A DNA stretch of 64,000 nucleotides, taken from the NCBI GenBank assembly GCA_963681965.1, contig OY820579.1:1792001-1856000 (forward strand), in the 5' to 3' direction. The stretch is from a bacterium. GTDB lineage: Bacteria > Electryoneota > JAOADG01. The translations under genes and the position numbers were made by a program. Below are positions 1-64,000 of the stretch, piece by piece. The stretch's first letter is position 1; each line of letters begins with the position of its first letter. The notes below the pieces were generated by a model, which saw only the letters and a program-made list of their open reading frames with translations, was not told where the DNA came from and made no database searches.

Positions 1-1049
1 CGGATGGCTCATGGAAACGTCCGATTTATTTTGCTGCGACGGTATCGAACAATGCGATGACCGGTTTATCGAATTTCGGAGTGATGGAAGGGTTGTCTTT
101 CCGGATCCAGCCGAGACCCCGCGATAGCCGCATCAATCCCGATATGATGTTCGAGATGTTGATTCATAAGTTCAAGAACAATTATCGTCACTTGAATGAT
201 CCGGCAGTTTACTACAACGAAAACGAATCGCGATTGTTGCAGAATTATCGCAGTTGCTTCCTACAGTTGGCGTTTTACTACTATCAAGGTATCATCGATC
301 CTGCCGAACGATCGAAATCATCGGGAATCGCGAAGGCGCAATGGGAAGATCGCTTTAAAGAGTTACCTGCTCGCGAAAAGACTCTTTTCTTGTTGGATCG
401 GATGGAAGAAATTATTCCTACTTCGGTCGTTCCATTCGATATGCCTGAATTGGTGATGCAAGTTGGCAAGATTTACAACGATTTAGGTCGTCCCGAAGAA
501 ATGCGGAAGCGACTCGAATTGATGAGCCAAAATGCCGCTCCAGACGATATCGAGAATCAAATCTTGTTGGCTGGTTCGTACGAACAGTATATGAATCGTC
601 CCGACGAAGCTCGAAAAATCTATTCGCGCATTTTCGGTAGCACTCCTGGTGCGGAAGATCTGTACCATGCCGGTGAAGTGCTATACAAGAGTGGTTTGGA
701 TTCCGCTGCAGCACGTAAGTTTACCGAAGCTTTGCAACGCGGTAATCTTGCCGGTGAAAAGCAGATGCGGGTGGTTTCTTACATGATGCAGATGGGTCGG
801 TATGCCGATGCCCAGAATGTTCTCGAACCGATGCATCAGGGAAATCCCGAGGATGGTCAAGCGCTTGGTGCGTTGGTTGCTCTGTATGAACGAACGAATC
901 AAATTGATAAGATGATTCCGTTATTGTCGGATTGGGTTGCCAAACATCCACAAGACAAAGGTGCCGCCGAACGATTGGAATCAGCTAAGAAATCGGTTCC
1001 GAATTTGGCAAAATCGGTGAAACCGTCGAAACCATCGAAACGTAAATAA
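1..1049 (+). CDS. DUF2723/TMEM260-like (putative protein O-mannosyltransferase) C-terminal part with TPR repeats; 5'-truncated by window edge
   Basis: The frame is open from nt 3 and reads DGSWKRPIYFAATVSNNAM...; WKRPIYF is typical of the soluble region of DUF2723 proteins. The C-terminus has TPR-like helical repeats. The stop overlaps the next start (TAATG). Confidence 0.7.
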   Translation, partial: DGSWKRPIYFAATVSNNAMTGLSNFGVMEGLSFRIQPRPRDSRINPDMMFEMLIHKFKNNYRHLNDPAVYYNENESRLLQNYRSCFLQLAFYYYQGIIDPAERSKSSGIAKAQWEDRFKELPAREKTLFLLDRMEEIIPTSVVPFDMPELVMQVGKIYNDLGRPEEMRKRLELMSQNAAPDDIENQILLAGSYEQYMNRPDEARKIYSRIFGSTPGAEDLYHAGEVLYKSGLDSAAARKFTEALQRGNLAGEKQMRVVSYMMQMGRYADAQNVLEPMHQGNPEDGQALGALVALYERTNQIDKMIPLLSDWVAKHPQDKGAAERLESAKKSVPNLAKSVKPSKPSKRK

Positions 1050-2104
1050 TGATGTTGGATCTGAAACGACTGCTCACTGTGGTTATTCCCCACAATGGCG
1101 GCTCGGAAATGTTGCTTGATTGTTTGCATTCGATCGCGCGGGACCCTGATGGGGTTCCGCGCGTATTGATTGTAGACAATGCTTCGCCGGACGATTCGAT
1201 TGCGATTGCCCGGTCAAAATTCGACTGGATCGAGATCCTTGAATCGGAAACCAATCGTGGTTATGCCGGTGGCTGCAATTTTGGATTAGCGGCAGTGAAT
1301 ACACCTTATGCATTATTGCTTAATAACGATGTCGTGGTCGAACCGGGCTGCTTCGCAACGATGGTGGAGCGCTTGGAGGCGCAGCCCCGGGTAGCAGCAG
1401 TACAACCGAAGATTCGATCCTTCCAGAAGCCGGATTATTTCGATTACGCTGGTGCGACAGGCGGATTGTTAGATTGCGATGGTATTCCCTTCGCATTTGG
1501 TCGCATTCTTGATTGTATGGAAATCGATCACGGTCAGTATGACGAGGCGCGAGATATTTTTTGGGCGTCTGGAACAGCAATCGTTCTGCGCATGGATGCA
1601 CTCCGGGAGGTAGGGTTCCTCGAAGAGGATTTTTTTGCTCATCAAGAGGAAATTGATCTCTGTTGGCGATTGCAAGCACGGGGCTGGTTGATCCAAACCG
1701 TGCCTAAAGCTACACTATTTCACCGTGGTGGAGCGACTTTGAACCGTTCTAGCAATCGAAAACTCTATTTAAATCATCGCAACAGTCTCTTGATGTGGTT
1801 GCGAAACAACGAGAAAATATCGGTATATACAGTAAGTCGTCGGGTCACGCTTGAATTTGCTGCATTTGGTGCTTACCTTTGTCACGGGGATTTTCAACGT
1901 GCTCGGCATCAAGTCGCTGCGTGGCGGTCGGTGTTAGGGCGATTGTCCCCTACCCTACGCGAGCGTCGGCGGCTACAGCTAGAGCGAGTAGTGTCCGACG
2001 TGTGTTTTCCGGGACGTTACGCCGGTTCGGTAGTATGGCAATACTACTTTCGACGACGGCGCTTCACGGCGGATTTTTTCCATTTTCATCTACGAGGAGA
2101 GTAA
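1049..2104 (+). CDS. Glycosyltransferase family 2 (WbbL/rhamnosyltransferase-like)
   Basis: GT2 motifs VVIPHNG, IVDNAS, NRGYAGGCN, LLNND, FFAHQEEIDLCWR. Confidence 0.9.
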   Translation: MMLDLKRLLTVVIPHNGGSEMLLDCLHSIARDPDGVPRVLIVDNASPDDSIAIARSKFDWIEILESETNRGYAGGCNFGLAAVNTPYALLLNNDVVVEPGCFATMVERLEAQPRVAAVQPKIRSFQKPDYFDYAGATGGLLDCDGIPFAFGRILDCMEIDHGQYDEARDIFWASGTAIVLRMDALREVGFLEEDFFAHQEEIDLCWRLQARGWLIQTVPKATLFHRGGATLNRSSNRKLYLNHRNSLLMWLRNNEKISVYTVSRRVTLEFAAFGAYLCHGDFQRARHQVAAWRSVLGRLSPTLRERRRLQLERVVSDVCFPGRYAGSVVWQYYFRRRRFTADFFHFHLRGE

Positions 2105-2108
2105 AACT

Positions 2109-2840
2109 ATGCATGTGCGACTGGGAACGGTTCTCTTGATTGGGTTGCTTTCGCTGGCGATGGTTGTTTCTGCTGCCGACTTGAATCACAAGTACGGCGT
2201 GGAACTGCGCGGCGGTTATGGCACGATCGCAATGAAGGATGTTAATAACCAGACCGATTCGCTGTGGGGTCGTGGCGTGACCTCTGCAACAAAGCTGAGC
2301 GGAACCCCGTCTTTTGGAGTGTCGATTCTGTACCGCACGGATCCGCGCTTTTTGTGGGAATTTGGTTACAACGCTTTACCGGGTGGCGAGTGGAAAGCCA
2401 AACAAGCCGGAACCGGCAAAGAATCATCTTTGAAGATTAGCGGAAGCGAACTATTCATTCTTCCGACTTATCTCTTGATTGCCAACGACAATTTCACACT
2501 CGGTATCGGTGCAGGTCCCGATTTCGCATTCGTTAATGCAAATCGTTCTGGCGATATGGTCAGCATGAACTTCTCCAATGCCTCCGGTCGTACCGTTGGC
2601 GGTATGGTTAAGCTGAATGCTGAACTCGCGATGGGCAAAAACAACGCTTTGTCCCTGTCTGCTGGGTATCGTAATCACTACGTCGATCGTATTCATACTG
2701 AAGACGATGCCGGAACCCGTACTTACGTCGGTATTTCTACCGATGCAACGGCGCAGAATCTTCCGATCGACATGTCTGGTGCATTTTTCCAGGTTGGCTG
2801 GCGTTTCTATTATAGCCCCTCCAATTGGAAAGCCGAATAA
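2109..2840 (+). CDS. Small outer-membrane beta-barrel protein (OmpA/OmpW-like, about 8 strands)
   Basis: Signal peptide ending VVSA, alternating amphipathic strands, and a terminal strand AFFQVGWRFY followed by a short tail. Confidence 0.7.
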   Translation: MHVRLGTVLLIGLLSLAMVVSAADLNHKYGVELRGGYGTIAMKDVNNQTDSLWGRGVTSATKLSGTPSFGVSILYRTDPRFLWEFGYNALPGGEWKAKQAGTGKESSLKISGSELFILPTYLLIANDNFTLGIGAGPDFAFVNANRSGDMVSMNFSNASGRTVGGMVKLNAELAMGKNNALSLSAGYRNHYVDRIHTEDDAGTRTYVGISTDATAQNLPIDMSGAFFQVGWRFYYSPSNWKAE

Positions 2841-2852
2841 GATAGAATTCGA

Positions 2853-3797
2853 TTGATGGAACGACTGCGGCGAGTTGCGGTCGAAATGTGTCCGGTCTGT
2901 GGTGCACAAGATTTTCGCCGATGGTTGTCGTTACCCGATCGTTTCCGGTTATCCGCTGAAGAAGCGTATCCGCTAGCGGAATGCAGGCGGTGCGGAGTCA
3001 GTTTCTTACAAGAACTGCCAGCAGCTGAGCTGCTGGCTTCTTGTTATCCGGAAGAAGGGTACGACCCGTTTATGTCTTCGGGTGGTCCGAGGTCATTATT
3101 AGACCGGATTTATATTTCACTGCGACATATCTCATTGGCGATACGTTTTCGACGGCTGGGACGCCCTCGACACGGGAATCGATTACTCGATGTCGGTTGC
3201 GGCACTGGCGAGTTTTTGGTGCATGCGCGAAAACGAGGATGGATCGGACAAGCGGTGGAACCATCGGCGAATGCTGCCGAACTCGTCAAAAAGAATGGTT
3301 TTGAATGTTTCAATGGCGATTTACCGGCTTTTCCAGTCCCCGAGCATAAATTTAACGGGATCACATTCTGGCACAGCCTCGAACATGTACCGGAACCGCG
3401 AAAAGTGCTGGAAAAAGCCGTTAGTATGTTAGCTGAACGCGGTCGAGTGGTTATTGCCGTTCCAAATGCTACCTCGTGGGATGCAAGGATCTATCAAGAG
3501 GACTGGATCGCTTACGACGCACCGCGCCATTGTACGATGTTTACCCCCGATTCTTTGCGTTTTTTAGCAGAACAAAGTGGACTACAAGTTAAGTCAGTCA
3601 GTGGTCTGATCTTCGATCTGGCATATAACTTGGTGCACAGTGAGCGTCTTCGAAAACAGCGTAGCGGTAAATTTGATTGGTATTTTCCACTCCGACTTTT
3701 ATGGGCAGCTTTACCAGCCGCTGTTGGTGGAGAAGCAGGCGCATCGGTGATCGTATTGGTTGCGGAAAAACCAGTCGTTAAGAAATTGTCCCTCTAG
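2853..3797 (+). CDS. Class I SAM-dependent methyltransferase with N-terminal Zn-ribbon (glycan-locus type)
   Basis: CPVC...CRRC, LLDVGCGTG, FWHSLEHV, IAVPN motifs. Confidence 0.9.
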   Translation: MMERLRRVAVEMCPVCGAQDFRRWLSLPDRFRLSAEEAYPLAECRRCGVSFLQELPAAELLASCYPEEGYDPFMSSGGPRSLLDRIYISLRHISLAIRFRRLGRPRHGNRLLDVGCGTGEFLVHARKRGWIGQAVEPSANAAELVKKNGFECFNGDLPAFPVPEHKFNGITFWHSLEHVPEPRKVLEKAVSMLAERGRVVIAVPNATSWDARIYQEDWIAYDAPRHCTMFTPDSLRFLAEQSGLQVKSVSGLIFDLAYNLVHSERLRKQRSGKFDWYFPLRLLWAALPAAVGGEAGASVIVLVAEKPVVKKLSL

Positions 3798-3853
3798 CAC
3801 TATTAGGTTAGTATTCTTATACTTACATAAAAATTCTAATTGGCGAGATATCT

Positions 3854-4753
3854 TTGCGAGTATTGGTCACAGGTGGTGCCGGTCGTCTTGGTCGAAAACT
3901 GCTTCCAGAACTCTTCTGGAAAGGGCATGAAGTCGTTGCTATCGATGTGATCCCCATCCCTCCCCAAGAAAATCATCACTGGAAATCATCCGCTTTGGAT
4001 ATTACCGATTCAACCGCGGTAGATACGTATATCCAAGCCATTAAACCGGATGTGGTGATCAATACGGTTGCGATGACAAATGTCGATCTCTGTGAGACCG
4101 AGCGTGAGAAAGCTTATCGAATCAACGCCGATGTACCCGCCAAATTGGCAAATATTTGTCGAAAACATGATATTTACCTCATTCATGTTTCCACAGATTT
4201 TGTTTTCGATGGCAAAGCTGGACCTTATCCAGAATCAGCTTTACCTAATCCGATTAGCTATTACGGTCGCTCGAAATTAGCCGGCGAAAACGAAGTACTG
4301 GGCGAAAACCGACACTTTGCTGTCGTTAGAACCTGCGTCTTGTTTGGATATGAACCGGAAACAGCCCCGGACTTTGTAACTTGGTTGCTCTCGAAGCTTC
4401 GGCATAGCGAACCGGTTAAAATTGTCACCGATCAATTTTCCTCACCCACCCTAACCGACAGTTTAGCGACTGGTCTCCGTCAAATGGTAGAACAAACTCC
4501 CAGCGGCATATTTCATTTAGTGGGGAAAAGCTATTTCAGTCGGTTTGAAATGGCGATCGAGATCGCTACTATTGCCAACCTTTCCAAGGAACTGATCGAA
4601 CCGGTCGATGGTTCGAGTTTTGTACAAGCAGCTCAACGACCCAAATTGGGTGGATTGTTACCAGAACGAGCGGTTCGGGAGTTAGGGTTCAATGCATTGA
4701 CCTTTCAAGATGCGATGAAAATGTATTTCTCACAAGAGGCGGTTAGAAATTGA
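3854..4753 (+). CDS. rfbD: dTDP-4-dehydrorhamnose reductase-like SDR
   Basis: GGAGRLG Rossmann motif, VSTDFVFDG, YGRSK catalytic YxxxK, DQFSSPT; TTG start. Confidence 0.8.
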   Translation: MRVLVTGGAGRLGRKLLPELFWKGHEVVAIDVIPIPPQENHHWKSSALDITDSTAVDTYIQAIKPDVVINTVAMTNVDLCETEREKAYRINADVPAKLANICRKHDIYLIHVSTDFVFDGKAGPYPESALPNPISYYGRSKLAGENEVLGENRHFAVVRTCVLFGYEPETAPDFVTWLLSKLRHSEPVKIVTDQFSSPTLTDSLATGLRQMVEQTPSGIFHLVGKSYFSRFEMAIEIATIANLSKELIEPVDGSSFVQAAQRPKLGGLLPERAVRELGFNALTFQDAMKMYFSQEAVRN

Positions 4754-5529
4754 ATAATCAATACATCAACTTAGGAACACTGCAAGTGCCTCCCTCACGT
4801 TCTGATATACCACTCCGCAAAACGGTGATTGTCATTCCGACTTATAATGAGATCGAGAACATCGATCGTTTACTAACAACACTCAAGGATATGAATTTCG
4901 ACTTACATATCCTTTTTGTCGACGACAATTCACCCGATGGAACGGCTCAGCGAATTCAGCAATGGCAACAATCGGATCCGTGGATTCATCTTCTGCAACG
5001 ACCCGGCAAACAGGGCTTAGGTTCGGCATACGTTGCCGGATTTAAGTGGGCGTTACAAAATGGCTATGAACGAATCTTCGAGATGGATGCCGATTTATCC
5101 CACAATCCCAATGAAATACCGAATTTTTTACATGCCGCCGAAACTGCGGATCTCGTCATTGGGTCGCGGTACATCGCCGGTGTGAATGTGGTGAATTGGC
5201 CTCTCTCACGGTTGCTTCTGTCATATGGTGCTTCGCTGTATACGCGCACGATAACTGGCATGCCAATTAAAGATCCTACTGGAGGATTCAAGTGTTTTCG
5301 ACGCGAAGTATTGGAGAACATTAATCTTGATTCGGTTAAATCAAATGGATACAGCTTCCAGATTGAAATGAATTTCAAAACTTGGCGAAAGAAATTCAAT
5401 GTCAAGGAAATTCCAATTATTTTTATCGATCGAGCAGTGGGAAAATCGAAAATGTCGAAAGCTATTGTCCGCGAAGCTGTCATTATGGTTTGGCGGTTGC
5501 GTTGGCTTGCGATGACCGGACGCATCTAA
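4750..5529 (+). CDS. Polyprenol-phosphate mannose synthase (Dpm1/Ppm1-like GT2)
   Basis: VIPTYNE, VDDNSPDGT, GLGSAY, EMDADLSH, GSRY, GYSFQIE, IFIDRAVGKSKMS. Exact start codon uncertain. Confidence 0.9.
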   Translation: MNNQYINLGTLQVPPSRSDIPLRKTVIVIPTYNEIENIDRLLTTLKDMNFDLHILFVDDNSPDGTAQRIQQWQQSDPWIHLLQRPGKQGLGSAYVAGFKWALQNGYERIFEMDADLSHNPNEIPNFLHAAETADLVIGSRYIAGVNVVNWPLSRLLLSYGASLYTRTITGMPIKDPTGGFKCFRREVLENINLDSVKSNGYSFQIEMNFKTWRKKFNVKEIPIIFIDRAVGKSKMSKAIVREAVIMVWRLRWLAMTGRI

Positions 5530-5530
5530 G

Positions 5531-7174
5531 ATGACACCGACTGATACAATAACAATTTCGGTTGTTATCGTAAATTTCAATGTTCGGTATCTCTTGGAGC
5601 AGTGCCTATTGTCCTTGCGGAGAGGCATTGAATCACTCAAACTTCAAATTATTGTTGTCGACAATGCGTCGTCGGATAACTCGATTAATTATCTAAAAGA
5701 ACGGTTTCCCGAGGTTGAATTTGTTGCGTTAGCTGAAAATATGGGTTTCGCCAAAGCGAACAATATCGGATTAGCTAAATGCATCGGCGAATACATATTA
5801 ATTCTCAATCCTGATACTGTACTAGTTGAAGACACCCTGCCTAAATTGACTGATTTTCTTAAATCCAATCCATCTTGTGGGTTAGTAACTCCGAAATTAA
5901 TAAGAAAAGATGGCGCCCTCGATCTGGCTTGTCGCAGAGCGCTTCCAACGCCGTGGGTGGCGTTCTCGCGGATTAGTGGTCTAAGTAATATCTTTCCTAA
6001 GTCTAAATTATTTAGTCAATATAATTTAACTTACCTCGATTGCGATCAACCAGCTCGGATCGGTTCATTAACCGGTGCATTCATGCTCATGCCAAGCGAA
6101 GTTTATCGAAAAGTGGGAGGTTTCGACGAGCAGTTCTTCATGTATGGGGAAGACATCGATTTTTGTGCGCGAGCTGCCCAGGCAGGTTATGAAATCCATT
6201 ATCGACCGGAAGCGACTGCAATCCACTACCGGGGTGAATCGACCCGCAGAAGTAGTTTAGATCGCACCGATGTGTTTTACAACGCGATGCTCCTTTACGC
6301 TCGAAAGCATTATCGAGGCGGATCGAAAAAAATTGGTTTACCATTATTGCAAACTGGAATCTTTTTCGCAAAAGCAGGCTCTCAAATCCTTCAAGGGTCA
6401 CGTTTGATCTGGCCGGTAATGCTGGATGCGGTTTTAATCGCAATCGCGTTAAATTTCGGGCAGTTGTTGCGATGGGGTTCGCAACTAGATTTACTCTTGG
6501 ATTTTCGCGTTTTAGTTGCTTATATCATTTTTGTGGTGCTTTCGTTAACTGCTGCGGGAGCTTATTCGGAATCGGTCAAGCAACTCCCGAAAGCAGCGTT
6601 TAAAGGAACGGTACTTGGATCTTTTGTAGCAGGTACGTATACTTTCTTTTTGCTTCAAGGATATATGTTTAGCCGGTTGGTAGTGCTCATCTCAGCATTA
6701 TTATGGTGTATTTTTCTGCCTGGGTGGCGTTTTTTATTGCTTCAAATGGCAAAAACCTCTTGGGCTAGAGGATTATTGCGTCGATCGGCGATTATCGTAG
6801 GTACGGATAGTTTAGCGAAATCGATCGGCGAACAATTTCAACACCAGCAGGGCGAATATGAAATTGTTGGATTTGTACGTTACCGTAATGAAGTTGTAGA
6901 TTCAAGTTTTGGATATGATCCATTAGGATCGACTGACGAACTCGATCGGATTGTTGAAACCGAGCGTGTGTCGGATGTATTTTTTTCTACCGGTGGTGCA
7001 TCGTATGCGGAAATTGTCGCACTGGCGAACCGCTTGGCACCACAAGGAGTTCATTTTAAAGTGCTATCGGCGGAAGCGCCAGGCTCGGCATTACCGTTAT
7101 TTGGGGTCGATTGGCAAACACCAATTGGCATCCGCGGATTAATGCGGCGTGTGCAGCGACGCTGGGGGTTATAA
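5531..7174 (+). CDS. GT2 glycosyltransferase fused to a 4-TM + Rossmann-like (CoA_binding_3/WcaJ N-terminal-like) module
   Basis: N-terminal IVNFN, VVDNAS, LNPD, FFMYGEDID. The C-terminal half has hydrophobic helices then RSAIIVGT...IVGFV...LGSTDELDRIV. Confidence 0.85.
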   Translation: MTPTDTITISVVIVNFNVRYLLEQCLLSLRRGIESLKLQIIVVDNASSDNSINYLKERFPEVEFVALAENMGFAKANNIGLAKCIGEYILILNPDTVLVEDTLPKLTDFLKSNPSCGLVTPKLIRKDGALDLACRRALPTPWVAFSRISGLSNIFPKSKLFSQYNLTYLDCDQPARIGSLTGAFMLMPSEVYRKVGGFDEQFFMYGEDIDFCARAAQAGYEIHYRPEATAIHYRGESTRRSSLDRTDVFYNAMLLYARKHYRGGSKKIGLPLLQTGIFFAKAGSQILQGSRLIWPVMLDAVLIAIALNFGQLLRWGSQLDLLLDFRVLVAYIIFVVLSLTAAGAYSESVKQLPKAAFKGTVLGSFVAGTYTFFLLQGYMFSRLVVLISALLWCIFLPGWRFLLLQMAKTSWARGLLRRSAIIVGTDSLAKSIGEQFQHQQGEYEIVGFVRYRNEVVDSSFGYDPLGSTDELDRIVETERVSDVFFSTGGASYAEIVALANRLAPQGVHFKVLSAEAPGSALPLFGVDWQTPIGIRGLMRRVQRRWGL

Positions 7175-8133
7175 TGGAAACACTATTTCTCGATTTTGAA
7201 AAGAGAATTGCCGAAATCGAACAGGAGATTGATAATCTCCGCAACAACAGCAAACTAGATGCCGAAGATAAAGAACCATTAATTGCGAAATTGGAAGAAA
7301 AGACTCGCAAAGAGATGGAAAAAACTTTCTCGAATCTTACACGATGGCAGAAAGTTCAATTAGCTCGGCATCCTCGACGTCCTTATTCACTCGATTATAT
7401 CAAGCAGTTCGATCCCGACTTTTTGGAACTGAACGGCGATCGTGGATTTCGCAATGACCGTGCGGTTGTCGGCGGACTGTGTAATATCGACGGTATCCCG
7501 GTGATGGTGATCGCTCAGCAAAAAGGGCGAGGAACCAAAGAAAACCTACTTCGCAATTTCGGTATGAGTCATCCGGAAGGGTATCGTAAAGCGATGCGCT
7601 TGATGAAAGTTGCGGAACGGTTCAGCGTACCGGTCGTTTCGTTGATCGATACTCCTGGTGCTTATCCCGGTATCGGCGCTGAAGAGCGTGGTCAAGCAGA
7701 AGCAATTGCCCGCAATCTATTCGAGATGATCAATCTCAAGACACCGACTATTACGGTGATCATCGGCGAAGGCGGTAGCGGTGGCGCTTTGGCTTTAGCT
7801 GTCATGGATCGCGTTCTAATGATGGAATTCGCGATCTATTCGGTGATATCACCCGAAGGGTGCGCATCGATTTTGTTCCGTGACAGCTCGCAAGCAGAAA
7901 AAGCTGCGGAAAATCTAAAAATCACTGCCAATGATCTGGAGTCTCTCGGTGTAATCGATGAAATCATTCCAGAACCGTTGGGTGGTGCTCACCGTGACTA
8001 TTCGACTGCTGCCATCAACGTTCAGAAAGCGATCGGACGTAATCTCCGCGAGTTGATGGCGATCCAAAATCCCGATTGGCAGCAAATGCGCATCGAGAAA
8101 TATTCAAAGATGGGAGTATTTACGGTTGACTGA
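7174..8133 (+). CDS. accA: Acetyl-CoA carboxylase carboxyltransferase subunit alpha
   Basis: LDFEK, ARHPRRP, NFGMSHPEGYRKA, DTPGAYPG, GEGGSGGA, YSVISPEGCASIL. Start re-called to the ATG overlapping the upstream TAA. Confidence 0.97.
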   Translation: METLFLDFEKRIAEIEQEIDNLRNNSKLDAEDKEPLIAKLEEKTRKEMEKTFSNLTRWQKVQLARHPRRPYSLDYIKQFDPDFLELNGDRGFRNDRAVVGGLCNIDGIPVMVIAQQKGRGTKENLLRNFGMSHPEGYRKAMRLMKVAERFSVPVVSLIDTPGAYPGIGAEERGQAEAIARNLFEMINLKTPTITVIIGEGGSGGALALAVMDRVLMMEFAIYSVISPEGCASILFRDSSQAEKAAENLKITANDLESLGVIDEIIPEPLGGAHRDYSTAAINVQKAIGRNLRELMAIQNPDWQQMRIEKYSKMGVFTVD

Positions 8134-8593
8134 ACCGTGGATCATTACCACCTCAGTCCGGGTACGTTACGCCGACACCGATAAAATGGGTGTAATGTAT
8201 TATGGGCGCTATATGGAATTGTTCGAAGTCGGTCGTACCGAATGGATTCGCGCCTGTTGGCGACCTTATGTCGAAATCGAACGTGAAGGTGTTTTACTGC
8301 CGGTAGTGCATGCTGCAGCGACCTACCGGCAGAGTTTTCACTATGATGATCTAATCCAGATCCGGACTTTCCCAGTCGGAATACAGAAAGCTAGAATTAG
8401 ATTTGGATATGAACTATTTGGTGATAACGATCAGCAACCGCGAATTATCGGTCTAACTGAACACGCTTTTGTCGATGAATCCGGTAAGACCGTCAGAATA
8501 CCGAGTAAATTGGCGCAGCTACTATCCGGGCGCGTTCCCGAGCAGTTAACGAAATTCGATTTACGCGACCATCTGTTGTCTTCGAACGGGTGA
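8126..8593 (+). CDS. Acyl-CoA thioesterase (YbgC/4HBT hot-dog family)
   Basis: VRVRYADTDKMGVMYYGRYMELFEVGRTE signature. Confidence 0.92.
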   Translation: MTEPWIITTSVRVRYADTDKMGVMYYGRYMELFEVGRTEWIRACWRPYVEIEREGVLLPVVHAAATYRQSFHYDDLIQIRTFPVGIQKARIRFGYELFGDNDQQPRIIGLTEHAFVDESGKTVRIPSKLAQLLSGRVPEQLTKFDLRDHLLSSNG

Positions 8594-8692
8594 AACAAAC
8601 TAATTTCTGGAACATCTTAGCCCTAGCGACGTTGAATGTGAAGATAACAGTGTTTCGAATCACTTTTTCTGTGAATTGACTATCCAACGCTC

Positions 8693-8721
8693 TTGACAAT
8701 GCGTAACACCAAATGTAGATT
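8693..8721 (+). promoter_or_regulatory. Sigma-70-type promoter of the porU operon
   Basis: TTGACA (8693-8698), 17-nt spacer, TAGATT (8716-8721). Confidence 0.7.
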
Positions 8722-8815
8722 GTATCATATTATTGGAGAATGCCCTTAGCACCTTGCGACCGAACTAGGTTTGGCTAAATATAACCTGATCGACAACTCT
8801 GTCGATCACAGTTGT

Positions 8816-8846
8816 GCCGAACCTTGGGTTCGGTTTTTCGTTTGTT
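8816..8846 (+). terminator. Intrinsic-terminator-like hairpin inside the porU leader
   Basis: GCCGAACC-TTG-GGTTCGGT followed by TTTTCGTTTGTTT, just upstream of the porU RBS. Confidence 0.5.
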
Positions 8847-8858
8847 TGGAGAGATGGA

Positions 8859-11800
8859 ATGCGGTGGTTTTCGGTATTAATCTTCATTTTAATAACCAGT
8901 TCGTTTGCAAGTTCAAGGTTGCCTTCGAATACGCTTCCACTTGCCGGAGTGGCGCTCCGAGTCTCGACTTATGAACAACTCGATTTCACCGTTTCCAGTG
9001 ATATTGTGAATCGGGAATCGAAACCGGGATCTTGGAAAGTGAAAGCGATTGATGGAACCTACCGGGTCGATCGAAATGGTCTGAAACATCCAGCGAAATT
9101 AGTATGGATTGCCGTTCCTCCCGGAAAACGGGTTCAGTTGACCTCGATAAAACCACAATCGACTTCATATCTGTCGGGTACGCTCGAACCTGCAATCTCC
9201 GATACGGCTAGGTCTGACTTGTTACGCGCTATGACTGGATCGAATTGGATTGAAATTGGAGAGCTGAATACTTTGCTGGGACATACTGTTGTGCCAGTAT
9301 ATATCATGTTTGCCGTTCAAAATGGCAATAGTATTGCGTACTCCAGCAACATCGCTGTTTCACTGCGGTTTGTTGACATTACTTCGACACAATCCGTCGA
9401 TCGAACACAATTGGCGCCGCTTCCCGATTATATTTTGAATCATTCGACGGCGAACAGATGGCGAACCTCGCGATCTTCAATCATGTCGCTAACTCAAACA
9501 TCAACTGTTGCCCCGATAGGACCACTGTACCGAATTTCAACCAATTCCGAGGGAATTACTGAAATCACAGGAGCGGAATTACAGCGAGCCGGAATCAATC
9601 TATCCCAAATCGATCCTCTTTCAATTAGATTATTGAGTAATTCGGCAAAGCCATTGGATGAAGCGTTGACAGCGGCGTTAAAAGAACCGTGGAATGAAAT
9701 TGCAATTCTTGTGGAAGACGGAAACGACGGTAGATTCGATCCAACCGATCGCATCTTGTTTTACGGTGAATCCACATACGGTTGGTCCCGGAACTCTAAT
9801 TCAACTTTCAGCCATTGGTTATCTCCATATACGCGCAAAGCGACTTATTTTCTCGATTTGAATCAAGGTGGATTACCCGGTCGCAGAATGTCATCACTCC
9901 CATCTGCCAACGATGAATTACTGGTGACCACAGCTATTGGTCGCTACCTTCGCGAAGACGATTTAAGCTGCTTTGCCAATGCATCATTCACTACCTCCGG
10001 AACACGATGGGTGGGTCCGTTATTGACGAATACCTCGGATATCATTCTGACTTTGCCACTTGCCGGCGCAGTTGCTTCACCTACCGGTATCGTAAAATTT
10101 TCTTCTCGGTGGGTATCAACCGATAATCTTTATCCATCCAATGGAAGATTTCTTTTGAACGGAACGCAATTCGACGCATCATCGTTTTCCTATTACGATA
10201 TTGTGATCAATAATCAGGCGAGCGCTTCGTTATTGCATGAGGGAGCGAATCAATTTACTGCGCGGAAAACGGGGAGCCACGATTTTTACTTCGACTGGTT
10301 GGAAGTTGAATATCCCCGCGATTTGACCATGCGGAATGGAAAGTTATTTGCCGATGTAACTATCGGATCGAAATATCGGGTGAACATCACCACCACGACG
10401 CTTCCCTATGTATTCGAGGTTTCGAATCGCGATAGTGTTCGATGGATTCACAATAAGAGCTTTGCCGATTCTGGATCTTCATTACAGTATCGCCGCTACG
10501 TGGCATTCGACGAAGATGCCTTTTTACATGTAGTATCGATCGACCCCGCACGTTTTGGTGGTGAAGATTACTCCTATCTTCGGGACACAACATTATCGGC
10601 AGATTATTTATTGATCTACGATGACGATTATCACGATCCCGCCAAGAAATTGCGCGATTACCGGATCTCACATAATTCGGTTGATGCGAAGATGATCCGA
10701 ATTCAGGATATTTACGATTGTTTCTCCGGGGGGAATGTCGATCCTGTCGCGATTAGGAATTTTCTTCGGTATACCGTCACCTCTTGGTCGCGTTCTCATT
10801 CGATTCCCAAATATGTCATGTTATTCGGCGATGGCGACTACGATTATCGTGGAATTCTTCAACCGAATACTAATCGACCGATTCCGGCATACGAAATCAG
10901 TACTTATGCCACGGACGATTATTTTACCAGATTGACTGGTTCGACTGCATTACCCGAAATGATATCTGCACGCTTACCGCTCCAAACGCCCCGACAGATG
11001 GATGCTTGGGTAGATAAATTGATGACCTACGAAACACAGCCGGTACCCGGAACATGGCGGAATAAAATCGTTTTATGTGCCGATGATGAGTATGGACAAG
11101 GCGGAACCTATGATGCATTTGAGCAAACCCATACCGAAAAAACCGAAGATATTTCCCGACGACTGATTCCAAATACATACGAGCAAGTGAAAATATACCT
11201 ACTTGAATATCCTGCAATCGTCGATCCAGTTCAATTAGCAAATGTCAAACCGGAAGCAAATGCCGCATTATTGACCGAACTCGAGCGCGGTGCTTTGATG
11301 GTGAATTGGATCGGGCATGGCAATCCGCGAGTTTGGGCGCACGAGCAATTGTTGCGTGAAAGTCGCGATTTAAACCGGATTAATACCGGGATGAAACTGC
11401 CACTTTGGCTGGGTTTCACTTGCGATTGGGCTTACTGGGACGATGCCGCGGTTCAAAGTATGCCGGAAAAATTGTTAGGCTTATCGAACAATGGAGCGCT
11501 GGCGGTCGTTGCAGCAACTCGACCAACTGGTGCCGATCCCAATGAAATTTTAGCCGATTACTTTTTCCGGGCAATACTGGACACATTGCAGCATCCCCAC
11601 CGGTCGATTGCCGAAGCGCTGACATTGGCAAAAGTCCAATCGGGAACCGATGCCCCGTATTCTCGCGCCAATTCCAGTTTATATACCTCGCTATGCGATC
11701 CGTTGACACGATTGGCATTGCCGGAATACGATATCGGAATCGATTCGATAACTCCATCGCCGATTACCCCATTGGCTCGCTCAATGACCCATGGTAAAGT

Positions 11801-12761
11801 AGTAATACAAGATGGATCCAGTCTTAGCGATGGTCAACTTACCGTCACATTGCGCAGTTCGCCATTGAAGCGAGTACATCATTGGGATGATGATCCATCG
11901 AATTCAGCCATAACTTATTTCAAACCGGGAAGATTGCTGTTCCGAGGTACGACGACATTGACGGATACTAGTTTCCGAACCCCATTATTGTTGCCGCTTG
12001 ATGTTACCTATAATGACAGCGCAACTGCTTATGCTTATGCGAACGGTAGTTGGGGTGCGGCATCGGGAATTCTGATCAATCAACGCACCGATTCGGTTTG
12101 CGCGAATTTACGCGATACGATTCCGCCTGCGATAAAGCTTTTTATTAACAATCGAGAATTTCGTAGCGATGATATTGTGAATGACAACCCGATTTTACTA
12201 GCCGATATCGTCGACTCCAGTGGTGTAAATTTGACCGGTGAAATCGGACATCGTATTATTGCAACGATTGACGGCAAGGATCTGGATTTTACCGAACAAT
12301 TCGCCTACATGAACAATCAAGTCACCAAGGGAACGGTAGAATCGCCACTAGGCTTCCTCGATCCGGGCAAACATCACTTGCGACTGGTTGCCTTTGATGG
12401 TGCTAATAATCCCGGAGTCGCCGTGATTGATTTCGAAGTTGCCTCGACCTCTTCGGAGTTATCGGTGCGGAATCTGTTGAACTATCCGAATCCAATCAGT
12501 GGAAACACGGCTTTTACGTTCGAATGTTCCGTTGCCGGAACGGCTTCGATCGATATTTATTCAATACACGGTACAAAAATCCGGTCAATATCTAGTTTCC
12601 CGATTCACATCGGGTACAACTATCCTTCGGAGGCGACATGGGATGCACGCGATAAAGATGGCGTGGATGTTGCCAACGGGGTTTATCTATGGCGACTAAA
12701 AGCGAAAGCCGACGATGGACGATCGGTGGATGCTACCGGTCGCGCAGCGGTTTTACGATAA
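8859..12761 (+). CDS. porU: PorU-like type IX secretion sortase/peptidase (C25 gingipain family) with C-terminal T9SS/FlgD-like domain
   Basis: Signal peptide MRWFSVLIF... after a GGAGAG RBS. C25 hallmarks DPVAIRNFL, LFGDGDYD, TDDYF, WIGHG (catalytic His), FTCDW (catalytic Cys). CTD LNYPNP...WDARDKDG...NGVYLWRL. Confidence 0.85.
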   Translation: MRWFSVLIFILITSSFASSRLPSNTLPLAGVALRVSTYEQLDFTVSSDIVNRESKPGSWKVKAIDGTYRVDRNGLKHPAKLVWIAVPPGKRVQLTSIKPQSTSYLSGTLEPAISDTARSDLLRAMTGSNWIEIGELNTLLGHTVVPVYIMFAVQNGNSIAYSSNIAVSLRFVDITSTQSVDRTQLAPLPDYILNHSTANRWRTSRSSIMSLTQTSTVAPIGPLYRISTNSEGITEITGAELQRAGINLSQIDPLSIRLLSNSAKPLDEALTAALKEPWNEIAILVEDGNDGRFDPTDRILFYGESTYGWSRNSNSTFSHWLSPYTRKATYFLDLNQGGLPGRRMSSLPSANDELLVTTAIGRYLREDDLSCFANASFTTSGTRWVGPLLTNTSDIILTLPLAGAVASPTGIVKFSSRWVSTDNLYPSNGRFLLNGTQFDASSFSYYDIVINNQASASLLHEGANQFTARKTGSHDFYFDWLEVEYPRDLTMRNGKLFADVTIGSKYRVNITTTTLPYVFEVSNRDSVRWIHNKSFADSGSSLQYRRYVAFDEDAFLHVVSIDPARFGGEDYSYLRDTTLSADYLLIYDDDYHDPAKKLRDYRISHNSVDAKMIRIQDIYDCFSGGNVDPVAIRNFLRYTVTSWSRSHSIPKYVMLFGDGDYDYRGILQPNTNRPIPAYEISTYATDDYFTRLTGSTALPEMISARLPLQTPRQMDAWVDKLMTYETQPVPGTWRNKIVLCADDEYGQGGTYDAFEQTHTEKTEDISRRLIPNTYEQVKIYLLEYPAIVDPVQLANVKPEANAALLTELERGALMVNWIGHGNPRVWAHEQLLRESRDLNRINTGMKLPLWLGFTCDWAYWDDAAVQSMPEKLLGLSNNGALAVVAATRPTGADPNEILADYFFRAILDTLQHPHRSIAEALTLAKVQSGTDAPYSRANSSLYTSLCDPLTRLALPEYDIGIDSITPSPITPLARSMTHGKVVIQDGSSLSDGQLTVTLRSSPLKRVHHWDDDPSNSAITYFKPGRLLFRGTTTLTDTSFRTPLLLPLDVTYNDSATAYAYANGSWGAASGILINQRTDSVCANLRDTIPPAIKLFINNREFRSDDIVNDNPILLADIVDSSGVNLTGEIGHRIIATIDGKDLDFTEQFAYMNNQVTKGTVESPLGFLDPGKHHLRLVAFDGANNPGVAVIDFEVASTSSELSVRNLLNYPNPISGNTAFTFECSVAGTASIDIYSIHGTKIRSISSFPIHIGYNYPSEATWDARDKDGVDVANGVYLWRLKAKADDGRSVDATGRAAVLR

Positions 12762-12783
12762 TGGAATCAATACGGAGGATTGC

Positions 12784-13830
12784 ATGAAACGACTACTGAT
12801 TTCAGTGCTAATGGGAATGATTGCACTGTTGATCTGCGCCCAGGCTTATGCCGGAGTTTCGGAAGCTGCGGCATTATTCCTGAAAATTTCCCCGGGTGCC
12901 CGGTACGGTGGCATGGGTGAAGCCGGTGTTGCACTGACCGACGATGCCAGTGCGACGTGGTGGAATCCCGCCGGACTCGGATTTCAGAACCAGCGACAGA
13001 TTACTATGATGCACGCAAATTGGTTGCCGCAGTTCCATCTTCCCGACCTATACTACGACTTTATTTCGTACGTGCACACTGTTCCTGAAGTAGGAACATT
13101 CGGTGGTCAGATTATCTTCCTCAATTTGGGAACTTCGACCAGAACCGATGAAGTCGGTAACGAACAGGGAACATTCTCGACCTACGAAGGGGCATTGGGA
13201 GCTTCCTACGGTACGCAACTTAATCAGCAGACTGCGCTCGGTATCAGTTTTAGAGTGATTTACTCGCATCTATCCGATCGTGGCGCTGGTGCTGAAAAAG
13301 GTTCCGGGAGCGCAACCGGAGTTGGAGTCGATGTCGGCGTAATCCATAAGGCGAAGTTTCTCAAGGGTCTTCAGTACGGTGCGAACTTGTCGAATATGGG
13401 TCCGAAAATTTCCTATATCGATGCCGCTCAAGCCGATCCCATTCCGACCAATTTGAAATTAGGCGTTGCATATCACTTACTCGATACCGAATTCAACAAA
13501 GTAACATTTGTAGCCGATGTCGATAAGGAACTGGTTCGCAAATACAGTGATGGTACATCCGATCCATTTTATGTAGCATTGGTTACTAGTTGGACTGATG
13601 AGCCATTGATTCAGGAAATGATTTATCACGTTGGCGCTGAATATTGGTATACGAATTTGGTCGGATTGCGGATGGGCTACTGGAACGACCAACAAGGTAA
13701 AGTCAAACCATTGACGTTCGGTGCTTCGCTGCAATATTCGGTCTATCGTTTCGATTTTAGCTATGTTTCCGCCGGTGAAGGACATCCTTTGACCGATACA
13801 ATGCGCTTCTCGCTATCGATTGGTCTCTAA
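12784..13830 (+). CDS. porV: PorV/PorQ-family (FadL-like) outer-membrane shuttle of type IX secretion
   Basis: FLKISPGARYGGMGEAGVA, ATWWNPAGL, NLSNMGPKISY, PTNLKLG, DTMRFSL. Start re-called to the ATG after GGAGG. Confidence 0.88.
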   Translation: MKRLLISVLMGMIALLICAQAYAGVSEAAALFLKISPGARYGGMGEAGVALTDDASATWWNPAGLGFQNQRQITMMHANWLPQFHLPDLYYDFISYVHTVPEVGTFGGQIIFLNLGTSTRTDEVGNEQGTFSTYEGALGASYGTQLNQQTALGISFRVIYSHLSDRGAGAEKGSGSATGVGVDVGVIHKAKFLKGLQYGANLSNMGPKISYIDAAQADPIPTNLKLGVAYHLLDTEFNKVTFVADVDKELVRKYSDGTSDPFYVALVTSWTDEPLIQEMIYHVGAEYWYTNLVGLRMGYWNDQQGKVKPLTFGASLQYSVYRFDFSYVSAGEGHPLTDTMRFSLSIGL

Positions 13831-13882
13831 TCGATGAACGATCCTAACAACGCTGTCGGCACATCTACAAGGACGGATTGCA

Positions 13883-16800
13883 GTGACTAATCGATTGTAC
13901 TTAATAGCGGGTTTGATTGCGGTACTGGTTTCGGTTTCGGTGGCAGTATCTACTCCACTAAAACCGTTATTTCGAGGAGTGAAGTCCGGTTCCGATTTCA
14001 AATCGCGGTCGATTGTCAGCTTGCGTCCGACGATGCGGATTCTCGCAATTCGTGTCGATTTTCCACGCGATACCATTTCGACTACGACCGGTGATGGTGG
14101 TTTCGATTTTGGAAATCGCGAAGGACGCAAAATCGATCCGCCTCCACATGACAGCAGTTATTTTCAAGATCAGTTCAAATTTGTCGATCACTATTTTCGA
14201 CAAGTTTCGGGAAACCGATTGTCGATGGAGGCTACGGTTTTTCCCTCCGGCAATCGTATTGCTTACCGAATGTCTGAGCCGATTTGGCATTATCATCCCG
14301 ATCCTGCCGACAACGACTTGACCAATCAACGGATTACCGAATTGTGGCGGGAAGCATGGAACGCCGCGGGTCAAGATCCCAATGTTCACTTTTATACTGT
14401 GAGTGGGACTGATACCATTCCTAATTACGACCTCTATGTTGTTTTGCATGCCGGTTCTGGAAATGAATACGATTTAGGGTATGACGATACTCCGTTCGAC
14501 ATCCCTTCGGGATTCATGACCAAAGCTGATTATTCAAAATATTTATCCATAACCAATCCCCGTGGATTACCCATAACGACTTCTGACGGTGGCACCTTCT
14601 ACATCCCGGAAGGTGCCTTACTGCCGGAGATGTCGTCGCAGAAAACCGGTTCCGAATGGATCGATATCGGAGTCGGAGGTCTTTATACATTTTTACTCGG
14701 TCGATCGATCGGTATGCCGTTCCTGTACGATGTCGACAAGGGAACCTCGCGAGTTGGACGGTGGAGCCTGATGGATCGTGGATTCGGAACGTTTTTCGGT
14801 ATTCTTCCCGGATATCCCGACGCCTATACTCGAATGCGGATGGGCTGGGTACAACCAGTTCCAGCACCCGATACCGGCATCGTGGAACTTCGAATTCCGC
14901 AGGATACACTCCATCCCACGCTGCCTGAAGTCATGCGGTTCGAAGGTGCCGGCGACGAATATTATCTGATGGAAGCCCGGAATCGCGATCCTGATTCGGT
15001 GAAATGTGCTTATGTCTATGATGTTGCCGGACATCGTGCCAAACTGACCGATCAATATGAAATCGAACTTGATACCTCACTCGCTAATTCATTTGGCGTG
15101 ATCGTTCGTGCCGATAATTACGAATTCGATACACCCGGTAGTGGAGTGCTCGTTTGGCGCGTGAATGCTGCTGAAGAGCGACGTCGTACCGCGTTGAATA
15201 TCCCTTTCCAAACCGGTTCTATACCGTATGTTTTGAAATTAATCGAAGCCGATGGTTCCGAGGATTTCGGTCAGAATTACGATATGTTTTCACCCGGGAG
15301 TGGTACTGAAACCGGATCTCCCTACGATGCATTTTTCCGGAATAATACCGAATGGTCGCATGCCAATGGCGACGATGGCGCAGTTCGCTTTTCACGCGAA
15401 GTAAATCCCCCGGCAATCACTTCGAATGGTGCGCCACTACAGTTTACACTTGGGCAATTCTCTTCAGTTGGTTGGACGATGTCCTTCCGGGTTTATCGAA
15501 ATTCGAATCAACTGGAAGGCGAGAAACGGTTCCGGATTTCGCCGTCGAAGTCACCCGTCGTAGCAATTCCCTTTGATGTGAACAACGACCGCTTCGATGA
15601 AGTTTGGATTGCCGACAGTAATGCCATTTACGGACTTACTACCGATGGAAATTGGATCGGCACCGACACAATCCGATTCGTAACGCACGATCAGACCACA
15701 GGTGCGATGCTGGATTCGATTGCTTCGCCGGCACTATTCCACTTCGACGGTCCTCCGATTCGGAAAATGGTCTTTCATAACGCTTCCGGATCGTTGCGAA
15801 TATTAGCCTATCGATGTTATGCCGATGGTAGCGGAAAACGATTGACAGATTATGCTTGCACACTGCCAATTTCCGGAGCAGTGTCGTTATCGCAACATTC
15901 GATCGATCTACCGGGAGCAGTGACTACACTTGCTTGCGACGAAACCAGTAATCAGTGGATTGTTGGATTGAGTGATTATGCAATTGTACGCGATTCGATC
16001 CGGACCAATCCACAATTAGTAATGACGTTTATCAATCGATCTTATCATCTCGATATTCTGAATCCGAGTGGCACAGATCTCGAATTTCCACTCCCATCGG
16101 ATCTATCGGGAAATCCGGAAATCTTTGGTTTAAACTCTACTGTTCCGCTGGCAGGTGTTGGAAATCGATTATACCGGTATTCCGGAACGGAATGGTCCCT
16201 TGATCCTTCGTTTTCGATGGTCGCCGATTCGATTAAAGCGATTGGCTGGACAAGTGAAAACGCTGTTGTTATTACTCGCAACCAGTGGCTATTAACCAAT
16301 GGTAAATCGCTTCGAACCGGATTTCCGCGCAGATTGCCATCCTCTTCAGCGCCAATATCTTTGGTGGCTGCCAAGACAACACAAACCGATCCGGTAATCT
16401 GGTACGGCACCGAAACCGGTGAATTATGGAAATTGTATCGTGATCGAGTGGATCGCAATTATCCGATTGCGATCGGTATTCAACCCGTGGACGGTTTGGT
16501 TTTGTTGACTGCTCATCATATACCTACTGCTCCGGATTCGGTGCGATTGGCAGCGGTGTCTCGCGATGGTGTGGTTTTTTTGACGACTTTACCCTTATCG
16601 GATGTTGAAGCGGCTACTTGGGCAGCCCCTGCCGGTACCGGCTCCGGATTACCGAATTCTACTCCCGAACGGGATTGGTCGGTGATGTACGATAACGGTC
16701 TCTCGTATGCATTCGTATGGCCCAATCCGATCAAGGGGAATCAGGGATTTGTCCGGGTAGGGTCAAATCAAGCCGGAATGTCCCAAGCCAAAGCCGAAGT

Positions 16801-16972
16801 ATTCGACGTTATCGGAGAGCGAATCGCGACACTACATAATCCCTATCCAGTAGAAGGGGGCGGGTACGAATGGCGCTGGGATGTTTCTTCAGTCTCGCGT
16901 GGTTTGTATATCGTTCGCGTTCAAGTTCCCGGTGCTCCGGTTAAAATGATCAAAGCAGCGGTGGTAAAATGA
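13883..16972 (+). CDS. Secreted M6 (immune inhibitor A)-like protein lacking HExxH, with beta-propeller-like region and C-terminal T9SS sorting domain
   Basis: ILAIRVDF, VVLHAGSG, GMPFLYD, GRWSLMD, RMRMGW, EYYLMEAR, GSGVLVWRV, LIEADG are M6 scaffold motifs. CTD VWPNP...VFDVIGE...WDVSSVSRGLYIVRV. Confidence 0.75.
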   Translation: MTNRLYLIAGLIAVLVSVSVAVSTPLKPLFRGVKSGSDFKSRSIVSLRPTMRILAIRVDFPRDTISTTTGDGGFDFGNREGRKIDPPPHDSSYFQDQFKFVDHYFRQVSGNRLSMEATVFPSGNRIAYRMSEPIWHYHPDPADNDLTNQRITELWREAWNAAGQDPNVHFYTVSGTDTIPNYDLYVVLHAGSGNEYDLGYDDTPFDIPSGFMTKADYSKYLSITNPRGLPITTSDGGTFYIPEGALLPEMSSQKTGSEWIDIGVGGLYTFLLGRSIGMPFLYDVDKGTSRVGRWSLMDRGFGTFFGILPGYPDAYTRMRMGWVQPVPAPDTGIVELRIPQDTLHPTLPEVMRFEGAGDEYYLMEARNRDPDSVKCAYVYDVAGHRAKLTDQYEIELDTSLANSFGVIVRADNYEFDTPGSGVLVWRVNAAEERRRTALNIPFQTGSIPYVLKLIEADGSEDFGQNYDMFSPGSGTETGSPYDAFFRNNTEWSHANGDDGAVRFSREVNPPAITSNGAPLQFTLGQFSSVGWTMSFRVYRNSNQLEGEKRFRISPSKSPVVAIPFDVNNDRFDEVWIADSNAIYGLTTDGNWIGTDTIRFVTHDQTTGAMLDSIASPALFHFDGPPIRKMVFHNASGSLRILAYRCYADGSGKRLTDYACTLPISGAVSLSQHSIDLPGAVTTLACDETSNQWIVGLSDYAIVRDSIRTNPQLVMTFINRSYHLDILNPSGTDLEFPLPSDLSGNPEIFGLNSTVPLAGVGNRLYRYSGTEWSLDPSFSMVADSIKAIGWTSENAVVITRNQWLLTNGKSLRTGFPRRLPSSSAPISLVAAKTTQTDPVIWYGTETGELWKLYRDRVDRNYPIAIGIQPVDGLVLLTAHHIPTAPDSVRLAAVSRDGVVFLTTLPLSDVEAATWAAPAGTGSGLPNSTPERDWSVMYDNGLSYAFVWPNPIKGNQGFVRVGSNQAGMSQAKAEVFDVIGERIATLHNPYPVEGGGYEWRWDVSSVSRGLYIVRVQVPGAPVKMIKAAVVK

Positions 16973-19900
16973 AGCGAACGACTGCCTACTCGATTTTAGG
17001 AATATCGCTCCTGCTGCTGATTGGAGTGGCGTTTGCGCAAGTAACTCCATTCAATCACGCTGAATTATTATGGCGAACGATCGAAGGGAAGCACCACATC
17101 GTCCATTACCACGTCGGCGCTGAACGTACTGCTCAAATGATTTTGGATATTGCCGACGAAGTACATCAACCACTTGCCGATCTGTACAAATACGAACCGG
17201 ATACGAAAGTCAACTGGGTCATTTACGATACCGACGATTATGCCAACGGCGCGACGTATTTCCTGAACAATCGCATCGTGATCTGGGCACCGGCACTCGA
17301 TTTTGAATTTCGTGGTACGCATAATTGGCTTCGAAATGTTGTGACGCATGAATATACTCATATGATTCAACTCGGAGCTGCACGGAAGTGGTCGCGACAG
17401 ATGCCGGCGATCTACGGACAGTATATCGGTTATGAACCGGAAACCCGACCCGATGTTCTGTATGGTTTCCCGAATCGGATCATGAGTTACCCACTATCCA
17501 ATACTACCGTTCCTCATTGGTTTGCCGAAGGAACAGCACAATCGATGCGCCGCGGAATGAATTACGATTATCGCGATAGCCACCGCGAGATGCTTCTTCG
17601 CTCTCGAGCGCTTGCCGACAATTTGTTGACGATGGATGAGATGGGTGTCTTCGAGAAGACTAGTCTTGGCGGCGAATTGGTTTACAACCAGGGATTTGCG
17701 TTAGTTCAATACATAATCGACCGGTTCGGTGAAACTGCTTTAAGAACACTATCTGAATCACTCGGGTCAATGTCGGTTTGGTCGTTCGATGCCGCGTGCC
17801 GGAAGACACTGGGTATACCGGCTCAGAAGCTTTACGATGAATGGGTTCGCGCGATGAAGGAAACCTATCGCGTGCGCACTGAAACAATACGCCAGCACGA
17901 AGTGACCGGTCGATTGTTGGAAGAAGATGGCTTTGCTAATCTATATCCACGATGGTCGATCGACGGGAAAAAAATATACTTTACCTCGAATAAGGAAAAG
18001 GATTATTTCGGTGGATCGTCGTTGGTCGAGATGAATCTTGCAACCGGTAAGAAAGAGAAGCTCGTCAAAACAATGGCACCCTTTGCAGTTCACCCGAATG
18101 GCAAAGGATTGATCTATTCGGAACAACCGTTACAAAAGGGGCAGCGACGACTCGACGATCTATTCTTCTACGATTTTGCGAAGAAAAAATCCTACCGGCT
18201 GACTTATGCCGAACGTGCGCAACAACCCGATGTTTCATCGGATGGGAAAAAGATTGTCGCCGTCACGCAATCCGACGGAACGATGAATCTTGTCGTGTTT
18301 GAACTTCCCGATTCGATCAAAGCCGATGTGAAGCAAAAAGCACAACTGAAGAAACGAGTATTGACATCCTATGTCAATGGCGAACAATTATCTCACCCTC
18401 GATTTTCACCTGACGGAAATAAAATTCTTTATTCTTTCGCACGCGAACAAAACCGCGATCTATTCGAATTCGATCTAACGACAAATACTTCCACGCTACT
18501 GCGCGCGAGTAAATGGGATGACCGCGACGTCGCATGGTCAAAAGATGGTCAGTGGATCTATTTTTCCAGCGACTCAACTGGTATCTGGAATATTTACCGG
18601 ATGCGTAGCGATCGCACAATCATCGAACCGGTGACGAATGTTGTCGGCGGTGCTCTGCTCGGTGAACCATCGCCGGATGGTGCGAAATTGGCATTCTGTC
18701 GATACGAATCGACCGGCTATAAGTTAGCATTATTGGATAAAATCGAACCAGTCGATCGAGCATACATGCAGTATCAACAGAACTATGCTCAATCGCTGCC
18801 GAATGTGTCGATACCCGATTCGATGCCACCGGCGAAACCAGTCATGAAATACAAACCGGCATTCGAGAAAACCTATATTCTTCCGCGAATTGCTTGGGAT
18901 TACGGTCGTTTCAAACCCGGTTTCTATGTCTATACGAACGATTATCTGGAAAAATTGAACCTGTTCGGTGGCTTTGCGATTAATGGTAAGAAGGACTACG
19001 ACTTGTATTTGTCGACCGACTACCGACAACTTCCACCGACGTTGTTCATGGACTTTTACAATATCGTCCGTCACGACGATAAACGATTCGATGATCCGCT
19101 CCGAATTGTTGGTCAATCCGGTCACGGTGATTCAGCCCAACCGATTTATGCACAATATGGAACAAAATATAAGTTCACGTTGCTCGAATTGGATATCGGT
19201 TTCCGGTACAATATCGATGAGAAGACTGTTGCCAGTTTGTATGGTATGTTCTCGCGCTACAGTGCGGCACTAGATTTCGACGACGGTTCATCATCGTTTG
19301 GTTACACGTATTTCAAAGGTCACAGTCTTGTCGCTTCGCTTACGCAAACCGCAATTACGCGCAGTGTAACCGATGACATCAATCCGTCCGGTGGTTATCA
19401 ATTCGGAATTCGGGCGCAACGCTCGCAGCACAATTACATCCAAGGGTTCACCATCAACGCCGATAAACTGACACTGCAGGAAGTCTATTCACCCTACAAT
19501 TACTGGCAGTTGGAAGGATCGTTTAATTATTATCAGAAGCTCTGGCATAAATGGGTGATGTCGCCGTCGGTTAAACTTGGTTATATCGATCGTAACGTCG
19601 ATCCATTCATGAATCTTTATGCCGGTGGTTTGTTCGGGATGCGCGGCTATTCGTTCTATAGTCTTGGTGGTACTCGCACGACTATTGCACAACTAGCACA
19701 GGAACTCCCGTTGTGGGAGCCGATGGGCAAACGACAGTATCTCGGTTGGGTACATCCGATAAGCGTCTATGCCAATCTATTCGCCGATGTCGGATCGGCA
19801 TGGCGTGGCGATGTGCAACATGCAAAATGGGTGCGGGATTTGGGTGGTGAATTGCGGTTTGGTTCGATATCGGTATTCAGTTATCCTACCGCGATCACGT

Positions 19901-20055
19901 TGTCGGCAGCACGCGGATTAGACCGGGTATCGGTGACCGAAAACGACAATACGACCGTATATGCGCCCCAGTGGCGATATTACTTCACAATTTTATTTGG
20001 ATTTACTCAACCGCCGACTGGAATACAACCAGCTCGTGCGATTGACCGGCAGTAA
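16969..20055 (+). CDS. Zincin peptidase + TolB/PD40 beta-propeller + Omp85-family beta-barrel fusion
   Basis: HEYTH (aa 127-131) plus WFAEG. PD40-like repeats (PRWSIDGKKIYF, PRFSPDGNKILY, WSKDGQWIYF). Omp85 signatures MRGY (aa 891) and FADVG (aa 938), last strand YYFTILFGF. Confidence 0.78.
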   Translation: MKRTTAYSILGISLLLLIGVAFAQVTPFNHAELLWRTIEGKHHIVHYHVGAERTAQMILDIADEVHQPLADLYKYEPDTKVNWVIYDTDDYANGATYFLNNRIVIWAPALDFEFRGTHNWLRNVVTHEYTHMIQLGAARKWSRQMPAIYGQYIGYEPETRPDVLYGFPNRIMSYPLSNTTVPHWFAEGTAQSMRRGMNYDYRDSHREMLLRSRALADNLLTMDEMGVFEKTSLGGELVYNQGFALVQYIIDRFGETALRTLSESLGSMSVWSFDAACRKTLGIPAQKLYDEWVRAMKETYRVRTETIRQHEVTGRLLEEDGFANLYPRWSIDGKKIYFTSNKEKDYFGGSSLVEMNLATGKKEKLVKTMAPFAVHPNGKGLIYSEQPLQKGQRRLDDLFFYDFAKKKSYRLTYAERAQQPDVSSDGKKIVAVTQSDGTMNLVVFELPDSIKADVKQKAQLKKRVLTSYVNGEQLSHPRFSPDGNKILYSFAREQNRDLFEFDLTTNTSTLLRASKWDDRDVAWSKDGQWIYFSSDSTGIWNIYRMRSDRTIIEPVTNVVGGALLGEPSPDGAKLAFCRYESTGYKLALLDKIEPVDRAYMQYQQNYAQSLPNVSIPDSMPPAKPVMKYKPAFEKTYILPRIAWDYGRFKPGFYVYTNDYLEKLNLFGGFAINGKKDYDLYLSTDYRQLPPTLFMDFYNIVRHDDKRFDDPLRIVGQSGHGDSAQPIYAQYGTKYKFTLLELDIGFRYNIDEKTVASLYGMFSRYSAALDFDDGSSSFGYTYFKGHSLVASLTQTAITRSVTDDINPSGGYQFGIRAQRSQHNYIQGFTINADKLTLQEVYSPYNYWQLEGSFNYYQKLWHKWVMSPSVKLGYIDRNVDPFMNLYAGGLFGMRGYSFYSLGGTRTTIAQLAQELPLWEPMGKRQYLGWVHPISVYANLFADVGSAWRGDVQHAKWVRDLGGELRFGSISVFSYPTAITLSAARGLDRVSVTENDNTTVYAPQWRYYFTILFGFTQPPTGIQPARAIDRQ

Positions 20056-20086
20056 CAAAACGACGCGTTAACAGGAGGTAGTAAGA

Positions 20087-21004
20087 ATGTGGTATAAATT
20101 AATCATTTTGGTTTTAGCGTTGTGTTCGATTTCCTTCGCGATACCGTACAAGGAAGCGGATAATTCCGATAATATGCAACCATTACCGAAGTCACTCAGT
20201 CAACTTCAGCATGAGCGCGAAATCAAACTGGTGGCAGCGATGGAAAGTGGTGCCCCAACCGATTCGACAACTGCTGCTCCGGTAAAAGGTCCGAATATGG
20301 GCAAAGCGATGTTGTTATCGGCGATCATGCCCGGAACCGGTCAACTCTACATCGGAAGCAAATGGAAAGGGTATACTTTCCTAGGAATCGAAGCCGCTGC
20401 TTGGACAATGGCAATCATGTACAATGTCAAAGGCAACCAAACAACGAAAGATTTTCAGAATTATGCCGAATCCCACTGGGGTGTAAACGAATCCTTATAT
20501 CGCCAAAAGGAATTCTATTACGCGACATTGAATAGTCTCCCCTCGCGAATTTCTTCGACACCTTATCAGGGAACCCGTGCCGATTGGGATTTATTGAGCT
20601 GGGATGACAAATCGAAATATTTACCATCGAACTTCACCCACGAACTGCCGTCATCGCATAATCAGCAATGGTACGAAATGATTGGTAAGTATTTGACGCA
20701 ATTCGGTCCCTTCTGGGATGACGCCGATACTTCGTCTTCGGCATACAGTGCGACCGGCGTTTGGTCAGGATCCAGTACAACTGCCAATAAATACGCCGAC
20801 AAACGATATGATGCGAACAAGCAATTGAAAGCCGGAAATACAATGTTCATGGTTGTAATGATCAATCACGTATTGTCCGCAACGGACGCTGTATTATCGG
20901 TTAAAGCGATGAACAATCGAACCGTCCAAACTGCCGTTCGATTGGAACAGCGAAGCTTCAACAATGAAGTAGTCACGATGCCAACACTTCATATTACGTT
21001 CTGA
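20087..21004 (+). CDS. Exported DUF5683-like protein
   Basis: Signal peptide, LLSAIMPGTGQLY motif, second hydrophobic helix with NHVLSATDA, terminal aromatic strand PTLHITF; strong GGAGG RBS. Confidence 0.65.
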   Translation: MWYKLIILVLALCSISFAIPYKEADNSDNMQPLPKSLSQLQHEREIKLVAAMESGAPTDSTTAAPVKGPNMGKAMLLSAIMPGTGQLYIGSKWKGYTFLGIEAAAWTMAIMYNVKGNQTTKDFQNYAESHWGVNESLYRQKEFYYATLNSLPSRISSTPYQGTRADWDLLSWDDKSKYLPSNFTHELPSSHNQQWYEMIGKYLTQFGPFWDDADTSSSAYSATGVWSGSSTTANKYADKRYDANKQLKAGNTMFMVVMINHVLSATDAVLSVKAMNNRTVQTAVRLEQRSFNNEVVTMPTLHITF

Positions 21005-21006
21005 CA

Positions 21007-21642
21007 ATGAAACGACTCTATCTGGTAATTTTTTCTGGATTGATTGCGCTGACGTCGTTTGCGCAACCGCTCCCGCGTCCGAAAGCACCTACCGGTTCAA
21101 CGGTATTTTTCAAGTCGCTGTTGTTACCGGGATGGGGGCAGATGTCGCAGGGAAGACCAAAAGAGGCTACAATTTTCCTGTCATCCGAAGCGATCCTAAT
21201 TGTTACTACATTTGGTTTGCAAACCTACGGTGATTGGCTCAAAAGCGACTATCGATCGGTAGCAGCGCTCTATGCCGGGATCCCGAATGGCGGTAATCGG
21301 AACCATACAATGTATGTCGATATGGGAAATTGGAATACCGTGGAAGAATTCAATGCTGCACGACAACGCGATCGCGAATATGATCGACAATATTTGAAAG
21401 CCGAGGATCAGTGGCGCTGGACGAATGATTCCGAACGAAGGCGTTTTAAAGCGCTTCGTTTGAAATCGGATAAAGTATTGGAATCGGTTAAATTCTCGAT
21501 CGGTGCGGTAGTCGTCAATCATTTTATTGCCGCAATTGAAGCATCAGCATTCGAACGTAAGAAAGTGAAAAACCCGTCGATCGGTGTCACGATGTCGGGA
21601 ACAACGAGCGAACCACAGGTTCGACTTCATGTGAATTGGTAA
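21007..21642 (+). CDS. Exported DUF5683-like protein (paralog of upstream gene)
   Basis: Signal peptide, KSLLLPGWGQ motif, NHFIAAIEA helix, terminal strand VRLHVNW. Confidence 0.65.
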   Translation: MKRLYLVIFSGLIALTSFAQPLPRPKAPTGSTVFFKSLLLPGWGQMSQGRPKEATIFLSSEAILIVTTFGLQTYGDWLKSDYRSVAALYAGIPNGGNRNHTMYVDMGNWNTVEEFNAARQRDREYDRQYLKAEDQWRWTNDSERRRFKALRLKSDKVLESVKFSIGAVVVNHFIAAIEASAFERKKVKNPSIGVTMSGTTSEPQVRLHVNW

Positions 21643-21657
21643 ACTTCTGTTACGCGG

Positions 21658-21694
21658 AAAACGGGCAACTCGTCTGAGTTCGCCCGTTTTTTTT
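21658..21694 (+). terminator. Rho-independent terminator closing the porU operon
   Basis: AAAACGGGC-AACTC-GTCT-GAGTT-C-GCCCGTTTTTTTT. Confidence 0.85.
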
Positions 21695-21715
21695 CGAAGA
21701 ACATATCAATCAGGA

Positions 21716-21744
21716 TTGACGGGAACAGTGAATTCGGTTACTTT
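21716..21744 (+). promoter_or_regulatory. Sigma-70-type promoter, probably producing a leaderless mRNA
   Basis: TTGACG, 17 nt, TACTTT. The ATG lies 5 nt after the -10 box and no SD sequence is present. Confidence 0.5.
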
Positions 21745-21749
21745 TTAGT

Positions 21750-22637
21750 ATGAAGAGACGAATCTTAATAACGGGTGCATCCGGATATCTTGGGGGGCAT
21801 CTAGTTCTCACTGCTCCACAGGATTGCGAGTGTTTCGCTATGTACCGGTCGGCTCGACCTGAAAGCGATTTTGGTGCTCATTGGATTCAGGGCGATTTAA
21901 TCGATGCTTCGCTTCCACATCAGCTAATCCGGGATATTCGACCCGATGCGATTATTCACAATGCCGCCTTATCGAAACCGGAAGAATGCGACGACAATCC
22001 CGATCTTGCCAATGAAATCAATATCGAAGCTACCGATCGTCTAGCTACTGTGTCCGATCAGACCAGTACCCGCTTTATATTTTTGTCTACCGATATGGTT
22101 TTCGATGGGAATCATCCCCCATATACCGAGTCATCCCTGCCAAACCCCATTCACCGCTATGGAATTACCAAAGTTACTGCTGAACGTCGAATTGCGAATA
22201 GATCGGATAAACATGCAATTGTACGTTCTTCCGTGATCTTCGGACCACAAGGGATCTTCAATTCCAATTTTGCCATGCATCTGATTGACCACTGGCAACT
22301 CGGCGAGCCGACCAATGTATTTGTCGACCAATTCCGAAATCACGTATCGGTGAAATGGTTGTGTCAAGCCTTGTATGAACTGACCGAATCCGCTTTCTCC
22401 GGGATCTTGCATCTTGGTGGCGGGGAATCGACGAGTCGAGCCGAATTTGCCCACTGTCTCGCGAAACGCTTGAATTATCCCGACCAATTGTTGACTGAAA
22501 CCTCTTTAGTTGGTAAGTTGCTTGCGCCTCGACCTCGAGATTTAACGTTCGATGTGCAATTAGCCAGATCGGTTTTGAAAACTTCACCGCTCACACTGGC
22601 GCAAGGTATTGCGTTGGAGTGGGCACAAATACTGTAA
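21750..22637 (+). CDS. RmlD-substrate-binding family SDR oxidoreductase (second copy)
   Basis: GASGYLG, LSTDMVFDG, YGITK, FVDQFRN. Confidence 0.85.
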   Translation: MKRRILITGASGYLGGHLVLTAPQDCECFAMYRSARPESDFGAHWIQGDLIDASLPHQLIRDIRPDAIIHNAALSKPEECDDNPDLANEINIEATDRLATVSDQTSTRFIFLSTDMVFDGNHPPYTESSLPNPIHRYGITKVTAERRIANRSDKHAIVRSSVIFGPQGIFNSNFAMHLIDHWQLGEPTNVFVDQFRNHVSVKWLCQALYELTESAFSGILHLGGGESTSRAEFAHCLAKRLNYPDQLLTETSLVGKLLAPRPRDLTFDVQLARSVLKTSPLTLAQGIALEWAQIL

Positions 22638-22641
22638 TGCC

Positions 22642-23301
22642 ATGACACCTATCGACTTATCAGCAACACAGCCCTATCTAGCGCTTGCCGGCAATATTGG
22701 CGTGGGAAAAACGACCATGACGACCCTACTGGCATCGAAATTGCGTTGGGATCCATGGTTCGAACCGGTCATCGACAATCCTTATCTCGACGACTTTTAC
22801 GCCGATATGCATCGCTGGAGTTTCCATCTCCAAATCTACTTTCTCTCGAAAAGATTCGAAGCGCAACGGCGCATCCTCGATAATTCGCGACCCTCTGTAC
22901 AGGATCGAACAATCTATGAAGATGTCGAGATCTTTGCTCGAACGCTACACAAACAGAAGTTTATGACTGATCGCGAATACGAAAACTACTCTTCGCTATT
23001 CTCTTGTATGATGGAGTATCTAAGACCACCGGATGCAATTGTATATCTACGCGCTCCGGTAGAGGTTTTGCTGGATCGAATTTCAAAACGCGGTCGCGAC
23101 TCCGAGAAGACTATTGCCAGATCATATTTGGAGGAATTGAATAACGCCTACGAAAGCTGGATCGAACGTTCAAAAGATCTAACTCAGGTGTTAATCTTCG
23201 ATACTGCCATTTTCGACAATGAAGGTGCAGATGCACTTTCAGATCGAATTATCAGTACGTTACGTGCAAGTCCACAATTATCATTCCTGCCATTTGCCTG
23301 A
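22642..23301 (+). CDS. Deoxynucleoside kinase
   Basis: P-loop AGNIGVGKTT, EPVIDNPYL, QIYFL, QDRTIYED, RISKRGR. Start re-called. Confidence 0.95.
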   Translation: MTPIDLSATQPYLALAGNIGVGKTTMTTLLASKLRWDPWFEPVIDNPYLDDFYADMHRWSFHLQIYFLSKRFEAQRRILDNSRPSVQDRTIYEDVEIFARTLHKQKFMTDREYENYSSLFSCMMEYLRPPDAIVYLRAPVEVLLDRISKRGRDSEKTIARSYLEELNNAYESWIERSKDLTQVLIFDTAIFDNEGADALSDRIISTLRASPQLSFLPFA

Positions 23302-23425
23302 TCATTCCCAATCAGGCTGAACTTTTTGTAATTTAGATCTAGGTGTTGCAGCACACGTGCGATTAGTCGTAATCGTCACGCTGTGCTGTGTTACTATTCA
23401 AAACAACATTAGGTGGTTATTTATT

Positions 23426-23860
23426 ATGTCACTACAATCGTTCAAAGTGCTGCAAATCGATCATCTTGGCGTTGCAGTAAAAGATTCTTCACCGATCTCG
23501 AACTTCATGTCGGTACTTGGGATTCCACAATGCGGCAATGAAATTGTGGCGGATCAGCGAGTAGCAACAACCATGTTCGACGCAAATTCCGTTCATGTCG
23601 AATTACTTGCCGCGACCGACGACCAATCGACCATCGCGAAATACATTGAGAAGCGCGGAGAAGGATTTCACCATATCGCTTTTCGCGTCGACAATCTCCA
23701 GAACGCACTGAGCGCATTGTCTGAAGCAGGGGTTCAGTTAATCGACCAAACACCGCGCAAGGGAGCAGGGGGCAAACTGATCGCGTTTCTACACCCAAAA
23801 TCCACCGGTGGCATTTTGGTCGAGCTTTCGCAAATCGATCCCGAAATGGATCATCGATAA
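23426..23860 (+). CDS. mce: Methylmalonyl-CoA epimerase
   Basis: IDHLGVAV, VELL, IAKYIEKRGEGFHHIAF, GAGGKLIAFLHPKSTGGILVEL. Confidence 0.93.
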   Translation: MSLQSFKVLQIDHLGVAVKDSSPISNFMSVLGIPQCGNEIVADQRVATTMFDANSVHVELLAATDDQSTIAKYIEKRGEGFHHIAFRVDNLQNALSALSEAGVQLIDQTPRKGAGGKLIAFLHPKSTGGILVELSQIDPEMDHR

Positions 23861-23881
23861 GTCGAGATACTGGAGAACGAA

Positions 23882-25075
23882 ATGAGCAACTACATCGATC
23901 CGAATTGGAAGATGTCAACGTTAGTATGTCACGGTGCCGGTGGATCCGATCCCGCTACTGGTGCTCACTGCAAACCGATTTATCAAACATCGACTTTTGC
24001 CTTCCGCGATGCCGATCACGGCGAAAATTTATTTACTGGAAAAGAAAAAGGTTTTATCTACAGTCGTTTGGGCAATCCGACGATCGAAGGACTGGAACAC
24101 GAAATTACCTGCCTCGAGAGTGGTGTTGCCGGATTGGCGTTTGGTAGTGGCATGGCTGCAGTCAGTGCCGTGATTCTTGGTATCTGTGGAGCTGGTGAAA
24201 ACTATATCACTACTGTGCCGATTTATGGTGGAACGCATACTCTCGGTCAATCCATACTACCTCGATTCAATATCGAAAATCGGGAAGTGAATTGCTCCGA
24301 TTTGGCAGCATTGGAAGCCGCGATTGACGAAAACACCCGGTTGATCATGATTGAAACACCGGCGAATCCGACGATTCGCTTGGTCGATATCGAAGAGTGT
24401 GTGAAAATTGCCCGTCGACACAATGTTGTATTGGCAATCGACAATACATTCGCAACCCCCTATCTCCAAAATCCATTGAAAATGGGCGCCGATATCGTAT
24501 TGCATTCGGCAACAAAATATATCAGCGGTCACGGCGATACGGTAGCCGGGCTAGTTGTCTGTTCGACCGAAGAACTGAAATTAAAAATTCAACCCATTCA
24601 GCACGATATCGGTGGTGTTATCTCGCCGTTCAACGCGTTCCTGTTGTTACGCGGATTGAAAACTCTGGCTGTGCGGATGGATCGACACTGTATGAATGCG
24701 TTGAAAGTAGCACAATATCTATCTTTCCATCCGAAAGTAGCTGAGGTATGGTATCCCGGCTTATCAACACACCCCGATCATGAATTGGCTAAAAAACAGA
24801 TGCGCGATTTCGGAGGTATGGTTTCATTTATTCTAAAAGGTGGTAGATCTGCTGGCAAAACGGTATTGAATAACGTTAAACTGGCGGTAAATGCTGTTTC
24901 ACTCGGCGATACCGATACTTTGATCGTTCATCCGGCAACGACTACTCATAGTAGTTACTCGCCTGAAGCACTGAAACTTGCCGGTATGGATGAAGGATTA
25001 GTTCGACTTTCGGTTGGTATCGAAGATTATCACGATATAATCGACGACTTGTCTCAAGCGCTAAAACAAGTCTAG
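23882..25075 (+). CDS. Cys/Met metabolism PLP enzyme, methionine gamma-lyase-like
   Basis: PIYQTSTF, YSRLGNPT, ETPANPT, DNTFATP, HSATKY (PLP Lys), AVSLGD...HPATTTHSSY. It has YGGT rather than the canonical MGL YGCT. Confidence 0.85.
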   Translation: MSNYIDPNWKMSTLVCHGAGGSDPATGAHCKPIYQTSTFAFRDADHGENLFTGKEKGFIYSRLGNPTIEGLEHEITCLESGVAGLAFGSGMAAVSAVILGICGAGENYITTVPIYGGTHTLGQSILPRFNIENREVNCSDLAALEAAIDENTRLIMIETPANPTIRLVDIEECVKIARRHNVVLAIDNTFATPYLQNPLKMGADIVLHSATKYISGHGDTVAGLVVCSTEELKLKIQPIQHDIGGVISPFNAFLLLRGLKTLAVRMDRHCMNALKVAQYLSFHPKVAEVWYPGLSTHPDHELAKKQMRDFGGMVSFILKGGRSAGKTVLNNVKLAVNAVSLGDTDTLIVHPATTTHSSYSPEALKLAGMDEGLVRLSVGIEDYHDIIDDLSQALKQV

Positions 25076-25086
25076 TGGAGTAAGAT

Positions 25087-25548
25087 ATGATTCCTCTCGA
25101 AGAAATATTGAAAGCTTCCGGACTGACCCGGTCGATGAAGGATGAGTTTGTCGCAACTTTAATTGAGTTCACTGAACTTCAACACTTTGCGAAAGACCAA
25201 ACCGTTATTCACGAAGACAGTCGAGACCGGGATATGTTTATCCTAGTGGAGGGAAAGGTTTCGATTAACCTTTTCGTTCCCGGAACGCTGGATCGAATGG
25301 AATCGATTGTCACACTTCGTGCCTATCAAGTGTTCGGAGAATTTTCGTTAATTGATGGTGCCCCGCGCTCGGCAGCCGTTAAAGCGGATACCGATATCGT
25401 GGTATATCGACTGAGTGCTGAGAAGCTACTGCATTATTGCGAAACGAATTGCGAATTCGGATACCGCTTGATGCAGAATCTGGCAGCAATTCTCGCAGCG
25501 CGAATCCGCGATACGACGTTATTGGTTCGCAACAATATTATTTGGTGA
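25087..25548 (+). CDS. Stand-alone cyclic nucleotide-binding (Crp-like, no HTH) protein
   Basis: MFILVEGKV, FGEFSLIDGAPRSAAVKA. Confidence 0.9.
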   Translation: MIPLEEILKASGLTRSMKDEFVATLIEFTELQHFAKDQTVIHEDSRDRDMFILVEGKVSINLFVPGTLDRMESIVTLRAYQVFGEFSLIDGAPRSAAVKADTDIVVYRLSAEKLLHYCETNCEFGYRLMQNLAAILAARIRDTTLLVRNNIIW

Positions 25549-25555
25549 TGTAATT

Positions 25556-27520
25556 ATGGCTACTAGAAAACGGGCAGGGGGGGATTCTCCTGCCCGTTCT
25601 CAGTCTATTTCCGAATTAGCGGTTCCACTGGAAGATAAGTTGGAATCGCTGCCGATGCGTCCGGGGTGCTATCTATTCAAAGATAGTAAAGGCAAAGTTA
25701 TTTATGTCGGCAAAGCGAAATTGCTCCGCAATCGTGTTCGCAGTTATTTTTCCGGTCGTAGCGATGGGAGAGCACAATTTCACCGTCTAGTGAATGCAAT
25801 TCGCGATCTTGAGATCATTATCGTCGATAGTGAAATTGAAGCATTAATTCTCGAAAACAATCTGATCAAATTTCATAAACCCCGTTACAACATCGATCTC
25901 CGCGACGATCGCGGTTATCCCTTCTTGAAAATAACCAATGAACCTTTTCCACGTATCTTTCTTCAGCGAACACCCGGGAACGACGATGCTAAATATCTAG
26001 GTCCATTTATGGAAGTTACGGCATTGCGGAGTCTGGTAAGAGAGTTGAAGAAGACCTTTCGGATTCGAACGTGTGAGTTGATAATTAACTCCGATTCGAT
26101 TGCCAAAAAGAAACACAAAATCTGCTTACAATATCACCTGAAACTCTGCGATGGACCCTGCGAAGGACTGACTACGGAAACCGAGTATCAAGCGAATGTG
26201 AAATCGATGATCGATTTACTCAATGGTCGGACAACCGGTTTCGAACGGAAATGGCAGAATCGCATGACTGAATTAGCTGCAGCCAAACGATTTGAGGAAG
26301 CAGCGTTGTTCCGAGATCAATTGCGCGCGATTCAACACATGGCATCCCGCCAACGGGTATTGTCAGTCGATCCCTATGATCGCGATGCCGTCGGAATTTA
26401 TCGCATTGACGATGAAGCTTGTGTCGTACTATTGCGAATTCGAAACGGGAAAATGGTCGGTCGATTGCACTATTTCCTGACACAAATCGATCCCGATCAC
26501 ACCGAGCCGGAATTGGTGTCGGCATTTCTATTTCGACACTATTCCACCGCCGACATCCCGCCAGAGATTTTTGTGCAAAGCGAATCGGAAGAGTGGGATA
26601 CGATTGCAATCGCACTCAAAAAGCTTCGCGGAAGCAACTGCAAGATCGAAGTACCCAAAATCGGCGATAAAGCGGGACAGGTCCGATTGGCAATTGCCAA
26701 TGCCGAATTGTTGCTCGGTCAGAATATGCTCTCAAAACAGAAACGCGATTTCATTCCGCAAAGTATGAAGGGACTACAGGAGTTGCTGGGTCTGGAAAAA
26801 GCACCGACTCGGATAGAGTGTTTCGATATCTCGCACTTAGCCGGAACCGGTACAGTAGCGTCTATGGTCTGTTTTGTCAATTCGAAACCGGCTCGCTCGG
26901 AATATCGTAAATTTGTCGTAAAGACCGTCACCGGGATCGATGATTTCGCCTCGATGAAAGAAGTAGTCGGTCGACGTTACAAGCGGCTTATATCGGAAGA
27001 AAAATCGCTGCCGGATGTAATATTGATTGACGGTGGTAAAGGTCAACTCTCAGCCGCTCGCGAAGCACTTGCCGAAGTCGGTATTCCCGATCACCCGATA
27101 CTAGGATTGGCAAAGCGTGTCGAAGAACTATTTTTGCCGCAAGAAACTGAATCGCGGATCCTTCCCAGAACCTCAAGCGTTCTTAGAGTGTTGCAACAGA
27201 TTCGCGACGAAGCGCACCGCTTTGCCGTGACATTTCAGCAACAACGCCGCAATCTTTCGCTCAAATCCCAACTGGAAGAGATCCCAGGGATTGGTGAGGC
27301 ACGACGTCAACTATTGATGAAACGATTTGGAAGCGTTGCAGCGATGAAGAAAGCATCGATCGAAGAAATTGCCGAAATCGGTGCAATCGGTTCCAAATTG
27401 GCTAATAAAATTCTGGTCTATCTGAATGCGAATGGACAAACGAATGAACTCAATCAATCTGGAAACGATGAAATATCGAAACCGATTGGTTCGAATGGAG
27501 ACAATGATGGTGAAGAGTAA
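25556..27520 (+). CDS. uvrC: Excinuclease ABC subunit C
   Basis: GIY-YIG PGCYLF...YVGKAK, UVR motif, IECFDISH, DDFASM, IDGGKGQL, RDEAHRFA, HhH IPGIG. Confidence 0.98.
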   Translation: MATRKRAGGDSPARSQSISELAVPLEDKLESLPMRPGCYLFKDSKGKVIYVGKAKLLRNRVRSYFSGRSDGRAQFHRLVNAIRDLEIIIVDSEIEALILENNLIKFHKPRYNIDLRDDRGYPFLKITNEPFPRIFLQRTPGNDDAKYLGPFMEVTALRSLVRELKKTFRIRTCELIINSDSIAKKKHKICLQYHLKLCDGPCEGLTTETEYQANVKSMIDLLNGRTTGFERKWQNRMTELAAAKRFEEAALFRDQLRAIQHMASRQRVLSVDPYDRDAVGIYRIDDEACVVLLRIRNGKMVGRLHYFLTQIDPDHTEPELVSAFLFRHYSTADIPPEIFVQSESEEWDTIAIALKKLRGSNCKIEVPKIGDKAGQVRLAIANAELLLGQNMLSKQKRDFIPQSMKGLQELLGLEKAPTRIECFDISHLAGTGTVASMVCFVNSKPARSEYRKFVVKTVTGIDDFASMKEVVGRRYKRLISEEKSLPDVILIDGGKGQLSAAREALAEVGIPDHPILGLAKRVEELFLPQETESRILPRTSSVLRVLQQIRDEAHRFAVTFQQQRRNLSLKSQLEEIPGIGEARRQLLMKRFGSVAAMKKASIEEIAEIGAIGSKLANKILVYLNANGQTNELNQSGNDEISKPIGSNGDNDGEE

Positions 27521-28919
27521 ACAACCTCGACGGAAATGGTTATGGATGATTCTAACGATTCTTATAATCGGATCATCAGTTGTTGTGATAGCGGCAAGCA
27601 ATGAATCGCGTACTTGTTTTATTTATCCCCCATTCAAACATACTTGGGGTGTGGTTCGAGGAACTCCAGCTAAGTTATTCATGTTAGTCGGGAAACGAGC
27701 CACTTTTGCAGAGCCATTAGGACTTTGCTGCGTGCGGCTCGATTGTTGGGATGACCCGAAAATTGCTGGCGATGACGACGAAGTGACAGTTTACGGCGTC
27801 AATTCCAATCAAAATATGGTGATCTATAATAAATCGATGTTTGAATTGGGGATATATGGCGACCGTGAGACCGGATCGGCAAAACTCAATAAACCTTGGG
27901 GTGTAGCTGCCAACAATAAAGGTGACGTGTTTGTAACCGATTTAGGGAATAACCGAGTGGTGAAATTGTTCAATCCCAAATCGGAATTGAAGTATGTATC
28001 GGCTTTCGGCTCGCTAGGTTCAAATAATGGTCAATTCAATTCACCTCGAGGTATTGCACTTGACAACCGCGGAATGATCTATGTCGCCGATTATCTGAAT
28101 AATCGCGTTCAGATTTTCAACTCATCCGGTGTTCATCAGCGAACCATCTTCGGAGTATTGGGTCCGATTGCTGTTGCCGTGATCGATGCCGAGGATCGTT
28201 GGAGCTACTCTTATGGACCGCGTCGCGAAGAATTTCTAATTGTCGTTGACTCGCTCGATGCACGTATTTCGAAATATTCGCTTGAAGGCGATCTGCTGGA
28301 ACGGGTAACCTCGGGCGATTGGGGTGCTGGTACCTGTCAACTTCAATTCTGCACAATCGATTATTTCTCGCAGGTTTTATTAACCGACCGGAAAAATAAT
28401 TGTATCTGGAAACTGGATCGTGATTTGAAAATGATCTGTCGGTTTGGTCGCAAAGGTACTTCCGATTACGAATTCGACGATCCGAGGGGAATTACGATGT
28501 ATCGTCGCTTTGGTCAGACCTTTGTTGCGGAACGGGAAGGGGCACAATATTTGTGGGTTGCCGTCGACTTACTTCACCCACAGGCAAAATGGGATGAGAA
28601 GACACGAATCTTGACCATCACCGGAATTTATTCCGAACCGGCGTTGGTTGATATGGACTTACTTGATGCATCCGATAAAATTGTAACCAGAGTTGCGATG
28701 ATCCGATCTACTGCTGGACCGTTCCAACATGAGTGGGATGGAAATATTAAAACATTTCCAAAATCAGGGTTGACCGATGCCGAACAATCGCAAGCAGCCC
28801 GGTTCCAAGATGGAAAACCGGTACCTCCCGGAAGTTACAAATTGAGGATCGCTTCGAAAGCGACCTATTCTTCAATCAAGGATTTCGTACAGGTGTTGAC
28901 GATACCTGTCACACTTTAA
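27507..28919 (+). CDS. Membrane-anchored NHL-repeat beta-propeller protein with C-terminal FlgD/Ig-like domain
   Basis: N-terminal TM helix. NHL repeats (LNKPWGVA, FNSPRGIALD...YVADYLNNRVQIF, FDDPRGI). HEWDG...GKPVPPGSYKLRI. Start chosen after GGAG and uncertain. Confidence 0.8.
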   Translation: MVKSKQPRRKWLWMILTILIIGSSVVVIAASNESRTCFIYPPFKHTWGVVRGTPAKLFMLVGKRATFAEPLGLCCVRLDCWDDPKIAGDDDEVTVYGVNSNQNMVIYNKSMFELGIYGDRETGSAKLNKPWGVAANNKGDVFVTDLGNNRVVKLFNPKSELKYVSAFGSLGSNNGQFNSPRGIALDNRGMIYVADYLNNRVQIFNSSGVHQRTIFGVLGPIAVAVIDAEDRWSYSYGPRREEFLIVVDSLDARISKYSLEGDLLERVTSGDWGAGTCQLQFCTIDYFSQVLLTDRKNNCIWKLDRDLKMICRFGRKGTSDYEFDDPRGITMYRRFGQTFVAEREGAQYLWVAVDLLHPQAKWDEKTRILTITGIYSEPALVDMDLLDASDKIVTRVAMIRSTAGPFQHEWDGNIKTFPKSGLTDAEQSQAARFQDGKPVPPGSYKLRIASKATYSSIKDFVQVLTIPVTL

Positions 28920-28934
28920 ACTACTTGGAGTTAA

Positions 28935-29360
28935 TTGTCCGGTATGTTGCATCACGTTGAATTGTATGTCGCTGATTTGAATCGCTCTCTGGCGTTCTGG
29001 GATTGGTTTCTACGGGAACTTGGATACTCTGAATTCCAATCTTGGGACTCGGGAAAAAGTTTCAAATTCGGCGATACTTATATCGTATTTGTTCAAGCTG
29101 AACGGCGATTTTGTCAGGAACCGTACCACCGTTGTCGACCGGGTCTCAATCATCTGGCATTTCATGCGAAGTCACGCGAACAAGTAGACCAGATTTCAAG
29201 GGAAATTCAGTATAGGGGGTTGAAGTTACTATATCCTGAACGTCATCCTTATGCAGGTGGCGAAGGGTATTACGCCCTCTTCTTTGAAGATCCCGATCGA
29301 ATGAAAGTGGAATTGGTTGCTCCAGATCCCATCGAGATTAGTACTCACTCCGAGGGGTGA
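28935..29360 (+). CDS. VOC/glyoxalase family protein
   Basis: LHHVELYV, GLNHLAF, YYALFFEDPDRMKVELV. Confidence 0.92.
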   Translation: MSGMLHHVELYVADLNRSLAFWDWFLRELGYSEFQSWDSGKSFKFGDTYIVFVQAERRFCQEPYHRCRPGLNHLAFHAKSREQVDQISREIQYRGLKLLYPERHPYAGGEGYYALFFEDPDRMKVELVAPDPIEISTHSEG

Positions 29361-29466
29361 GTGATTGAAATAATTGTGGTTTCATTTTCTGTTAAGCAGA
29401 AACAATTATCTAACAATTTTCTGAGGAGTCTTTTAACTGACCGAGTGGAATTCTAAATTGTTTCAC

Positions 29467-29494
29467 TCAAGAGTAATCATTTTTTCGTCGATAG
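29467..29494 (+). promoter_or_regulatory. Sigma-28 (FliA/SigD)-like promoter
   Basis: TCAAG (29467-29471), 15 nt, GTCGATAG (29487-29494); resembles TAAA/TCAAG-N15-GCCGATAA. Confidence 0.55.
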
Positions 29495-29518
29495 AAGATA
29501 CGAGGAGGAAGTGGTTCG

Positions 29519-29716
29519 ATGGAATCTGATCGATTGAATATTATCCATAACTGGCGGCAGGTTTACCAACCCACACCGGATGGGCGGAACCGTCACCAAA
29601 ATGGACAATCTTCACCGGATCGAGAACACTCCGAACACCATGATAAAGAACCACCATCGCACGATCCTGTAACCCATCCCAAAGATGAAGAGCACAAAGT
29701 GGATATGACGGTTTAA
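29519..29716 (+). CDS. Small (65 aa) hydrophilic His/Pro/Asp-rich protein
   Basis: Strong RBS GAGGAGG, its own promoter and terminator, C-terminal HKVDMTV. Confidence 0.7.
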   Translation: MESDRLNIIHNWRQVYQPTPDGRNRHQNGQSSPDREHSEHHDKEPPSHDPVTHPKDEEHKVDMTV

Positions 29717-29735
29717 CAGGATCAACATGAATTTG

Positions 29736-29763
29736 AAAAAGCAGGCGAAAAGCCTGCTTTTTT
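29736..29763 (+). terminator. Rho-independent (bidirectional) terminator
   Basis: AAAAAGCAGGC-GAAAA-GCCTGCTTTTTT. Confidence 0.88.
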
Positions 29764-29801
29764 GTTGTATCTTATGGTTTAACAAGAATAGAAATTCACT
29801 G

Positions 29802-31220
29802 ATGTTTGCATCATTTTGGAACAAAATTACCGATTCTCTTCGTGGAACCACTAATGATCCTGGTGGTATAGCTAAACGTTTGAAATCGCTTTTATCTGGC
29901 TCGAATCGAGCGGAAACAATATCCTTTGTTCGAAGAGGTGCCCGATCCTTACGTTTGCGAAGCTTGGATTTGAAAACCGGTTCCAATTCAAAATCGCTGG
30001 TTGCCGAAGTCGATGATTGGGTTTTCACGTCTGGTCAAAATGACACAATTCGTTTGATTTTAACTGTATCTCACTGGCAAGGCGGCGAGGAAATTCGACT
30101 CGAAGGAGAAACGGATGTCGTGGAACCTCCATCCATTGTTCCAGGAATAGTCGAGCTGACAATTCCCGAAAGTATGTCGCAAACTACACTGGAATTTTTA
30201 ACACGACCCGATCCAGTTAAACCACTTACTTACTATTTTTCAATCGATGGTGAGGAATTTCACGCACCCGTTCTAGAAATGAGCCGTCGTAGTTTCCGGT
30301 TTCGACTTCCCGCCGATCAGGACATTTCACCGGATGGTGCGTTAAATGGCGATGGTTATATTCGTTTTGTCGATGGGACGTCAATTCCATTTGAGAGTTG
30401 GTGGAACCGGATCGGTAAACTGTTGACCGAAGCTGAAATCCAACGGATCAAATCAAAGCAATTAGAAATTGTAATCGCTTATCTTCGGGACCGGTTTTTA
30501 GCACAAGAAGTCGTATGGGATGGGATGCATAAAGTCGATCCCGAAGACGACAACGAACCGGGCATTCGGATGCGCCGTAAATCGCAATTAGGTGATTTGA
30601 AAGCGCTTTGGTTAGATTCTGATGCACCACCATCGAATTGGTTTCCCGGTGCGATTGAACCGGTTCAGAAATGGACTTCGAAAAGTGCCGATGCGATCGC
30701 AGTCGAATATGATGCTGTTATTGGTTCAAATCGCAGTTTAGTAAACTGGATTGAACAAAATTCGTTGAGTAATAATTTCGAAAATCAGTGCGTTATCATT
30801 CAGCTTGGAACCGGTCAAAGTCACGCTTTGACGATAACTTCCATCGAGAAGACAACTGATCCGGTCGATTGGGAAGCTCTATTTGGTTGGACCAAGCGAT
30901 ATGACTATGAAATTGAGAAAGAAGCTTATTTGGTTGAAGGTTCTCGGCGTGATCATTTCCGGCTGGCACAACAGCTTACGCCATTCAATGTTCGATTGCA
31001 CTGGATCACTCGAAGTAAACTATTTCCTGAAATTGGATCATTTATTTTTCTACCGGACGACTATTCAATAGCGACTCAATTGATCGAGGCAAATAAGTTG
31101 TTAATCCCTCTAGTTCGAGCTTGGGTCTTAGGTGAGGGTGGGGTGGAATGGGATTCGATCGGCATTGCGCCAATGCCAAATGTAGAAGAATGGGCTGAGA
31201 AATTTGCCAATGAACAATAA
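29802..31220 (+). CDS. Hypothetical protein, possibly degenerate PilZ-like plus pseudo-receiver domains
   Basis: Long ORF. Start moved past the terminator. Weak motifs VLEMSRRSFRF, KALWLDSD, EAYLVEGS. Confidence 0.6.
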   Translation: MFASFWNKITDSLRGTTNDPGGIAKRLKSLLSGSNRAETISFVRRGARSLRLRSLDLKTGSNSKSLVAEVDDWVFTSGQNDTIRLILTVSHWQGGEEIRLEGETDVVEPPSIVPGIVELTIPESMSQTTLEFLTRPDPVKPLTYYFSIDGEEFHAPVLEMSRRSFRFRLPADQDISPDGALNGDGYIRFVDGTSIPFESWWNRIGKLLTEAEIQRIKSKQLEIVIAYLRDRFLAQEVVWDGMHKVDPEDDNEPGIRMRRKSQLGDLKALWLDSDAPPSNWFPGAIEPVQKWTSKSADAIAVEYDAVIGSNRSLVNWIEQNSLSNNFENQCVIIQLGTGQSHALTITSIEKTTDPVDWEALFGWTKRYDYEIEKEAYLVEGSRRDHFRLAQQLTPFNVRLHWITRSKLFPEIGSFIFLPDDYSIATQLIEANKLLIPLVRAWVLGEGGVEWDSIGIAPMPNVEEWAEKFANEQ

Positions 31221-31292
31221 ATATGTCAGATTGTTTAATCACGATGGTTGGTCAATAGAAAATTCATTTTCGAACACAATTCTGGGTACTAG

Positions 31293-32156
31293 ATGAAGCA
31301 AATTATTGTTATTTGCCTTGCGATCTCGGTCGTTCTTGCAGGTTGCTCGATGTCTTCGATTACGGTGAAAGCAACTAAACCCTTGATTCGATCCACCTTC
31401 ACTGAAGTAATGGATGAACCGGATCTGGTTATTGCCAAGACTTCGGTCGAATCGAATTTAAAATTGTTAGATGGAATGCTGCATGACCAACCAAAGGATC
31501 GAGAGCTACTGGAATTGGCTGCAATGGGTTATTTTGCCTATTCGATCGCATTTGTCGAAGATGATTCTGCCGCACGGGCGATGGCAATTTATGAAAGATC
31601 AAAAGGGTACGCTGCTCGTGGTTTGGCAACTTTTGGCTACGATACTGCCCTACTGCGGGCTACTCCGGATGAAATTGCCTCGTCAATCGAAAGGCTACCT
31701 GCAAAAGCGACACCATTTGTCTTCTGGTTTGGGTTGTCATCTGCGATGCGAATTATGTTAGCTATTGATAATACTGAATTACTGGCTGACTTGCCGCGCG
31801 TAGAAAATATGATGCAATTAGTAAGGATGCGTGATTCTACGTATTTTTATGGTGGAGCACCACTATTCTTTGGTGTGATGAATGGATTTCGACCAAAGAT
31901 ACTTGGGGGAAATCCTGAACTTGCGGAACGCGAATTCGATCTCTGCCGTAAAATGAGTAACAATCAGTTCCAATTGGAGCGGGTTTTCCGGGCAAGATAC
32001 TTGTATGTAACTACGCTCGAAGAAGAGAAATTCCGGTCCGAACTGAATGCTGTCTTGGCAAGTTCCGACGATGTCCACCCGGGACGAAGATTATTAACAG
32101 CGGTAGCGAAAAACAAAGCACGTCGCTACTTAGCAAACGCTTCCAATTGGTTTTAA
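31293..32156 (+). CDS. tatT: TRAP transporter TatT component (TPR-like lipoprotein)
   Basis: Lipobox LAGC, NLKLLDGML, YFYGG...FFG, PKILGGNPELA; lies directly upstream of dctPQM. Confidence 0.88.
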   Translation: MKQIIVICLAISVVLAGCSMSSITVKATKPLIRSTFTEVMDEPDLVIAKTSVESNLKLLDGMLHDQPKDRELLELAAMGYFAYSIAFVEDDSAARAMAIYERSKGYAARGLATFGYDTALLRATPDEIASSIERLPAKATPFVFWFGLSSAMRIMLAIDNTELLADLPRVENMMQLVRMRDSTYFYGGAPLFFGVMNGFRPKILGGNPELAEREFDLCRKMSNNQFQLERVFRARYLYVTTLEEEKFRSELNAVLASSDDVHPGRRLLTAVAKNKARRYLANASNWF

Positions 32157-32280
32157 TCCCCGGGTGAATTTCCCAAAAGGGATTTATTGAATTACAATTT
32201 GGGGGAAACCCCGCAGAGAAGACTGATGGCTCTTATTTCTGTTGAAGTTGCCACAGTCGATTTTCTGGAAAAGAGGAAAC

Positions 32281-33273
32281 ATGAAACGCATTCTTCCGTT
32301 CCTGGCGCTACTTTTCATTGCGCCGTTCGTGTTGGCTCAAACTGAAATCAAATTTGCCACAGTGGCTCCCGAGGGAACCTCTTGGATGAAGATCATGCGC
32401 CAGATCGCCAAAGAAGTCGGCGATCAAACGCATAATCAAGTCACCTTCAAATTTTACCCCGGTGGCGTGATGGGTGACGAAACCGAAATGTTGCGCAAAA
32501 TCCGGATTGGTCAACTTCATTCCGGTGGTTTTACCGGTAATGGGCTTGGCGAAGTCAACTCGGCAATTCGTGTGCTCGAGCTGCCCTATCTATTCCAATC
32601 GGAAGAGGAGATCGATACTGCAGTGGCTGCAATTCAAGACGACCTGGAACGTGGTTTCGCCGAAAAAGGCTTTGTTCTGTTAGGTTGGGCTGATGTCGGT
32701 TTTGTACATTTCTTCTCGAAAGGACCGATCCGCAATTCTTCCGATTTGAACGGCAAGAAAGTGTGGATGTGGCAGGGTGATCCCTTGGCACGCGCGTTTT
32801 TCAAGAGCTATAATGTCAACGCTATTCCGTTGGCACTGCAGGATGTCTTAACGCAACTGCAAACCGGCATGATCGATGTCGTTTACGCCAGTCCTGCTGC
32901 TGCGATTGGGCTGCAATGGCAGACGCGCACTAAGTATGTGACCGAACAGCCGATGACCTATGCCAGTGGTGCAGTGCTATTGTCGAAAAAAAGCTACGAT
33001 AAATTGACTGCCGACCAGCAGAACATTCTGAAAAATGTCTCGCGTCGATTGCTGCGACAGTTAACAATTCAATCGCGGAAAGATAATAAAGCCGCTTTTG
33101 CCACATTGAAGGCTTCAGGATTATCAGTCACTCCCATACCGTCTGAATCCGAATTGAAGCATATGGAAGAAATCAGTCTTAGAACGCGTCAGCAACTGGT
33201 CGGGCAGTTGTATTCGCAAAGCATGCTAACAAAAGTCGAATCGGCACTTAAGGCATACCGGGAAAAAAATTGA
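32281..33273 (+). CDS. dctP: TRAP transporter substrate-binding protein (TatP-type DctP)
   Basis: IKFATVAPEGTSW, FYPGGVMGDE, LRKIRIGQL, LQTGMID. Start re-called after GAGG. Confidence 0.93.
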   Translation: MKRILPFLALLFIAPFVLAQTEIKFATVAPEGTSWMKIMRQIAKEVGDQTHNQVTFKFYPGGVMGDETEMLRKIRIGQLHSGGFTGNGLGEVNSAIRVLELPYLFQSEEEIDTAVAAIQDDLERGFAEKGFVLLGWADVGFVHFFSKGPIRNSSDLNGKKVWMWQGDPLARAFFKSYNVNAIPLALQDVLTQLQTGMIDVVYASPAAAIGLQWQTRTKYVTEQPMTYASGAVLLSKKSYDKLTADQQNILKNVSRRLLRQLTIQSRKDNKAAFATLKASGLSVTPIPSESELKHMEEISLRTRQQLVGQLYSQSMLTKVESALKAYREKN

Positions 33274-33764
33274 AATACTTTCAACTACTTGACAAGATCA
33301 TCATCCGGATTGTCGAAGGGATAATCGTCGCGATCTTGGCATATATGCTACTCGGCCAGTTATATCAAGTAATTGCCCGTAACTTCTGGGGCGGTGGAAT
33401 CGAAGCGGTTGATTTCACCATGCGCTACGGCATCGTTTGGTTGGGTTTGCTCGGTGGCGTTGTAGCGATGCGAACCGGAAATCAGATTCGAATCGATTTG
33501 GTTCTAAAACTGTCATCGTTGCAAGTGCGACGGTGGCTGGAATTAGCTACTTCGATTGCAACTGCCGCAATCTGTATATTTCTGTTAAAAGCATCGCTTT
33601 CTATGATCGCCGCCGAAACCGCTGCTCAGACCAAGCTATTCGGCAATTATACCGTGGTGCCGTTTCTCTGGGTTTATCCTGTTGGCTTTGGTTTGATTGC
33701 AGTCGAAACGCTCATCCGCGGAATTCAAATTGCGATAACCGGTGTGATTGAGGAGCCCCAATGA
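33270..33764 (+). CDS. dctQ: TRAP transporter small permease
   Basis: 4 TM helices, QVIARN, WLGLLGG...QIRIDL. Confidence 0.88.
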   Translation: MKYFQLLDKIIIRIVEGIIVAILAYMLLGQLYQVIARNFWGGGIEAVDFTMRYGIVWLGLLGGVVAMRTGNQIRIDLVLKLSSLQVRRWLELATSIATAAICIFLLKASLSMIAAETAAQTKLFGNYTVVPFLWVYPVGFGLIAVETLIRGIQIAITGVIEEPQ

Positions 33765-35050
33765 GCCTCATTATTACCGGATTCATCCTTATTGCACTTG
33801 CCGGAGCCCCATTATTCGCAATTTTTGGTGGACTGGCAGTTGCACTATTCACCCGGGACGGGATTGATCCTGCCGCAGCGATCATTGAATTCAATCGTCT
33901 TGCCAGCCAACCGATTTTAATAGCAATTCCCCTTTTCACTTTCGCCGGTTACCTATTAGCGCGCTCGAATGCGCCAAATCGCCTTATCCGTCTATCGCGG
34001 GCATGGATTGGTTGGATTCCCGGTGGATTAGCGTTGGTCACATTACTTGCTTGTGCCGTATTTACCGCTTTCACCGGTGCCAGTGGCGTTACCATTATTG
34101 CGATCGGTGGACTGGTTTATCCGATCCTCTTGCAGGAAAAATACCCTCAAAGATTTAGTCTCGGATTGGTTGCTTCTTCTGGATCGATCGGTCTACTATT
34201 TCCACCTTCTTTACCGGTCATTTTATACGGAATTGTGGCAAAAACTTCGGTTGATCGGCTCTATGTGGGCGGGATGCTTCCGGGTATCATGATGATTTTG
34301 TTTCTGGCATTTTACTCGGTGAAAGTTGCGATGCCGCTCGAACGTATTAAGTTCGATTGGGGCAATGCAATTGCATCGTTAAAAGAAGCCAAATGGGATC
34401 TACCACTACCCTTCATCATTCTATTCGGGATTTACACCGGCAAATTTACGGTAGCCGAAGCGGCTGCTATCACCGCCGGATACGTACTCATCGTCGAAGT
34501 GTTTATTCATCGCGAAGTGTCGTTAACCAAACAACTCCCCAAAATTATGCGCGACAGTATGATTCTGGTAGGTGGTATCAAAATTATTCTTGGCTGCGCA
34601 CTTGCATTTACCAGCTATCTGATCGATGCGCAAGTACCGAATCGGTTGTTCGAGTGGATCAGCACATTTATTGCCAGCAAGTATGTCTTCCTGCTGTTGT
34701 TAAATGTATTCTTACTGCTCGTAGGTACAATGATGGATATTTTCTCAGCTATCGTTGTCGTCGTTCCACTCATTGTGCCGATCGCAAATCAGTTCGGAGT
34801 CAATCCAATTCACCTCGGGATCATCTTTCTCACCAATCTCGAAATCGGGTATCTTTCGCCTCCAGTGGGTATGAATTTATTTATGGCGAGCTACCGGTTT
34901 AAGATTCCGTTGATGAGATTGTACCGTGTAGCATTACCGTTTCTCATTCTGATGTTTATTGCCCTGTTATTGATTACTTATGTACCCGAGTTGAGCTTGG
35001 GTCCGGTGGACTTCTTTTTTCCCAAGGATGTACCTGTAACTACGCCATGA
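33761..35050 (+). CDS. dctM: TRAP transporter large permease
   Basis: LIAIPLFTFAG, FTGASGVTI, GLLFPPSLP, IGYLSPPVGMNLF. Confidence 0.96.
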   Translation: MSLIITGFILIALAGAPLFAIFGGLAVALFTRDGIDPAAAIIEFNRLASQPILIAIPLFTFAGYLLARSNAPNRLIRLSRAWIGWIPGGLALVTLLACAVFTAFTGASGVTIIAIGGLVYPILLQEKYPQRFSLGLVASSGSIGLLFPPSLPVILYGIVAKTSVDRLYVGGMLPGIMMILFLAFYSVKVAMPLERIKFDWGNAIASLKEAKWDLPLPFIILFGIYTGKFTVAEAAAITAGYVLIVEVFIHREVSLTKQLPKIMRDSMILVGGIKIILGCALAFTSYLIDAQVPNRLFEWISTFIASKYVFLLLLNVFLLLVGTMMDIFSAIVVVVPLIVPIANQFGVNPIHLGIIFLTNLEIGYLSPPVGMNLFMASYRFKIPLMRLYRVALPFLILMFIALLLITYVPELSLGPVDFFFPKDVPVTTP

Positions 35051-36564
35051 TCGCGCAAATTCATTCTCGCTATATAAATTACCGACCGATATACAACGCA
35101 TTGAGTATTTGGTTGGTTGTTATCGTTATCGCATTACTCCAATCTGGATATGCAGTAGCCGACCCGACCAATACAACGTATGATCGCGCGATTTTCGCTG
35201 CAGTGAATGGTAATTCGGCAGAAGCGATCACGCTATTCCAATCGCTCGTCGGTTCGAATGATCGAAAACCGTTGGTCTTAAGCAATTTGGCTATTCTATT
35301 AGCTCGAGCGGGTCGCGCATCCGAAGCCGAGTCGGCATTTAGAAAGGCATTGGAGCTGCAAAGTAATCGTCGGATCAATACTGCTTTTGCTGAATTTTTA
35401 CTCACTCAGAATCGCGCTGCTGAGGCGTTGACATTCGCGCAACGGGGAATCAATGATAAACGCGCCGAAGGAAATGTGACCCTCGGACGCGTTTATAAAA
35501 AAATGGGAAATTCTACTGAGGCACGTGCTGCGTTGCAAGAATCACTAACGCGAAATCCCCGCAATTCAGTTGCAATTGAAGAGTTACTTCCGATACTTAT
35601 CGAGACGGGAGATTATGAGACGGCGGCAAGGGTAACGCGAGCGGCAATCGCTGAATTTCCCGAAGGGGCAGCACTTTACTGGTACGGTATTGCAATCGAA
35701 CATCAAGATCATCAACCCGATGCCAAACGTCAATTCGAAAAGTATCTATCGATTTATCCACATGGAAAGTATCGCGATCAGTGTATTGAACATTTAAAAA
35801 CAATCAATCCTACAGTCGATTATACTAGTAGTTCCGAAGCGAGAATACAGACTTATTTAAAACAGCCGGCGAGTCCGATGGGTGATCGTGTATTTTCACC
35901 CGGGAGAAAATGGGTATACCAGATTAGCTGGAAGTTTTTTACACTTGGATCGATGACTGTAGAATCAGTGCGACGGACTGTCCAAAACAATCGACCGGTA
36001 TGGTTGGTTCGAACGACAATAAAGAGCAATCCATCCATACCGTTGATCAAAATCGACGATGTGTATGAATCTTATGTCGATGCCGATTTTCGCTATACCA
36101 ATCGTTACTGGACGGTTTACGCCCAGAGTGGACGCTACGACCAGAAAGTTTATGAATGCGATCTCGAACATGGTTCCTTCGTGGCAAATTGCGTCGATGA
36201 CAACGGTTACCTCTATTTTGTCGAAAAGGATTTACCACTTGACGCCTATGACGGTATCTCTGTACTAACTTGGGCTCGACGTGTGGTTTCATCGAATCGT
36301 GCCGGTAAAGCAATTACTATGATTGACGAAGAATTTAAATATTCGACGGTGTTACCGGGTTTTACCGACGAGAAAATTTCAGTCGGTGGAACGAAATACG
36401 AGACAAAGAAATTCAATGCACAGGTTAATTATATTGGAATTGCCGGTCTGACCGGTAAAGCGACCGGTTGGATTACATCGAATGCCGATGCGCTTCCGGT
36501 GCGAGCGCTGTTCGAAATCACGATTGGATCGATCGATATTCACCTGCAACGGATTGAAGGGTAA
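35047..36564 (+). CDS. Exported TPR-repeat + DUF3108-like protein
   Basis: Signal/TM segment, TPR repeats, then a DUF3108-like region (YQISWKFFTLG, IDDVYESYVD, GWITSNADALPVR...IGSIDIHL). Confidence 0.75.
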   Translation: MIAQIHSRYINYRPIYNALSIWLVVIVIALLQSGYAVADPTNTTYDRAIFAAVNGNSAEAITLFQSLVGSNDRKPLVLSNLAILLARAGRASEAESAFRKALELQSNRRINTAFAEFLLTQNRAAEALTFAQRGINDKRAEGNVTLGRVYKKMGNSTEARAALQESLTRNPRNSVAIEELLPILIETGDYETAARVTRAAIAEFPEGAALYWYGIAIEHQDHQPDAKRQFEKYLSIYPHGKYRDQCIEHLKTINPTVDYTSSSEARIQTYLKQPASPMGDRVFSPGRKWVYQISWKFFTLGSMTVESVRRTVQNNRPVWLVRTTIKSNPSIPLIKIDDVYESYVDADFRYTNRYWTVYAQSGRYDQKVYECDLEHGSFVANCVDDNGYLYFVEKDLPLDAYDGISVLTWARRVVSSNRAGKAITMIDEEFKYSTVLPGFTDEKISVGGTKYETKKFNAQVNYIGIAGLTGKATGWITSNADALPVRALFEITIGSIDIHLQRIEG

Positions 36565-36566
36565 GA

Positions 36567-37517
36567 ATGCCGTTTCCAACCAGTATCCAAAAGCTATTTG
36601 AAATTGAAATTCCAATTATCCAAGCCGGTATGGTTTGGGTATCCGGATGGCGGTTGGCTGCAGCGGTATCGAATGCTGGTGGACTTGGACTAATCGGTGC
36701 CGGTTCGATGAAACCGGAATTGCTTCAAGAACATATCTCCAAACTGCGAATTAATTGCGATAAACCATTTGGAATCAATATCCCGCTTTTACGTCAAGAC
36801 GCAGAATCATTGATTGAAACAGCATTGAATGCCGGTGTGAAAATCTTTTTAACATCTGCCGGAAATCCGAAAACATACACTGAACGATTGAAAAGTGCTG
36901 GATGTATTGTTGTACACGTCGTTCCATCGGTTAAATTTGCACAAAAAGCCGAAGCGGCTGGGGTCGATGCCATTGTTGCCGAAGGATTCGAAGCGGGTGG
37001 ACATAACGGTGCCGACGAGATCGCTACGCTCCCTCTAATTCCGCAAGTTGTCGATGGAGTAAAGATTCCGGTAATTGCGGCTGGTGGAATCGCCGACGGT
37101 CGCGGAATCGCTGCAGCATTCTGTCTCGGTGCCGCTGGCGTACAGATTGGTACCCGGTATGCCGCTACTGTCCAAGCATCCTGTCATCCCGACTACAAGC
37201 AATCAATACTTACCGCTGATGATACCTCCACTATCCTGACTCTCAGGAAAATCGGAAATGCTCGTATGATCCGAAATCAATGGGCAATTCGCGCACTGGA
37301 AGCCGAGCGTGCTGGCGCGACACCGGAACAATTACGCGAATTACTCGGTCAAAAACGCGAACGATTGGGTATCTTTGAAGGTGATCTAACCGAAGGACAA
37401 TTGGAAGCTGGGCAAGCTGCTGGATTGATTCACGATCTCCCCGATGCGGGGCAATTGACTCACCAACTCTGGAACGATACACGAAAAGTGTTATCGGAAC
37501 TCCAATCCTGCATCTAA
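36567..37517 (+). CDS. FabK-like enoyl-ACP reductase / nitronate monooxygenase family flavoprotein
   Basis: PIIQAGMVW, AVSNAGGLG, AEGFEAGGHNG, PVIAAGGIADGRG, GVQIGTR. Confidence 0.9.
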   Translation: MPFPTSIQKLFEIEIPIIQAGMVWVSGWRLAAAVSNAGGLGLIGAGSMKPELLQEHISKLRINCDKPFGINIPLLRQDAESLIETALNAGVKIFLTSAGNPKTYTERLKSAGCIVVHVVPSVKFAQKAEAAGVDAIVAEGFEAGGHNGADEIATLPLIPQVVDGVKIPVIAAGGIADGRGIAAAFCLGAAGVQIGTRYAATVQASCHPDYKQSILTADDTSTILTLRKIGNARMIRNQWAIRALEAERAGATPEQLRELLGQKRERLGIFEGDLTEGQLEAGQAAGLIHDLPDAGQLTHQLWNDTRKVLSELQSCI

Positions 37518-37616
37518 CGCGTGTGATATCAACAACCGTTGTGCAGGTCAATCACATGAGTTGTTTCCGGAAGTCATGTCTTACTATCTTGTTAATTACC
37601 TGAAAAAGGATAGCAA

Positions 37617-38645
37617 ATGAAACTTTTGGTGACCGGGGGTGCCGGTTTCATTGGATCGAATTTTCTGCACTTACTTTTTGCCGAGCGGAGCGATTGGCAA
37701 GTAATTAACGTCGACTTGTTGACCTATGCGGGAAATCTGGAAAACCTGACTGCAATCGAGCAATGGGAAAATTATCGATTTGTCAAGGCAGATATCTGCG
37801 ATCGCGACACGTTAACTTTCTTATTCGAAGCTGAAAAGTTCGATGCAATTGTCAATTTTGCTGCGGAATCACACGTCGACCGCTCGATCCTCGAACCGGA
37901 CATTTTCGTTCGCACGAATGTGACGGGAACGCATACACTGCTGGAATTGGCGAAAAAATGGAAAGTCGCCCGGTTCCTACAAGTTTCAACCGATGAAGTA
38001 TATGGTTCACTTGGTGATGAAGGGCTTTTTTCCGAGACGACACCGCTCGCACCCAACAGTCCTTACAGCGCTGCCAAAACGAGTGCCGACCTGTTCGTTC
38101 GGGCTTATCATCACACATTTGGGATGGATACGATTACGACTCGGTGTAGTAACAATTACGGTCCTTATCAATTTCCCGAGAAATTGATCCCATTGATGAT
38201 CCAGAATGCCCTTGAGGACAAACCGTTGCCGGTCTACGGTACGGGGATGAATATTCGCGATTGGTTGCAAGTGGAAGATCATTGCCGAGCAATTTTGGTC
38301 GCACTGGAACACGGAAAATCCGGTGAAGTGTACAATATTGGCGGCAACAACGAACAACCCAATATCGAAATTGTAAAACGAATTTTATCAATTCTTGGTA
38401 AACCGGAATCGTTAATCCGGTACGTTCCCGATCGTCCCGGACACGATCTGCGTTATGGGATCGATGCCACAAAAATTCGAACTGAATTAGGTTGGGAACC
38501 GCGTCATTCGTTTTCAACCGGACTGAAAGCTACGATCGACTGGTATTTATCGAACCGGACTTGGGTACAGAATGTGTTGACCGGAAATTATCGAGCATAT
38601 TACGATCGGCAATATACCGACCGTCTGGCAGCAGGAAAACCGTGA
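37617..38645 (+). CDS. rfbB: dTDP-glucose 4,6-dehydratase
   Basis: GGAGFIGSNF, LTYAGN, AAESHVDRSI, STDEVYG, SPYSAAK, NNYGPYQFPEKLIP. Confidence 0.97.
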   Translation: MKLLVTGGAGFIGSNFLHLLFAERSDWQVINVDLLTYAGNLENLTAIEQWENYRFVKADICDRDTLTFLFEAEKFDAIVNFAAESHVDRSILEPDIFVRTNVTGTHTLLELAKKWKVARFLQVSTDEVYGSLGDEGLFSETTPLAPNSPYSAAKTSADLFVRAYHHTFGMDTITTRCSNNYGPYQFPEKLIPLMIQNALEDKPLPVYGTGMNIRDWLQVEDHCRAILVALEHGKSGEVYNIGGNNEQPNIEIVKRILSILGKPESLIRYVPDRPGHDLRYGIDATKIRTELGWEPRHSFSTGLKATIDWYLSNRTWVQNVLTGNYRAYYDRQYTDRLAAGKP

Positions 38646-39478
38646 ACCTTTATTCAAAACCACTGCGAATCTTTATCGACTTGCTCGCATTGATGCTGGC
38701 ATATGGTGGTGCTTATTTATTCCACTATGAATCAGGCATCTTTAGTGTCAATCATCGTGGTGAATTTATTTCGGCGGCGCTTTTTCTGTCGACTTCCTGG
38801 GTCATCGTTTTTGCGGTATTCGGGCATTATGCCGGTACCTTTGCTTTAGGCTGGATCGCCCATGCAAAGCGAGTCGCGTTGGCTGTGTCGATTGGTGGTC
38901 TTACACTCTTCTGGTTGACTTTTGAAGCGGAAAATCCGCTACCTCCGGGTCGATTTGTATTAGTGGTTTATGGTATCGGTATCATCTTACTCGTCGCATC
39001 GGGTAGAGCTGTGATGTATTATTTTCAACAAGCGCGGTGGAAAAGTGGCAAGGGGTTAGCGCGGACTGCCATTGTAGGTCACGGTCGGTGGGCGGATATC
39101 TTGGCGGAAGAATTTTCTAGTCGACCGGAAAGTGGTCATTCATACGTTGGGATGATTCGGTTACCCGGAGATACCGGCAAACTACCTTCTCCGGTTCTGG
39201 GCGATATGAACGAACTGGAAACGATACTACCGAAAAATCGCATTGAATGTGTCGTATTGGCTTGGGAACACGGGCACACGGAAGAAGTACTTCAAGGAAT
39301 TATGGCATGCAATCATGCCCAAGTTCAAGTACAAGTCTGTCCCGATTTACGCGACGAAGCTGCCTCGTGGGCACGTCTCCAAACCCGCGATGATTTACCA
39401 TTATTTGTTGTAAAATCCGATTTTCACCCCAATTGGGAGCGACTGCTGAAACGAGCAGTTGGAGGAACAAATGCTTGA
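38642..39478 (+). CDS. N-terminal (4-TM + CoA_binding_3-like) portion of a WcaJ/CpsE-type priming glycosyltransferase; catalytic Bac_transf domain absent
   Basis: IFIDLLAL, 4 TM helices, RTAIVGHG, YVGMI, PVLGDMNEL, VQVCPD. It ends at ERLLKRAVGGTNA, where KRxxD would begin the catalytic domain. GTG start overlaps the rfbB stop. Confidence 0.7.
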   Translation: MNLYSKPLRIFIDLLALMLAYGGAYLFHYESGIFSVNHRGEFISAALFLSTSWVIVFAVFGHYAGTFALGWIAHAKRVALAVSIGGLTLFWLTFEAENPLPPGRFVLVVYGIGIILLVASGRAVMYYFQQARWKSGKGLARTAIVGHGRWADILAEEFSSRPESGHSYVGMIRLPGDTGKLPSPVLGDMNELETILPKNRIECVVLAWEHGHTEEVLQGIMACNHAQVQVQVCPDLRDEAASWARLQTRDDLPLFVVKSDFHPNWERLLKRAVGGTNA

Positions 39479-40751
39479 TATACGCCGAATGCGGGAAGAT
39501 ATCGAAGGCGTCTTGACCGCGATGGCAAATCGAAATCTTCATAACCTACCGATTCGTGAATTGGTTGAAAAAGATGATCGACGACGTGAAATGCTCAGTC
39601 GGATCGAAGATCTGCGTGCACAACTAAATAAAGAATCCAAAGAAATTGGTAAAAAAGTCAAAGAGGGTGGCGATCCCGCGGCACTGAAGGCAGCGTTAAA
39701 AATTGTTTCCGACGAAATCTCCGAACTTGAAAAGTCGATGCGTGAATTGGAGGAGATCATCGAAGCTGATATGCTTCGCATTCCCAACTTACCCTATAAA
39801 ACAACGCCGATCGGAAAATCAGCCGAAGAAAATGTCGTGGTTAAATCTGCCACGCCAGAGAAGTTACCGTTTGCACCGAAAAGTCATTTAGAACTGGCAC
39901 AGCGCTTAAACCTGTTCGATTTCGAACGCGCATCCAAGCTTTCCGGTAGTGGTTTTCCACTCTATTTAGGTATTGGTGCTCGCTTGGAACGTTCACTCTG
40001 GAATTTGTTTCTCGATACTCACACTAAAAACGGTTATCGCGAAGTAATTCCCCCATTGATGGTGAACCGTGAAACTGCGCGTGGTACCGGTCAATGGCCG
40101 AATTTAGCCGACGACATGTACAAGGTTGAAGGGGAAGAACTATATTTAATCCCTACGTCGGAAGTACCTATTGCGAATATCTTCCGGGGCGAAATTCTCG
40201 ACGGTTCTAAAATGCCGTATCGATTTGCTGGATATTCACCTTGTTTCCGTCGCGAGGCTGGTTCCTACGGAAAGGATACCCGCGGTTTTCTGCGCGTTCA
40301 TCAATTCAACAAAGTCGAGATGATCTGGTTGACCTTGCCAGAGCGGTCGTATGATGATTTGGAAGTGATGACTGGTCATGCTGAATCTATCTTGGAAATG
40401 CTCGAGATACCCTATCGTCGATTGGCGCTCTGTTCCGGGGATATCGGTTTCTCCTCGGCAAAAACGTATGACTTGGAAGTTTGGTCGCCATTCGAACAGC
40501 GCTGGCTGGAAGCATCGAGTTGTTCCAATTGTGAAGATTTCCAAGCCCGACGCATGGCATTGCGATTCCGTCGCGAACAGGGAGCAAAACCGGAATTAGT
40601 GCATATTCTCAATGGCAGTGGCTTGGCAACTTCTCGCGTCATGGTGGCATTACTGGAAAATCACCAAACCGAAGAAGGATCGATCGCGATTCCCCCGGTT
40701 TTGAGACCGTATCTCTGTGGAAAAACACATATTACCATTGATGACGTATAA
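39471..40751 (+). CDS. serS: Serine--tRNA ligase
   Basis: MLDI, IPNLP, LIPTSEVP, CFRREAGSYGKDTRG, HQFNKVE, SSCSNCEDFQARR, LNGSGLA. Confidence 0.98.
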   Translation: MLDIRRMREDIEGVLTAMANRNLHNLPIRELVEKDDRRREMLSRIEDLRAQLNKESKEIGKKVKEGGDPAALKAALKIVSDEISELEKSMRELEEIIEADMLRIPNLPYKTTPIGKSAEENVVVKSATPEKLPFAPKSHLELAQRLNLFDFERASKLSGSGFPLYLGIGARLERSLWNLFLDTHTKNGYREVIPPLMVNRETARGTGQWPNLADDMYKVEGEELYLIPTSEVPIANIFRGEILDGSKMPYRFAGYSPCFRREAGSYGKDTRGFLRVHQFNKVEMIWLTLPERSYDDLEVMTGHAESILEMLEIPYRRLALCSGDIGFSSAKTYDLEVWSPFEQRWLEASSCSNCEDFQARRMALRFRREQGAKPELVHILNGSGLATSRVMVALLENHQTEEGSIAIPPVLRPYLCGKTHITIDDV

Positions 40752-40899
40752 TTATCGAAGGTATCAAATTTTACCTTTCGACGCGTCGACCAAATTATTC
40801 CGATACGAGATTGATCATTCAGGGTCGTATCACTGAGAAATACTAATAAAGGATGTTCTGCCGATTAACAGATTTTCATTAATTCGGCAACATGAAGAG

Positions 40900-41571
40900 A
40901 TGAACTGGGAACACCGAAATCATTTTCAACGCAATTTGCGGATGATCCTCGAAACTGCACACCGGCTTGATGCCAAGGGATTTGTCGCAGCAAACGATGG
41001 CAATATCTCCGCACGAATCGATTCCGAAACGTTTATTTGCACGCGTTCGGGTTCGGTAATGGGTCGGCTTGAACCCACCGACATTCTCGCATCGGATCTT
41101 GCTGGCAAGCGCATTGATAGTCCCTTTCACCCGTTGTTACCGCAAGAGTATCGAGTAACTTCCGAGTGGAAATCGCATTCCGCGATTTATGAAGTTCGAT
41201 CCGATGTACAAGCAATCGTCCATGCCCATCCACCGTTTGCCACAGCATGGGCAACTGCTCGCCAACAATTGCCGGAATGCGTTTTACCGGAAGTAACGGT
41301 CTTACTTCGCGAAGTGCCGTTAATTCCGTTCGCTGTGCCGGGATCGATCGAATTGGCTACTTTTGTGAGTGGAACTGCGCGTGTATCAGATGTCATGATG
41401 CTTTCCAACCACGGAGTCATTGCTATCGGTTCAAGTATTTTCGAGGCGCTGGATCGCCTCGAACGGGTCGAACATGCCGCGAAAATCATGTTACTTTCAC
41501 GGATCTTGAATGGTCCGGTACAACTGATGCCTTCGGAAGTAGCTGCTTTATCGGCGCTATTTTCTTCGTAG
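40900..41571 (+). CDS. Class II aldolase/adducin family protein (FucA-like)
   Basis: DGNISAR, TSEWKSH, VHAHPP, LSNHGV. Confidence 0.92.
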   Translation: MNWEHRNHFQRNLRMILETAHRLDAKGFVAANDGNISARIDSETFICTRSGSVMGRLEPTDILASDLAGKRIDSPFHPLLPQEYRVTSEWKSHSAIYEVRSDVQAIVHAHPPFATAWATARQQLPECVLPEVTVLLREVPLIPFAVPGSIELATFVSGTARVSDVMMLSNHGVIAIGSSIFEALDRLERVEHAAKIMLLSRILNGPVQLMPSEVAALSALFSS

Positions 41572-41599
41572 AGTAAGCAAACCACCATTCACGACAACC

Positions 41600-42541
41600 A
41601 TGCCCAATAACTTACCTCCCAGCACTACTGAAACAGCACTCAAGCGGCGCTGGAGACGTGCTACCGGAGGACATTGGCTTGCCCGGATAATTTCTATCTT
41701 ATTGGCATCGGTTGTTTGGCTGGCGGTATTATCCGAAGAAAATATTGAACGAACCTTATCTATTCCCATTGTTCCGTATGCCGATCGCGACAATTTAATG
41801 TGGATCGGTGATCCCCCTGGCGATGCGGTTGTTCGAGTGCAGGGAAAAGCCCGCTCGATCTGGTGGTTGATTTATATTACGCCCCCCGAAATTCGAATTC
41901 CACTGAGTTCCTTACCATCGGAAGGAGAAGTAAGACTCCGACTCGATATGGTCGAGTTGTCGCAACGCGCCGACGTGAAGATCGTTGCGATATTGAAACC
42001 GGATATTTTGCCAGTACGGGTCGAACGATTTACCAATCGAATTATCCCCATAAAACCGCAAATTACGATTGTGCCGGAAGATGGATTTATTGTCGCGGGT
42101 CAACCAACACCTTTCCCCGCTGGGGTTGAAGTTTCAGGAAACCGAACCAAATTGTTCGAAATCGATTCGGTTGTGACCGAGCCGTTGACGATTAAAAACT
42201 CTGCATCACCCGGAACCGTGCGAATGAAATTGGCAAAGATTCCCGGTGTAAAACTAGGATTGTCCACTGTAGAAGTGCGGTATACAGTCGAGCGACTCGT
42301 CGAAGAACGAATCGAAAATATCCCGGTGACTGTTCCCAATGGTTGGATCGTAGAACCCCCTTGGGTTACGTTGAAAGTGAGTGGTCCCGGTTCATTGTTA
42401 CTCGAATTGCGAAAACATGTACCAAAAGCGCGCTTATCGCAACCGATTACAGCGACCGATGCCGTTCCGGTAATTGAGTTACCGGCAATGGTAAAAATGG
42501 TTAGTATCATTCCGCAAACGGTGAAAGTCCGCCGGAAATGA
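41600..42541 (+). CDS. YbbR/CdaR-like membrane-anchored protein
   Basis: RIISILLASVVWLAV TM anchor followed by about three YbbR-like beta repeats (VRVQG, VEVSG, LKVSG). Confidence 0.75.
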   Translation: MPNNLPPSTTETALKRRWRRATGGHWLARIISILLASVVWLAVLSEENIERTLSIPIVPYADRDNLMWIGDPPGDAVVRVQGKARSIWWLIYITPPEIRIPLSSLPSEGEVRLRLDMVELSQRADVKIVAILKPDILPVRVERFTNRIIPIKPQITIVPEDGFIVAGQPTPFPAGVEVSGNRTKLFEIDSVVTEPLTIKNSASPGTVRMKLAKIPGVKLGLSTVEVRYTVERLVEERIENIPVTVPNGWIVEPPWVTLKVSGPGSLLLELRKHVPKARLSQPITATDAVPVIELPAMVKMVSIIPQTVKVRRK

Positions 42542-43548
42542 TTGTACTCGGCATCGAAACCTCCTGTGATGAGACGGCTGTAGCGCTTGTCAACGAAAAC
42601 TATCAGATATTGGCACAACGTCTCACCCGACAATTAGAGCATGAACGGTGGGGAGGAGTGGTTCCGGAAACGGCATCGCGTGCTCATCTTGAATTACTGG
42701 ATCAAGCAGTCTGCGATGTGTTAAATGAGACGGGGCTAACTGCACCGGAGCTCTCTGCTGTTGCCGCAACGATCGGTCCCGGGCTTGCTGGCGCGCTCTG
42801 GGTTGGTGCCGCCTATGCCGACGGTTTTTCGCTTGCGTCCGGGATTCCACGAATTGGTGTACATCATTTGGAAGCACACTTATGGGCGGTTCTGCTGCAA
42901 CCCGATCCGATTCAGACACCATTTTTATCACTGTTGGTTTCCGGTGGACACACACTCTTGATCGAAGTACGTGGCTTTCGTGATTATCAAATCTTGGGGA
43001 CAACCCGGGATGATGCCGTCGGTGAAGCATTCGATAAAGCTGCAAGACTGTTGAATTTAGGATTCCCCGGTGGTCCTGCCATATCTGCTGCGGCTGCGAC
43101 GGTTTCAGAGGATACGGCATTACCCCCACTTCCTATCGCATCTCTATCTCCCAGTTTCGATTTTAGCTATAGTGGATTGAAGTCGGCACTTCGCCGGGGA
43201 TTGGATCTTCATCCTGAAGTTCCGGCTGCTCTTTGGGCGAAATCATTCGAACGAGTCGCAGTCGAAGCGCTCGTTCGTCCAGTTGTACGAGCGTGGGAAA
43301 CCCGTAAGTCGATGCCGTTGGTGATCGGTGGTGGTGTCGCAGCCAATCGATTACTTCGACATCGACTACAGCAGGAAGCTGATCGAATTGGATCGCGATT
43401 TTACGCTGCACCTCCCGAATATTGCACCGATAATGGTGTTATGATCGCCGTAGCTGGAATCGAGATCCTCCGCAATCGACTCGTTGACGATCAAGTGTGG
43501 ACGATTCATCCGCGTTGGTCGATTACATCGTTAGCAGGGCAATCATGA
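42538..43548 (+). CDS. tsaD: tRNA threonylcarbamoyltransferase TsaD
   Basis: LGIETSCDET, GGVVPETASRAH, HHLEAH, LVSGGHT, DDAVGEAFDK, SYSGLK, CTDNGVMIA. Confidence 0.98.
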   Translation: MIVLGIETSCDETAVALVNENYQILAQRLTRQLEHERWGGVVPETASRAHLELLDQAVCDVLNETGLTAPELSAVAATIGPGLAGALWVGAAYADGFSLASGIPRIGVHHLEAHLWAVLLQPDPIQTPFLSLLVSGGHTLLIEVRGFRDYQILGTTRDDAVGEAFDKAARLLNLGFPGGPAISAAAATVSEDTALPPLPIASLSPSFDFSYSGLKSALRRGLDLHPEVPAALWAKSFERVAVEALVRPVVRAWETRKSMPLVIGGGVAANRLLRHRLQQEADRIGSRFYAAPPEYCTDNGVMIAVAGIEILRNRLVDDQVWTIHPRWSITSLAGQS

Positions 43549-45560
43549 CTGTAGCAACTTCTTCGGCATTTTCACCACTCTGGTGGATACCAATATTGCT
43601 GATTGCAGTTGCGATCGGTGGTTGGTGGGGATACCGTAAAACAACACCGGATCTGACACGCAAACAACGTATTGGATTAGGTATGTTAAGAGGTGTTGCG
43701 TTAGCGCTTCTAGTATTGGTCTTTGCCGGATTCGAAGCGACACTGGTACGTTTCCATCAGCGACCCTATCGACTATCGGTTCTTATCGATGGTTCCGAAT
43801 CGATGATCCTGTCTGATCGAAATGGATCGAGGCGAGAAGCAGTCCGAACAATTTTAGAGAAGATTCCGTCAGGTCGTATCGATCGAGCAGTATTAGTAGC
43901 TGATTCGATTGTGTATGGTTCGAATCCAGCTGCACTTTGGCAATCGAGTTGGATTCCCGCGAACTACTCCTCTGCCACCCGCATGATGAAGGCGACAGCC
44001 TCCGATCCGCCAACGGACGGTGTCCTTTGGGTGACCGACGGCGCAGTTGAAGAAGCCGATCGCATTCCTTACCCGCAGAAGAGTGTCTGGGCGATTGCAG
44101 TCGGTGATACACTCCCGCCACCCAATGCATATCTTGGTGATCCCGATATTCCACTTCGAGTGATTGCTGGTAAATCGGTTTCGATTACCGTTCCGATTGG
44201 GGCGGAAGGACTGGCAGGTCGGTCCGGATCGCTAGAGCTAAAGATGAGTGGCGGAACTACTACGGTACGCAATCTGACACTTCCCGTAGATGGCGCTCGC
44301 GATACAGTCACTCTATCTATAAAGGCGTCTGCTCCCGGTTGGCGAACCTTGATGATAACGCTTACCGTTCCCGGCGATTCCCTATTGACTGACAATCAAT
44401 TGATCGTCCCGATTTATGTTCGAGTAGCACAACTTCCTGTGACAATAGTCTATGGAAATCTTCATCCGGATATTGCCGCTATCAGACGGGCGCTGGAAGC
44501 TGATTCTGGCTTCTTGGTCACTGCAATTCCCGAAGTACAGGCGAATCAACCTCCGAGTAGTGGTATCCTATTTTTAATGCATTCTCCCCGGGAAGGGATG
44601 CCGTCGGGAAATGTTGTCGCGAAATGGGCAGCAAATTTCGATCGTGGAATGCTTTGGCTACCCGGTTCCGCCGGTTGGTCACCAAATCTCGCCAAGCAAT
44701 TTGCCAATAGCGATCTTCGGTATCGAGGTGCTGGCGAAGTTAAATCGGTTGTGCCGATACCAACCAGAGAACGATTGCTTTCGGGTTCGAGTATCGAACC
44801 GGATTGGGGGCGATTACCTCCCGTTGCCGGAAAACGCAATGCATTTTCAGCAGCATCAAATGTTGCTGCTACAATCGAGGGAACCGATCCAGCAGTTATT
44901 CTTCAATCGGGTAATGTCAATCGCGCCGCAGTATTCGTCTGGGATCTTTGGCGATGGCAACAAGCACCGATTGAATCCGGACGCCCTTCTGCAGTGGATC
45001 GGTTCTGGCGATCGTTAGCGGAATGGTTGGCAGCCGATCGATCGAAAACGTTCCGATCAGTTCCGGATCGTCACTATTCGGTAGGCGTACCCGGATCGCT
45101 GGAAGCGATTTGGTTTGCACCAACTGGCGAACCAATCACTGGTGCTGTGGTTGCGATGGAAACAGGCAAAGAGAAAATCCTTTTGGAAGAACGCGATCCC
45201 GGGCGATATGCCGCGAAATGGCAACCGAAGCAGGCTGGTGAACAGTCACTTCTATTCCGAGGAACGACTACCGATAATCAAATAGCCGTAGATACGCTTC
45301 ATATCGCAGTCGATCGCTTCTCTTACGAACATCAGAATGCCATCGCCTTTCCAAAACGGCTGGCAGAATCTTCACAAACCGGTGGGGGGCTCGTTCCTCC
45401 TGATCGAATCCCAAATCTCCTCGATAGTCTCCACCAAGTATCGGTTCAAGATCGACAAGAATTTCCAATTAAGCTCTGGCATTCAATTTACTCGTTGATC
45501 TTATTGCTGTTATTGCTTTCAGTTGAATGGTTTTGGCGATCGCGAATCGGGTTACTCTGA
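43545..45560 (+). CDS. Membrane protein with vWA-like and Ig-like domains
   Basis: N-terminal TM pair with LGMLR, MIDAS-like LIDGSESM, WVTDG, C-terminal LLLLSVEWFWRSRIGLL. ATGA overlap with tsaD. Confidence 0.8.
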   Translation: MTVATSSAFSPLWWIPILLIAVAIGGWWGYRKTTPDLTRKQRIGLGMLRGVALALLVLVFAGFEATLVRFHQRPYRLSVLIDGSESMILSDRNGSRREAVRTILEKIPSGRIDRAVLVADSIVYGSNPAALWQSSWIPANYSSATRMMKATASDPPTDGVLWVTDGAVEEADRIPYPQKSVWAIAVGDTLPPPNAYLGDPDIPLRVIAGKSVSITVPIGAEGLAGRSGSLELKMSGGTTTVRNLTLPVDGARDTVTLSIKASAPGWRTLMITLTVPGDSLLTDNQLIVPIYVRVAQLPVTIVYGNLHPDIAAIRRALEADSGFLVTAIPEVQANQPPSSGILFLMHSPREGMPSGNVVAKWAANFDRGMLWLPGSAGWSPNLAKQFANSDLRYRGAGEVKSVVPIPTRERLLSGSSIEPDWGRLPPVAGKRNAFSAASNVAATIEGTDPAVILQSGNVNRAAVFVWDLWRWQQAPIESGRPSAVDRFWRSLAEWLAADRSKTFRSVPDRHYSVGVPGSLEAIWFAPTGEPITGAVVAMETGKEKILLEERDPGRYAAKWQPKQAGEQSLLFRGTTTDNQIAVDTLHIAVDRFSYEHQNAIAFPKRLAESSQTGGGLVPPDRIPNLLDSLHQVSVQDRQEFPIKLWHSIYSLILLLLLLSVEWFWRSRIGLL

Positions 45561-45601
45561 TCGAGTTCGAAAAAAAAATGTATAATTTTTAGCAAGAATC
45601 C

Positions 45602-45630
45602 TTGAAATTTACCGAAGAAACCCATATCAT
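45602..45630 (+). promoter_or_regulatory. Sigma-70-type promoter
   Basis: TTGAAA, 17 nt, TATCAT upstream of the MASE1 gene. Confidence 0.5.
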
Positions 45631-45747
45631 TACTCTGATATTCGAATCCAGATCATTCCTGTTTCCATCATCATCGCAGTATTACCAAATTGTTCCTCTT
45701 TTCGACAAATTGCAGTTCTTGTCGTGTAACTATGCGAGGCAAATTCG

Positions 45748-47019
45748 ATGGATAAATTCTTTACCATAGAAAATATTCACCAACGTATCATCGCGATCGT
45801 TTGGGTGGCGCTGGCATTTTTTCTGATGGCGCGTCTTGGTATGCTCTTTGCCTTTGAGAATACAAATGTTACGTGTATCTGGCCCCCTTCAGGTATTGCA
45901 CTCGCGGCATTTCTCCTCTTCGGACCGAAAATTTGGCCGGGGATTTTTATTGGCGAATTCATTGCCAATGCATCACTCTTCCATCAAAACGATGCCGGAG
46001 GGATTACTTCGGTTCTCCTAGTGTCGATCGCATTCGGGTGCGGTGACTCGTTATCGGCATTTATTAGTTATTATCTCATTACGCGTTTTATTCCATCTAA
46101 GCAGTTGATGGAGCGGGTAAAAAATGTATTTGTGTTTGCCGGAATTGCAATGATTGGAAGTCTAGTAGGCTCGATCGTTGGTGCTTCTTCGTTGACGATA
46201 TCTGGCATTTCTGATGTATCGAAATTTGGTTTCTTGATGGGGACATGGTGGATTGGCGATTCGACCGGAGTGATGGTATTTACTCCGTTTATTTTGACGC
46301 TGGTCAAAACCGATTGGAAATTGAATTGGCATAAAATCAGCGAAGGAGTCATCGTTTTTGTATCGCAAATCGTGCTGGGTTTGTTCATATTCGGAATGTG
46401 GCAAACGGGATATTCGATCAATGGTTTAGCGGCACTCATTATTCTTCCGATGATCTGGTCAGTCTTCCGATTGGGATTGGTTGAAACCATTTTTTCGATC
46501 ATTCTTACTGCTGGAGTTGCGGTCTGGGGCACTATACACGGAATTGGACCGTTTGTTGGAGCATCTCAGATTGAATCGCTTTCTCAATTAGTGATCTTTA
46601 TTCTGGTAATAGTATTTACTATTTATATCCTGTCGATTACCGTGTTGGACCGTGCCCGAATAACTGAACAATTTAAATCGGTCAACGATCACTTGGAACA
46701 AATTGTTGAGACACGAACATCGGCATTGGAACACACGAATTCCGAATTGACGAAAGAGGTGGAAGCGCGAAAGCAAGTGGAGCTGGATCTCGAGAAAACA
46801 ATCGAAAACCTGCAATCCGCGCTAGGAAATATTCGAACGCTCTCGGGATTGATTCCAATTTGTGCAAGCTGCAAGAAAATTCGAGACGACAAAGGGTATT
46901 GGAATAGTGTCGAGAAGTATGTTCATGAAAAAACTTCGGCAGAATTGACGCACAGTATCTGCCCGGAATGTATGGCAAGACTCTATCCCGAAGTCGGCAA
47001 AGGTAACACAAAAGCCTAA
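45748..47019 (+). CDS. MASE1 membrane sensor with coiled coil and C-terminal Cys/His Zn-binding domain
   Basis: IWPPSGIALA, WPGIFIG, WWIGDSTG (MASE1); LEQIVETRT coiled coil; IPICASCKKIRDDKGYW...THSICPEC. Confidence 0.88.
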   Translation: MDKFFTIENIHQRIIAIVWVALAFFLMARLGMLFAFENTNVTCIWPPSGIALAAFLLFGPKIWPGIFIGEFIANASLFHQNDAGGITSVLLVSIAFGCGDSLSAFISYYLITRFIPSKQLMERVKNVFVFAGIAMIGSLVGSIVGASSLTISGISDVSKFGFLMGTWWIGDSTGVMVFTPFILTLVKTDWKLNWHKISEGVIVFVSQIVLGLFIFGMWQTGYSINGLAALIILPMIWSVFRLGLVETIFSIILTAGVAVWGTIHGIGPFVGASQIESLSQLVIFILVIVFTIYILSITVLDRARITEQFKSVNDHLEQIVETRTSALEHTNSELTKEVEARKQVELDLEKTIENLQSALGNIRTLSGLIPICASCKKIRDDKGYWNSVEKYVHEKTSAELTHSICPECMARLYPEVGKGNTKA

Positions 47020-47050
47020 GCGTTCGTAAAATTTAAAAATTAATTGTGAA

Positions 47051-47083
47051 AAATCGGGGGCATCTCAATTGCTCCCGATTTGT
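47051..47083 (+). terminator. Terminator-like hairpin after the MASE1 gene
   Basis: AAATCGGGGGCA-TCTCAAT-TGCTCCCGATTT-GTT. Confidence 0.5.
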
Positions 47084-47094
47084 TAGAGAGGCGC

Positions 47095-48414
47095 TTGAAA
47101 ATTCTGCTCGTTTTACCTGCGGGAGAAAATTTCCGGGTGACCACAAAGGATACCCGCGTTCCTCGTCGGAAAATGCTTCGTTTCAGTATTTTACCCCTAA
47201 CTACTATTGCAGCATTGACACCATCTTGTCACGAAGTCGGGATTTGCGATGAAAATGTCGAACCGATTGATTTCGATGCTGATGTCGATTTAGTAGGAAT
47301 CACTTTCATGACGGCGGTAGCCCCGCGAGCCTATCAGATTGCCGCCGAATTCCGGAAACGCGGGAAGATTGTAGTTGCTGGTGGCTATCATACTACTTTA
47401 TGTCCGGACGATGTTGAACCGCATTTCGATTCTCTAGTAATCGGTGAAGCTGAGATACAGTGGCAACAACTGCTTCAAGACGTTGAAGCAAAAAGATTGC
47501 AAAAAAAGTATGTGGCTACACATCCATGCGATCCGGCATTAATTCCAACCCCCCGCCGCGATTTAACGACTCGTAACAAGCATCATTACGTTACGATCAA
47601 TGCCGTTCACACAGGTCGAGGTTGTTTCAATGCCTGCAATTTCTGTTCGATTACGGCTTTCTTCAATCACAATCACCGAAATCGACCACTAGACCATGTT
47701 TTGAATGAATTAAAAGAGTTACCAAAATCGATCTTATTTATCGACGACAACATTATTGCCAATCGCGACTATGCTCGAAAAATGTTCGAGGAAATGATTC
47801 CGCTTCGCAAAAAATGGGTGAGTCAATGCACGATCGATATCGCCGACGATCCCGATTTACTCATTTTGGCAAAGAAATCAGGCTGCATCGGTCTCTTCAT
47901 CGGGATCGAATCGATCCAATCAGGAAATCTAGCAACTTTCAATAAGAAGTTTAATCAGTCTGAATCCTACCCAAAGCGTCTTAAAATAATTCGGAACGCT
48001 GGAATCGCGATATTAGGCTCGCTAATTGTCGGAGGCGACAGTGATGATCCGAGCATATTTGCCGATACCTTGAAGTTTCTCCAACAAAATCGGACGATTG
48101 CGCTGCAATTAAACATTTTAACACCACTTCCGGGTACTCCACTGTTTGAGAAGATGGAGCGAGAAGGACGGATCATCGATCGTGATTGGACGAAATACGA
48201 TTACCGCAATGTGATCTTTCAGCCTGCTAAAATGACACCATCCCAGCTTCAACAGGGAGCAGACTGGTTATACCGCCAATATTACCGGTTGGATCGCATT
48301 TTTCTACATTCTTTATATACATTGTTTAAGTATGGTTTATTCAATGCGATACTAACTTGGCGCTTGAATTTTACTTATCGCTACGACAATCAACAAGAGG
48401 ATCGTAATCGGTAG
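47095..48414 (+). CDS. B12-binding-domain radical SAM protein
   Basis: DLVGIT, VVAGGYH, IGEAE, GRGCFNACNFC (CxxxCxxC), FIDDNI, GIES, TPLPGTPLF. TTG start after GAGAGG. Confidence 0.92.
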   Translation: MKILLVLPAGENFRVTTKDTRVPRRKMLRFSILPLTTIAALTPSCHEVGICDENVEPIDFDADVDLVGITFMTAVAPRAYQIAAEFRKRGKIVVAGGYHTTLCPDDVEPHFDSLVIGEAEIQWQQLLQDVEAKRLQKKYVATHPCDPALIPTPRRDLTTRNKHHYVTINAVHTGRGCFNACNFCSITAFFNHNHRNRPLDHVLNELKELPKSILFIDDNIIANRDYARKMFEEMIPLRKKWVSQCTIDIADDPDLLILAKKSGCIGLFIGIESIQSGNLATFNKKFNQSESYPKRLKIIRNAGIAILGSLIVGGDSDDPSIFADTLKFLQQNRTIALQLNILTPLPGTPLFEKMEREGRIIDRDWTKYDYRNVIFQPAKMTPSQLQQGADWLYRQYYRLDRIFLHSLYTLFKYGLFNAILTWRLNFTYRYDNQQEDRNR

Positions 48415-48602
48415 AACAATTTTCTCCATGTAAATATTTAAAAATCTACACTTGGCTTCTCCTCCATAGAGGGAAATTCGCTTTATTTATCCCCATTTGT
48501 TATATTAACTAGGCTACATTGACCGGTTGTAACCCCTTTTTTCCGCAAATATCACCGGCTCTTCTTCTTGTACTCCAATGGATTTCAAACGGGATTATTC
48601 CG

Positions 48603-49205
48603 ATGCCGCAACGAATCACATCGCCTGCACTCGAAGAAGCAGTGAAACGACTTGCTAAAATGCCGGGTATTGGAAAAAAAGCGGCAATGCGGATGGCGGT
48701 TTATCTGCTAGAAACTGCACCGGAAGAAGTCGATGCGTTGGCTGAGGCGATCCGGAACGTTAAACGCAGCATTGGCGTTTGCTCGATATGCGGTAATTGG
48801 ACGGAAGTCGATCCGTGTGTAATCTGCGAATCGCCACTACGGGATCGCTCGACGATCTGCGTTGTAGAGACACCGGCAGATGTGTTGGCTGTAGAAAACA
48901 GCGGGTTTCGCGGGCTGTATCATGTATTGGGCGGTGCGTTATCGCCGCTGGATGAGATTGGTCCGGAACAGTTGCGGTTCCGCGAATTGGTAGCTCGGTT
49001 GCGTCAGGGTCAGGTCCAGGAAATAATCGCAGCGACCAACCCGACAGCAGAAGGCGATGCCACTGCAATGTATTTATCGCGATTGTTGGAACCGTTGCAA
49101 ATTAAGGTTTCGCGAATCGGTTTTGGAATCCCAATCGGCGCTGATGTTCGATTGGCTGACGAAGAAACATTATCGCACTCTATGAAGTCTAGACGCGCTT
49201 TATAA
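48603..49205 (+). CDS. recR: Recombination mediator RecR
   Basis: MPGIGKKAA, CSICGN...CVIC Zn finger, YHVLGG, ATNPTAEGDATA. Start re-called. Confidence 0.97.
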   Translation: MPQRITSPALEEAVKRLAKMPGIGKKAAMRMAVYLLETAPEEVDALAEAIRNVKRSIGVCSICGNWTEVDPCVICESPLRDRSTICVVETPADVLAVENSGFRGLYHVLGGALSPLDEIGPEQLRFRELVARLRQGQVQEIIAATNPTAEGDATAMYLSRLLEPLQIKVSRIGFGIPIGADVRLADEETLSHSMKSRRAL

Positions 49206-49217
49206 CGTAGATAACCA

Positions 49218-49718
49218 ATGGAGTCTTTAATGCACAAACAGCGTAGTTTATTCGTCGCGATCGCGATTGTGCTAATTGTATCGATTGCTTTAGCTGATCT
49301 ACCGGAATGTACACGGATATTGTCGGAACCGGTAAAAGCAGCATTCCAAAATAAATTTCCGTTAGCGATGGTGACTAAATGCGATACTAAAACCGATCAA
49401 AACAGTACGACGTATACGATCAGTTTTACGCAAGATACCACCAAATACGAAGCAACCTACGATGCCGGTGGCAAAGGCATCAAGCTAATTAAGGAAATTC
49501 GAAATTCGAAGGAACTGGCAGCAAAAGCGCCGTTATTGCTCTTATTTGAAGTAGTAGCCAATTTGTATAATGATTTTCCGGATATTTATCTACATCAGTC
49601 GGAAAACTTGTCGAAGCTCAATACAAGCGAAATGACAATTAAAATTCCGGAGAATAATATTGATGCCGTGGTCAATTTCGATTCAACTACTGGCATTACT
49701 CATATTCACATGAAGTAA
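49218..49718 (+). CDS. Exported PepSY-like (BLIP-like) domain protein
   Basis: Signal peptide, PVKAAFQNKFP...YTISF...YEATYDAGGK. Confidence 0.55.
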   Translation: MESLMHKQRSLFVAIAIVLIVSIALADLPECTRILSEPVKAAFQNKFPLAMVTKCDTKTDQNSTTYTISFTQDTTKYEATYDAGGKGIKLIKEIRNSKELAAKAPLLLLFEVVANLYNDFPDIYLHQSENLSKLNTSEMTIKIPENNIDAVVNFDSTTGITHIHMK

Positions 49719-49870
49719 ATTCGATTCGACAAATCAAGCGAATCGTATCAGATTTTATTACAACCAGACGATTTACGTCTACTCGAAGCGATGGAATGGT
49801 GTGCCGAGCAGTGCACCGTACAGGTGTTAGCCATCTTCCAGCGCATTTGCTAACTCAGGAGTAATTTCTT

Positions 49871-52800
49871 ATGGCGAAAAAATTCACAACCATCGATGGA
49901 AACGAAGCAGCAGCTTATGTTGCATTCCGAACCAACGAAATTTGCTCGATCTATCCGATTACCCCCTCCTCCAATATGGGCGAATGGGCGGATCAGTGGG
50001 CAGCTTACGGCAAGAAAAATATTTGGGGTACGGTTCCGACCGTTGCCGAGATGCAATCCGAAGGTGGTGCATCCGGCGCAATTCACGGCGCGCTCCAGAC
50101 CGGTGCACTGGCAACCACTTTTACTGCCAGCCAGGGTCTCTTGCTGATGATACCGAATATGTTCAAGATCGCCGGCGAATTGACGAGCACCGTTTTCCAC
50201 GTCAGTGCCCGTGCCGTTGCGACTCAAGCCTTATCGATCTTCGGCGACCACAGCGATATTAACGCTTGCCGAACTACCGGTTGGGGTATGCTCGCTTCCG
50301 CTTCGGTGCAGGAAGTAATGGACTTCGCATTGATCTCGCAAGTTGCGACCCTCAAAGCACGAATTCCCTTCATTCATTTCTTCGATGGCTTCCGAACCAG
50401 TCACGAAGTAAATAAAATCGAAGTTATTCCCGACGAAGTAATGCTCTCGATGATGGATCCGGAATTGATTCGCGCGCATCGCAATCGCGCTCTTTCTCCC
50501 GACCGTCCAGTGCTGCGTGGCTCGGCTCAGAATCCCGATGTGTACTTCCAAGGTCGCGAAACGGTCAATCCGTTTTATACCGCATGTCCAGGAATTGTAC
50601 AAGAAGTAATGGATGACTTTGCCAAGAAGACCGGTCGCCAGTACAAATTGTATGAATATGTCGGAGATCCCGAAGCAGAAACTGTAATCATCTTAATGGC
50701 AAGCGGTTGCGAAACTGCACACGAAACTGTCGATTATCTGACGAAAAAAGGCGAAAAAGTTGGCGTTTTGAAAGTTCGACTCTATCGCCCATTCTCGATG
50801 AAAGATTTCATTACGGCATTACCGAAGACCGTCAAGACGATCGGTGTTCTCGATCGGACGAAGGAACCCGGAAACGCCGGCGAACCGCTTTATCAGGATT
50901 CAATTACTGCCGTATTCGAAAACGCTCACAACGGTTGGCAGCACTTCAGCGCGATGCCGCGAGTGATTGGTGGTCGATACGGTCTTGCCAGCAAAGAATT
51001 CACACCGGCAATGATAAAAGCAGTTTTCGATAATTTGAAACTCCCGAATCCGAAGAATTCCTTCACAGTCGGTATTGTCGACGATGTTACGCATACTTCA
51101 CTTGATTACGATCCCGAATTCTCCACCGAAGGCGAAAAAGTCATTCGCGGCGTATTCTTCGGTCTTGGTGCCGACGGCACGGTCAGTGCGAACAAGAATT
51201 CGATCAAGATTATCGGTGAAGAAACCGACAACTCAGCACAAGGTTATTTTGTCTACGACTCGAAGAAATCCGGATCGATCACGACCAGTCACCTTCGGTT
51301 TGGTCCCGACAAGATTCGCAGTACCTATCTGATCAGTAAAGCCGATTTCGTAGGATGCCACCAGACGGTGTTCCTCGAGACTTACGATATCATGAAGGTC
51401 TGCAAGCCAGGTGCCGTCTTCCTTCTCAATACACAAGTATCGAAAGAAGAAGTTTGGGACTCGCTACCACGTGCCGTGCAAGAAGGAATGATCAAGGCGC
51501 AGGTTAAATTCTATGTCATCGATGCCTATAAAGTCGCACGCGAAGCCGGTCTTGGTGGTCGTATCAATACGATTATGCAAACCTGTTTCTTTGCCATCTC
51601 CGGTATTCTTCCCCGTGAAGAAGCGATTCAGCGCATCAAGGATATGATCAAGAAGACTTGGGCTGCTCGTGGCGATAAGATTGTTCAAATGAATTTCACC
51701 GCTGTCGACAAGACCTTGGAAAATTTATTCGCCGTCGAATTACCGAAGACTGTTACTTCCAAGATCGCACAGCGCCCTGCAATTGCACCGGGTGCACCGA
51801 AGTATGTCGAAGAAGTGACTTCGTTAATGGTGCTGAATCGTGGCGACGAAGTAACTGTCGGGCAAATGCCAGTCGACGGTACTTTCATGACCGCGACTGC
51901 ACAGTGGGAAAAACGCAATATTGCACTCGAAGTTCCAGTATGGGATGCCGAAATTTGTATTCAGTGCGGTAAGTGCGTATTAGTTTGCCCGCATGCCACC
52001 ATCCGCCAGAAAGTATTCGATCCGGCGTTACTAAAGAATGCACCGGAAACTTTCAAAGCTGTCGATTTCAAGGGTGCAGAATACAAGGGTATGAAGTATT
52101 CGCTCCAAGTCGCAGTCGAAGATTGTACTGGTTGCGAATTGTGTGTTTCCTATTGCCCGGTCAAGAGCAAATCCAATGCCTCGCTCAAGGCAATTAATAT
52201 GGCTCCGCAACTTCCGTTGCGCGAACCGGAACGTGCCAACTGGAATTTCTTCCTCACGATACCCGAAGCCGACCGTCGTACTGCCAAGATCGATTCGATC
52301 AAAGGCAGCCAGTTCCTGCGTCCATTATTCGAGTTCAGTGGTGCTTGCGGTGGTTGTGGTGAAACTCCCTATTACAAACTATTAACGCAACTCTTCGGTG
52401 ATCGAGCCGTTATCGCTAATGCAACCGGTTGCTCTTCGATTTACGGTGGTAACTTACCGACCACACCGTTTGCGGTGGACGAAAATGGTCGCGGTCCGGC
52501 ATGGTCGAACAGCTTATTCGAAGACAATGCCGAATTCGGCTTCGGTTTCCGACTAACGTTCGACAAATTGCGCGATATCGCAATGGAAAGTCTCCCGAAA
52601 TTTGCGCCGCAATTGGGCGACGATTTCGTGAATGCGCTTTTGAATGCCGATCAGAAGACTGAAACCGGTATTTACGATCAGCGTGCACGAGTTGCCGAAC
52701 TTAAGAAGAAATTAGCTACTATTTCCGGTAACGACGCATTGAATTTGGCGACGATCGCCGATAACCTAGTCAAGCGTTCTGTCTGGATCGTCGGTGGTGA

Positions 52801-53443
52801 CGGTTGGGCGTACGACATCGGGTACGGCGGATTGGATCACGTACTCGCCAGCGATCGCAACATCAATGTCCTGGTACTCGATACCGAAGTTTATTCCAAT
52901 ACCGGTGGTCAGTGCTCGAAAGCTACGCCATACGGCGCAGTTGCGAAATTCGCGGCTGGTGGCAAGCCGATCGGTAAGAAGGATCTCGGACTGATTTCTA
53001 TGGCGTACGGTCATATCTACGTTGCGCAAGTTGCGATGGGTGCCAACGACTTACAATCGATTCGTGCCTTTATTGAAGCCGATGCATACGATGGTCCGTC
53101 GATCATCATAGCTTACTCGCATTGTATCGCGCACGGTATCGATATGGCAAAGGGAATGGAACATCAGGATAAAGCCGTCAATTCCGGCAGCTTCCCGATC
53201 TACCGTTACAACCCGATGCTGGCGATGGAAGGCAAGAATCCACTCAAGCTCGATTATAAGCAACCGAAGATTAAATCGGTCGACTACATGTACGGTCAGA
53301 CCCGGTTCAATATGCTTACAAAGAGCCACCCGGAAGAAGCCAAACGTCTGTTGAAACTGGCACAGGAACATGCCGATGCCAAGTGGCATTATCTTGAGCA
53401 GATGGCAAATCTTGATTATTCAATAACGCCGGAATCGAACTAA
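49871..53443 (+). CDS. nifJ: Pyruvate:ferredoxin (flavodoxin) oxidoreductase, homodimeric
   Basis: IYPITPSS, EMQSEGGA, two 4Fe-4S motifs (CIQCGKC, CTGCELC), SGACGGCGETPY, GGDGWAYDIG. Confidence 0.98.
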   Translation: MAKKFTTIDGNEAAAYVAFRTNEICSIYPITPSSNMGEWADQWAAYGKKNIWGTVPTVAEMQSEGGASGAIHGALQTGALATTFTASQGLLLMIPNMFKIAGELTSTVFHVSARAVATQALSIFGDHSDINACRTTGWGMLASASVQEVMDFALISQVATLKARIPFIHFFDGFRTSHEVNKIEVIPDEVMLSMMDPELIRAHRNRALSPDRPVLRGSAQNPDVYFQGRETVNPFYTACPGIVQEVMDDFAKKTGRQYKLYEYVGDPEAETVIILMASGCETAHETVDYLTKKGEKVGVLKVRLYRPFSMKDFITALPKTVKTIGVLDRTKEPGNAGEPLYQDSITAVFENAHNGWQHFSAMPRVIGGRYGLASKEFTPAMIKAVFDNLKLPNPKNSFTVGIVDDVTHTSLDYDPEFSTEGEKVIRGVFFGLGADGTVSANKNSIKIIGEETDNSAQGYFVYDSKKSGSITTSHLRFGPDKIRSTYLISKADFVGCHQTVFLETYDIMKVCKPGAVFLLNTQVSKEEVWDSLPRAVQEGMIKAQVKFYVIDAYKVAREAGLGGRINTIMQTCFFAISGILPREEAIQRIKDMIKKTWAARGDKIVQMNFTAVDKTLENLFAVELPKTVTSKIAQRPAIAPGAPKYVEEVTSLMVLNRGDEVTVGQMPVDGTFMTATAQWEKRNIALEVPVWDAEICIQCGKCVLVCPHATIRQKVFDPALLKNAPETFKAVDFKGAEYKGMKYSLQVAVEDCTGCELCVSYCPVKSKSNASLKAINMAPQLPLREPERANWNFFLTIPEADRRTAKIDSIKGSQFLRPLFEFSGACGGCGETPYYKLLTQLFGDRAVIANATGCSSIYGGNLPTTPFAVDENGRGPAWSNSLFEDNAEFGFGFRLTFDKLRDIAMESLPKFAPQLGDDFVNALLNADQKTETGIYDQRARVAELKKKLATISGNDALNLATIADNLVKRSVWIVGGDGWAYDIGYGGLDHVLASDRNINVLVLDTEVYSNTGGQCSKATPYGAVAKFAAGGKPIGKKDLGLISMAYGHIYVAQVAMGANDLQSIRAFIEADAYDGPSIIIAYSHCIAHGIDMAKGMEHQDKAVNSGSFPIYRYNPMLAMEGKNPLKLDYKQPKIKSVDYMYGQTRFNMLTKSHPEEAKRLLKLAQEHADAKWHYLEQMANLDYSITPESN

Positions 53444-53470
53444 CACCGGGACTAATACGAGGAATATCCG

Positions 53471-54466
53471 ATGAATCTCAGAACGACTTATCTTGGATTG
53501 AAGCTCGATCACCCGTTGATTGTCGGGGCTTGTCCGCTTACATCAAATGTCGACGATATTCGTCGACTCGAAGAAAACGGCGCTGCGGCAGTTGTATTGC
53601 CCAGCATCTTTGAAGAACAATTAACTCAGGAAGCCGAAAGTCTGCAATTCCATACCAGTGCAGTGTCGGAATCGTCGGCGGAAGCAATGAGTTATTTTCC
53701 CGAACCCGAAAACTATATTGTCGGACCGGATGAATACCTCAAGTTAATTCGCGCTGCAAAGGCTGCTGTGAAGATTCCCGTCATCGCTTCACTGAATGGT
53801 TACACTGAATCGGGTTGGGTTTCTTATGCCAAGCAGATTGAAGAAGCCGGTGCCGATGCGATTGAGTTGAATATTTACTACTTGGAGACCGATCCCAACG
53901 TCACTGGCGCCGAGATCGAGAAGCACTATATCGATGTGCTCAAGGCAGTCAAGAAAGCAACTAAATTGCCGATCGCAGTCAAGTTAATGCCATTCTTCAG
54001 CAGTCCGGCAGGCATTGCAAAAGCAATGGCTATGGCGGGAGCGGATGGATTGGTGTTGTTCAATCGGTTTTACCAGCCGGATTTCGATCTCGATAAACTG
54101 GAAGTCTTTCCACATCTTCAACTCTCGTCGAGTTCGGAGATTCGACTGGCGCTTCGCTGGATCGCAATTCTGTATGGCAAAATTGGTGCTAATTTGGCTG
54201 CTACCGGTGGCTGCCATACCGCGGTCGATGCAGTAAAGTTGATGATGGCAGGCGCCGATGTGGTACAGATCTCAAGTGCGTTGTTACTGCACGGTCCAAA
54301 ACACATCAAGGCATTGTTGGAAGATATCGAGCAGTGGATGGTAGCCCATGAGTATGATTCGCTAGTTCAAATGAAAGGATCGATGAGCCTGAAGAATGTC
54401 GCCGATCCCTCCGCATTCGAACGTGCGAATTATATGAAGACGCTGCAATCGTATAGCAAGCACTAA
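53471..54466 (+). CDS. Dihydroorotate dehydrogenase-like FMN protein (non-canonical)
   Basis: YLGLKL, LPSIFEEQ, PVIASLNG, ELNIYY, LVLFNRFYQPD, ATGG, FERANY. Confidence 0.92.
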   Translation: MNLRTTYLGLKLDHPLIVGACPLTSNVDDIRRLEENGAAAVVLPSIFEEQLTQEAESLQFHTSAVSESSAEAMSYFPEPENYIVGPDEYLKLIRAAKAAVKIPVIASLNGYTESGWVSYAKQIEEAGADAIELNIYYLETDPNVTGAEIEKHYIDVLKAVKKATKLPIAVKLMPFFSSPAGIAKAMAMAGADGLVLFNRFYQPDFDLDKLEVFPHLQLSSSSEIRLALRWIAILYGKIGANLAATGGCHTAVDAVKLMMAGADVVQISSALLLHGPKHIKALLEDIEQWMVAHEYDSLVQMKGSMSLKNVADPSAFERANYMKTLQSYSKH

Positions 54467-54491
54467 TCGCAGTTTACTTCGATTGAAACTC

Positions 54492-54530
54492 ACAGGCGGA
54501 TGCATAAGCGTCCGCCTGTTTATTTTATTT
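54492..54530 (+). terminator. Rho-independent terminator of the nifJ operon
   Basis: ACAGGCGGATGC-ATAA-GCGTCCGCCTGT-TTATTTTATTT. Confidence 0.85.
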
Positions 54531-54605
54531 GAATGTTGATAACATAAATTAAGAATCGCGAGCAATAGGTTTGTTCACTTACAGACGGAGCTGTATCTTT
54601 TCTCC

Positions 54606-55793
54606 ATGAAAACGGAAATCGTCGTTGTCGGTGCCGGTCCTGCCGGAAGCATTTGTGCAGGTATTCTGAGCCAACTCGGTCACGAGGTGATCCTGCTTGA
54701 TCGCGCAGAATTTCCCCGCGACAAAGGGTGTGGCGACGGTGTCAGTCCGATGGGCATCCAAATTATCGACGAACTTGGTTTGCTTCCCGAATTTGAGCAG
54801 TTGCAATTCACCCCGATCGGGTCTTGCCGACTGACTTACGATTTTTCCTTCTCGGTAGATTTCCGCGGTAAATTCAATTATCTCGGATATATTGCGCCAC
54901 GAAAACAATTTGATGAATTCCTCTTCAATTACGCCATTCGTTCCGGTGCGCGATATATCTGCGCCGACGTGAACAATCTAATTAAAACAGATGACCGTAT
55001 TCACGGCGTGGAAATATATCACAATCAACAAGCGGAGACGATCGAAGCAAAATTTGTTGTGATCGCAAATGGCAGTAACTCGACACTTGCACGCAGCTTG
55101 AATGAAAAACGCCCGCTTCCGATTGCGTATGCGCTGCGCGCTTATATTGAGAACTTGACTACCGATCCCCACTGCGTCGAGATGTTTTACGACAAGCGAA
55201 TTCCCCGGGGGTATGCATGGTTATTTCCAGTGAATGATCATATCGCGAATATCGGAATAGGCGCTTTGATCGAGCACAATCGCTCCACTTCGATTAACGT
55301 GAAAGCGATCTTCAACGATTTTGTGAAACTGTGTATCGCACGATCCCCGATACCGGAGGCAGTTACTGTCGGACCGGTGAAAGGGGGAATGCTCAATCTC
55401 GGTTTTCAGAAAGATTATAAACGCGTGTTTGATGGTGCATTGATCGCAGGCGATGCCGGAAGACTGGTCAGTCCGCTGTTCGGATCCGGAATAACTAGCG
55501 CGATGCTCTCGGGTCGCTATGCTGCCGAGACAATCCATGATGTCGTAAATCGGAGCGCCACTTCTTTCGACGACCTCTTTCAATACGAAGTTCGACTTCG
55601 GAAAGCACTCCAACGCGAACATCGCTTTGCCAAGATCATACGGGATATTCTCCTGTTCCGTCCGACACAGAAAATTATCTTTAAATCGACATATCTTGCC
55701 AAATTCAGTATCGAATTGGCGAAACGGATTCATCCCGATATCGTCGATATTGAGATCGATCCGGTGAAACTACATGTATCTCCAAAATCATGA
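54606..55793 (+). CDS. Geranylgeranyl reductase-family FAD oxidoreductase
   Basis: VVGAGPAGS, FPRDKGCGDG, RKQFD, GYAWLFP, ANIGIG, IAGDAG...PLFGSGI. Confidence 0.9.
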   Translation: MKTEIVVVGAGPAGSICAGILSQLGHEVILLDRAEFPRDKGCGDGVSPMGIQIIDELGLLPEFEQLQFTPIGSCRLTYDFSFSVDFRGKFNYLGYIAPRKQFDEFLFNYAIRSGARYICADVNNLIKTDDRIHGVEIYHNQQAETIEAKFVVIANGSNSTLARSLNEKRPLPIAYALRAYIENLTTDPHCVEMFYDKRIPRGYAWLFPVNDHIANIGIGALIEHNRSTSINVKAIFNDFVKLCIARSPIPEAVTVGPVKGGMLNLGFQKDYKRVFDGALIAGDAGRLVSPLFGSGITSAMLSGRYAAETIHDVVNRSATSFDDLFQYEVRLRKALQREHRFAKIIRDILLFRPTQKIIFKSTYLAKFSIELAKRIHPDIVDIEIDPVKLHVSPKS

Positions 55794-55794
55794 G

Positions 55795-55823
55795 TTGATT
55801 TGTTTCGACGATATTGCTACACT
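55795..55823 (+). promoter_or_regulatory. Sigma-70-type promoter (extended -10)
   Basis: TTGATT, 17 nt, TACACT preceded by TGC. Confidence 0.45.
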
Positions 55824-55866
55824 TCAAATTCAGATATTGCTTTCAATCTAACTTAGGTGAATTGAT

Positions 55867-56610
55867 ATGACGGAACCGCTCGTTTATTCTCGTTACCGTA
55901 ATCAGCTTGAGAATCTGCTCGCGGCTGACTATCGATTTCGTTCCTTTCCCGATTTTCTTGCAAATGGCGAGCAATCGCAGCCGACAATATTGTTGCGTCA
56001 CGACATCGATTTTGACATCGCTAAGGTTCGAAATCTAGCGGACATTGAAAGTGAAATGGGAATCGCATCGACTTTTTTCTTCATGATCCGAACACTGCAT
56101 TATAATGTTTTCTCACCCGAGGGATCACACGATATCGAGCACATATTATCGCAAGGTCACAACCTCGCACTCCATTTTGATTGTGCGGCATATTCCGCCG
56201 AATTCGCTGCCAATGAGATTGGCAAAGCCGTCAACAATGAAGCAGATTTGCTCGCAAATTGGTTCGGCAAACCGGTCGATATCGTCAGTTATCATCGACC
56301 GAGTCCGATTGTGATGACTGGCGATCCACAACTGTCTACACCACGACCGCATACTTACCAGAAAGTATTTACCGACTCAATCGTCTACCTGTCCGATTCG
56401 CGTGGACAATGGCGACACGGTTTTCCCGATACCACCGAATGGTTTACCGCTCGCAAATCGATGCAACTTCTGATGCATCCAATTTGGTGGAGCGACGAAC
56501 CAACATCTCCACAACAGTCTTTGGAGAAGTATCTCATGCAGACTTCAGAAATTTTGAGTGAATCGACTGCTCGCAATTGTACGATCTTCCAACAAAATCG
56601 CAGGGAATAA
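55867..56610 (+). CDS. Polysaccharide deacetylase-like (WbmS-like) protein
   Basis: LLRHDIDFD, STFFF, GHNLALHFD, SYHRP, YLSDSRGQW, QLLMHPIWW. Confidence 0.75.
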   Translation: MTEPLVYSRYRNQLENLLAADYRFRSFPDFLANGEQSQPTILLRHDIDFDIAKVRNLADIESEMGIASTFFFMIRTLHYNVFSPEGSHDIEHILSQGHNLALHFDCAAYSAEFAANEIGKAVNNEADLLANWFGKPVDIVSYHRPSPIVMTGDPQLSTPRPHTYQKVFTDSIVYLSDSRGQWRHGFPDTTEWFTARKSMQLLMHPIWWSDEPTSPQQSLEKYLMQTSEILSESTARNCTIFQQNRRE

Positions 56611-56623
56611 GTCCCGTCAGTGA

Positions 56624-56741
56624 TATAGTATCTCTTGAAAATAAGTTGTTAACGGTAGTAGGGGCGGACCCCCGCGTCCGCCCGCAGGTCAGGCGTAGCC
56701 TGACACCGAATCATAACAACTTATTTTCAAAAACCACTATA
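56624..56741. mobile_element. MITE-like element with terminal inverted repeats and two internal REP-like hairpins
   Basis: Left TATAGTATCTCTTGAAAATAAGTTGTTA versus right TAACAACTTATTTTCAAAAACCACTATA (24 of 28 positions complementary), TA at both ends. Internal GTAG-GGGCGGAC/GTCCGCCC and GCAG-GTCAGGC/GCCTGAC hairpins. Confidence 0.7.
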
Positions 56742-56752
56742 TTTCTAAAATA

Positions 56753-56783
56753 ATAAATGGCAGGTTGACAACCTGCCATTTAT
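56753..56783. terminator. Perfect palindrome between convergent genes (probable bidirectional terminator)
   Basis: ATAAATGGCAGGTTG-A-CAACCTGCCATTTAT. Confidence 0.75.
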
Positions 56784-56801
56784 CGTTCAATTATATCACT
56801 G

Positions 56802-58646
56802 CTAAGCTGCTTGAGCAGCACCTGGCGTCGTTTGTGGTGTGCCCCGTTTGAAAAATGTCTTCACTACCAGAATTACCACGCCGATAGAGAGCAAAAGCAT
56901 CGTAAGATCGGCAACGATTAACGCGTAATTTGCCTTCGCTAGATATTTCTGCAAGAGGATAATAAGCGATCCGAAGGTAGTTGCCAGCATGAATAGTGCT
57001 GGAATTAGTGTGAAGAAGAACTTCTTGCCGCGGGTTTTGAGCCAAGCTGAAACAGTTAACAACACTAGCGCTGCCAGCAATTGATTGGCGGTACCGAAAA
57101 TCGGCCAAAGAGTACTGAATGCATTGGAATAAGCAAAGATCCACATCAGGATGACCGATAATCCCGAATTAAACCAATAGTGCTTTAATAAATTTGGAAC
57201 TTTGGTAAACACGATGCTCCACAATTCTTCGAAGAGATACCGGTTTAACCGAACTGCTGCGTCTAATGTCGTGATCACGAAACCTTCGACCAATAAAATG
57301 CCGAATACTGTTCCCAATGCAATTGGAATCCCAAGCGCCTTATTGAACAGAGTACCTGCCGCTAATGAGAAACCCAGAATGGGATTCGATTTTACTGCTG
57401 GATCGGTCGGCCACACAATCGATTTATAATCGTTGAAGTTGATTGCCGATGCAACAGCGATCAACACGCAGATTGCCAACATCGACTCGAGAAGCATTGC
57501 ATTAAAACCAACTTTTCGCGCATCGCATTCGTTGGAAAGTTGCTTACCGGTTGTTCCCCCTGCAATCATCGAGTGAAATCCCGAGATCGCGCCGCAAGCA
57601 ATCGTGATAAACATCATCGGCCAAAGGTACCCTAAGTTTTTGGTTCCTTCCGCTAAATTTAACGATGGTGCTTGCACCTCCAGACCGCCGATACCAGAGA
57701 CAATGACTGAGACCGCCATCAATAAAATACCACCATACAGAATCTGGACATTGATGAAGTCGCGCGGTTGTAGTACCAGCCAGACTGGAATTCCAGCAGC
57801 AATCAATACATAGATAGACATGATAATCATCCACACTTCAGGAGTGAGGACAACCGGATAAGCAATTCCAATCAATACCGAGAGGATGCAAATCACCGAT
57901 GCTAGCAGATATGCGGGTAGTTGCTTCATCCCGCGTCGGAAGATCAGCCAACCGAGCAGAGGGGCAGTAAGCGTTATGATAATTACTGACGTCGATGCAA
58001 TACCACCAATACGTCCGCGAACCTCTTCTTTTTCGATGAACGCACCTTCCGTCTTACCAACTTCGTGCCCTTCGACAACGGTTCCTTCTGTCTGATTGAC
58101 GGGAATTTTAACTTTCACTGTTTCAGTGTGAAGAATTTTTGTCGCTTCGATACCGCCTAGTTTGTCAATCGGCCATTTCGACGTTAATGAGATCGCAGTT
58201 GCCGAGAGAAACGCCGAAGTAACGAGGACGATCATCACGATTGTCAGTGAAATGAACAACGTAAAACTGGTTTTCCCGAGAGATCGTCGAGCTACTTCCG
58301 CCATCGATTTTCCACCCTCGCGAATCGAAATAAAAAGCGAAGTGAAATCGTGTACGGCTCCAATCAAAACGCCACCAACGATAATCCACAACCATGCAGG
58401 AATGAAACCGTATAGCAACGCCATGGTTGGTCCCAATATTGGACCTGCACCGGCAATTGCCGAAAAGTGATGTGCAAATACGACGAATCGTTTGGTCGGG
58501 ACGTAATCGCGTCCATCGTTAAATTCTACCGCTGGAGTTTTTCGGGTGGGATCTTCTCCCAAGGCTTTGGCGATATACCTCGCATAGAAGCGGATTGCTA
58601 GAGCAAAGATTATGACTGCAATTGTAAGGAAAATTAAAATGTTCAT
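56802..58646 (-). CDS. cstA: Carbon starvation protein A family transporter
   Basis: TPAVEFNDGRDYVPT, HHFSAIAGAGPILGP, GAVHDF, TIACGAISGFHS, LWPIFGTANQLLA. Confidence 0.96.
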   Translation of the reverse strand: MNILIFLTIAVIIFALAIRFYARYIAKALGEDPTRKTPAVEFNDGRDYVPTKRFVVFAHHFSAIAGAGPILGPTMALLYGFIPAWLWIIVGGVLIGAVHDFTSLFISIREGGKSMAEVARRSLGKTSFTLFISLTIVMIVLVTSAFLSATAISLTSKWPIDKLGGIEATKILHTETVKVKIPVNQTEGTVVEGHEVGKTEGAFIEKEEVRGRIGGIASTSVIIITLTAPLLGWLIFRRGMKQLPAYLLASVICILSVLIGIAYPVVLTPEVWMIIMSIYVLIAAGIPVWLVLQPRDFINVQILYGGILLMAVSVIVSGIGGLEVQAPSLNLAEGTKNLGYLWPMMFITIACGAISGFHSMIAGGTTGKQLSNECDARKVGFNAMLLESMLAICVLIAVASAINFNDYKSIVWPTDPAVKSNPILGFSLAAGTLFNKALGIPIALGTVFGILLVEGFVITTLDAAVRLNRYLFEELWSIVFTKVPNLLKHYWFNSGLSVILMWIFAYSNAFSTLWPIFGTANQLLAALVLLTVSAWLKTRGKKFFFTLIPALFMLATTFGSLIILLQKYLAKANYALIVADLTMLLLSIGVVILVVKTFFKRGTPQTTPGAAQAA

Positions 58647-58883
58647 CGATCACCTATCATCGGTTAACGAATAGACTAATTGTTGTAAACAAAATCGTCC
58701 TCAGTATAATGTGGAGCGAGAGAAGCCGTATACAATGTGGTTACTGGGAACCTGTGCTGTCAAGGATTTATCAAAAATTCTCTATTATTTAGTGGATTGT
58801 ATAATTTGATCAAACCGGATTTTCGAGTTGATCTCTCATAAAAACACTCAAAATCACCGAAGAAGAAAAGCGGCTATTCAGAA

Positions 58884-59783
58884 TCACTTGACATAGTGCA
58901 ACTCGTCAACATGTTGTATCCACACCGGCACTCGACTTTTATGTAACAGCCGCTCGGTAGTAGATCCAAGAATCCATAATTCAAGTTTTTTATGTCGATG
59001 AGGACCAACTACTACCAAATCGATGTTAAATTCGTCGACCACTTCTAAAATTTGATGAGTTGGTTCACCCTCTGTAACAATAATCTCAAACGGCAATGAT
59101 TTCGGGATATACTGATCTGCCATATCGCTGATTTTGCTCTTCGCTTGTTCCATCGATTCCGATTCTACCGCCATAATCGGATCGGTATTCAATGGAGTGA
59201 ATGGCACTAGTAGTGACATTTCCACTGAATGGAGCAAAAATAGTTTTGAGTGCCACATCTCTGCCAATTCAACTGCTTGTTGCAAACCTGCCAGCGAGGT
59301 TTCAGTGAAATCCAGAGCAACCAGGATATTTTGCGGTACTCGAGCCTCCGCCAATAAGGGATCGTTCCCCCGTCCAACTGCCAATAACGGTTTTCGAAGT
59401 TCATGAATCATCGATTCAGTTACCGAACCCAGTAGAAAAGCCGAGATCCCACTCCGCCCGTGAGTTCCCATAATGATTAGATCGACGTCTTCTTCCGCTG
59501 CCGATTCCAAGATTGCATGGCTGATACTATCATCAGTGATAGAGAAACACTCACAGAGGATTTCGCGAGTAGGAGTTCGATTTAGCACATTGCTGACAAT
59601 ATTGATTGCTTCTTGAACAAATTCGTTCAATAATTGATTGCGATTGGATTGATTCGAACCAGTTTGTACGATCGTGATGGCGCGAATAAGCGAATTCGTG
59701 TGATAGGCGATTGCAGCCGCGTAACGAGCAGCACGTGCCGAAGGTTCGGAAAAATCGATCGGAAGCAATATTGTTCGCAACAT
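58884..59783 (-). CDS. Universal stress protein (tandem USP domains)
   Basis: ILLPIDFS...DLIIMGTHGRSG...LLGSVTE and ILVALDFT...DLVVVG...LGSTTE. Confidence 0.95.
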   Translation of the reverse strand: MLRTILLPIDFSEPSARAARYAAAIAYHTNSLIRAITIVQTGSNQSNRNQLLNEFVQEAINIVSNVLNRTPTREILCECFSITDDSISHAILESAAEEDVDLIIMGTHGRSGISAFLLGSVTESMIHELRKPLLAVGRGNDPLLAEARVPQNILVALDFTETSLAGLQQAVELAEMWHSKLFLLHSVEMSLLVPFTPLNTDPIMAVESESMEQAKSKISDMADQYIPKSLPFEIIVTEGEPTHQILEVVDEFNIDLVVVGPHRHKKLELWILGSTTERLLHKSRVPVWIQHVDELHYVK

Positions 59784-59843
59784 TTGTCCCCCAGAATGCT
59801 AACTAAACGTATTTGAGATTGACCGTTGGAACTTGAGGTAAGG

Positions 59844-60563
59844 ATGAATCGTAAAAAATCAGTTGATCTTAAATTGAAATCACATAGTGACAGTTGTAAA
59901 TCGAGTAATACATCACTGAATATAAATTCAGATTTGGAGAGAACGGAGCGGATTCTGTCTCTTCTCGTAAGTCATTATCAAACAACAGAATGCGCTTTAG
60001 TTTTCGATACTCCGTATCAACTGCTTGTCGCGACGATCTTATCGGCGCAGTGTACCGATATCATGGTCAATAAAACAACCCCGGCACTGTTTACAATCGC
60101 ACCGACTCCCGGTAAAATGGTGAAATTGTCGCAATCGAAACTTGAAACAATTATTCACGCCACAGGATTTTACTCAAATAAAGCCCGAAATATCCTGGCA
60201 ATGTCGCGATTACTGCTTGACCAGTTCAATGGTGAAATTCCTCGCTCGATGGCAGAACTAATTCAATTACCCGGTGTCGGTAGAAAAACGGCATCCGTTG
60301 TTTTAGGTGTCGCATTCGGAATCAGCGAAGGTATTGTAGTTGACACGCATGTTGGTCGAATCTCCCGGAGATTAGGATGGACACATTGGGATGATGCAAC
60401 TAAGATCGAGCAGGATTTAATGAAAATCATCCCGCAGGATCAGTGGATCGATTTCTCACACCGGATTATTCACCATGGTCGAACGCTATGTAACGCTCGA
60501 AAGCCGGATTGTGCCAATTGCTTTCTTGTTGAATTGTGTCCTTATCCTAGTTCAATTCAGTGA
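59844..60563 (+). CDS. nth: Endonuclease III
   Basis: LLVATILSAQCTD, HhH LPGVGRKTA, VDTHV, CNARKPDCANCFLVELC 4Fe-4S motif. The true start may be further downstream. Confidence 0.96.
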   Translation: MNRKKSVDLKLKSHSDSCKSSNTSLNINSDLERTERILSLLVSHYQTTECALVFDTPYQLLVATILSAQCTDIMVNKTTPALFTIAPTPGKMVKLSQSKLETIIHATGFYSNKARNILAMSRLLLDQFNGEIPRSMAELIQLPGVGRKTASVVLGVAFGISEGIVVDTHVGRISRRLGWTHWDDATKIEQDLMKIIPQDQWIDFSHRIIHHGRTLCNARKPDCANCFLVELCPYPSSIQ

Positions 60564-60569
60564 TTCAAT

Positions 60570-62759
60570 TTAGGACAGAAACAGCATTTCCTGATATTTC
60601 GGTAACGACCATAATTCATCGTCGACAATCACTTCCAACCGATCTGCAATATCGCGTGCAGCAGTCATGGCTGGTCGAACCTCTTCTTGGAACAATCGCG
60701 CGCACTCGCGCAGATTTTCCTTCGACTGGATCGCATTATTGAGTTTCACATCGAGGATATCAAGTGCTGTGAGAAACTCTTCTAGATTGTTCGCGACTTC
60801 GATTAAGAGTGAGGTTTGTTTTGTTGCTCTGAAATCACTCAGTATCGATGTTATGTGTTGAATGGATTTTGCCAGTCTGCTTTGATAAGTAACCACTGCC
60901 GGTACGATCTGAGTCTTTCCCATTTGAACGACTAGTGTAGCTTCGATCTGAAGTGTCTTCACGAAAGCTTCGAGATCGATATGAAATCGGCTTTCCAATT
61001 CCTCTTTCGTTAAAACACGGTGCTTCTCGAATAGTTCTACCGCTTTGTCGGTTATAAACGCCGGAGCTGCTTCGATAGTATTTCGTAAGTTTGGTAATCC
61101 CCTGCGTGCAGCCTCTTCGTGCCAAGCAATTGAGTAACCATCGCCATCGAAAATGATCGCTTGGTGATGGGTGAACAGTTCCCTGACAATTTCCTGAACT
61201 GACTCGAGAAAGTCCCGTCCTTCTGCATTCTTAATCTCAATACTATCGGCGATGAATTGAAACGAATCTGCCACGATCGTATTCAAAGCCATATTGGCGG
61301 TCGCAACCGATTGCGATGATCCCACAGCACGAAATTCGAATTTGTTGCCGGTAAATGCGAAAGGTGAAGTGCGATTGCGATCGCTATCGTGAGCAGGGAG
61401 GGGGGGGAGCATTGCAACCCCGATATCGAGATAGTCTTTTGGAACATTCTTTGACGACTTACCGGTAATGATAGCATGTACAACTTGATTCAGCATTTCA
61501 CCGAGATAGATACTGATGATTGCCGGAGGTGCTTCGTTAGCCCCAAGTCGATGATCGTTTGCTGGCGATGCAATCGCTGCTCGAAGGATATCGGCATGTA
61601 AATGAACGGCTCGCATTACTGCAGCAAGTACTACCAGGAATTGAGCATTGCTCTGCGGAGTGTTACCCGGATCAACCAGATTGTGACCTTCATTATCCTG
61701 AAGCGACCAATTATTATGTTTACCACTACCGTTGATTCGAGCAAATGGTTTTTCGTGTAATAGACATTCGAAACCGTGGCGGTGAGCAACAGTCTTCATC
61801 ACTGACATCGTCACCATATTGTGGTCGGTTGCTAGATTCATTTCCTCATACAACGGGGCAATTTCAAATTGCATCGGCGCGACTTCGTTATGTCGTGTGT
61901 TGACTGGAATACCGAGTTTGTAAAGTTCAAGTTCCAAATCTTGCATATATGCCAGAACGCGCTCTTTGATTGCACCGAAATAATGATCCTCTAATTCCTG
62001 TCCTTTCGGCGGTTTTGCACCGTAAAGTGTTCGACCGACTGCGACCAAATCGGGTCGTTGAACAAAAAAAGTTCGATCGATCAAAAAGTACTCTTGCTCA
62101 CACCCTAAATTAGCGTAAACCCTGTTAGCAGTATTGTTGCCGAATAACCGTAAGATGCGTAATGCTTGATTGTTCAGGGCTGATAACGACCGTAGCAATG
62201 GTGTTTTCTTATCGAGTGAATGACCACCCCATCCAATGAATACTGAGGGGATGCAGAGCGTTTTTCCATTCAAACCTTCCATGATAAATGCCGGACTGGT
62301 CGGATCCCATCCAGTGTAACCACGGGCTTCGAAAGTGGAACGAATTCCTCCCGAAGGAAAGCTTGAGGCATCCGGTTCGCCGCGCATCAGATCTTTGCCG
62401 GAAAATTCGGAAATTACACCGCCACCACCGATTGGGGTCAAGAACGCCTGGTGTTTTTCCGCAGTTGCACCGGTAAGAGGATGGAACCAATGAGAATAGT
62501 GTGAAGCACCATGTGACAACGCCCAGTCTTTCATCGTAGATGCAATGACGTCCGCAGTGGCAGGATCCAGCATTGCCCCTTCTTCGATGATACTTTTCAT
62601 GTGATCGTAAATCGGGCGAGGAAGGATCGAACGCATCGTCGCTAGTGAAAAAACATTAGTACCAAACAATTCATTCGGTATCGAAATGGTATTCATCGGT
62701 CGAACCCATTCCGAATGCTCTTGGTTAATTGATACTCGATGATGTCGTGTAGAACCCAT
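60570..62759 (-). CDS. glnN: Glutamine synthetase type III
   Basis: HWFHPLTGATAEKH, GEPDASSFPSGG, EQEYFL, HNEVAP, NGSGKHNNWS, RLGANEAPP, DRNRTSPFAFTGNKFEFR; about 730 aa. Confidence 0.96.
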   Translation of the reverse strand: MGSTRHHRVSINQEHSEWVRPMNTISIPNELFGTNVFSLATMRSILPRPIYDHMKSIIEEGAMLDPATADVIASTMKDWALSHGASHYSHWFHPLTGATAEKHQAFLTPIGGGGVISEFSGKDLMRGEPDASSFPSGGIRSTFEARGYTGWDPTSPAFIMEGLNGKTLCIPSVFIGWGGHSLDKKTPLLRSLSALNNQALRILRLFGNNTANRVYANLGCEQEYFLIDRTFFVQRPDLVAVGRTLYGAKPPKGQELEDHYFGAIKERVLAYMQDLELELYKLGIPVNTRHNEVAPMQFEIAPLYEEMNLATDHNMVTMSVMKTVAHRHGFECLLHEKPFARINGSGKHNNWSLQDNEGHNLVDPGNTPQSNAQFLVVLAAVMRAVHLHADILRAAIASPANDHRLGANEAPPAIISIYLGEMLNQVVHAIITGKSSKNVPKDYLDIGVAMLPPLPAHDSDRNRTSPFAFTGNKFEFRAVGSSQSVATANMALNTIVADSFQFIADSIEIKNAEGRDFLESVQEIVRELFTHHQAIIFDGDGYSIAWHEEAARRGLPNLRNTIEAAPAFITDKAVELFEKHRVLTKEELESRFHIDLEAFVKTLQIEATLVVQMGKTQIVPAVVTYQSRLAKSIQHITSILSDFRATKQTSLLIEVANNLEEFLTALDILDVKLNNAIQSKENLRECARLFQEEVRPAMTAARDIADRLEVIVDDELWSLPKYQEMLFLS

Positions 62760-62977
62760 GTTTACCTCTATCGATTTAAGTAGATTTTCTAGATAATATG
62801 ATTTCGTGTTCTGTTATAGAGTACGAGAAGAATAATTTGGGTTGTACTTTTAGCTGTAAGTTTGTGAATATTTAGTCAAACTACCCATTTCCAATCCTTA
62901 TCGATTAATATCAGCATTTTCATATTCCCCACATTTCGTGTAAATTGTTGCTAATGATTGATAAGATGGGATTCGAA

Positions 62978-63658
62978 ATGAATGCACTGATTATTTTAGG
63001 TAGTCCTAGTGGTTTGGATTCGGCATCGGCTCGATTGGCATTGAATTTTGCCAACGGGTTAAAAGATGGCGATTATGAAGTGAACGTCGAAGTATTGGCA
63101 GACAAGCCGATAAACCATTGTCGCGGATGTAAAGCCTGCTGGCTTAATTCACCTGAAAAATGTGCTCAATCCGACGAAATGACTAAAATCCTCGGTTTGA
63201 TGCGAACTGCCGATCTGATTGTATTAGCGACACCGTTGTACTATTTCAGTGTGCCCGGTCGGGTTAAAGATTTTATCGATCGTCAACTTCCACTCAATTA
63301 TGGGTCTTTCCTCAAAGCGATCGGGAAGATACCACTCGATACACCTGTCTGGCCTGAACAGAAAAAAATCATATTGATTTCGCCTTGTGGATTTCCCGGT
63401 GAAAACAACTTTGATGCACTGACGTTAATGATGAAAAAGATTTACGGTAGTGCTTTCGTTGAACAATTTCTGGTGCCCTCTGCTGGATCGCTATCAAACG
63501 ATCACGATCAATCAAAACACCAAGAAATTTATCAACTTATGCGGAGTGTTGGGACTGAATTTGCGAAACATGGTGCGATCTCGCCAGCATCTCGAGACCA
63601 ATTTGGTCGAACAATTGCCACATTGAGTGTAAATCGAATGGTAAATCTCCCTGCGTAA
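62978..63658 (+). CDS. Iron-sulfur flavoprotein / flavodoxin family (NADPH-dependent FMN reductase-like)
   Basis: ILGSP, CRGCKAC...C, ADLIVLATPLYY, KDFIDR, CGFPG. Confidence 0.9.
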   Translation: MNALIILGSPSGLDSASARLALNFANGLKDGDYEVNVEVLADKPINHCRGCKACWLNSPEKCAQSDEMTKILGLMRTADLIVLATPLYYFSVPGRVKDFIDRQLPLNYGSFLKAIGKIPLDTPVWPEQKKIILISPCGFPGENNFDALTLMMKKIYGSAFVEQFLVPSAGSLSNDHDQSKHQEIYQLMRSVGTEFAKHGAISPASRDQFGRTIATLSVNRMVNLPA

Positions 63659-63842
63659 TTCGTACTGTATTTCACACTCTAAATATTTACGTATAACCTA
63701 ATTGGAAATCGTGTCGCAATTGCGATAATCACTGAGTGATCTGCGGATCTCCTCACTGAGTAGTCTCGACTCAAGTTTGAGATCACAATTCATTAGCATT
63801 ACCTTTAAGACTATTGATTCCCTATAAAACGAGGAGTTATTG

Positions 63843-64000
63843 ATGGGTTTGAATTTAACTCAAAAGATTGTAAAAGAACATTTAATCGAAGGGGACTGGA
63901 CAAAACCGGGATCTCCTATTGCGATTCGAATCGATCAGACCTTAACACAGGATGCCACCGGAACGATGGCATATTTGCAATTTGAAGCCCTTGATCTTCC
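63843..64000 (+). CDS. Aconitate hydratase, 5' end (truncated by window edge)
   Basis: Not in the ORF track. After GAGGAG it reads MGLNLTQKIVKEHLIEGDWTKPGSPIAIRIDQTLTQDATGTMAYLQFEALDL; QDATG is an aconitase-family motif. Confidence 0.88.
   Translation, partial: MGLNLTQKIVKEHLIEGDWTKPGSPIAIRIDQTLTQDATGTMAYLQFEALDL

Follow-up and report, generated by a model that had tools for sequence, protein, structure and literature searches.

We propose that the putative six-gene operon described here is the sorting end of a motor-less T9SS in which four genes linked to porV make up an outer-membrane accessory, and we give this reading a probability of about 0.5. The operon lies in a 64,000-nucleotide stretch (the window; contig OY820579.1, positions 1,792,001 to 1,856,000) of a complete genome from the Electryoneota which holds SprA, sorting enzymes and 231 cargo genes and no detectable motor or ring, as do dozens of its relatives. 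T9SS cargo passes SprA bound to PorV, and PorU cleaves the CTD; a proton-driven GldLM motor is a defining part of the system.

Table 1. Features of the operon and its borders, as positions in the window.
Feature	Position	Strand	Remarks
sigma-70-like site TTGACA-17-TAGATT	8693-8721	+	10/12 match; not above chance
terminator-like hairpin	8816-8834		between sigma-70-like site and porU
porU	8859-12761	+	1300 aa; T9SS sortase, peptidase C25, own CTD
porV	12784-13830	+	348 aa; T9SS shuttle barrel
M6-like pseudo-protease	13883-16972	+	1029 aa; FG-GAP/VCBS-like middle region, type A CTD
zinc peptidase / TolB-like beta-propeller / Omp85 barrel	16969-20055	+	1028 aa; 16 strands, no POTRA
d1, DUF5683-like protein 1	20087-21004	+	305 aa
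d2, DUF5683-like protein 2	21007-21642	+	211 aa; d1 paralogue
hairpin with 8 T, intrinsic-terminator-like	21657-21694	+	folding energy and shuffle test; particular to this genome
rmlD-like reductase	21750-22637	+	PF04321 155.7 bits; frequent seventh gene in relatives

A preliminary description of the locus had read it as six co-oriented, tightly packed genes for exported proteins, running from a single promoter to a strong terminator (Table 1). The packing is borne out: the six plus-strand ORFs from porU to d2 are spaced by 22, 52, -4, 31 and 2 nt, the negative value being the 4 nt overlap of the pseudo-protease and Omp85 ORFs, and a signal-peptide-like stretch (judged by eye) stands at the N-terminus of all six products. 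Profile and structure matches also agree with the gene identities given there (PorU, PorV, pseudo-protease, peptidase-Omp85 and a DUF5683-like pair). The single promoter did not hold up, as the candidate site is no better than chance (24 sigma-70-like sites observed against 26.9 expected) and a terminator-like hairpin lies between it and porU. The strong terminator survives for this genome only: the hairpin 3′ of d2 is real here (-21 kcal/mol, z -5.7 against 300 mononucleotide shuffles; not among the terminator-scan predictions), but the 3′ end varies, and as an rmlD-like gene follows d2 within 60 nt in 19/32 relatives, the terminator is ruled out as a conserved feature. The rmlD-like gene is also found within 1.5 kb in 13 of the 27 picked loci where porU is non-adjacent or out of view.

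PorU and PorV both appear intact. PorU matches NF033707 at 618.8 bits in a profile search (cut-off 420), as well as PF01364, and its GHG and TC motifs, which we take to be the catalytic His and Cys, are present in 38 of 40 aligned PorU rows, both exceptions being truncated sequences. PorV scores 283.2 bits on NF033709 (cut-off 90), 95.3 bits on PF19572 and 210.7 bits on NF033710, the last under its cut-off of 250; it is the best of the seven PorV-family members in the genome, at 616 bits against no more than 102 for the others.

The third gene encodes a CTD-tagged M6 protein which, judged from its sequence, is catalytically dead: the HExxH zinc motif is missing in 64/64 orthologues. Its best family match is NF052323, at 276 bits, followed by TIGR03296 at 54.5 bits. 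The FG-GAP/VCBS-like repeat families of its middle region were detected on the orthologues of relatives, and its CTD matches the sequence of the PorU CTD structure. On a bulk CTD profile the pseudo-protease ranks 223 of 231, next to PorU (224) and near the PorZ-like protein encoded elsewhere in the genome (231); on a PorU CTD profile its CTD ranks 224/231, that is, it is not PorU-like.

By its sequence, the Omp85 encoded by the fourth gene has kept its zinc peptidase intact, behind a propeller. Residues H127, E128, H131 and E187 are invariant in 24/24 sequences and the HExxH+E motif is kept in 64/64; PD40 scores 70.1 bits and Peptidase_MA_2 25.6 bits, below its cut-off of 32.4. With an AlphaFold2 model (pLDDT 79.6; barrel at about 636-1010), a VIA fold search gave a TolB-like match at Z 25.5 and, for the barrel, the BamA proteins of D. 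radiodurans (Z 22.1, rmsd 4.0, 312 aligned) and F. johnsoniae (Z 20.4); Foldseek with the whole model returned propellers only, the barrel surfacing in VIA. Conserved features of the barrel are its first and last strands and a loop-6 motif, (M/L)(R/K)G(Y/F). On the BamA family profile TIGR03303 the protein reaches 22.6 bits against a cut-off of 297, and it has no POTRA; a canonical BamA (467 bits) is encoded elsewhere, at G000:C1:2117917-2120292, with Skp beside it. Since SprA is also encoded elsewhere, the operon Omp85 is ruled out both as T9SS pore and as BamA. Its earlier description as "dedicated" to secretion is unproven, because lineages without a described T9SS share the peptidase-propeller-Omp85 architecture; it is widespread among clusters from Myxococcota, Bdellovibrionota and Pseudomonadota, and a second copy stands in a different gene context in this genome.

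The products of d1 and d2 are, by sequence, paralogous exported proteins (hhalign probability 99.7 over 175 columns). On PF18935 d1 reaches 24.6 bits (gathering cut-off 26.7) and d2 16.1 bits, and the nearest Atlas clusters of d1 carry DUF5683 on 35-47% of members. Features of d1 are a signal peptide, two moderately hydrophobic helices and a C-terminal beta-hairpin with a terminal aromatic residue; its structure model (pLDDT 82.2) gave nothing in Foldseek at E 0.001 and at best Z 6.9 in VIA, to generic helices, and its search against PDB sequences gave no match. Our literature search found no functional study of DUF5683, which turned up in two papers, in one of them within a vesicle proteome table.

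Synteny of the last four genes had been set beforehand as the test on which the proposed unit could fail, and we find it strongly kept with porV. The six-gene order is kept in 32/32 same-phylum relatives with contigs long enough, but in other phyla the unit that is kept shrinks to five genes headed by porV. In a wider scan, whose loci come from related genomes selected via the pseudo-protease so that counts are not independent, the distance from porV to the pseudo-protease is at most 400 nt in 78/80 loci, the Omp85 gene is next in 61/61 and d1 and d2 follow in 52/53, despite mean identities of 32-53%. Because roughly half of the loci lack an adjacent porU (it adjoins in 36 of 70 informative loci, or 37 with one split gene), porU is ruled out as a deep-core member; in 5/5 genomes where it has left the locus, porU is found elsewhere with no porV match within 1.5 kb, and porV stays with the pseudo-protease. 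Extra genes stand between pseudo-protease and Omp85 in several genomes, the gap exceeding 400 nt in 7/64, and flanking genes include glycosyltransferases, accA and the rmlD-like gene; the frequent presence of the latter in the same gene run means that synteny alone is not proof of one machine. Distance correlations among the five genes were 0.76-0.92, values which, having no outside control, carry no evidential weight.

The suggestion of a variant T9SS gained support from the whole-genome search, in which SprA was found elsewhere and the GldL/M/N motor and ring genes were undetectable. SprA (G000:C1:943442-950065) scores 714 bits on TIGR04189 (cut-off 200) and is above cut-off in 49/50 cassette-bearing genomes. 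The 231 C-terminal CTD ORFs (reversed ORFs give 1 match) make up about 7% of the 3213 ORFs called in this genome. NF052312 (SprE/PorW) matches, below cut-off, in 19/21 genomes, and a profile built from the matching proteins scores an SprE-like 921-aa lipoprotein at 215 bits (G000:C1:1726539-1729304). GldM/PorM was found in 0/41 genomes in a search whose positive control (record W04) scored 331 bits, and in 0/50 in a search without a positive control; the control GldM reached at best 6.4 bits against the ORFs of this genome. GldL/PorL and GldN/PorN were each found in 0/51 genomes, their positive controls scoring, and a hydropathy search for GldL gave four candidates and no convincing pair of 2-helix and 1-helix genes. 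GldK/PorK was above its cut-off of 350 in 0/5 genomes (best 89.8 bits, resembling generic FGE-fold proteins), Plug had no match in 5/5 genomes (without a positive control) and PorP none above cut-off. An Agl/Glt-like motor is ruled out as a universal energiser, its query being without a match in 15/51 genomes; TonB/ExbBD-type motors are present in 5/5 genomes tested.

Thus four genes travel with porV across several deep phyla, in genomes that have the pore and its cargo and no recognisable motor, which makes them promising candidates for the parts still to be found of a T9SS powered in another way. We suggest that the T9SS exports the pseudo-protease, which might then remain attached to PorV as a subunit resident at the surface, like PorU and PorZ, with its dead cleft holding cargo. 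The Omp85 barrel could tether the peptidase to the outer membrane on the periplasmic side, for the removal of stalled or unexported cargo, a need that would be larger because the motor is absent; d1 and d2 might form an outer-membrane hetero-oligomer at the same site. We put the functional linkage of the cassette to the T9SS at about even odds, and consider each of these detailed roles doubtful when taken singly. Retention of a pseudo-protease that is dead in all orthologues argues for the linkage, and its low rank on the bulk CTD profile, near PorU and the PorZ-like protein, for a resident subunit; however, the bulk cargo may have expanded recently, which could by itself account for that rank, and the CTD is not PorU-like. 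Against an accessory stand the occurrence of the Omp85 architecture outside T9SS lineages and its second genomic copy, as well as the extra genes between pseudo-protease and Omp85 and the frequent rmlD-like gene.

An alternative is a general outer-membrane upkeep operon, in which the Omp85-peptidase serves outer-membrane proteins at large, through quality-control proteolysis or as a second insertase, d1 and d2 are its clients or helpers and porV is only co-regulated in an old cluster of envelope genes. The occurrence of the Omp85 architecture outside T9SS lineages, the conserved loop-6 motif and end strands of the barrel, the aminopeptidase matches in the WD40-like Omp85 subfamily and the neighbouring glycosyltransferases, accA and rmlD-like gene all fit such an operon. 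We nevertheless think it unlikely, as the order porV, CTD protein, Omp85, d1, d2 is nearly unbroken while the flanks, even porU, vary; one member bears a T9SS export signal; and a canonical BamA with Skp is available elsewhere.

A bolder proposal is that hundreds of cargos in several deep FCB-related phyla are handled by an ancestral T9SS independent of a motor, with the cassette freeing cargo from SprA in place of PorKLMN and Plug; a binding and cutting ratchet would release PorV-cargo from SprA without proton-driven pulling. Loss of the motor traps F. johnsoniae cargo on SprA (PMC10994853), yet SprA and large cargo sets are found here alongside undetected GldL/M/N and unmatched Plug, and the obvious alternative, an Agl/Glt-like motor, went undetected with its query in 15/51 genomes. 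However, none of the cassette parts spans the periplasm or resembles an ion motor of the inner membrane, SprA could be energised by TonB/ExbBD-type motors and a motor may be too diverged for the profiles, so that we regard both this ancestral system and the replacement of motor and plug by the cassette as improbable. We give still less credence to a private cargo-shuttle unit, in which the pseudo-protease is a surface cargo (adhesin or scaffold) with its own shuttle and the Omp85-peptidase, d1 and d2 mature or display only it. Other PorV-family genes of this genome do directly adjoin single CTD proteins, type B CTDs have known shuttles for particular cargos (PMC12618676) and the pseudo-protease and Omp85 genes overlap; but the cassette PorV is by far the best canonical PorV, follows porU directly in its own phylum and has about 230 cargos to serve.

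If our preferred reading holds, how a T9SS is energised and what preceded the motor become testable questions for which the operon supplies four candidate parts. It also places in a genomic setting three families on which our literature search found no functional study, namely the peptidase-bearing Omp85, the inactivated M6 protease and DUF5683. Of these, the architecture of the Omp85 had been catalogued in 2014 and the family of the pseudo-protease in NCBIfam; the six-gene operon and a motor-less T9SS in these phyla are unreported in the literature searched (titles and abstracts, with few subscription papers).

Compared with the canonical T9SS, this genome shares SprA, Skp beside bamA, PorU, PorV and 231 type A CTD cargos, has the SprE-like lipoprotein as a candidate SprE, and differs in that GldL, GldM and GldN are undetectable and GldK, Plug and PorP give nothing above cut-off. 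The mandatory set of T9GPred, as given in the available text of PMC10515386, is GldK, GldL, GldM and GldN together with SprA and SprE; because motor and ring genes went undetected, its rules would score the genome as T9SS-negative. NCBIfam describes NF052323 as a T9SS-dependent M6-like inactivated metalloprotease, and the operon pseudo-protease has its architecture and dead site in common with the family, but its score below the curated cut-off of 600 bits marks a divergent clade; no functional study of the family was found in our literature search. The WD40-like Omp85 subfamily catalogued in 2014 by Heinz and Lithgow (PMC4104836) has, like the operon protein, a TolB-like propeller ahead of the Omp85 barrel, and Table S3 of that paper lists an aminopeptidase match, 1z5h, with 17 occurrences. 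The operon protein has the 16-strand barrel with loop-6 motif and the propeller plus aminopeptidase-type domain replacing POTRA, a likeness by architecture; it differs as one clade fixed in a porV operon, whereas the available portions of PMC4104836 give no function or gene context. Bacteroidota BamA-BamG-BamH-BamM, which joins an Omp85 to a FadL-family barrel and surface proteins (PMC12611786), offers a precedent by analogy for Omp85, PorV and a surface subunit, although the operon Omp85 has no POTRA, bears a peptidase and is accompanied by a canonical BamA. In the single Bacteroidia locus examined (Parabacteroides), porU-porV is followed by ispF and not by the four genes that follow porV here. 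The P. gingivalis attachment complex PorU-PorV-PorZ-PorQ sits on a PorKN ring (PMC12365241, PMC5445135), undetectable here; intact, adjacent PorU and PorV are common to both, and the likeness extends to a PorZ-like gene and to CTD-bearing machine parts staying on PorV-family barrels.

The module of porV, pseudo-protease, Omp85, d1 and d2 is real and deeply conserved, and within this phylum it is joined to porU. The pseudo-protease is present in 41/41 same-phylum genomes, and around the pseudo-proteases of 40 relatives porV is adjacent in 40, porU in 39, the Omp85 gene in 36 and the two DUF genes together in 32, each missing porU, Omp85 or DUF gene coinciding with a contig end. A GTDB all-species scan with the pseudo-protease confirmed at least 579 stretches, of which the best 80 were analysed (many of their genomes are shared with the same-phylum set). 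In these best 80 of at least 579, porV lies no more than 400 nt upstream of the pseudo-protease in 78/80, Omp85 comes next in 61/61 loci with room, and d1 and d2 follow in 52/53; thus the last four genes, whose synteny across phyla had been at issue, do stay with porV. Locus titles, which are depositors' labels and in some cases apparently automatic, include Calditrichaceae, KSB1, Ca. Zhuqueibacter, Ca. Delongbacteria and Ca. Neomarinimicrobiota; loci titled Ca. Electryonea, Ca. Hatepunaea and LCP-89 have the same six-gene order, with top-range scores, which points to Electryoneota as the phylum.

The preliminary description had a six-gene unit, and that order holds in this phylum, but among the best 80 of at least 579 porU is adjacent in only 36/70 loci (37 with one split gene). 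In 5/5 genomes tested with non-adjacent porU, it lies elsewhere with no porV match in its 1.5-kb flanks (one flank contains an N run), and the deep core is therefore the five genes from porV to d2. Insertions ahead of Omp85 in some genomes (gap above 400 nt in 7/64), and an rmlD-like gene that often follows without a terminator (19/32 relatives), also count against a closed six-gene unit. In single draft genomes d1 (L040:1023-1929), porU (L086), and pseudo-protease and Omp85 (L137) are each split into two ORFs, probably through assembly errors.

The source genome (4.24 Mb, one contig, 99.9% complete) bears out the claim of co-oriented genes with short gaps or overlaps (see table), and a single transcript is plausible from the sequence. 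The claimed single promoter was not confirmed: consensus matches, of which it is one, are at chance level (24 seen, 26.9 expected), and a hairpin intervenes before porU. The strong terminator is there, but relatives often lack it before the rmlD-like gene. The inverted repeat and hairpin upstream of porU could possibly be an operator, an attenuator or the terminator of upstream genes. Both flanks recur beside the operon in several families; their sugar genes may make a cargo anchor.

Features of the operon, its flanks and other loci of the source genome (window positions, the window being G000:C1:1792001-1856000; or G000:C1 for the whole genome)
Feature	Position	Description
Upstream flank	4750-8593	two GT2 glycosyltransferases, accA, thioesterase
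Proposed promoter	8693-8721 (+)	sigma-70-like
Inverted repeat	8787-8808	near-perfect, just upstream of porU
Terminator-like hairpin with T run	8816-8834	between proposed promoter and porU
Operon	8859-21642	six co-oriented ORFs; successive gaps 22, 52, -4, 31, 2 nt
Gene 1		PorU; profile score 619 bits, cut-off 420
Gene 2		PorV; family score 283, cut-off 90
Gene 3		inactivated T9SS-dependent M6 protease (NCBIfam); best match, 276 bits, under cut-off 600
Hairpin with eight T	end at 21694	z -5.7
Downstream flank	21750-23301	rmlD-like, deoxynucleoside kinase
PorV-family paralogues	G000:C1:27726-34016, 1699894-1702400, 1868698-1873960, 2982848-2985929	each adjoining one atypical-CTD protein
sprA locus (L161)	G000:C1:939853-950065	after sprA, 731-aa probable lipoprotein without family match and DUF5723 barrel
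Agl/Glt-like motor cluster (L186)	G000:C1:1141221-1152599	behind ATP synthase genes
Stator pair (L187)	G000:C1:2800952-2802633	motA-motB, flagellar genes absent beside the pair
Second Omp85 run (L160)	G000:C1:3661543-3670778	peptidase-propeller-Omp85 (1069 aa, HExxH intact), 577-aa POTRA-Omp85, ~1200-aa protein with weak SprA match (21 bits)

The gene 3 product ends in a type A CTD, and its zinc motif is lost in 64/64 orthologues. Gene 4 keeps HExxH and a downstream glutamate in 64/64; its structure model combines a peptidase domain and a propeller with a 16-strand barrel, which aligns to BamA/TamA barrels (Z 19-22, structure comparison of the model), and POTRA domains are absent. Genes 5 and 6 are paralogues that score slightly short of the DUF5683 cut-off or further below it; both have two helices of moderate hydrophobicity and, at the C-terminus, a strand whose last residue is usually aromatic, a habit of outer-membrane proteins; fold searches with gene 5 found no relative.

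A genome-wide check for sprA and motor genes found SprA, both in the source genome and above cut-off in 49/50 cassette-bearing genomes, but GldL, GldM and GldN were not detectable by profile (0/51 mixed, 0/41 same-phylum and 0/51 mixed genomes respectively); we word it so because draft assemblies predominate and a profile can overlook strongly diverged homologues. The positive control, a plasmid record with gldM among its annotations, scored every time, and its proteins matched nothing in the source genome except FGE-fold proteins to GldK. PorP was above cut-off in 0/5 genomes, and Plug was found in 0/5 in a search that had no positive control. The source genome also encodes a PorZ-like protein (under cut-off), an SprE-like lipoprotein, BamA with Skp, seven PorV-family proteins and 231 CTD-bearing ORFs. 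The lipoprotein and barrel beside sprA are possible translocon partners. The four paralogue pairs, one including a second PorU-like protein (1738 aa), resemble private pairs of cargo and shuttle that would serve type A signals.

Judged from gene content, the T9SS here is a variant without a recognisable motor. We favour, at a probability of about 0.5, the cassette as an accessory module of this system: the dead protease would be a resident surface subunit bound to PorV, the Omp85-anchored peptidase would provide periplasmic quality control of stalled cargo, and d1/d2 might form a small outer-membrane oligomer. A general envelope-upkeep operon is unlikely, with the linkage to porV on one side and, in its favour, a peptidase-propeller-Omp85 architecture that is common outside T9SS lineages. 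That the cassette replaces the motor is more doubtful. Four MotA/ExbB-type genes are present, one within the Agl/Glt-like cluster; this cluster is a candidate energiser for envelope machines, and its ExbB-type marker occurs in 36/51 genomes. It encodes 744-aa and 1910-aa TPR-type proteins, a 98-aa exported protein, an ExbB/TolQ-type protein, two ExbD-like proteins and a further protein whose AgmX/PglI tail scores 79 bits (cut-off 40). A private cargo-shuttle unit seems less probable still.

The porU-porV pair is textbook, and the pseudo-protease family is already named in NCBIfam. The propeller-Omp85 subfamily, with aminopeptidase matches, was catalogued in 2014 (PMC4104836) and receives a mention in PMC11358297; in the available part of PMC8542988, T9SS appears only as a reference. 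A literature search over partial texts turned up neither an account of the operon nor one describing the motor gap in these phyla. GldKLMN are mandatory under T9GPred (PMC10515386), and in F. johnsoniae without the motor cargo is trapped on SprA (PMC10994853). PorU and PorZ are not cut from their CTDs and stay on PorV and PorQ (PMC5445135, PMC12365241), which gives a precedent for a resident, PorV-bound pseudo-protease. Compared with these known systems, what sets this genome apart is the five-gene module, here coupled to porU, and a T9SS that shows no recognisable motor.
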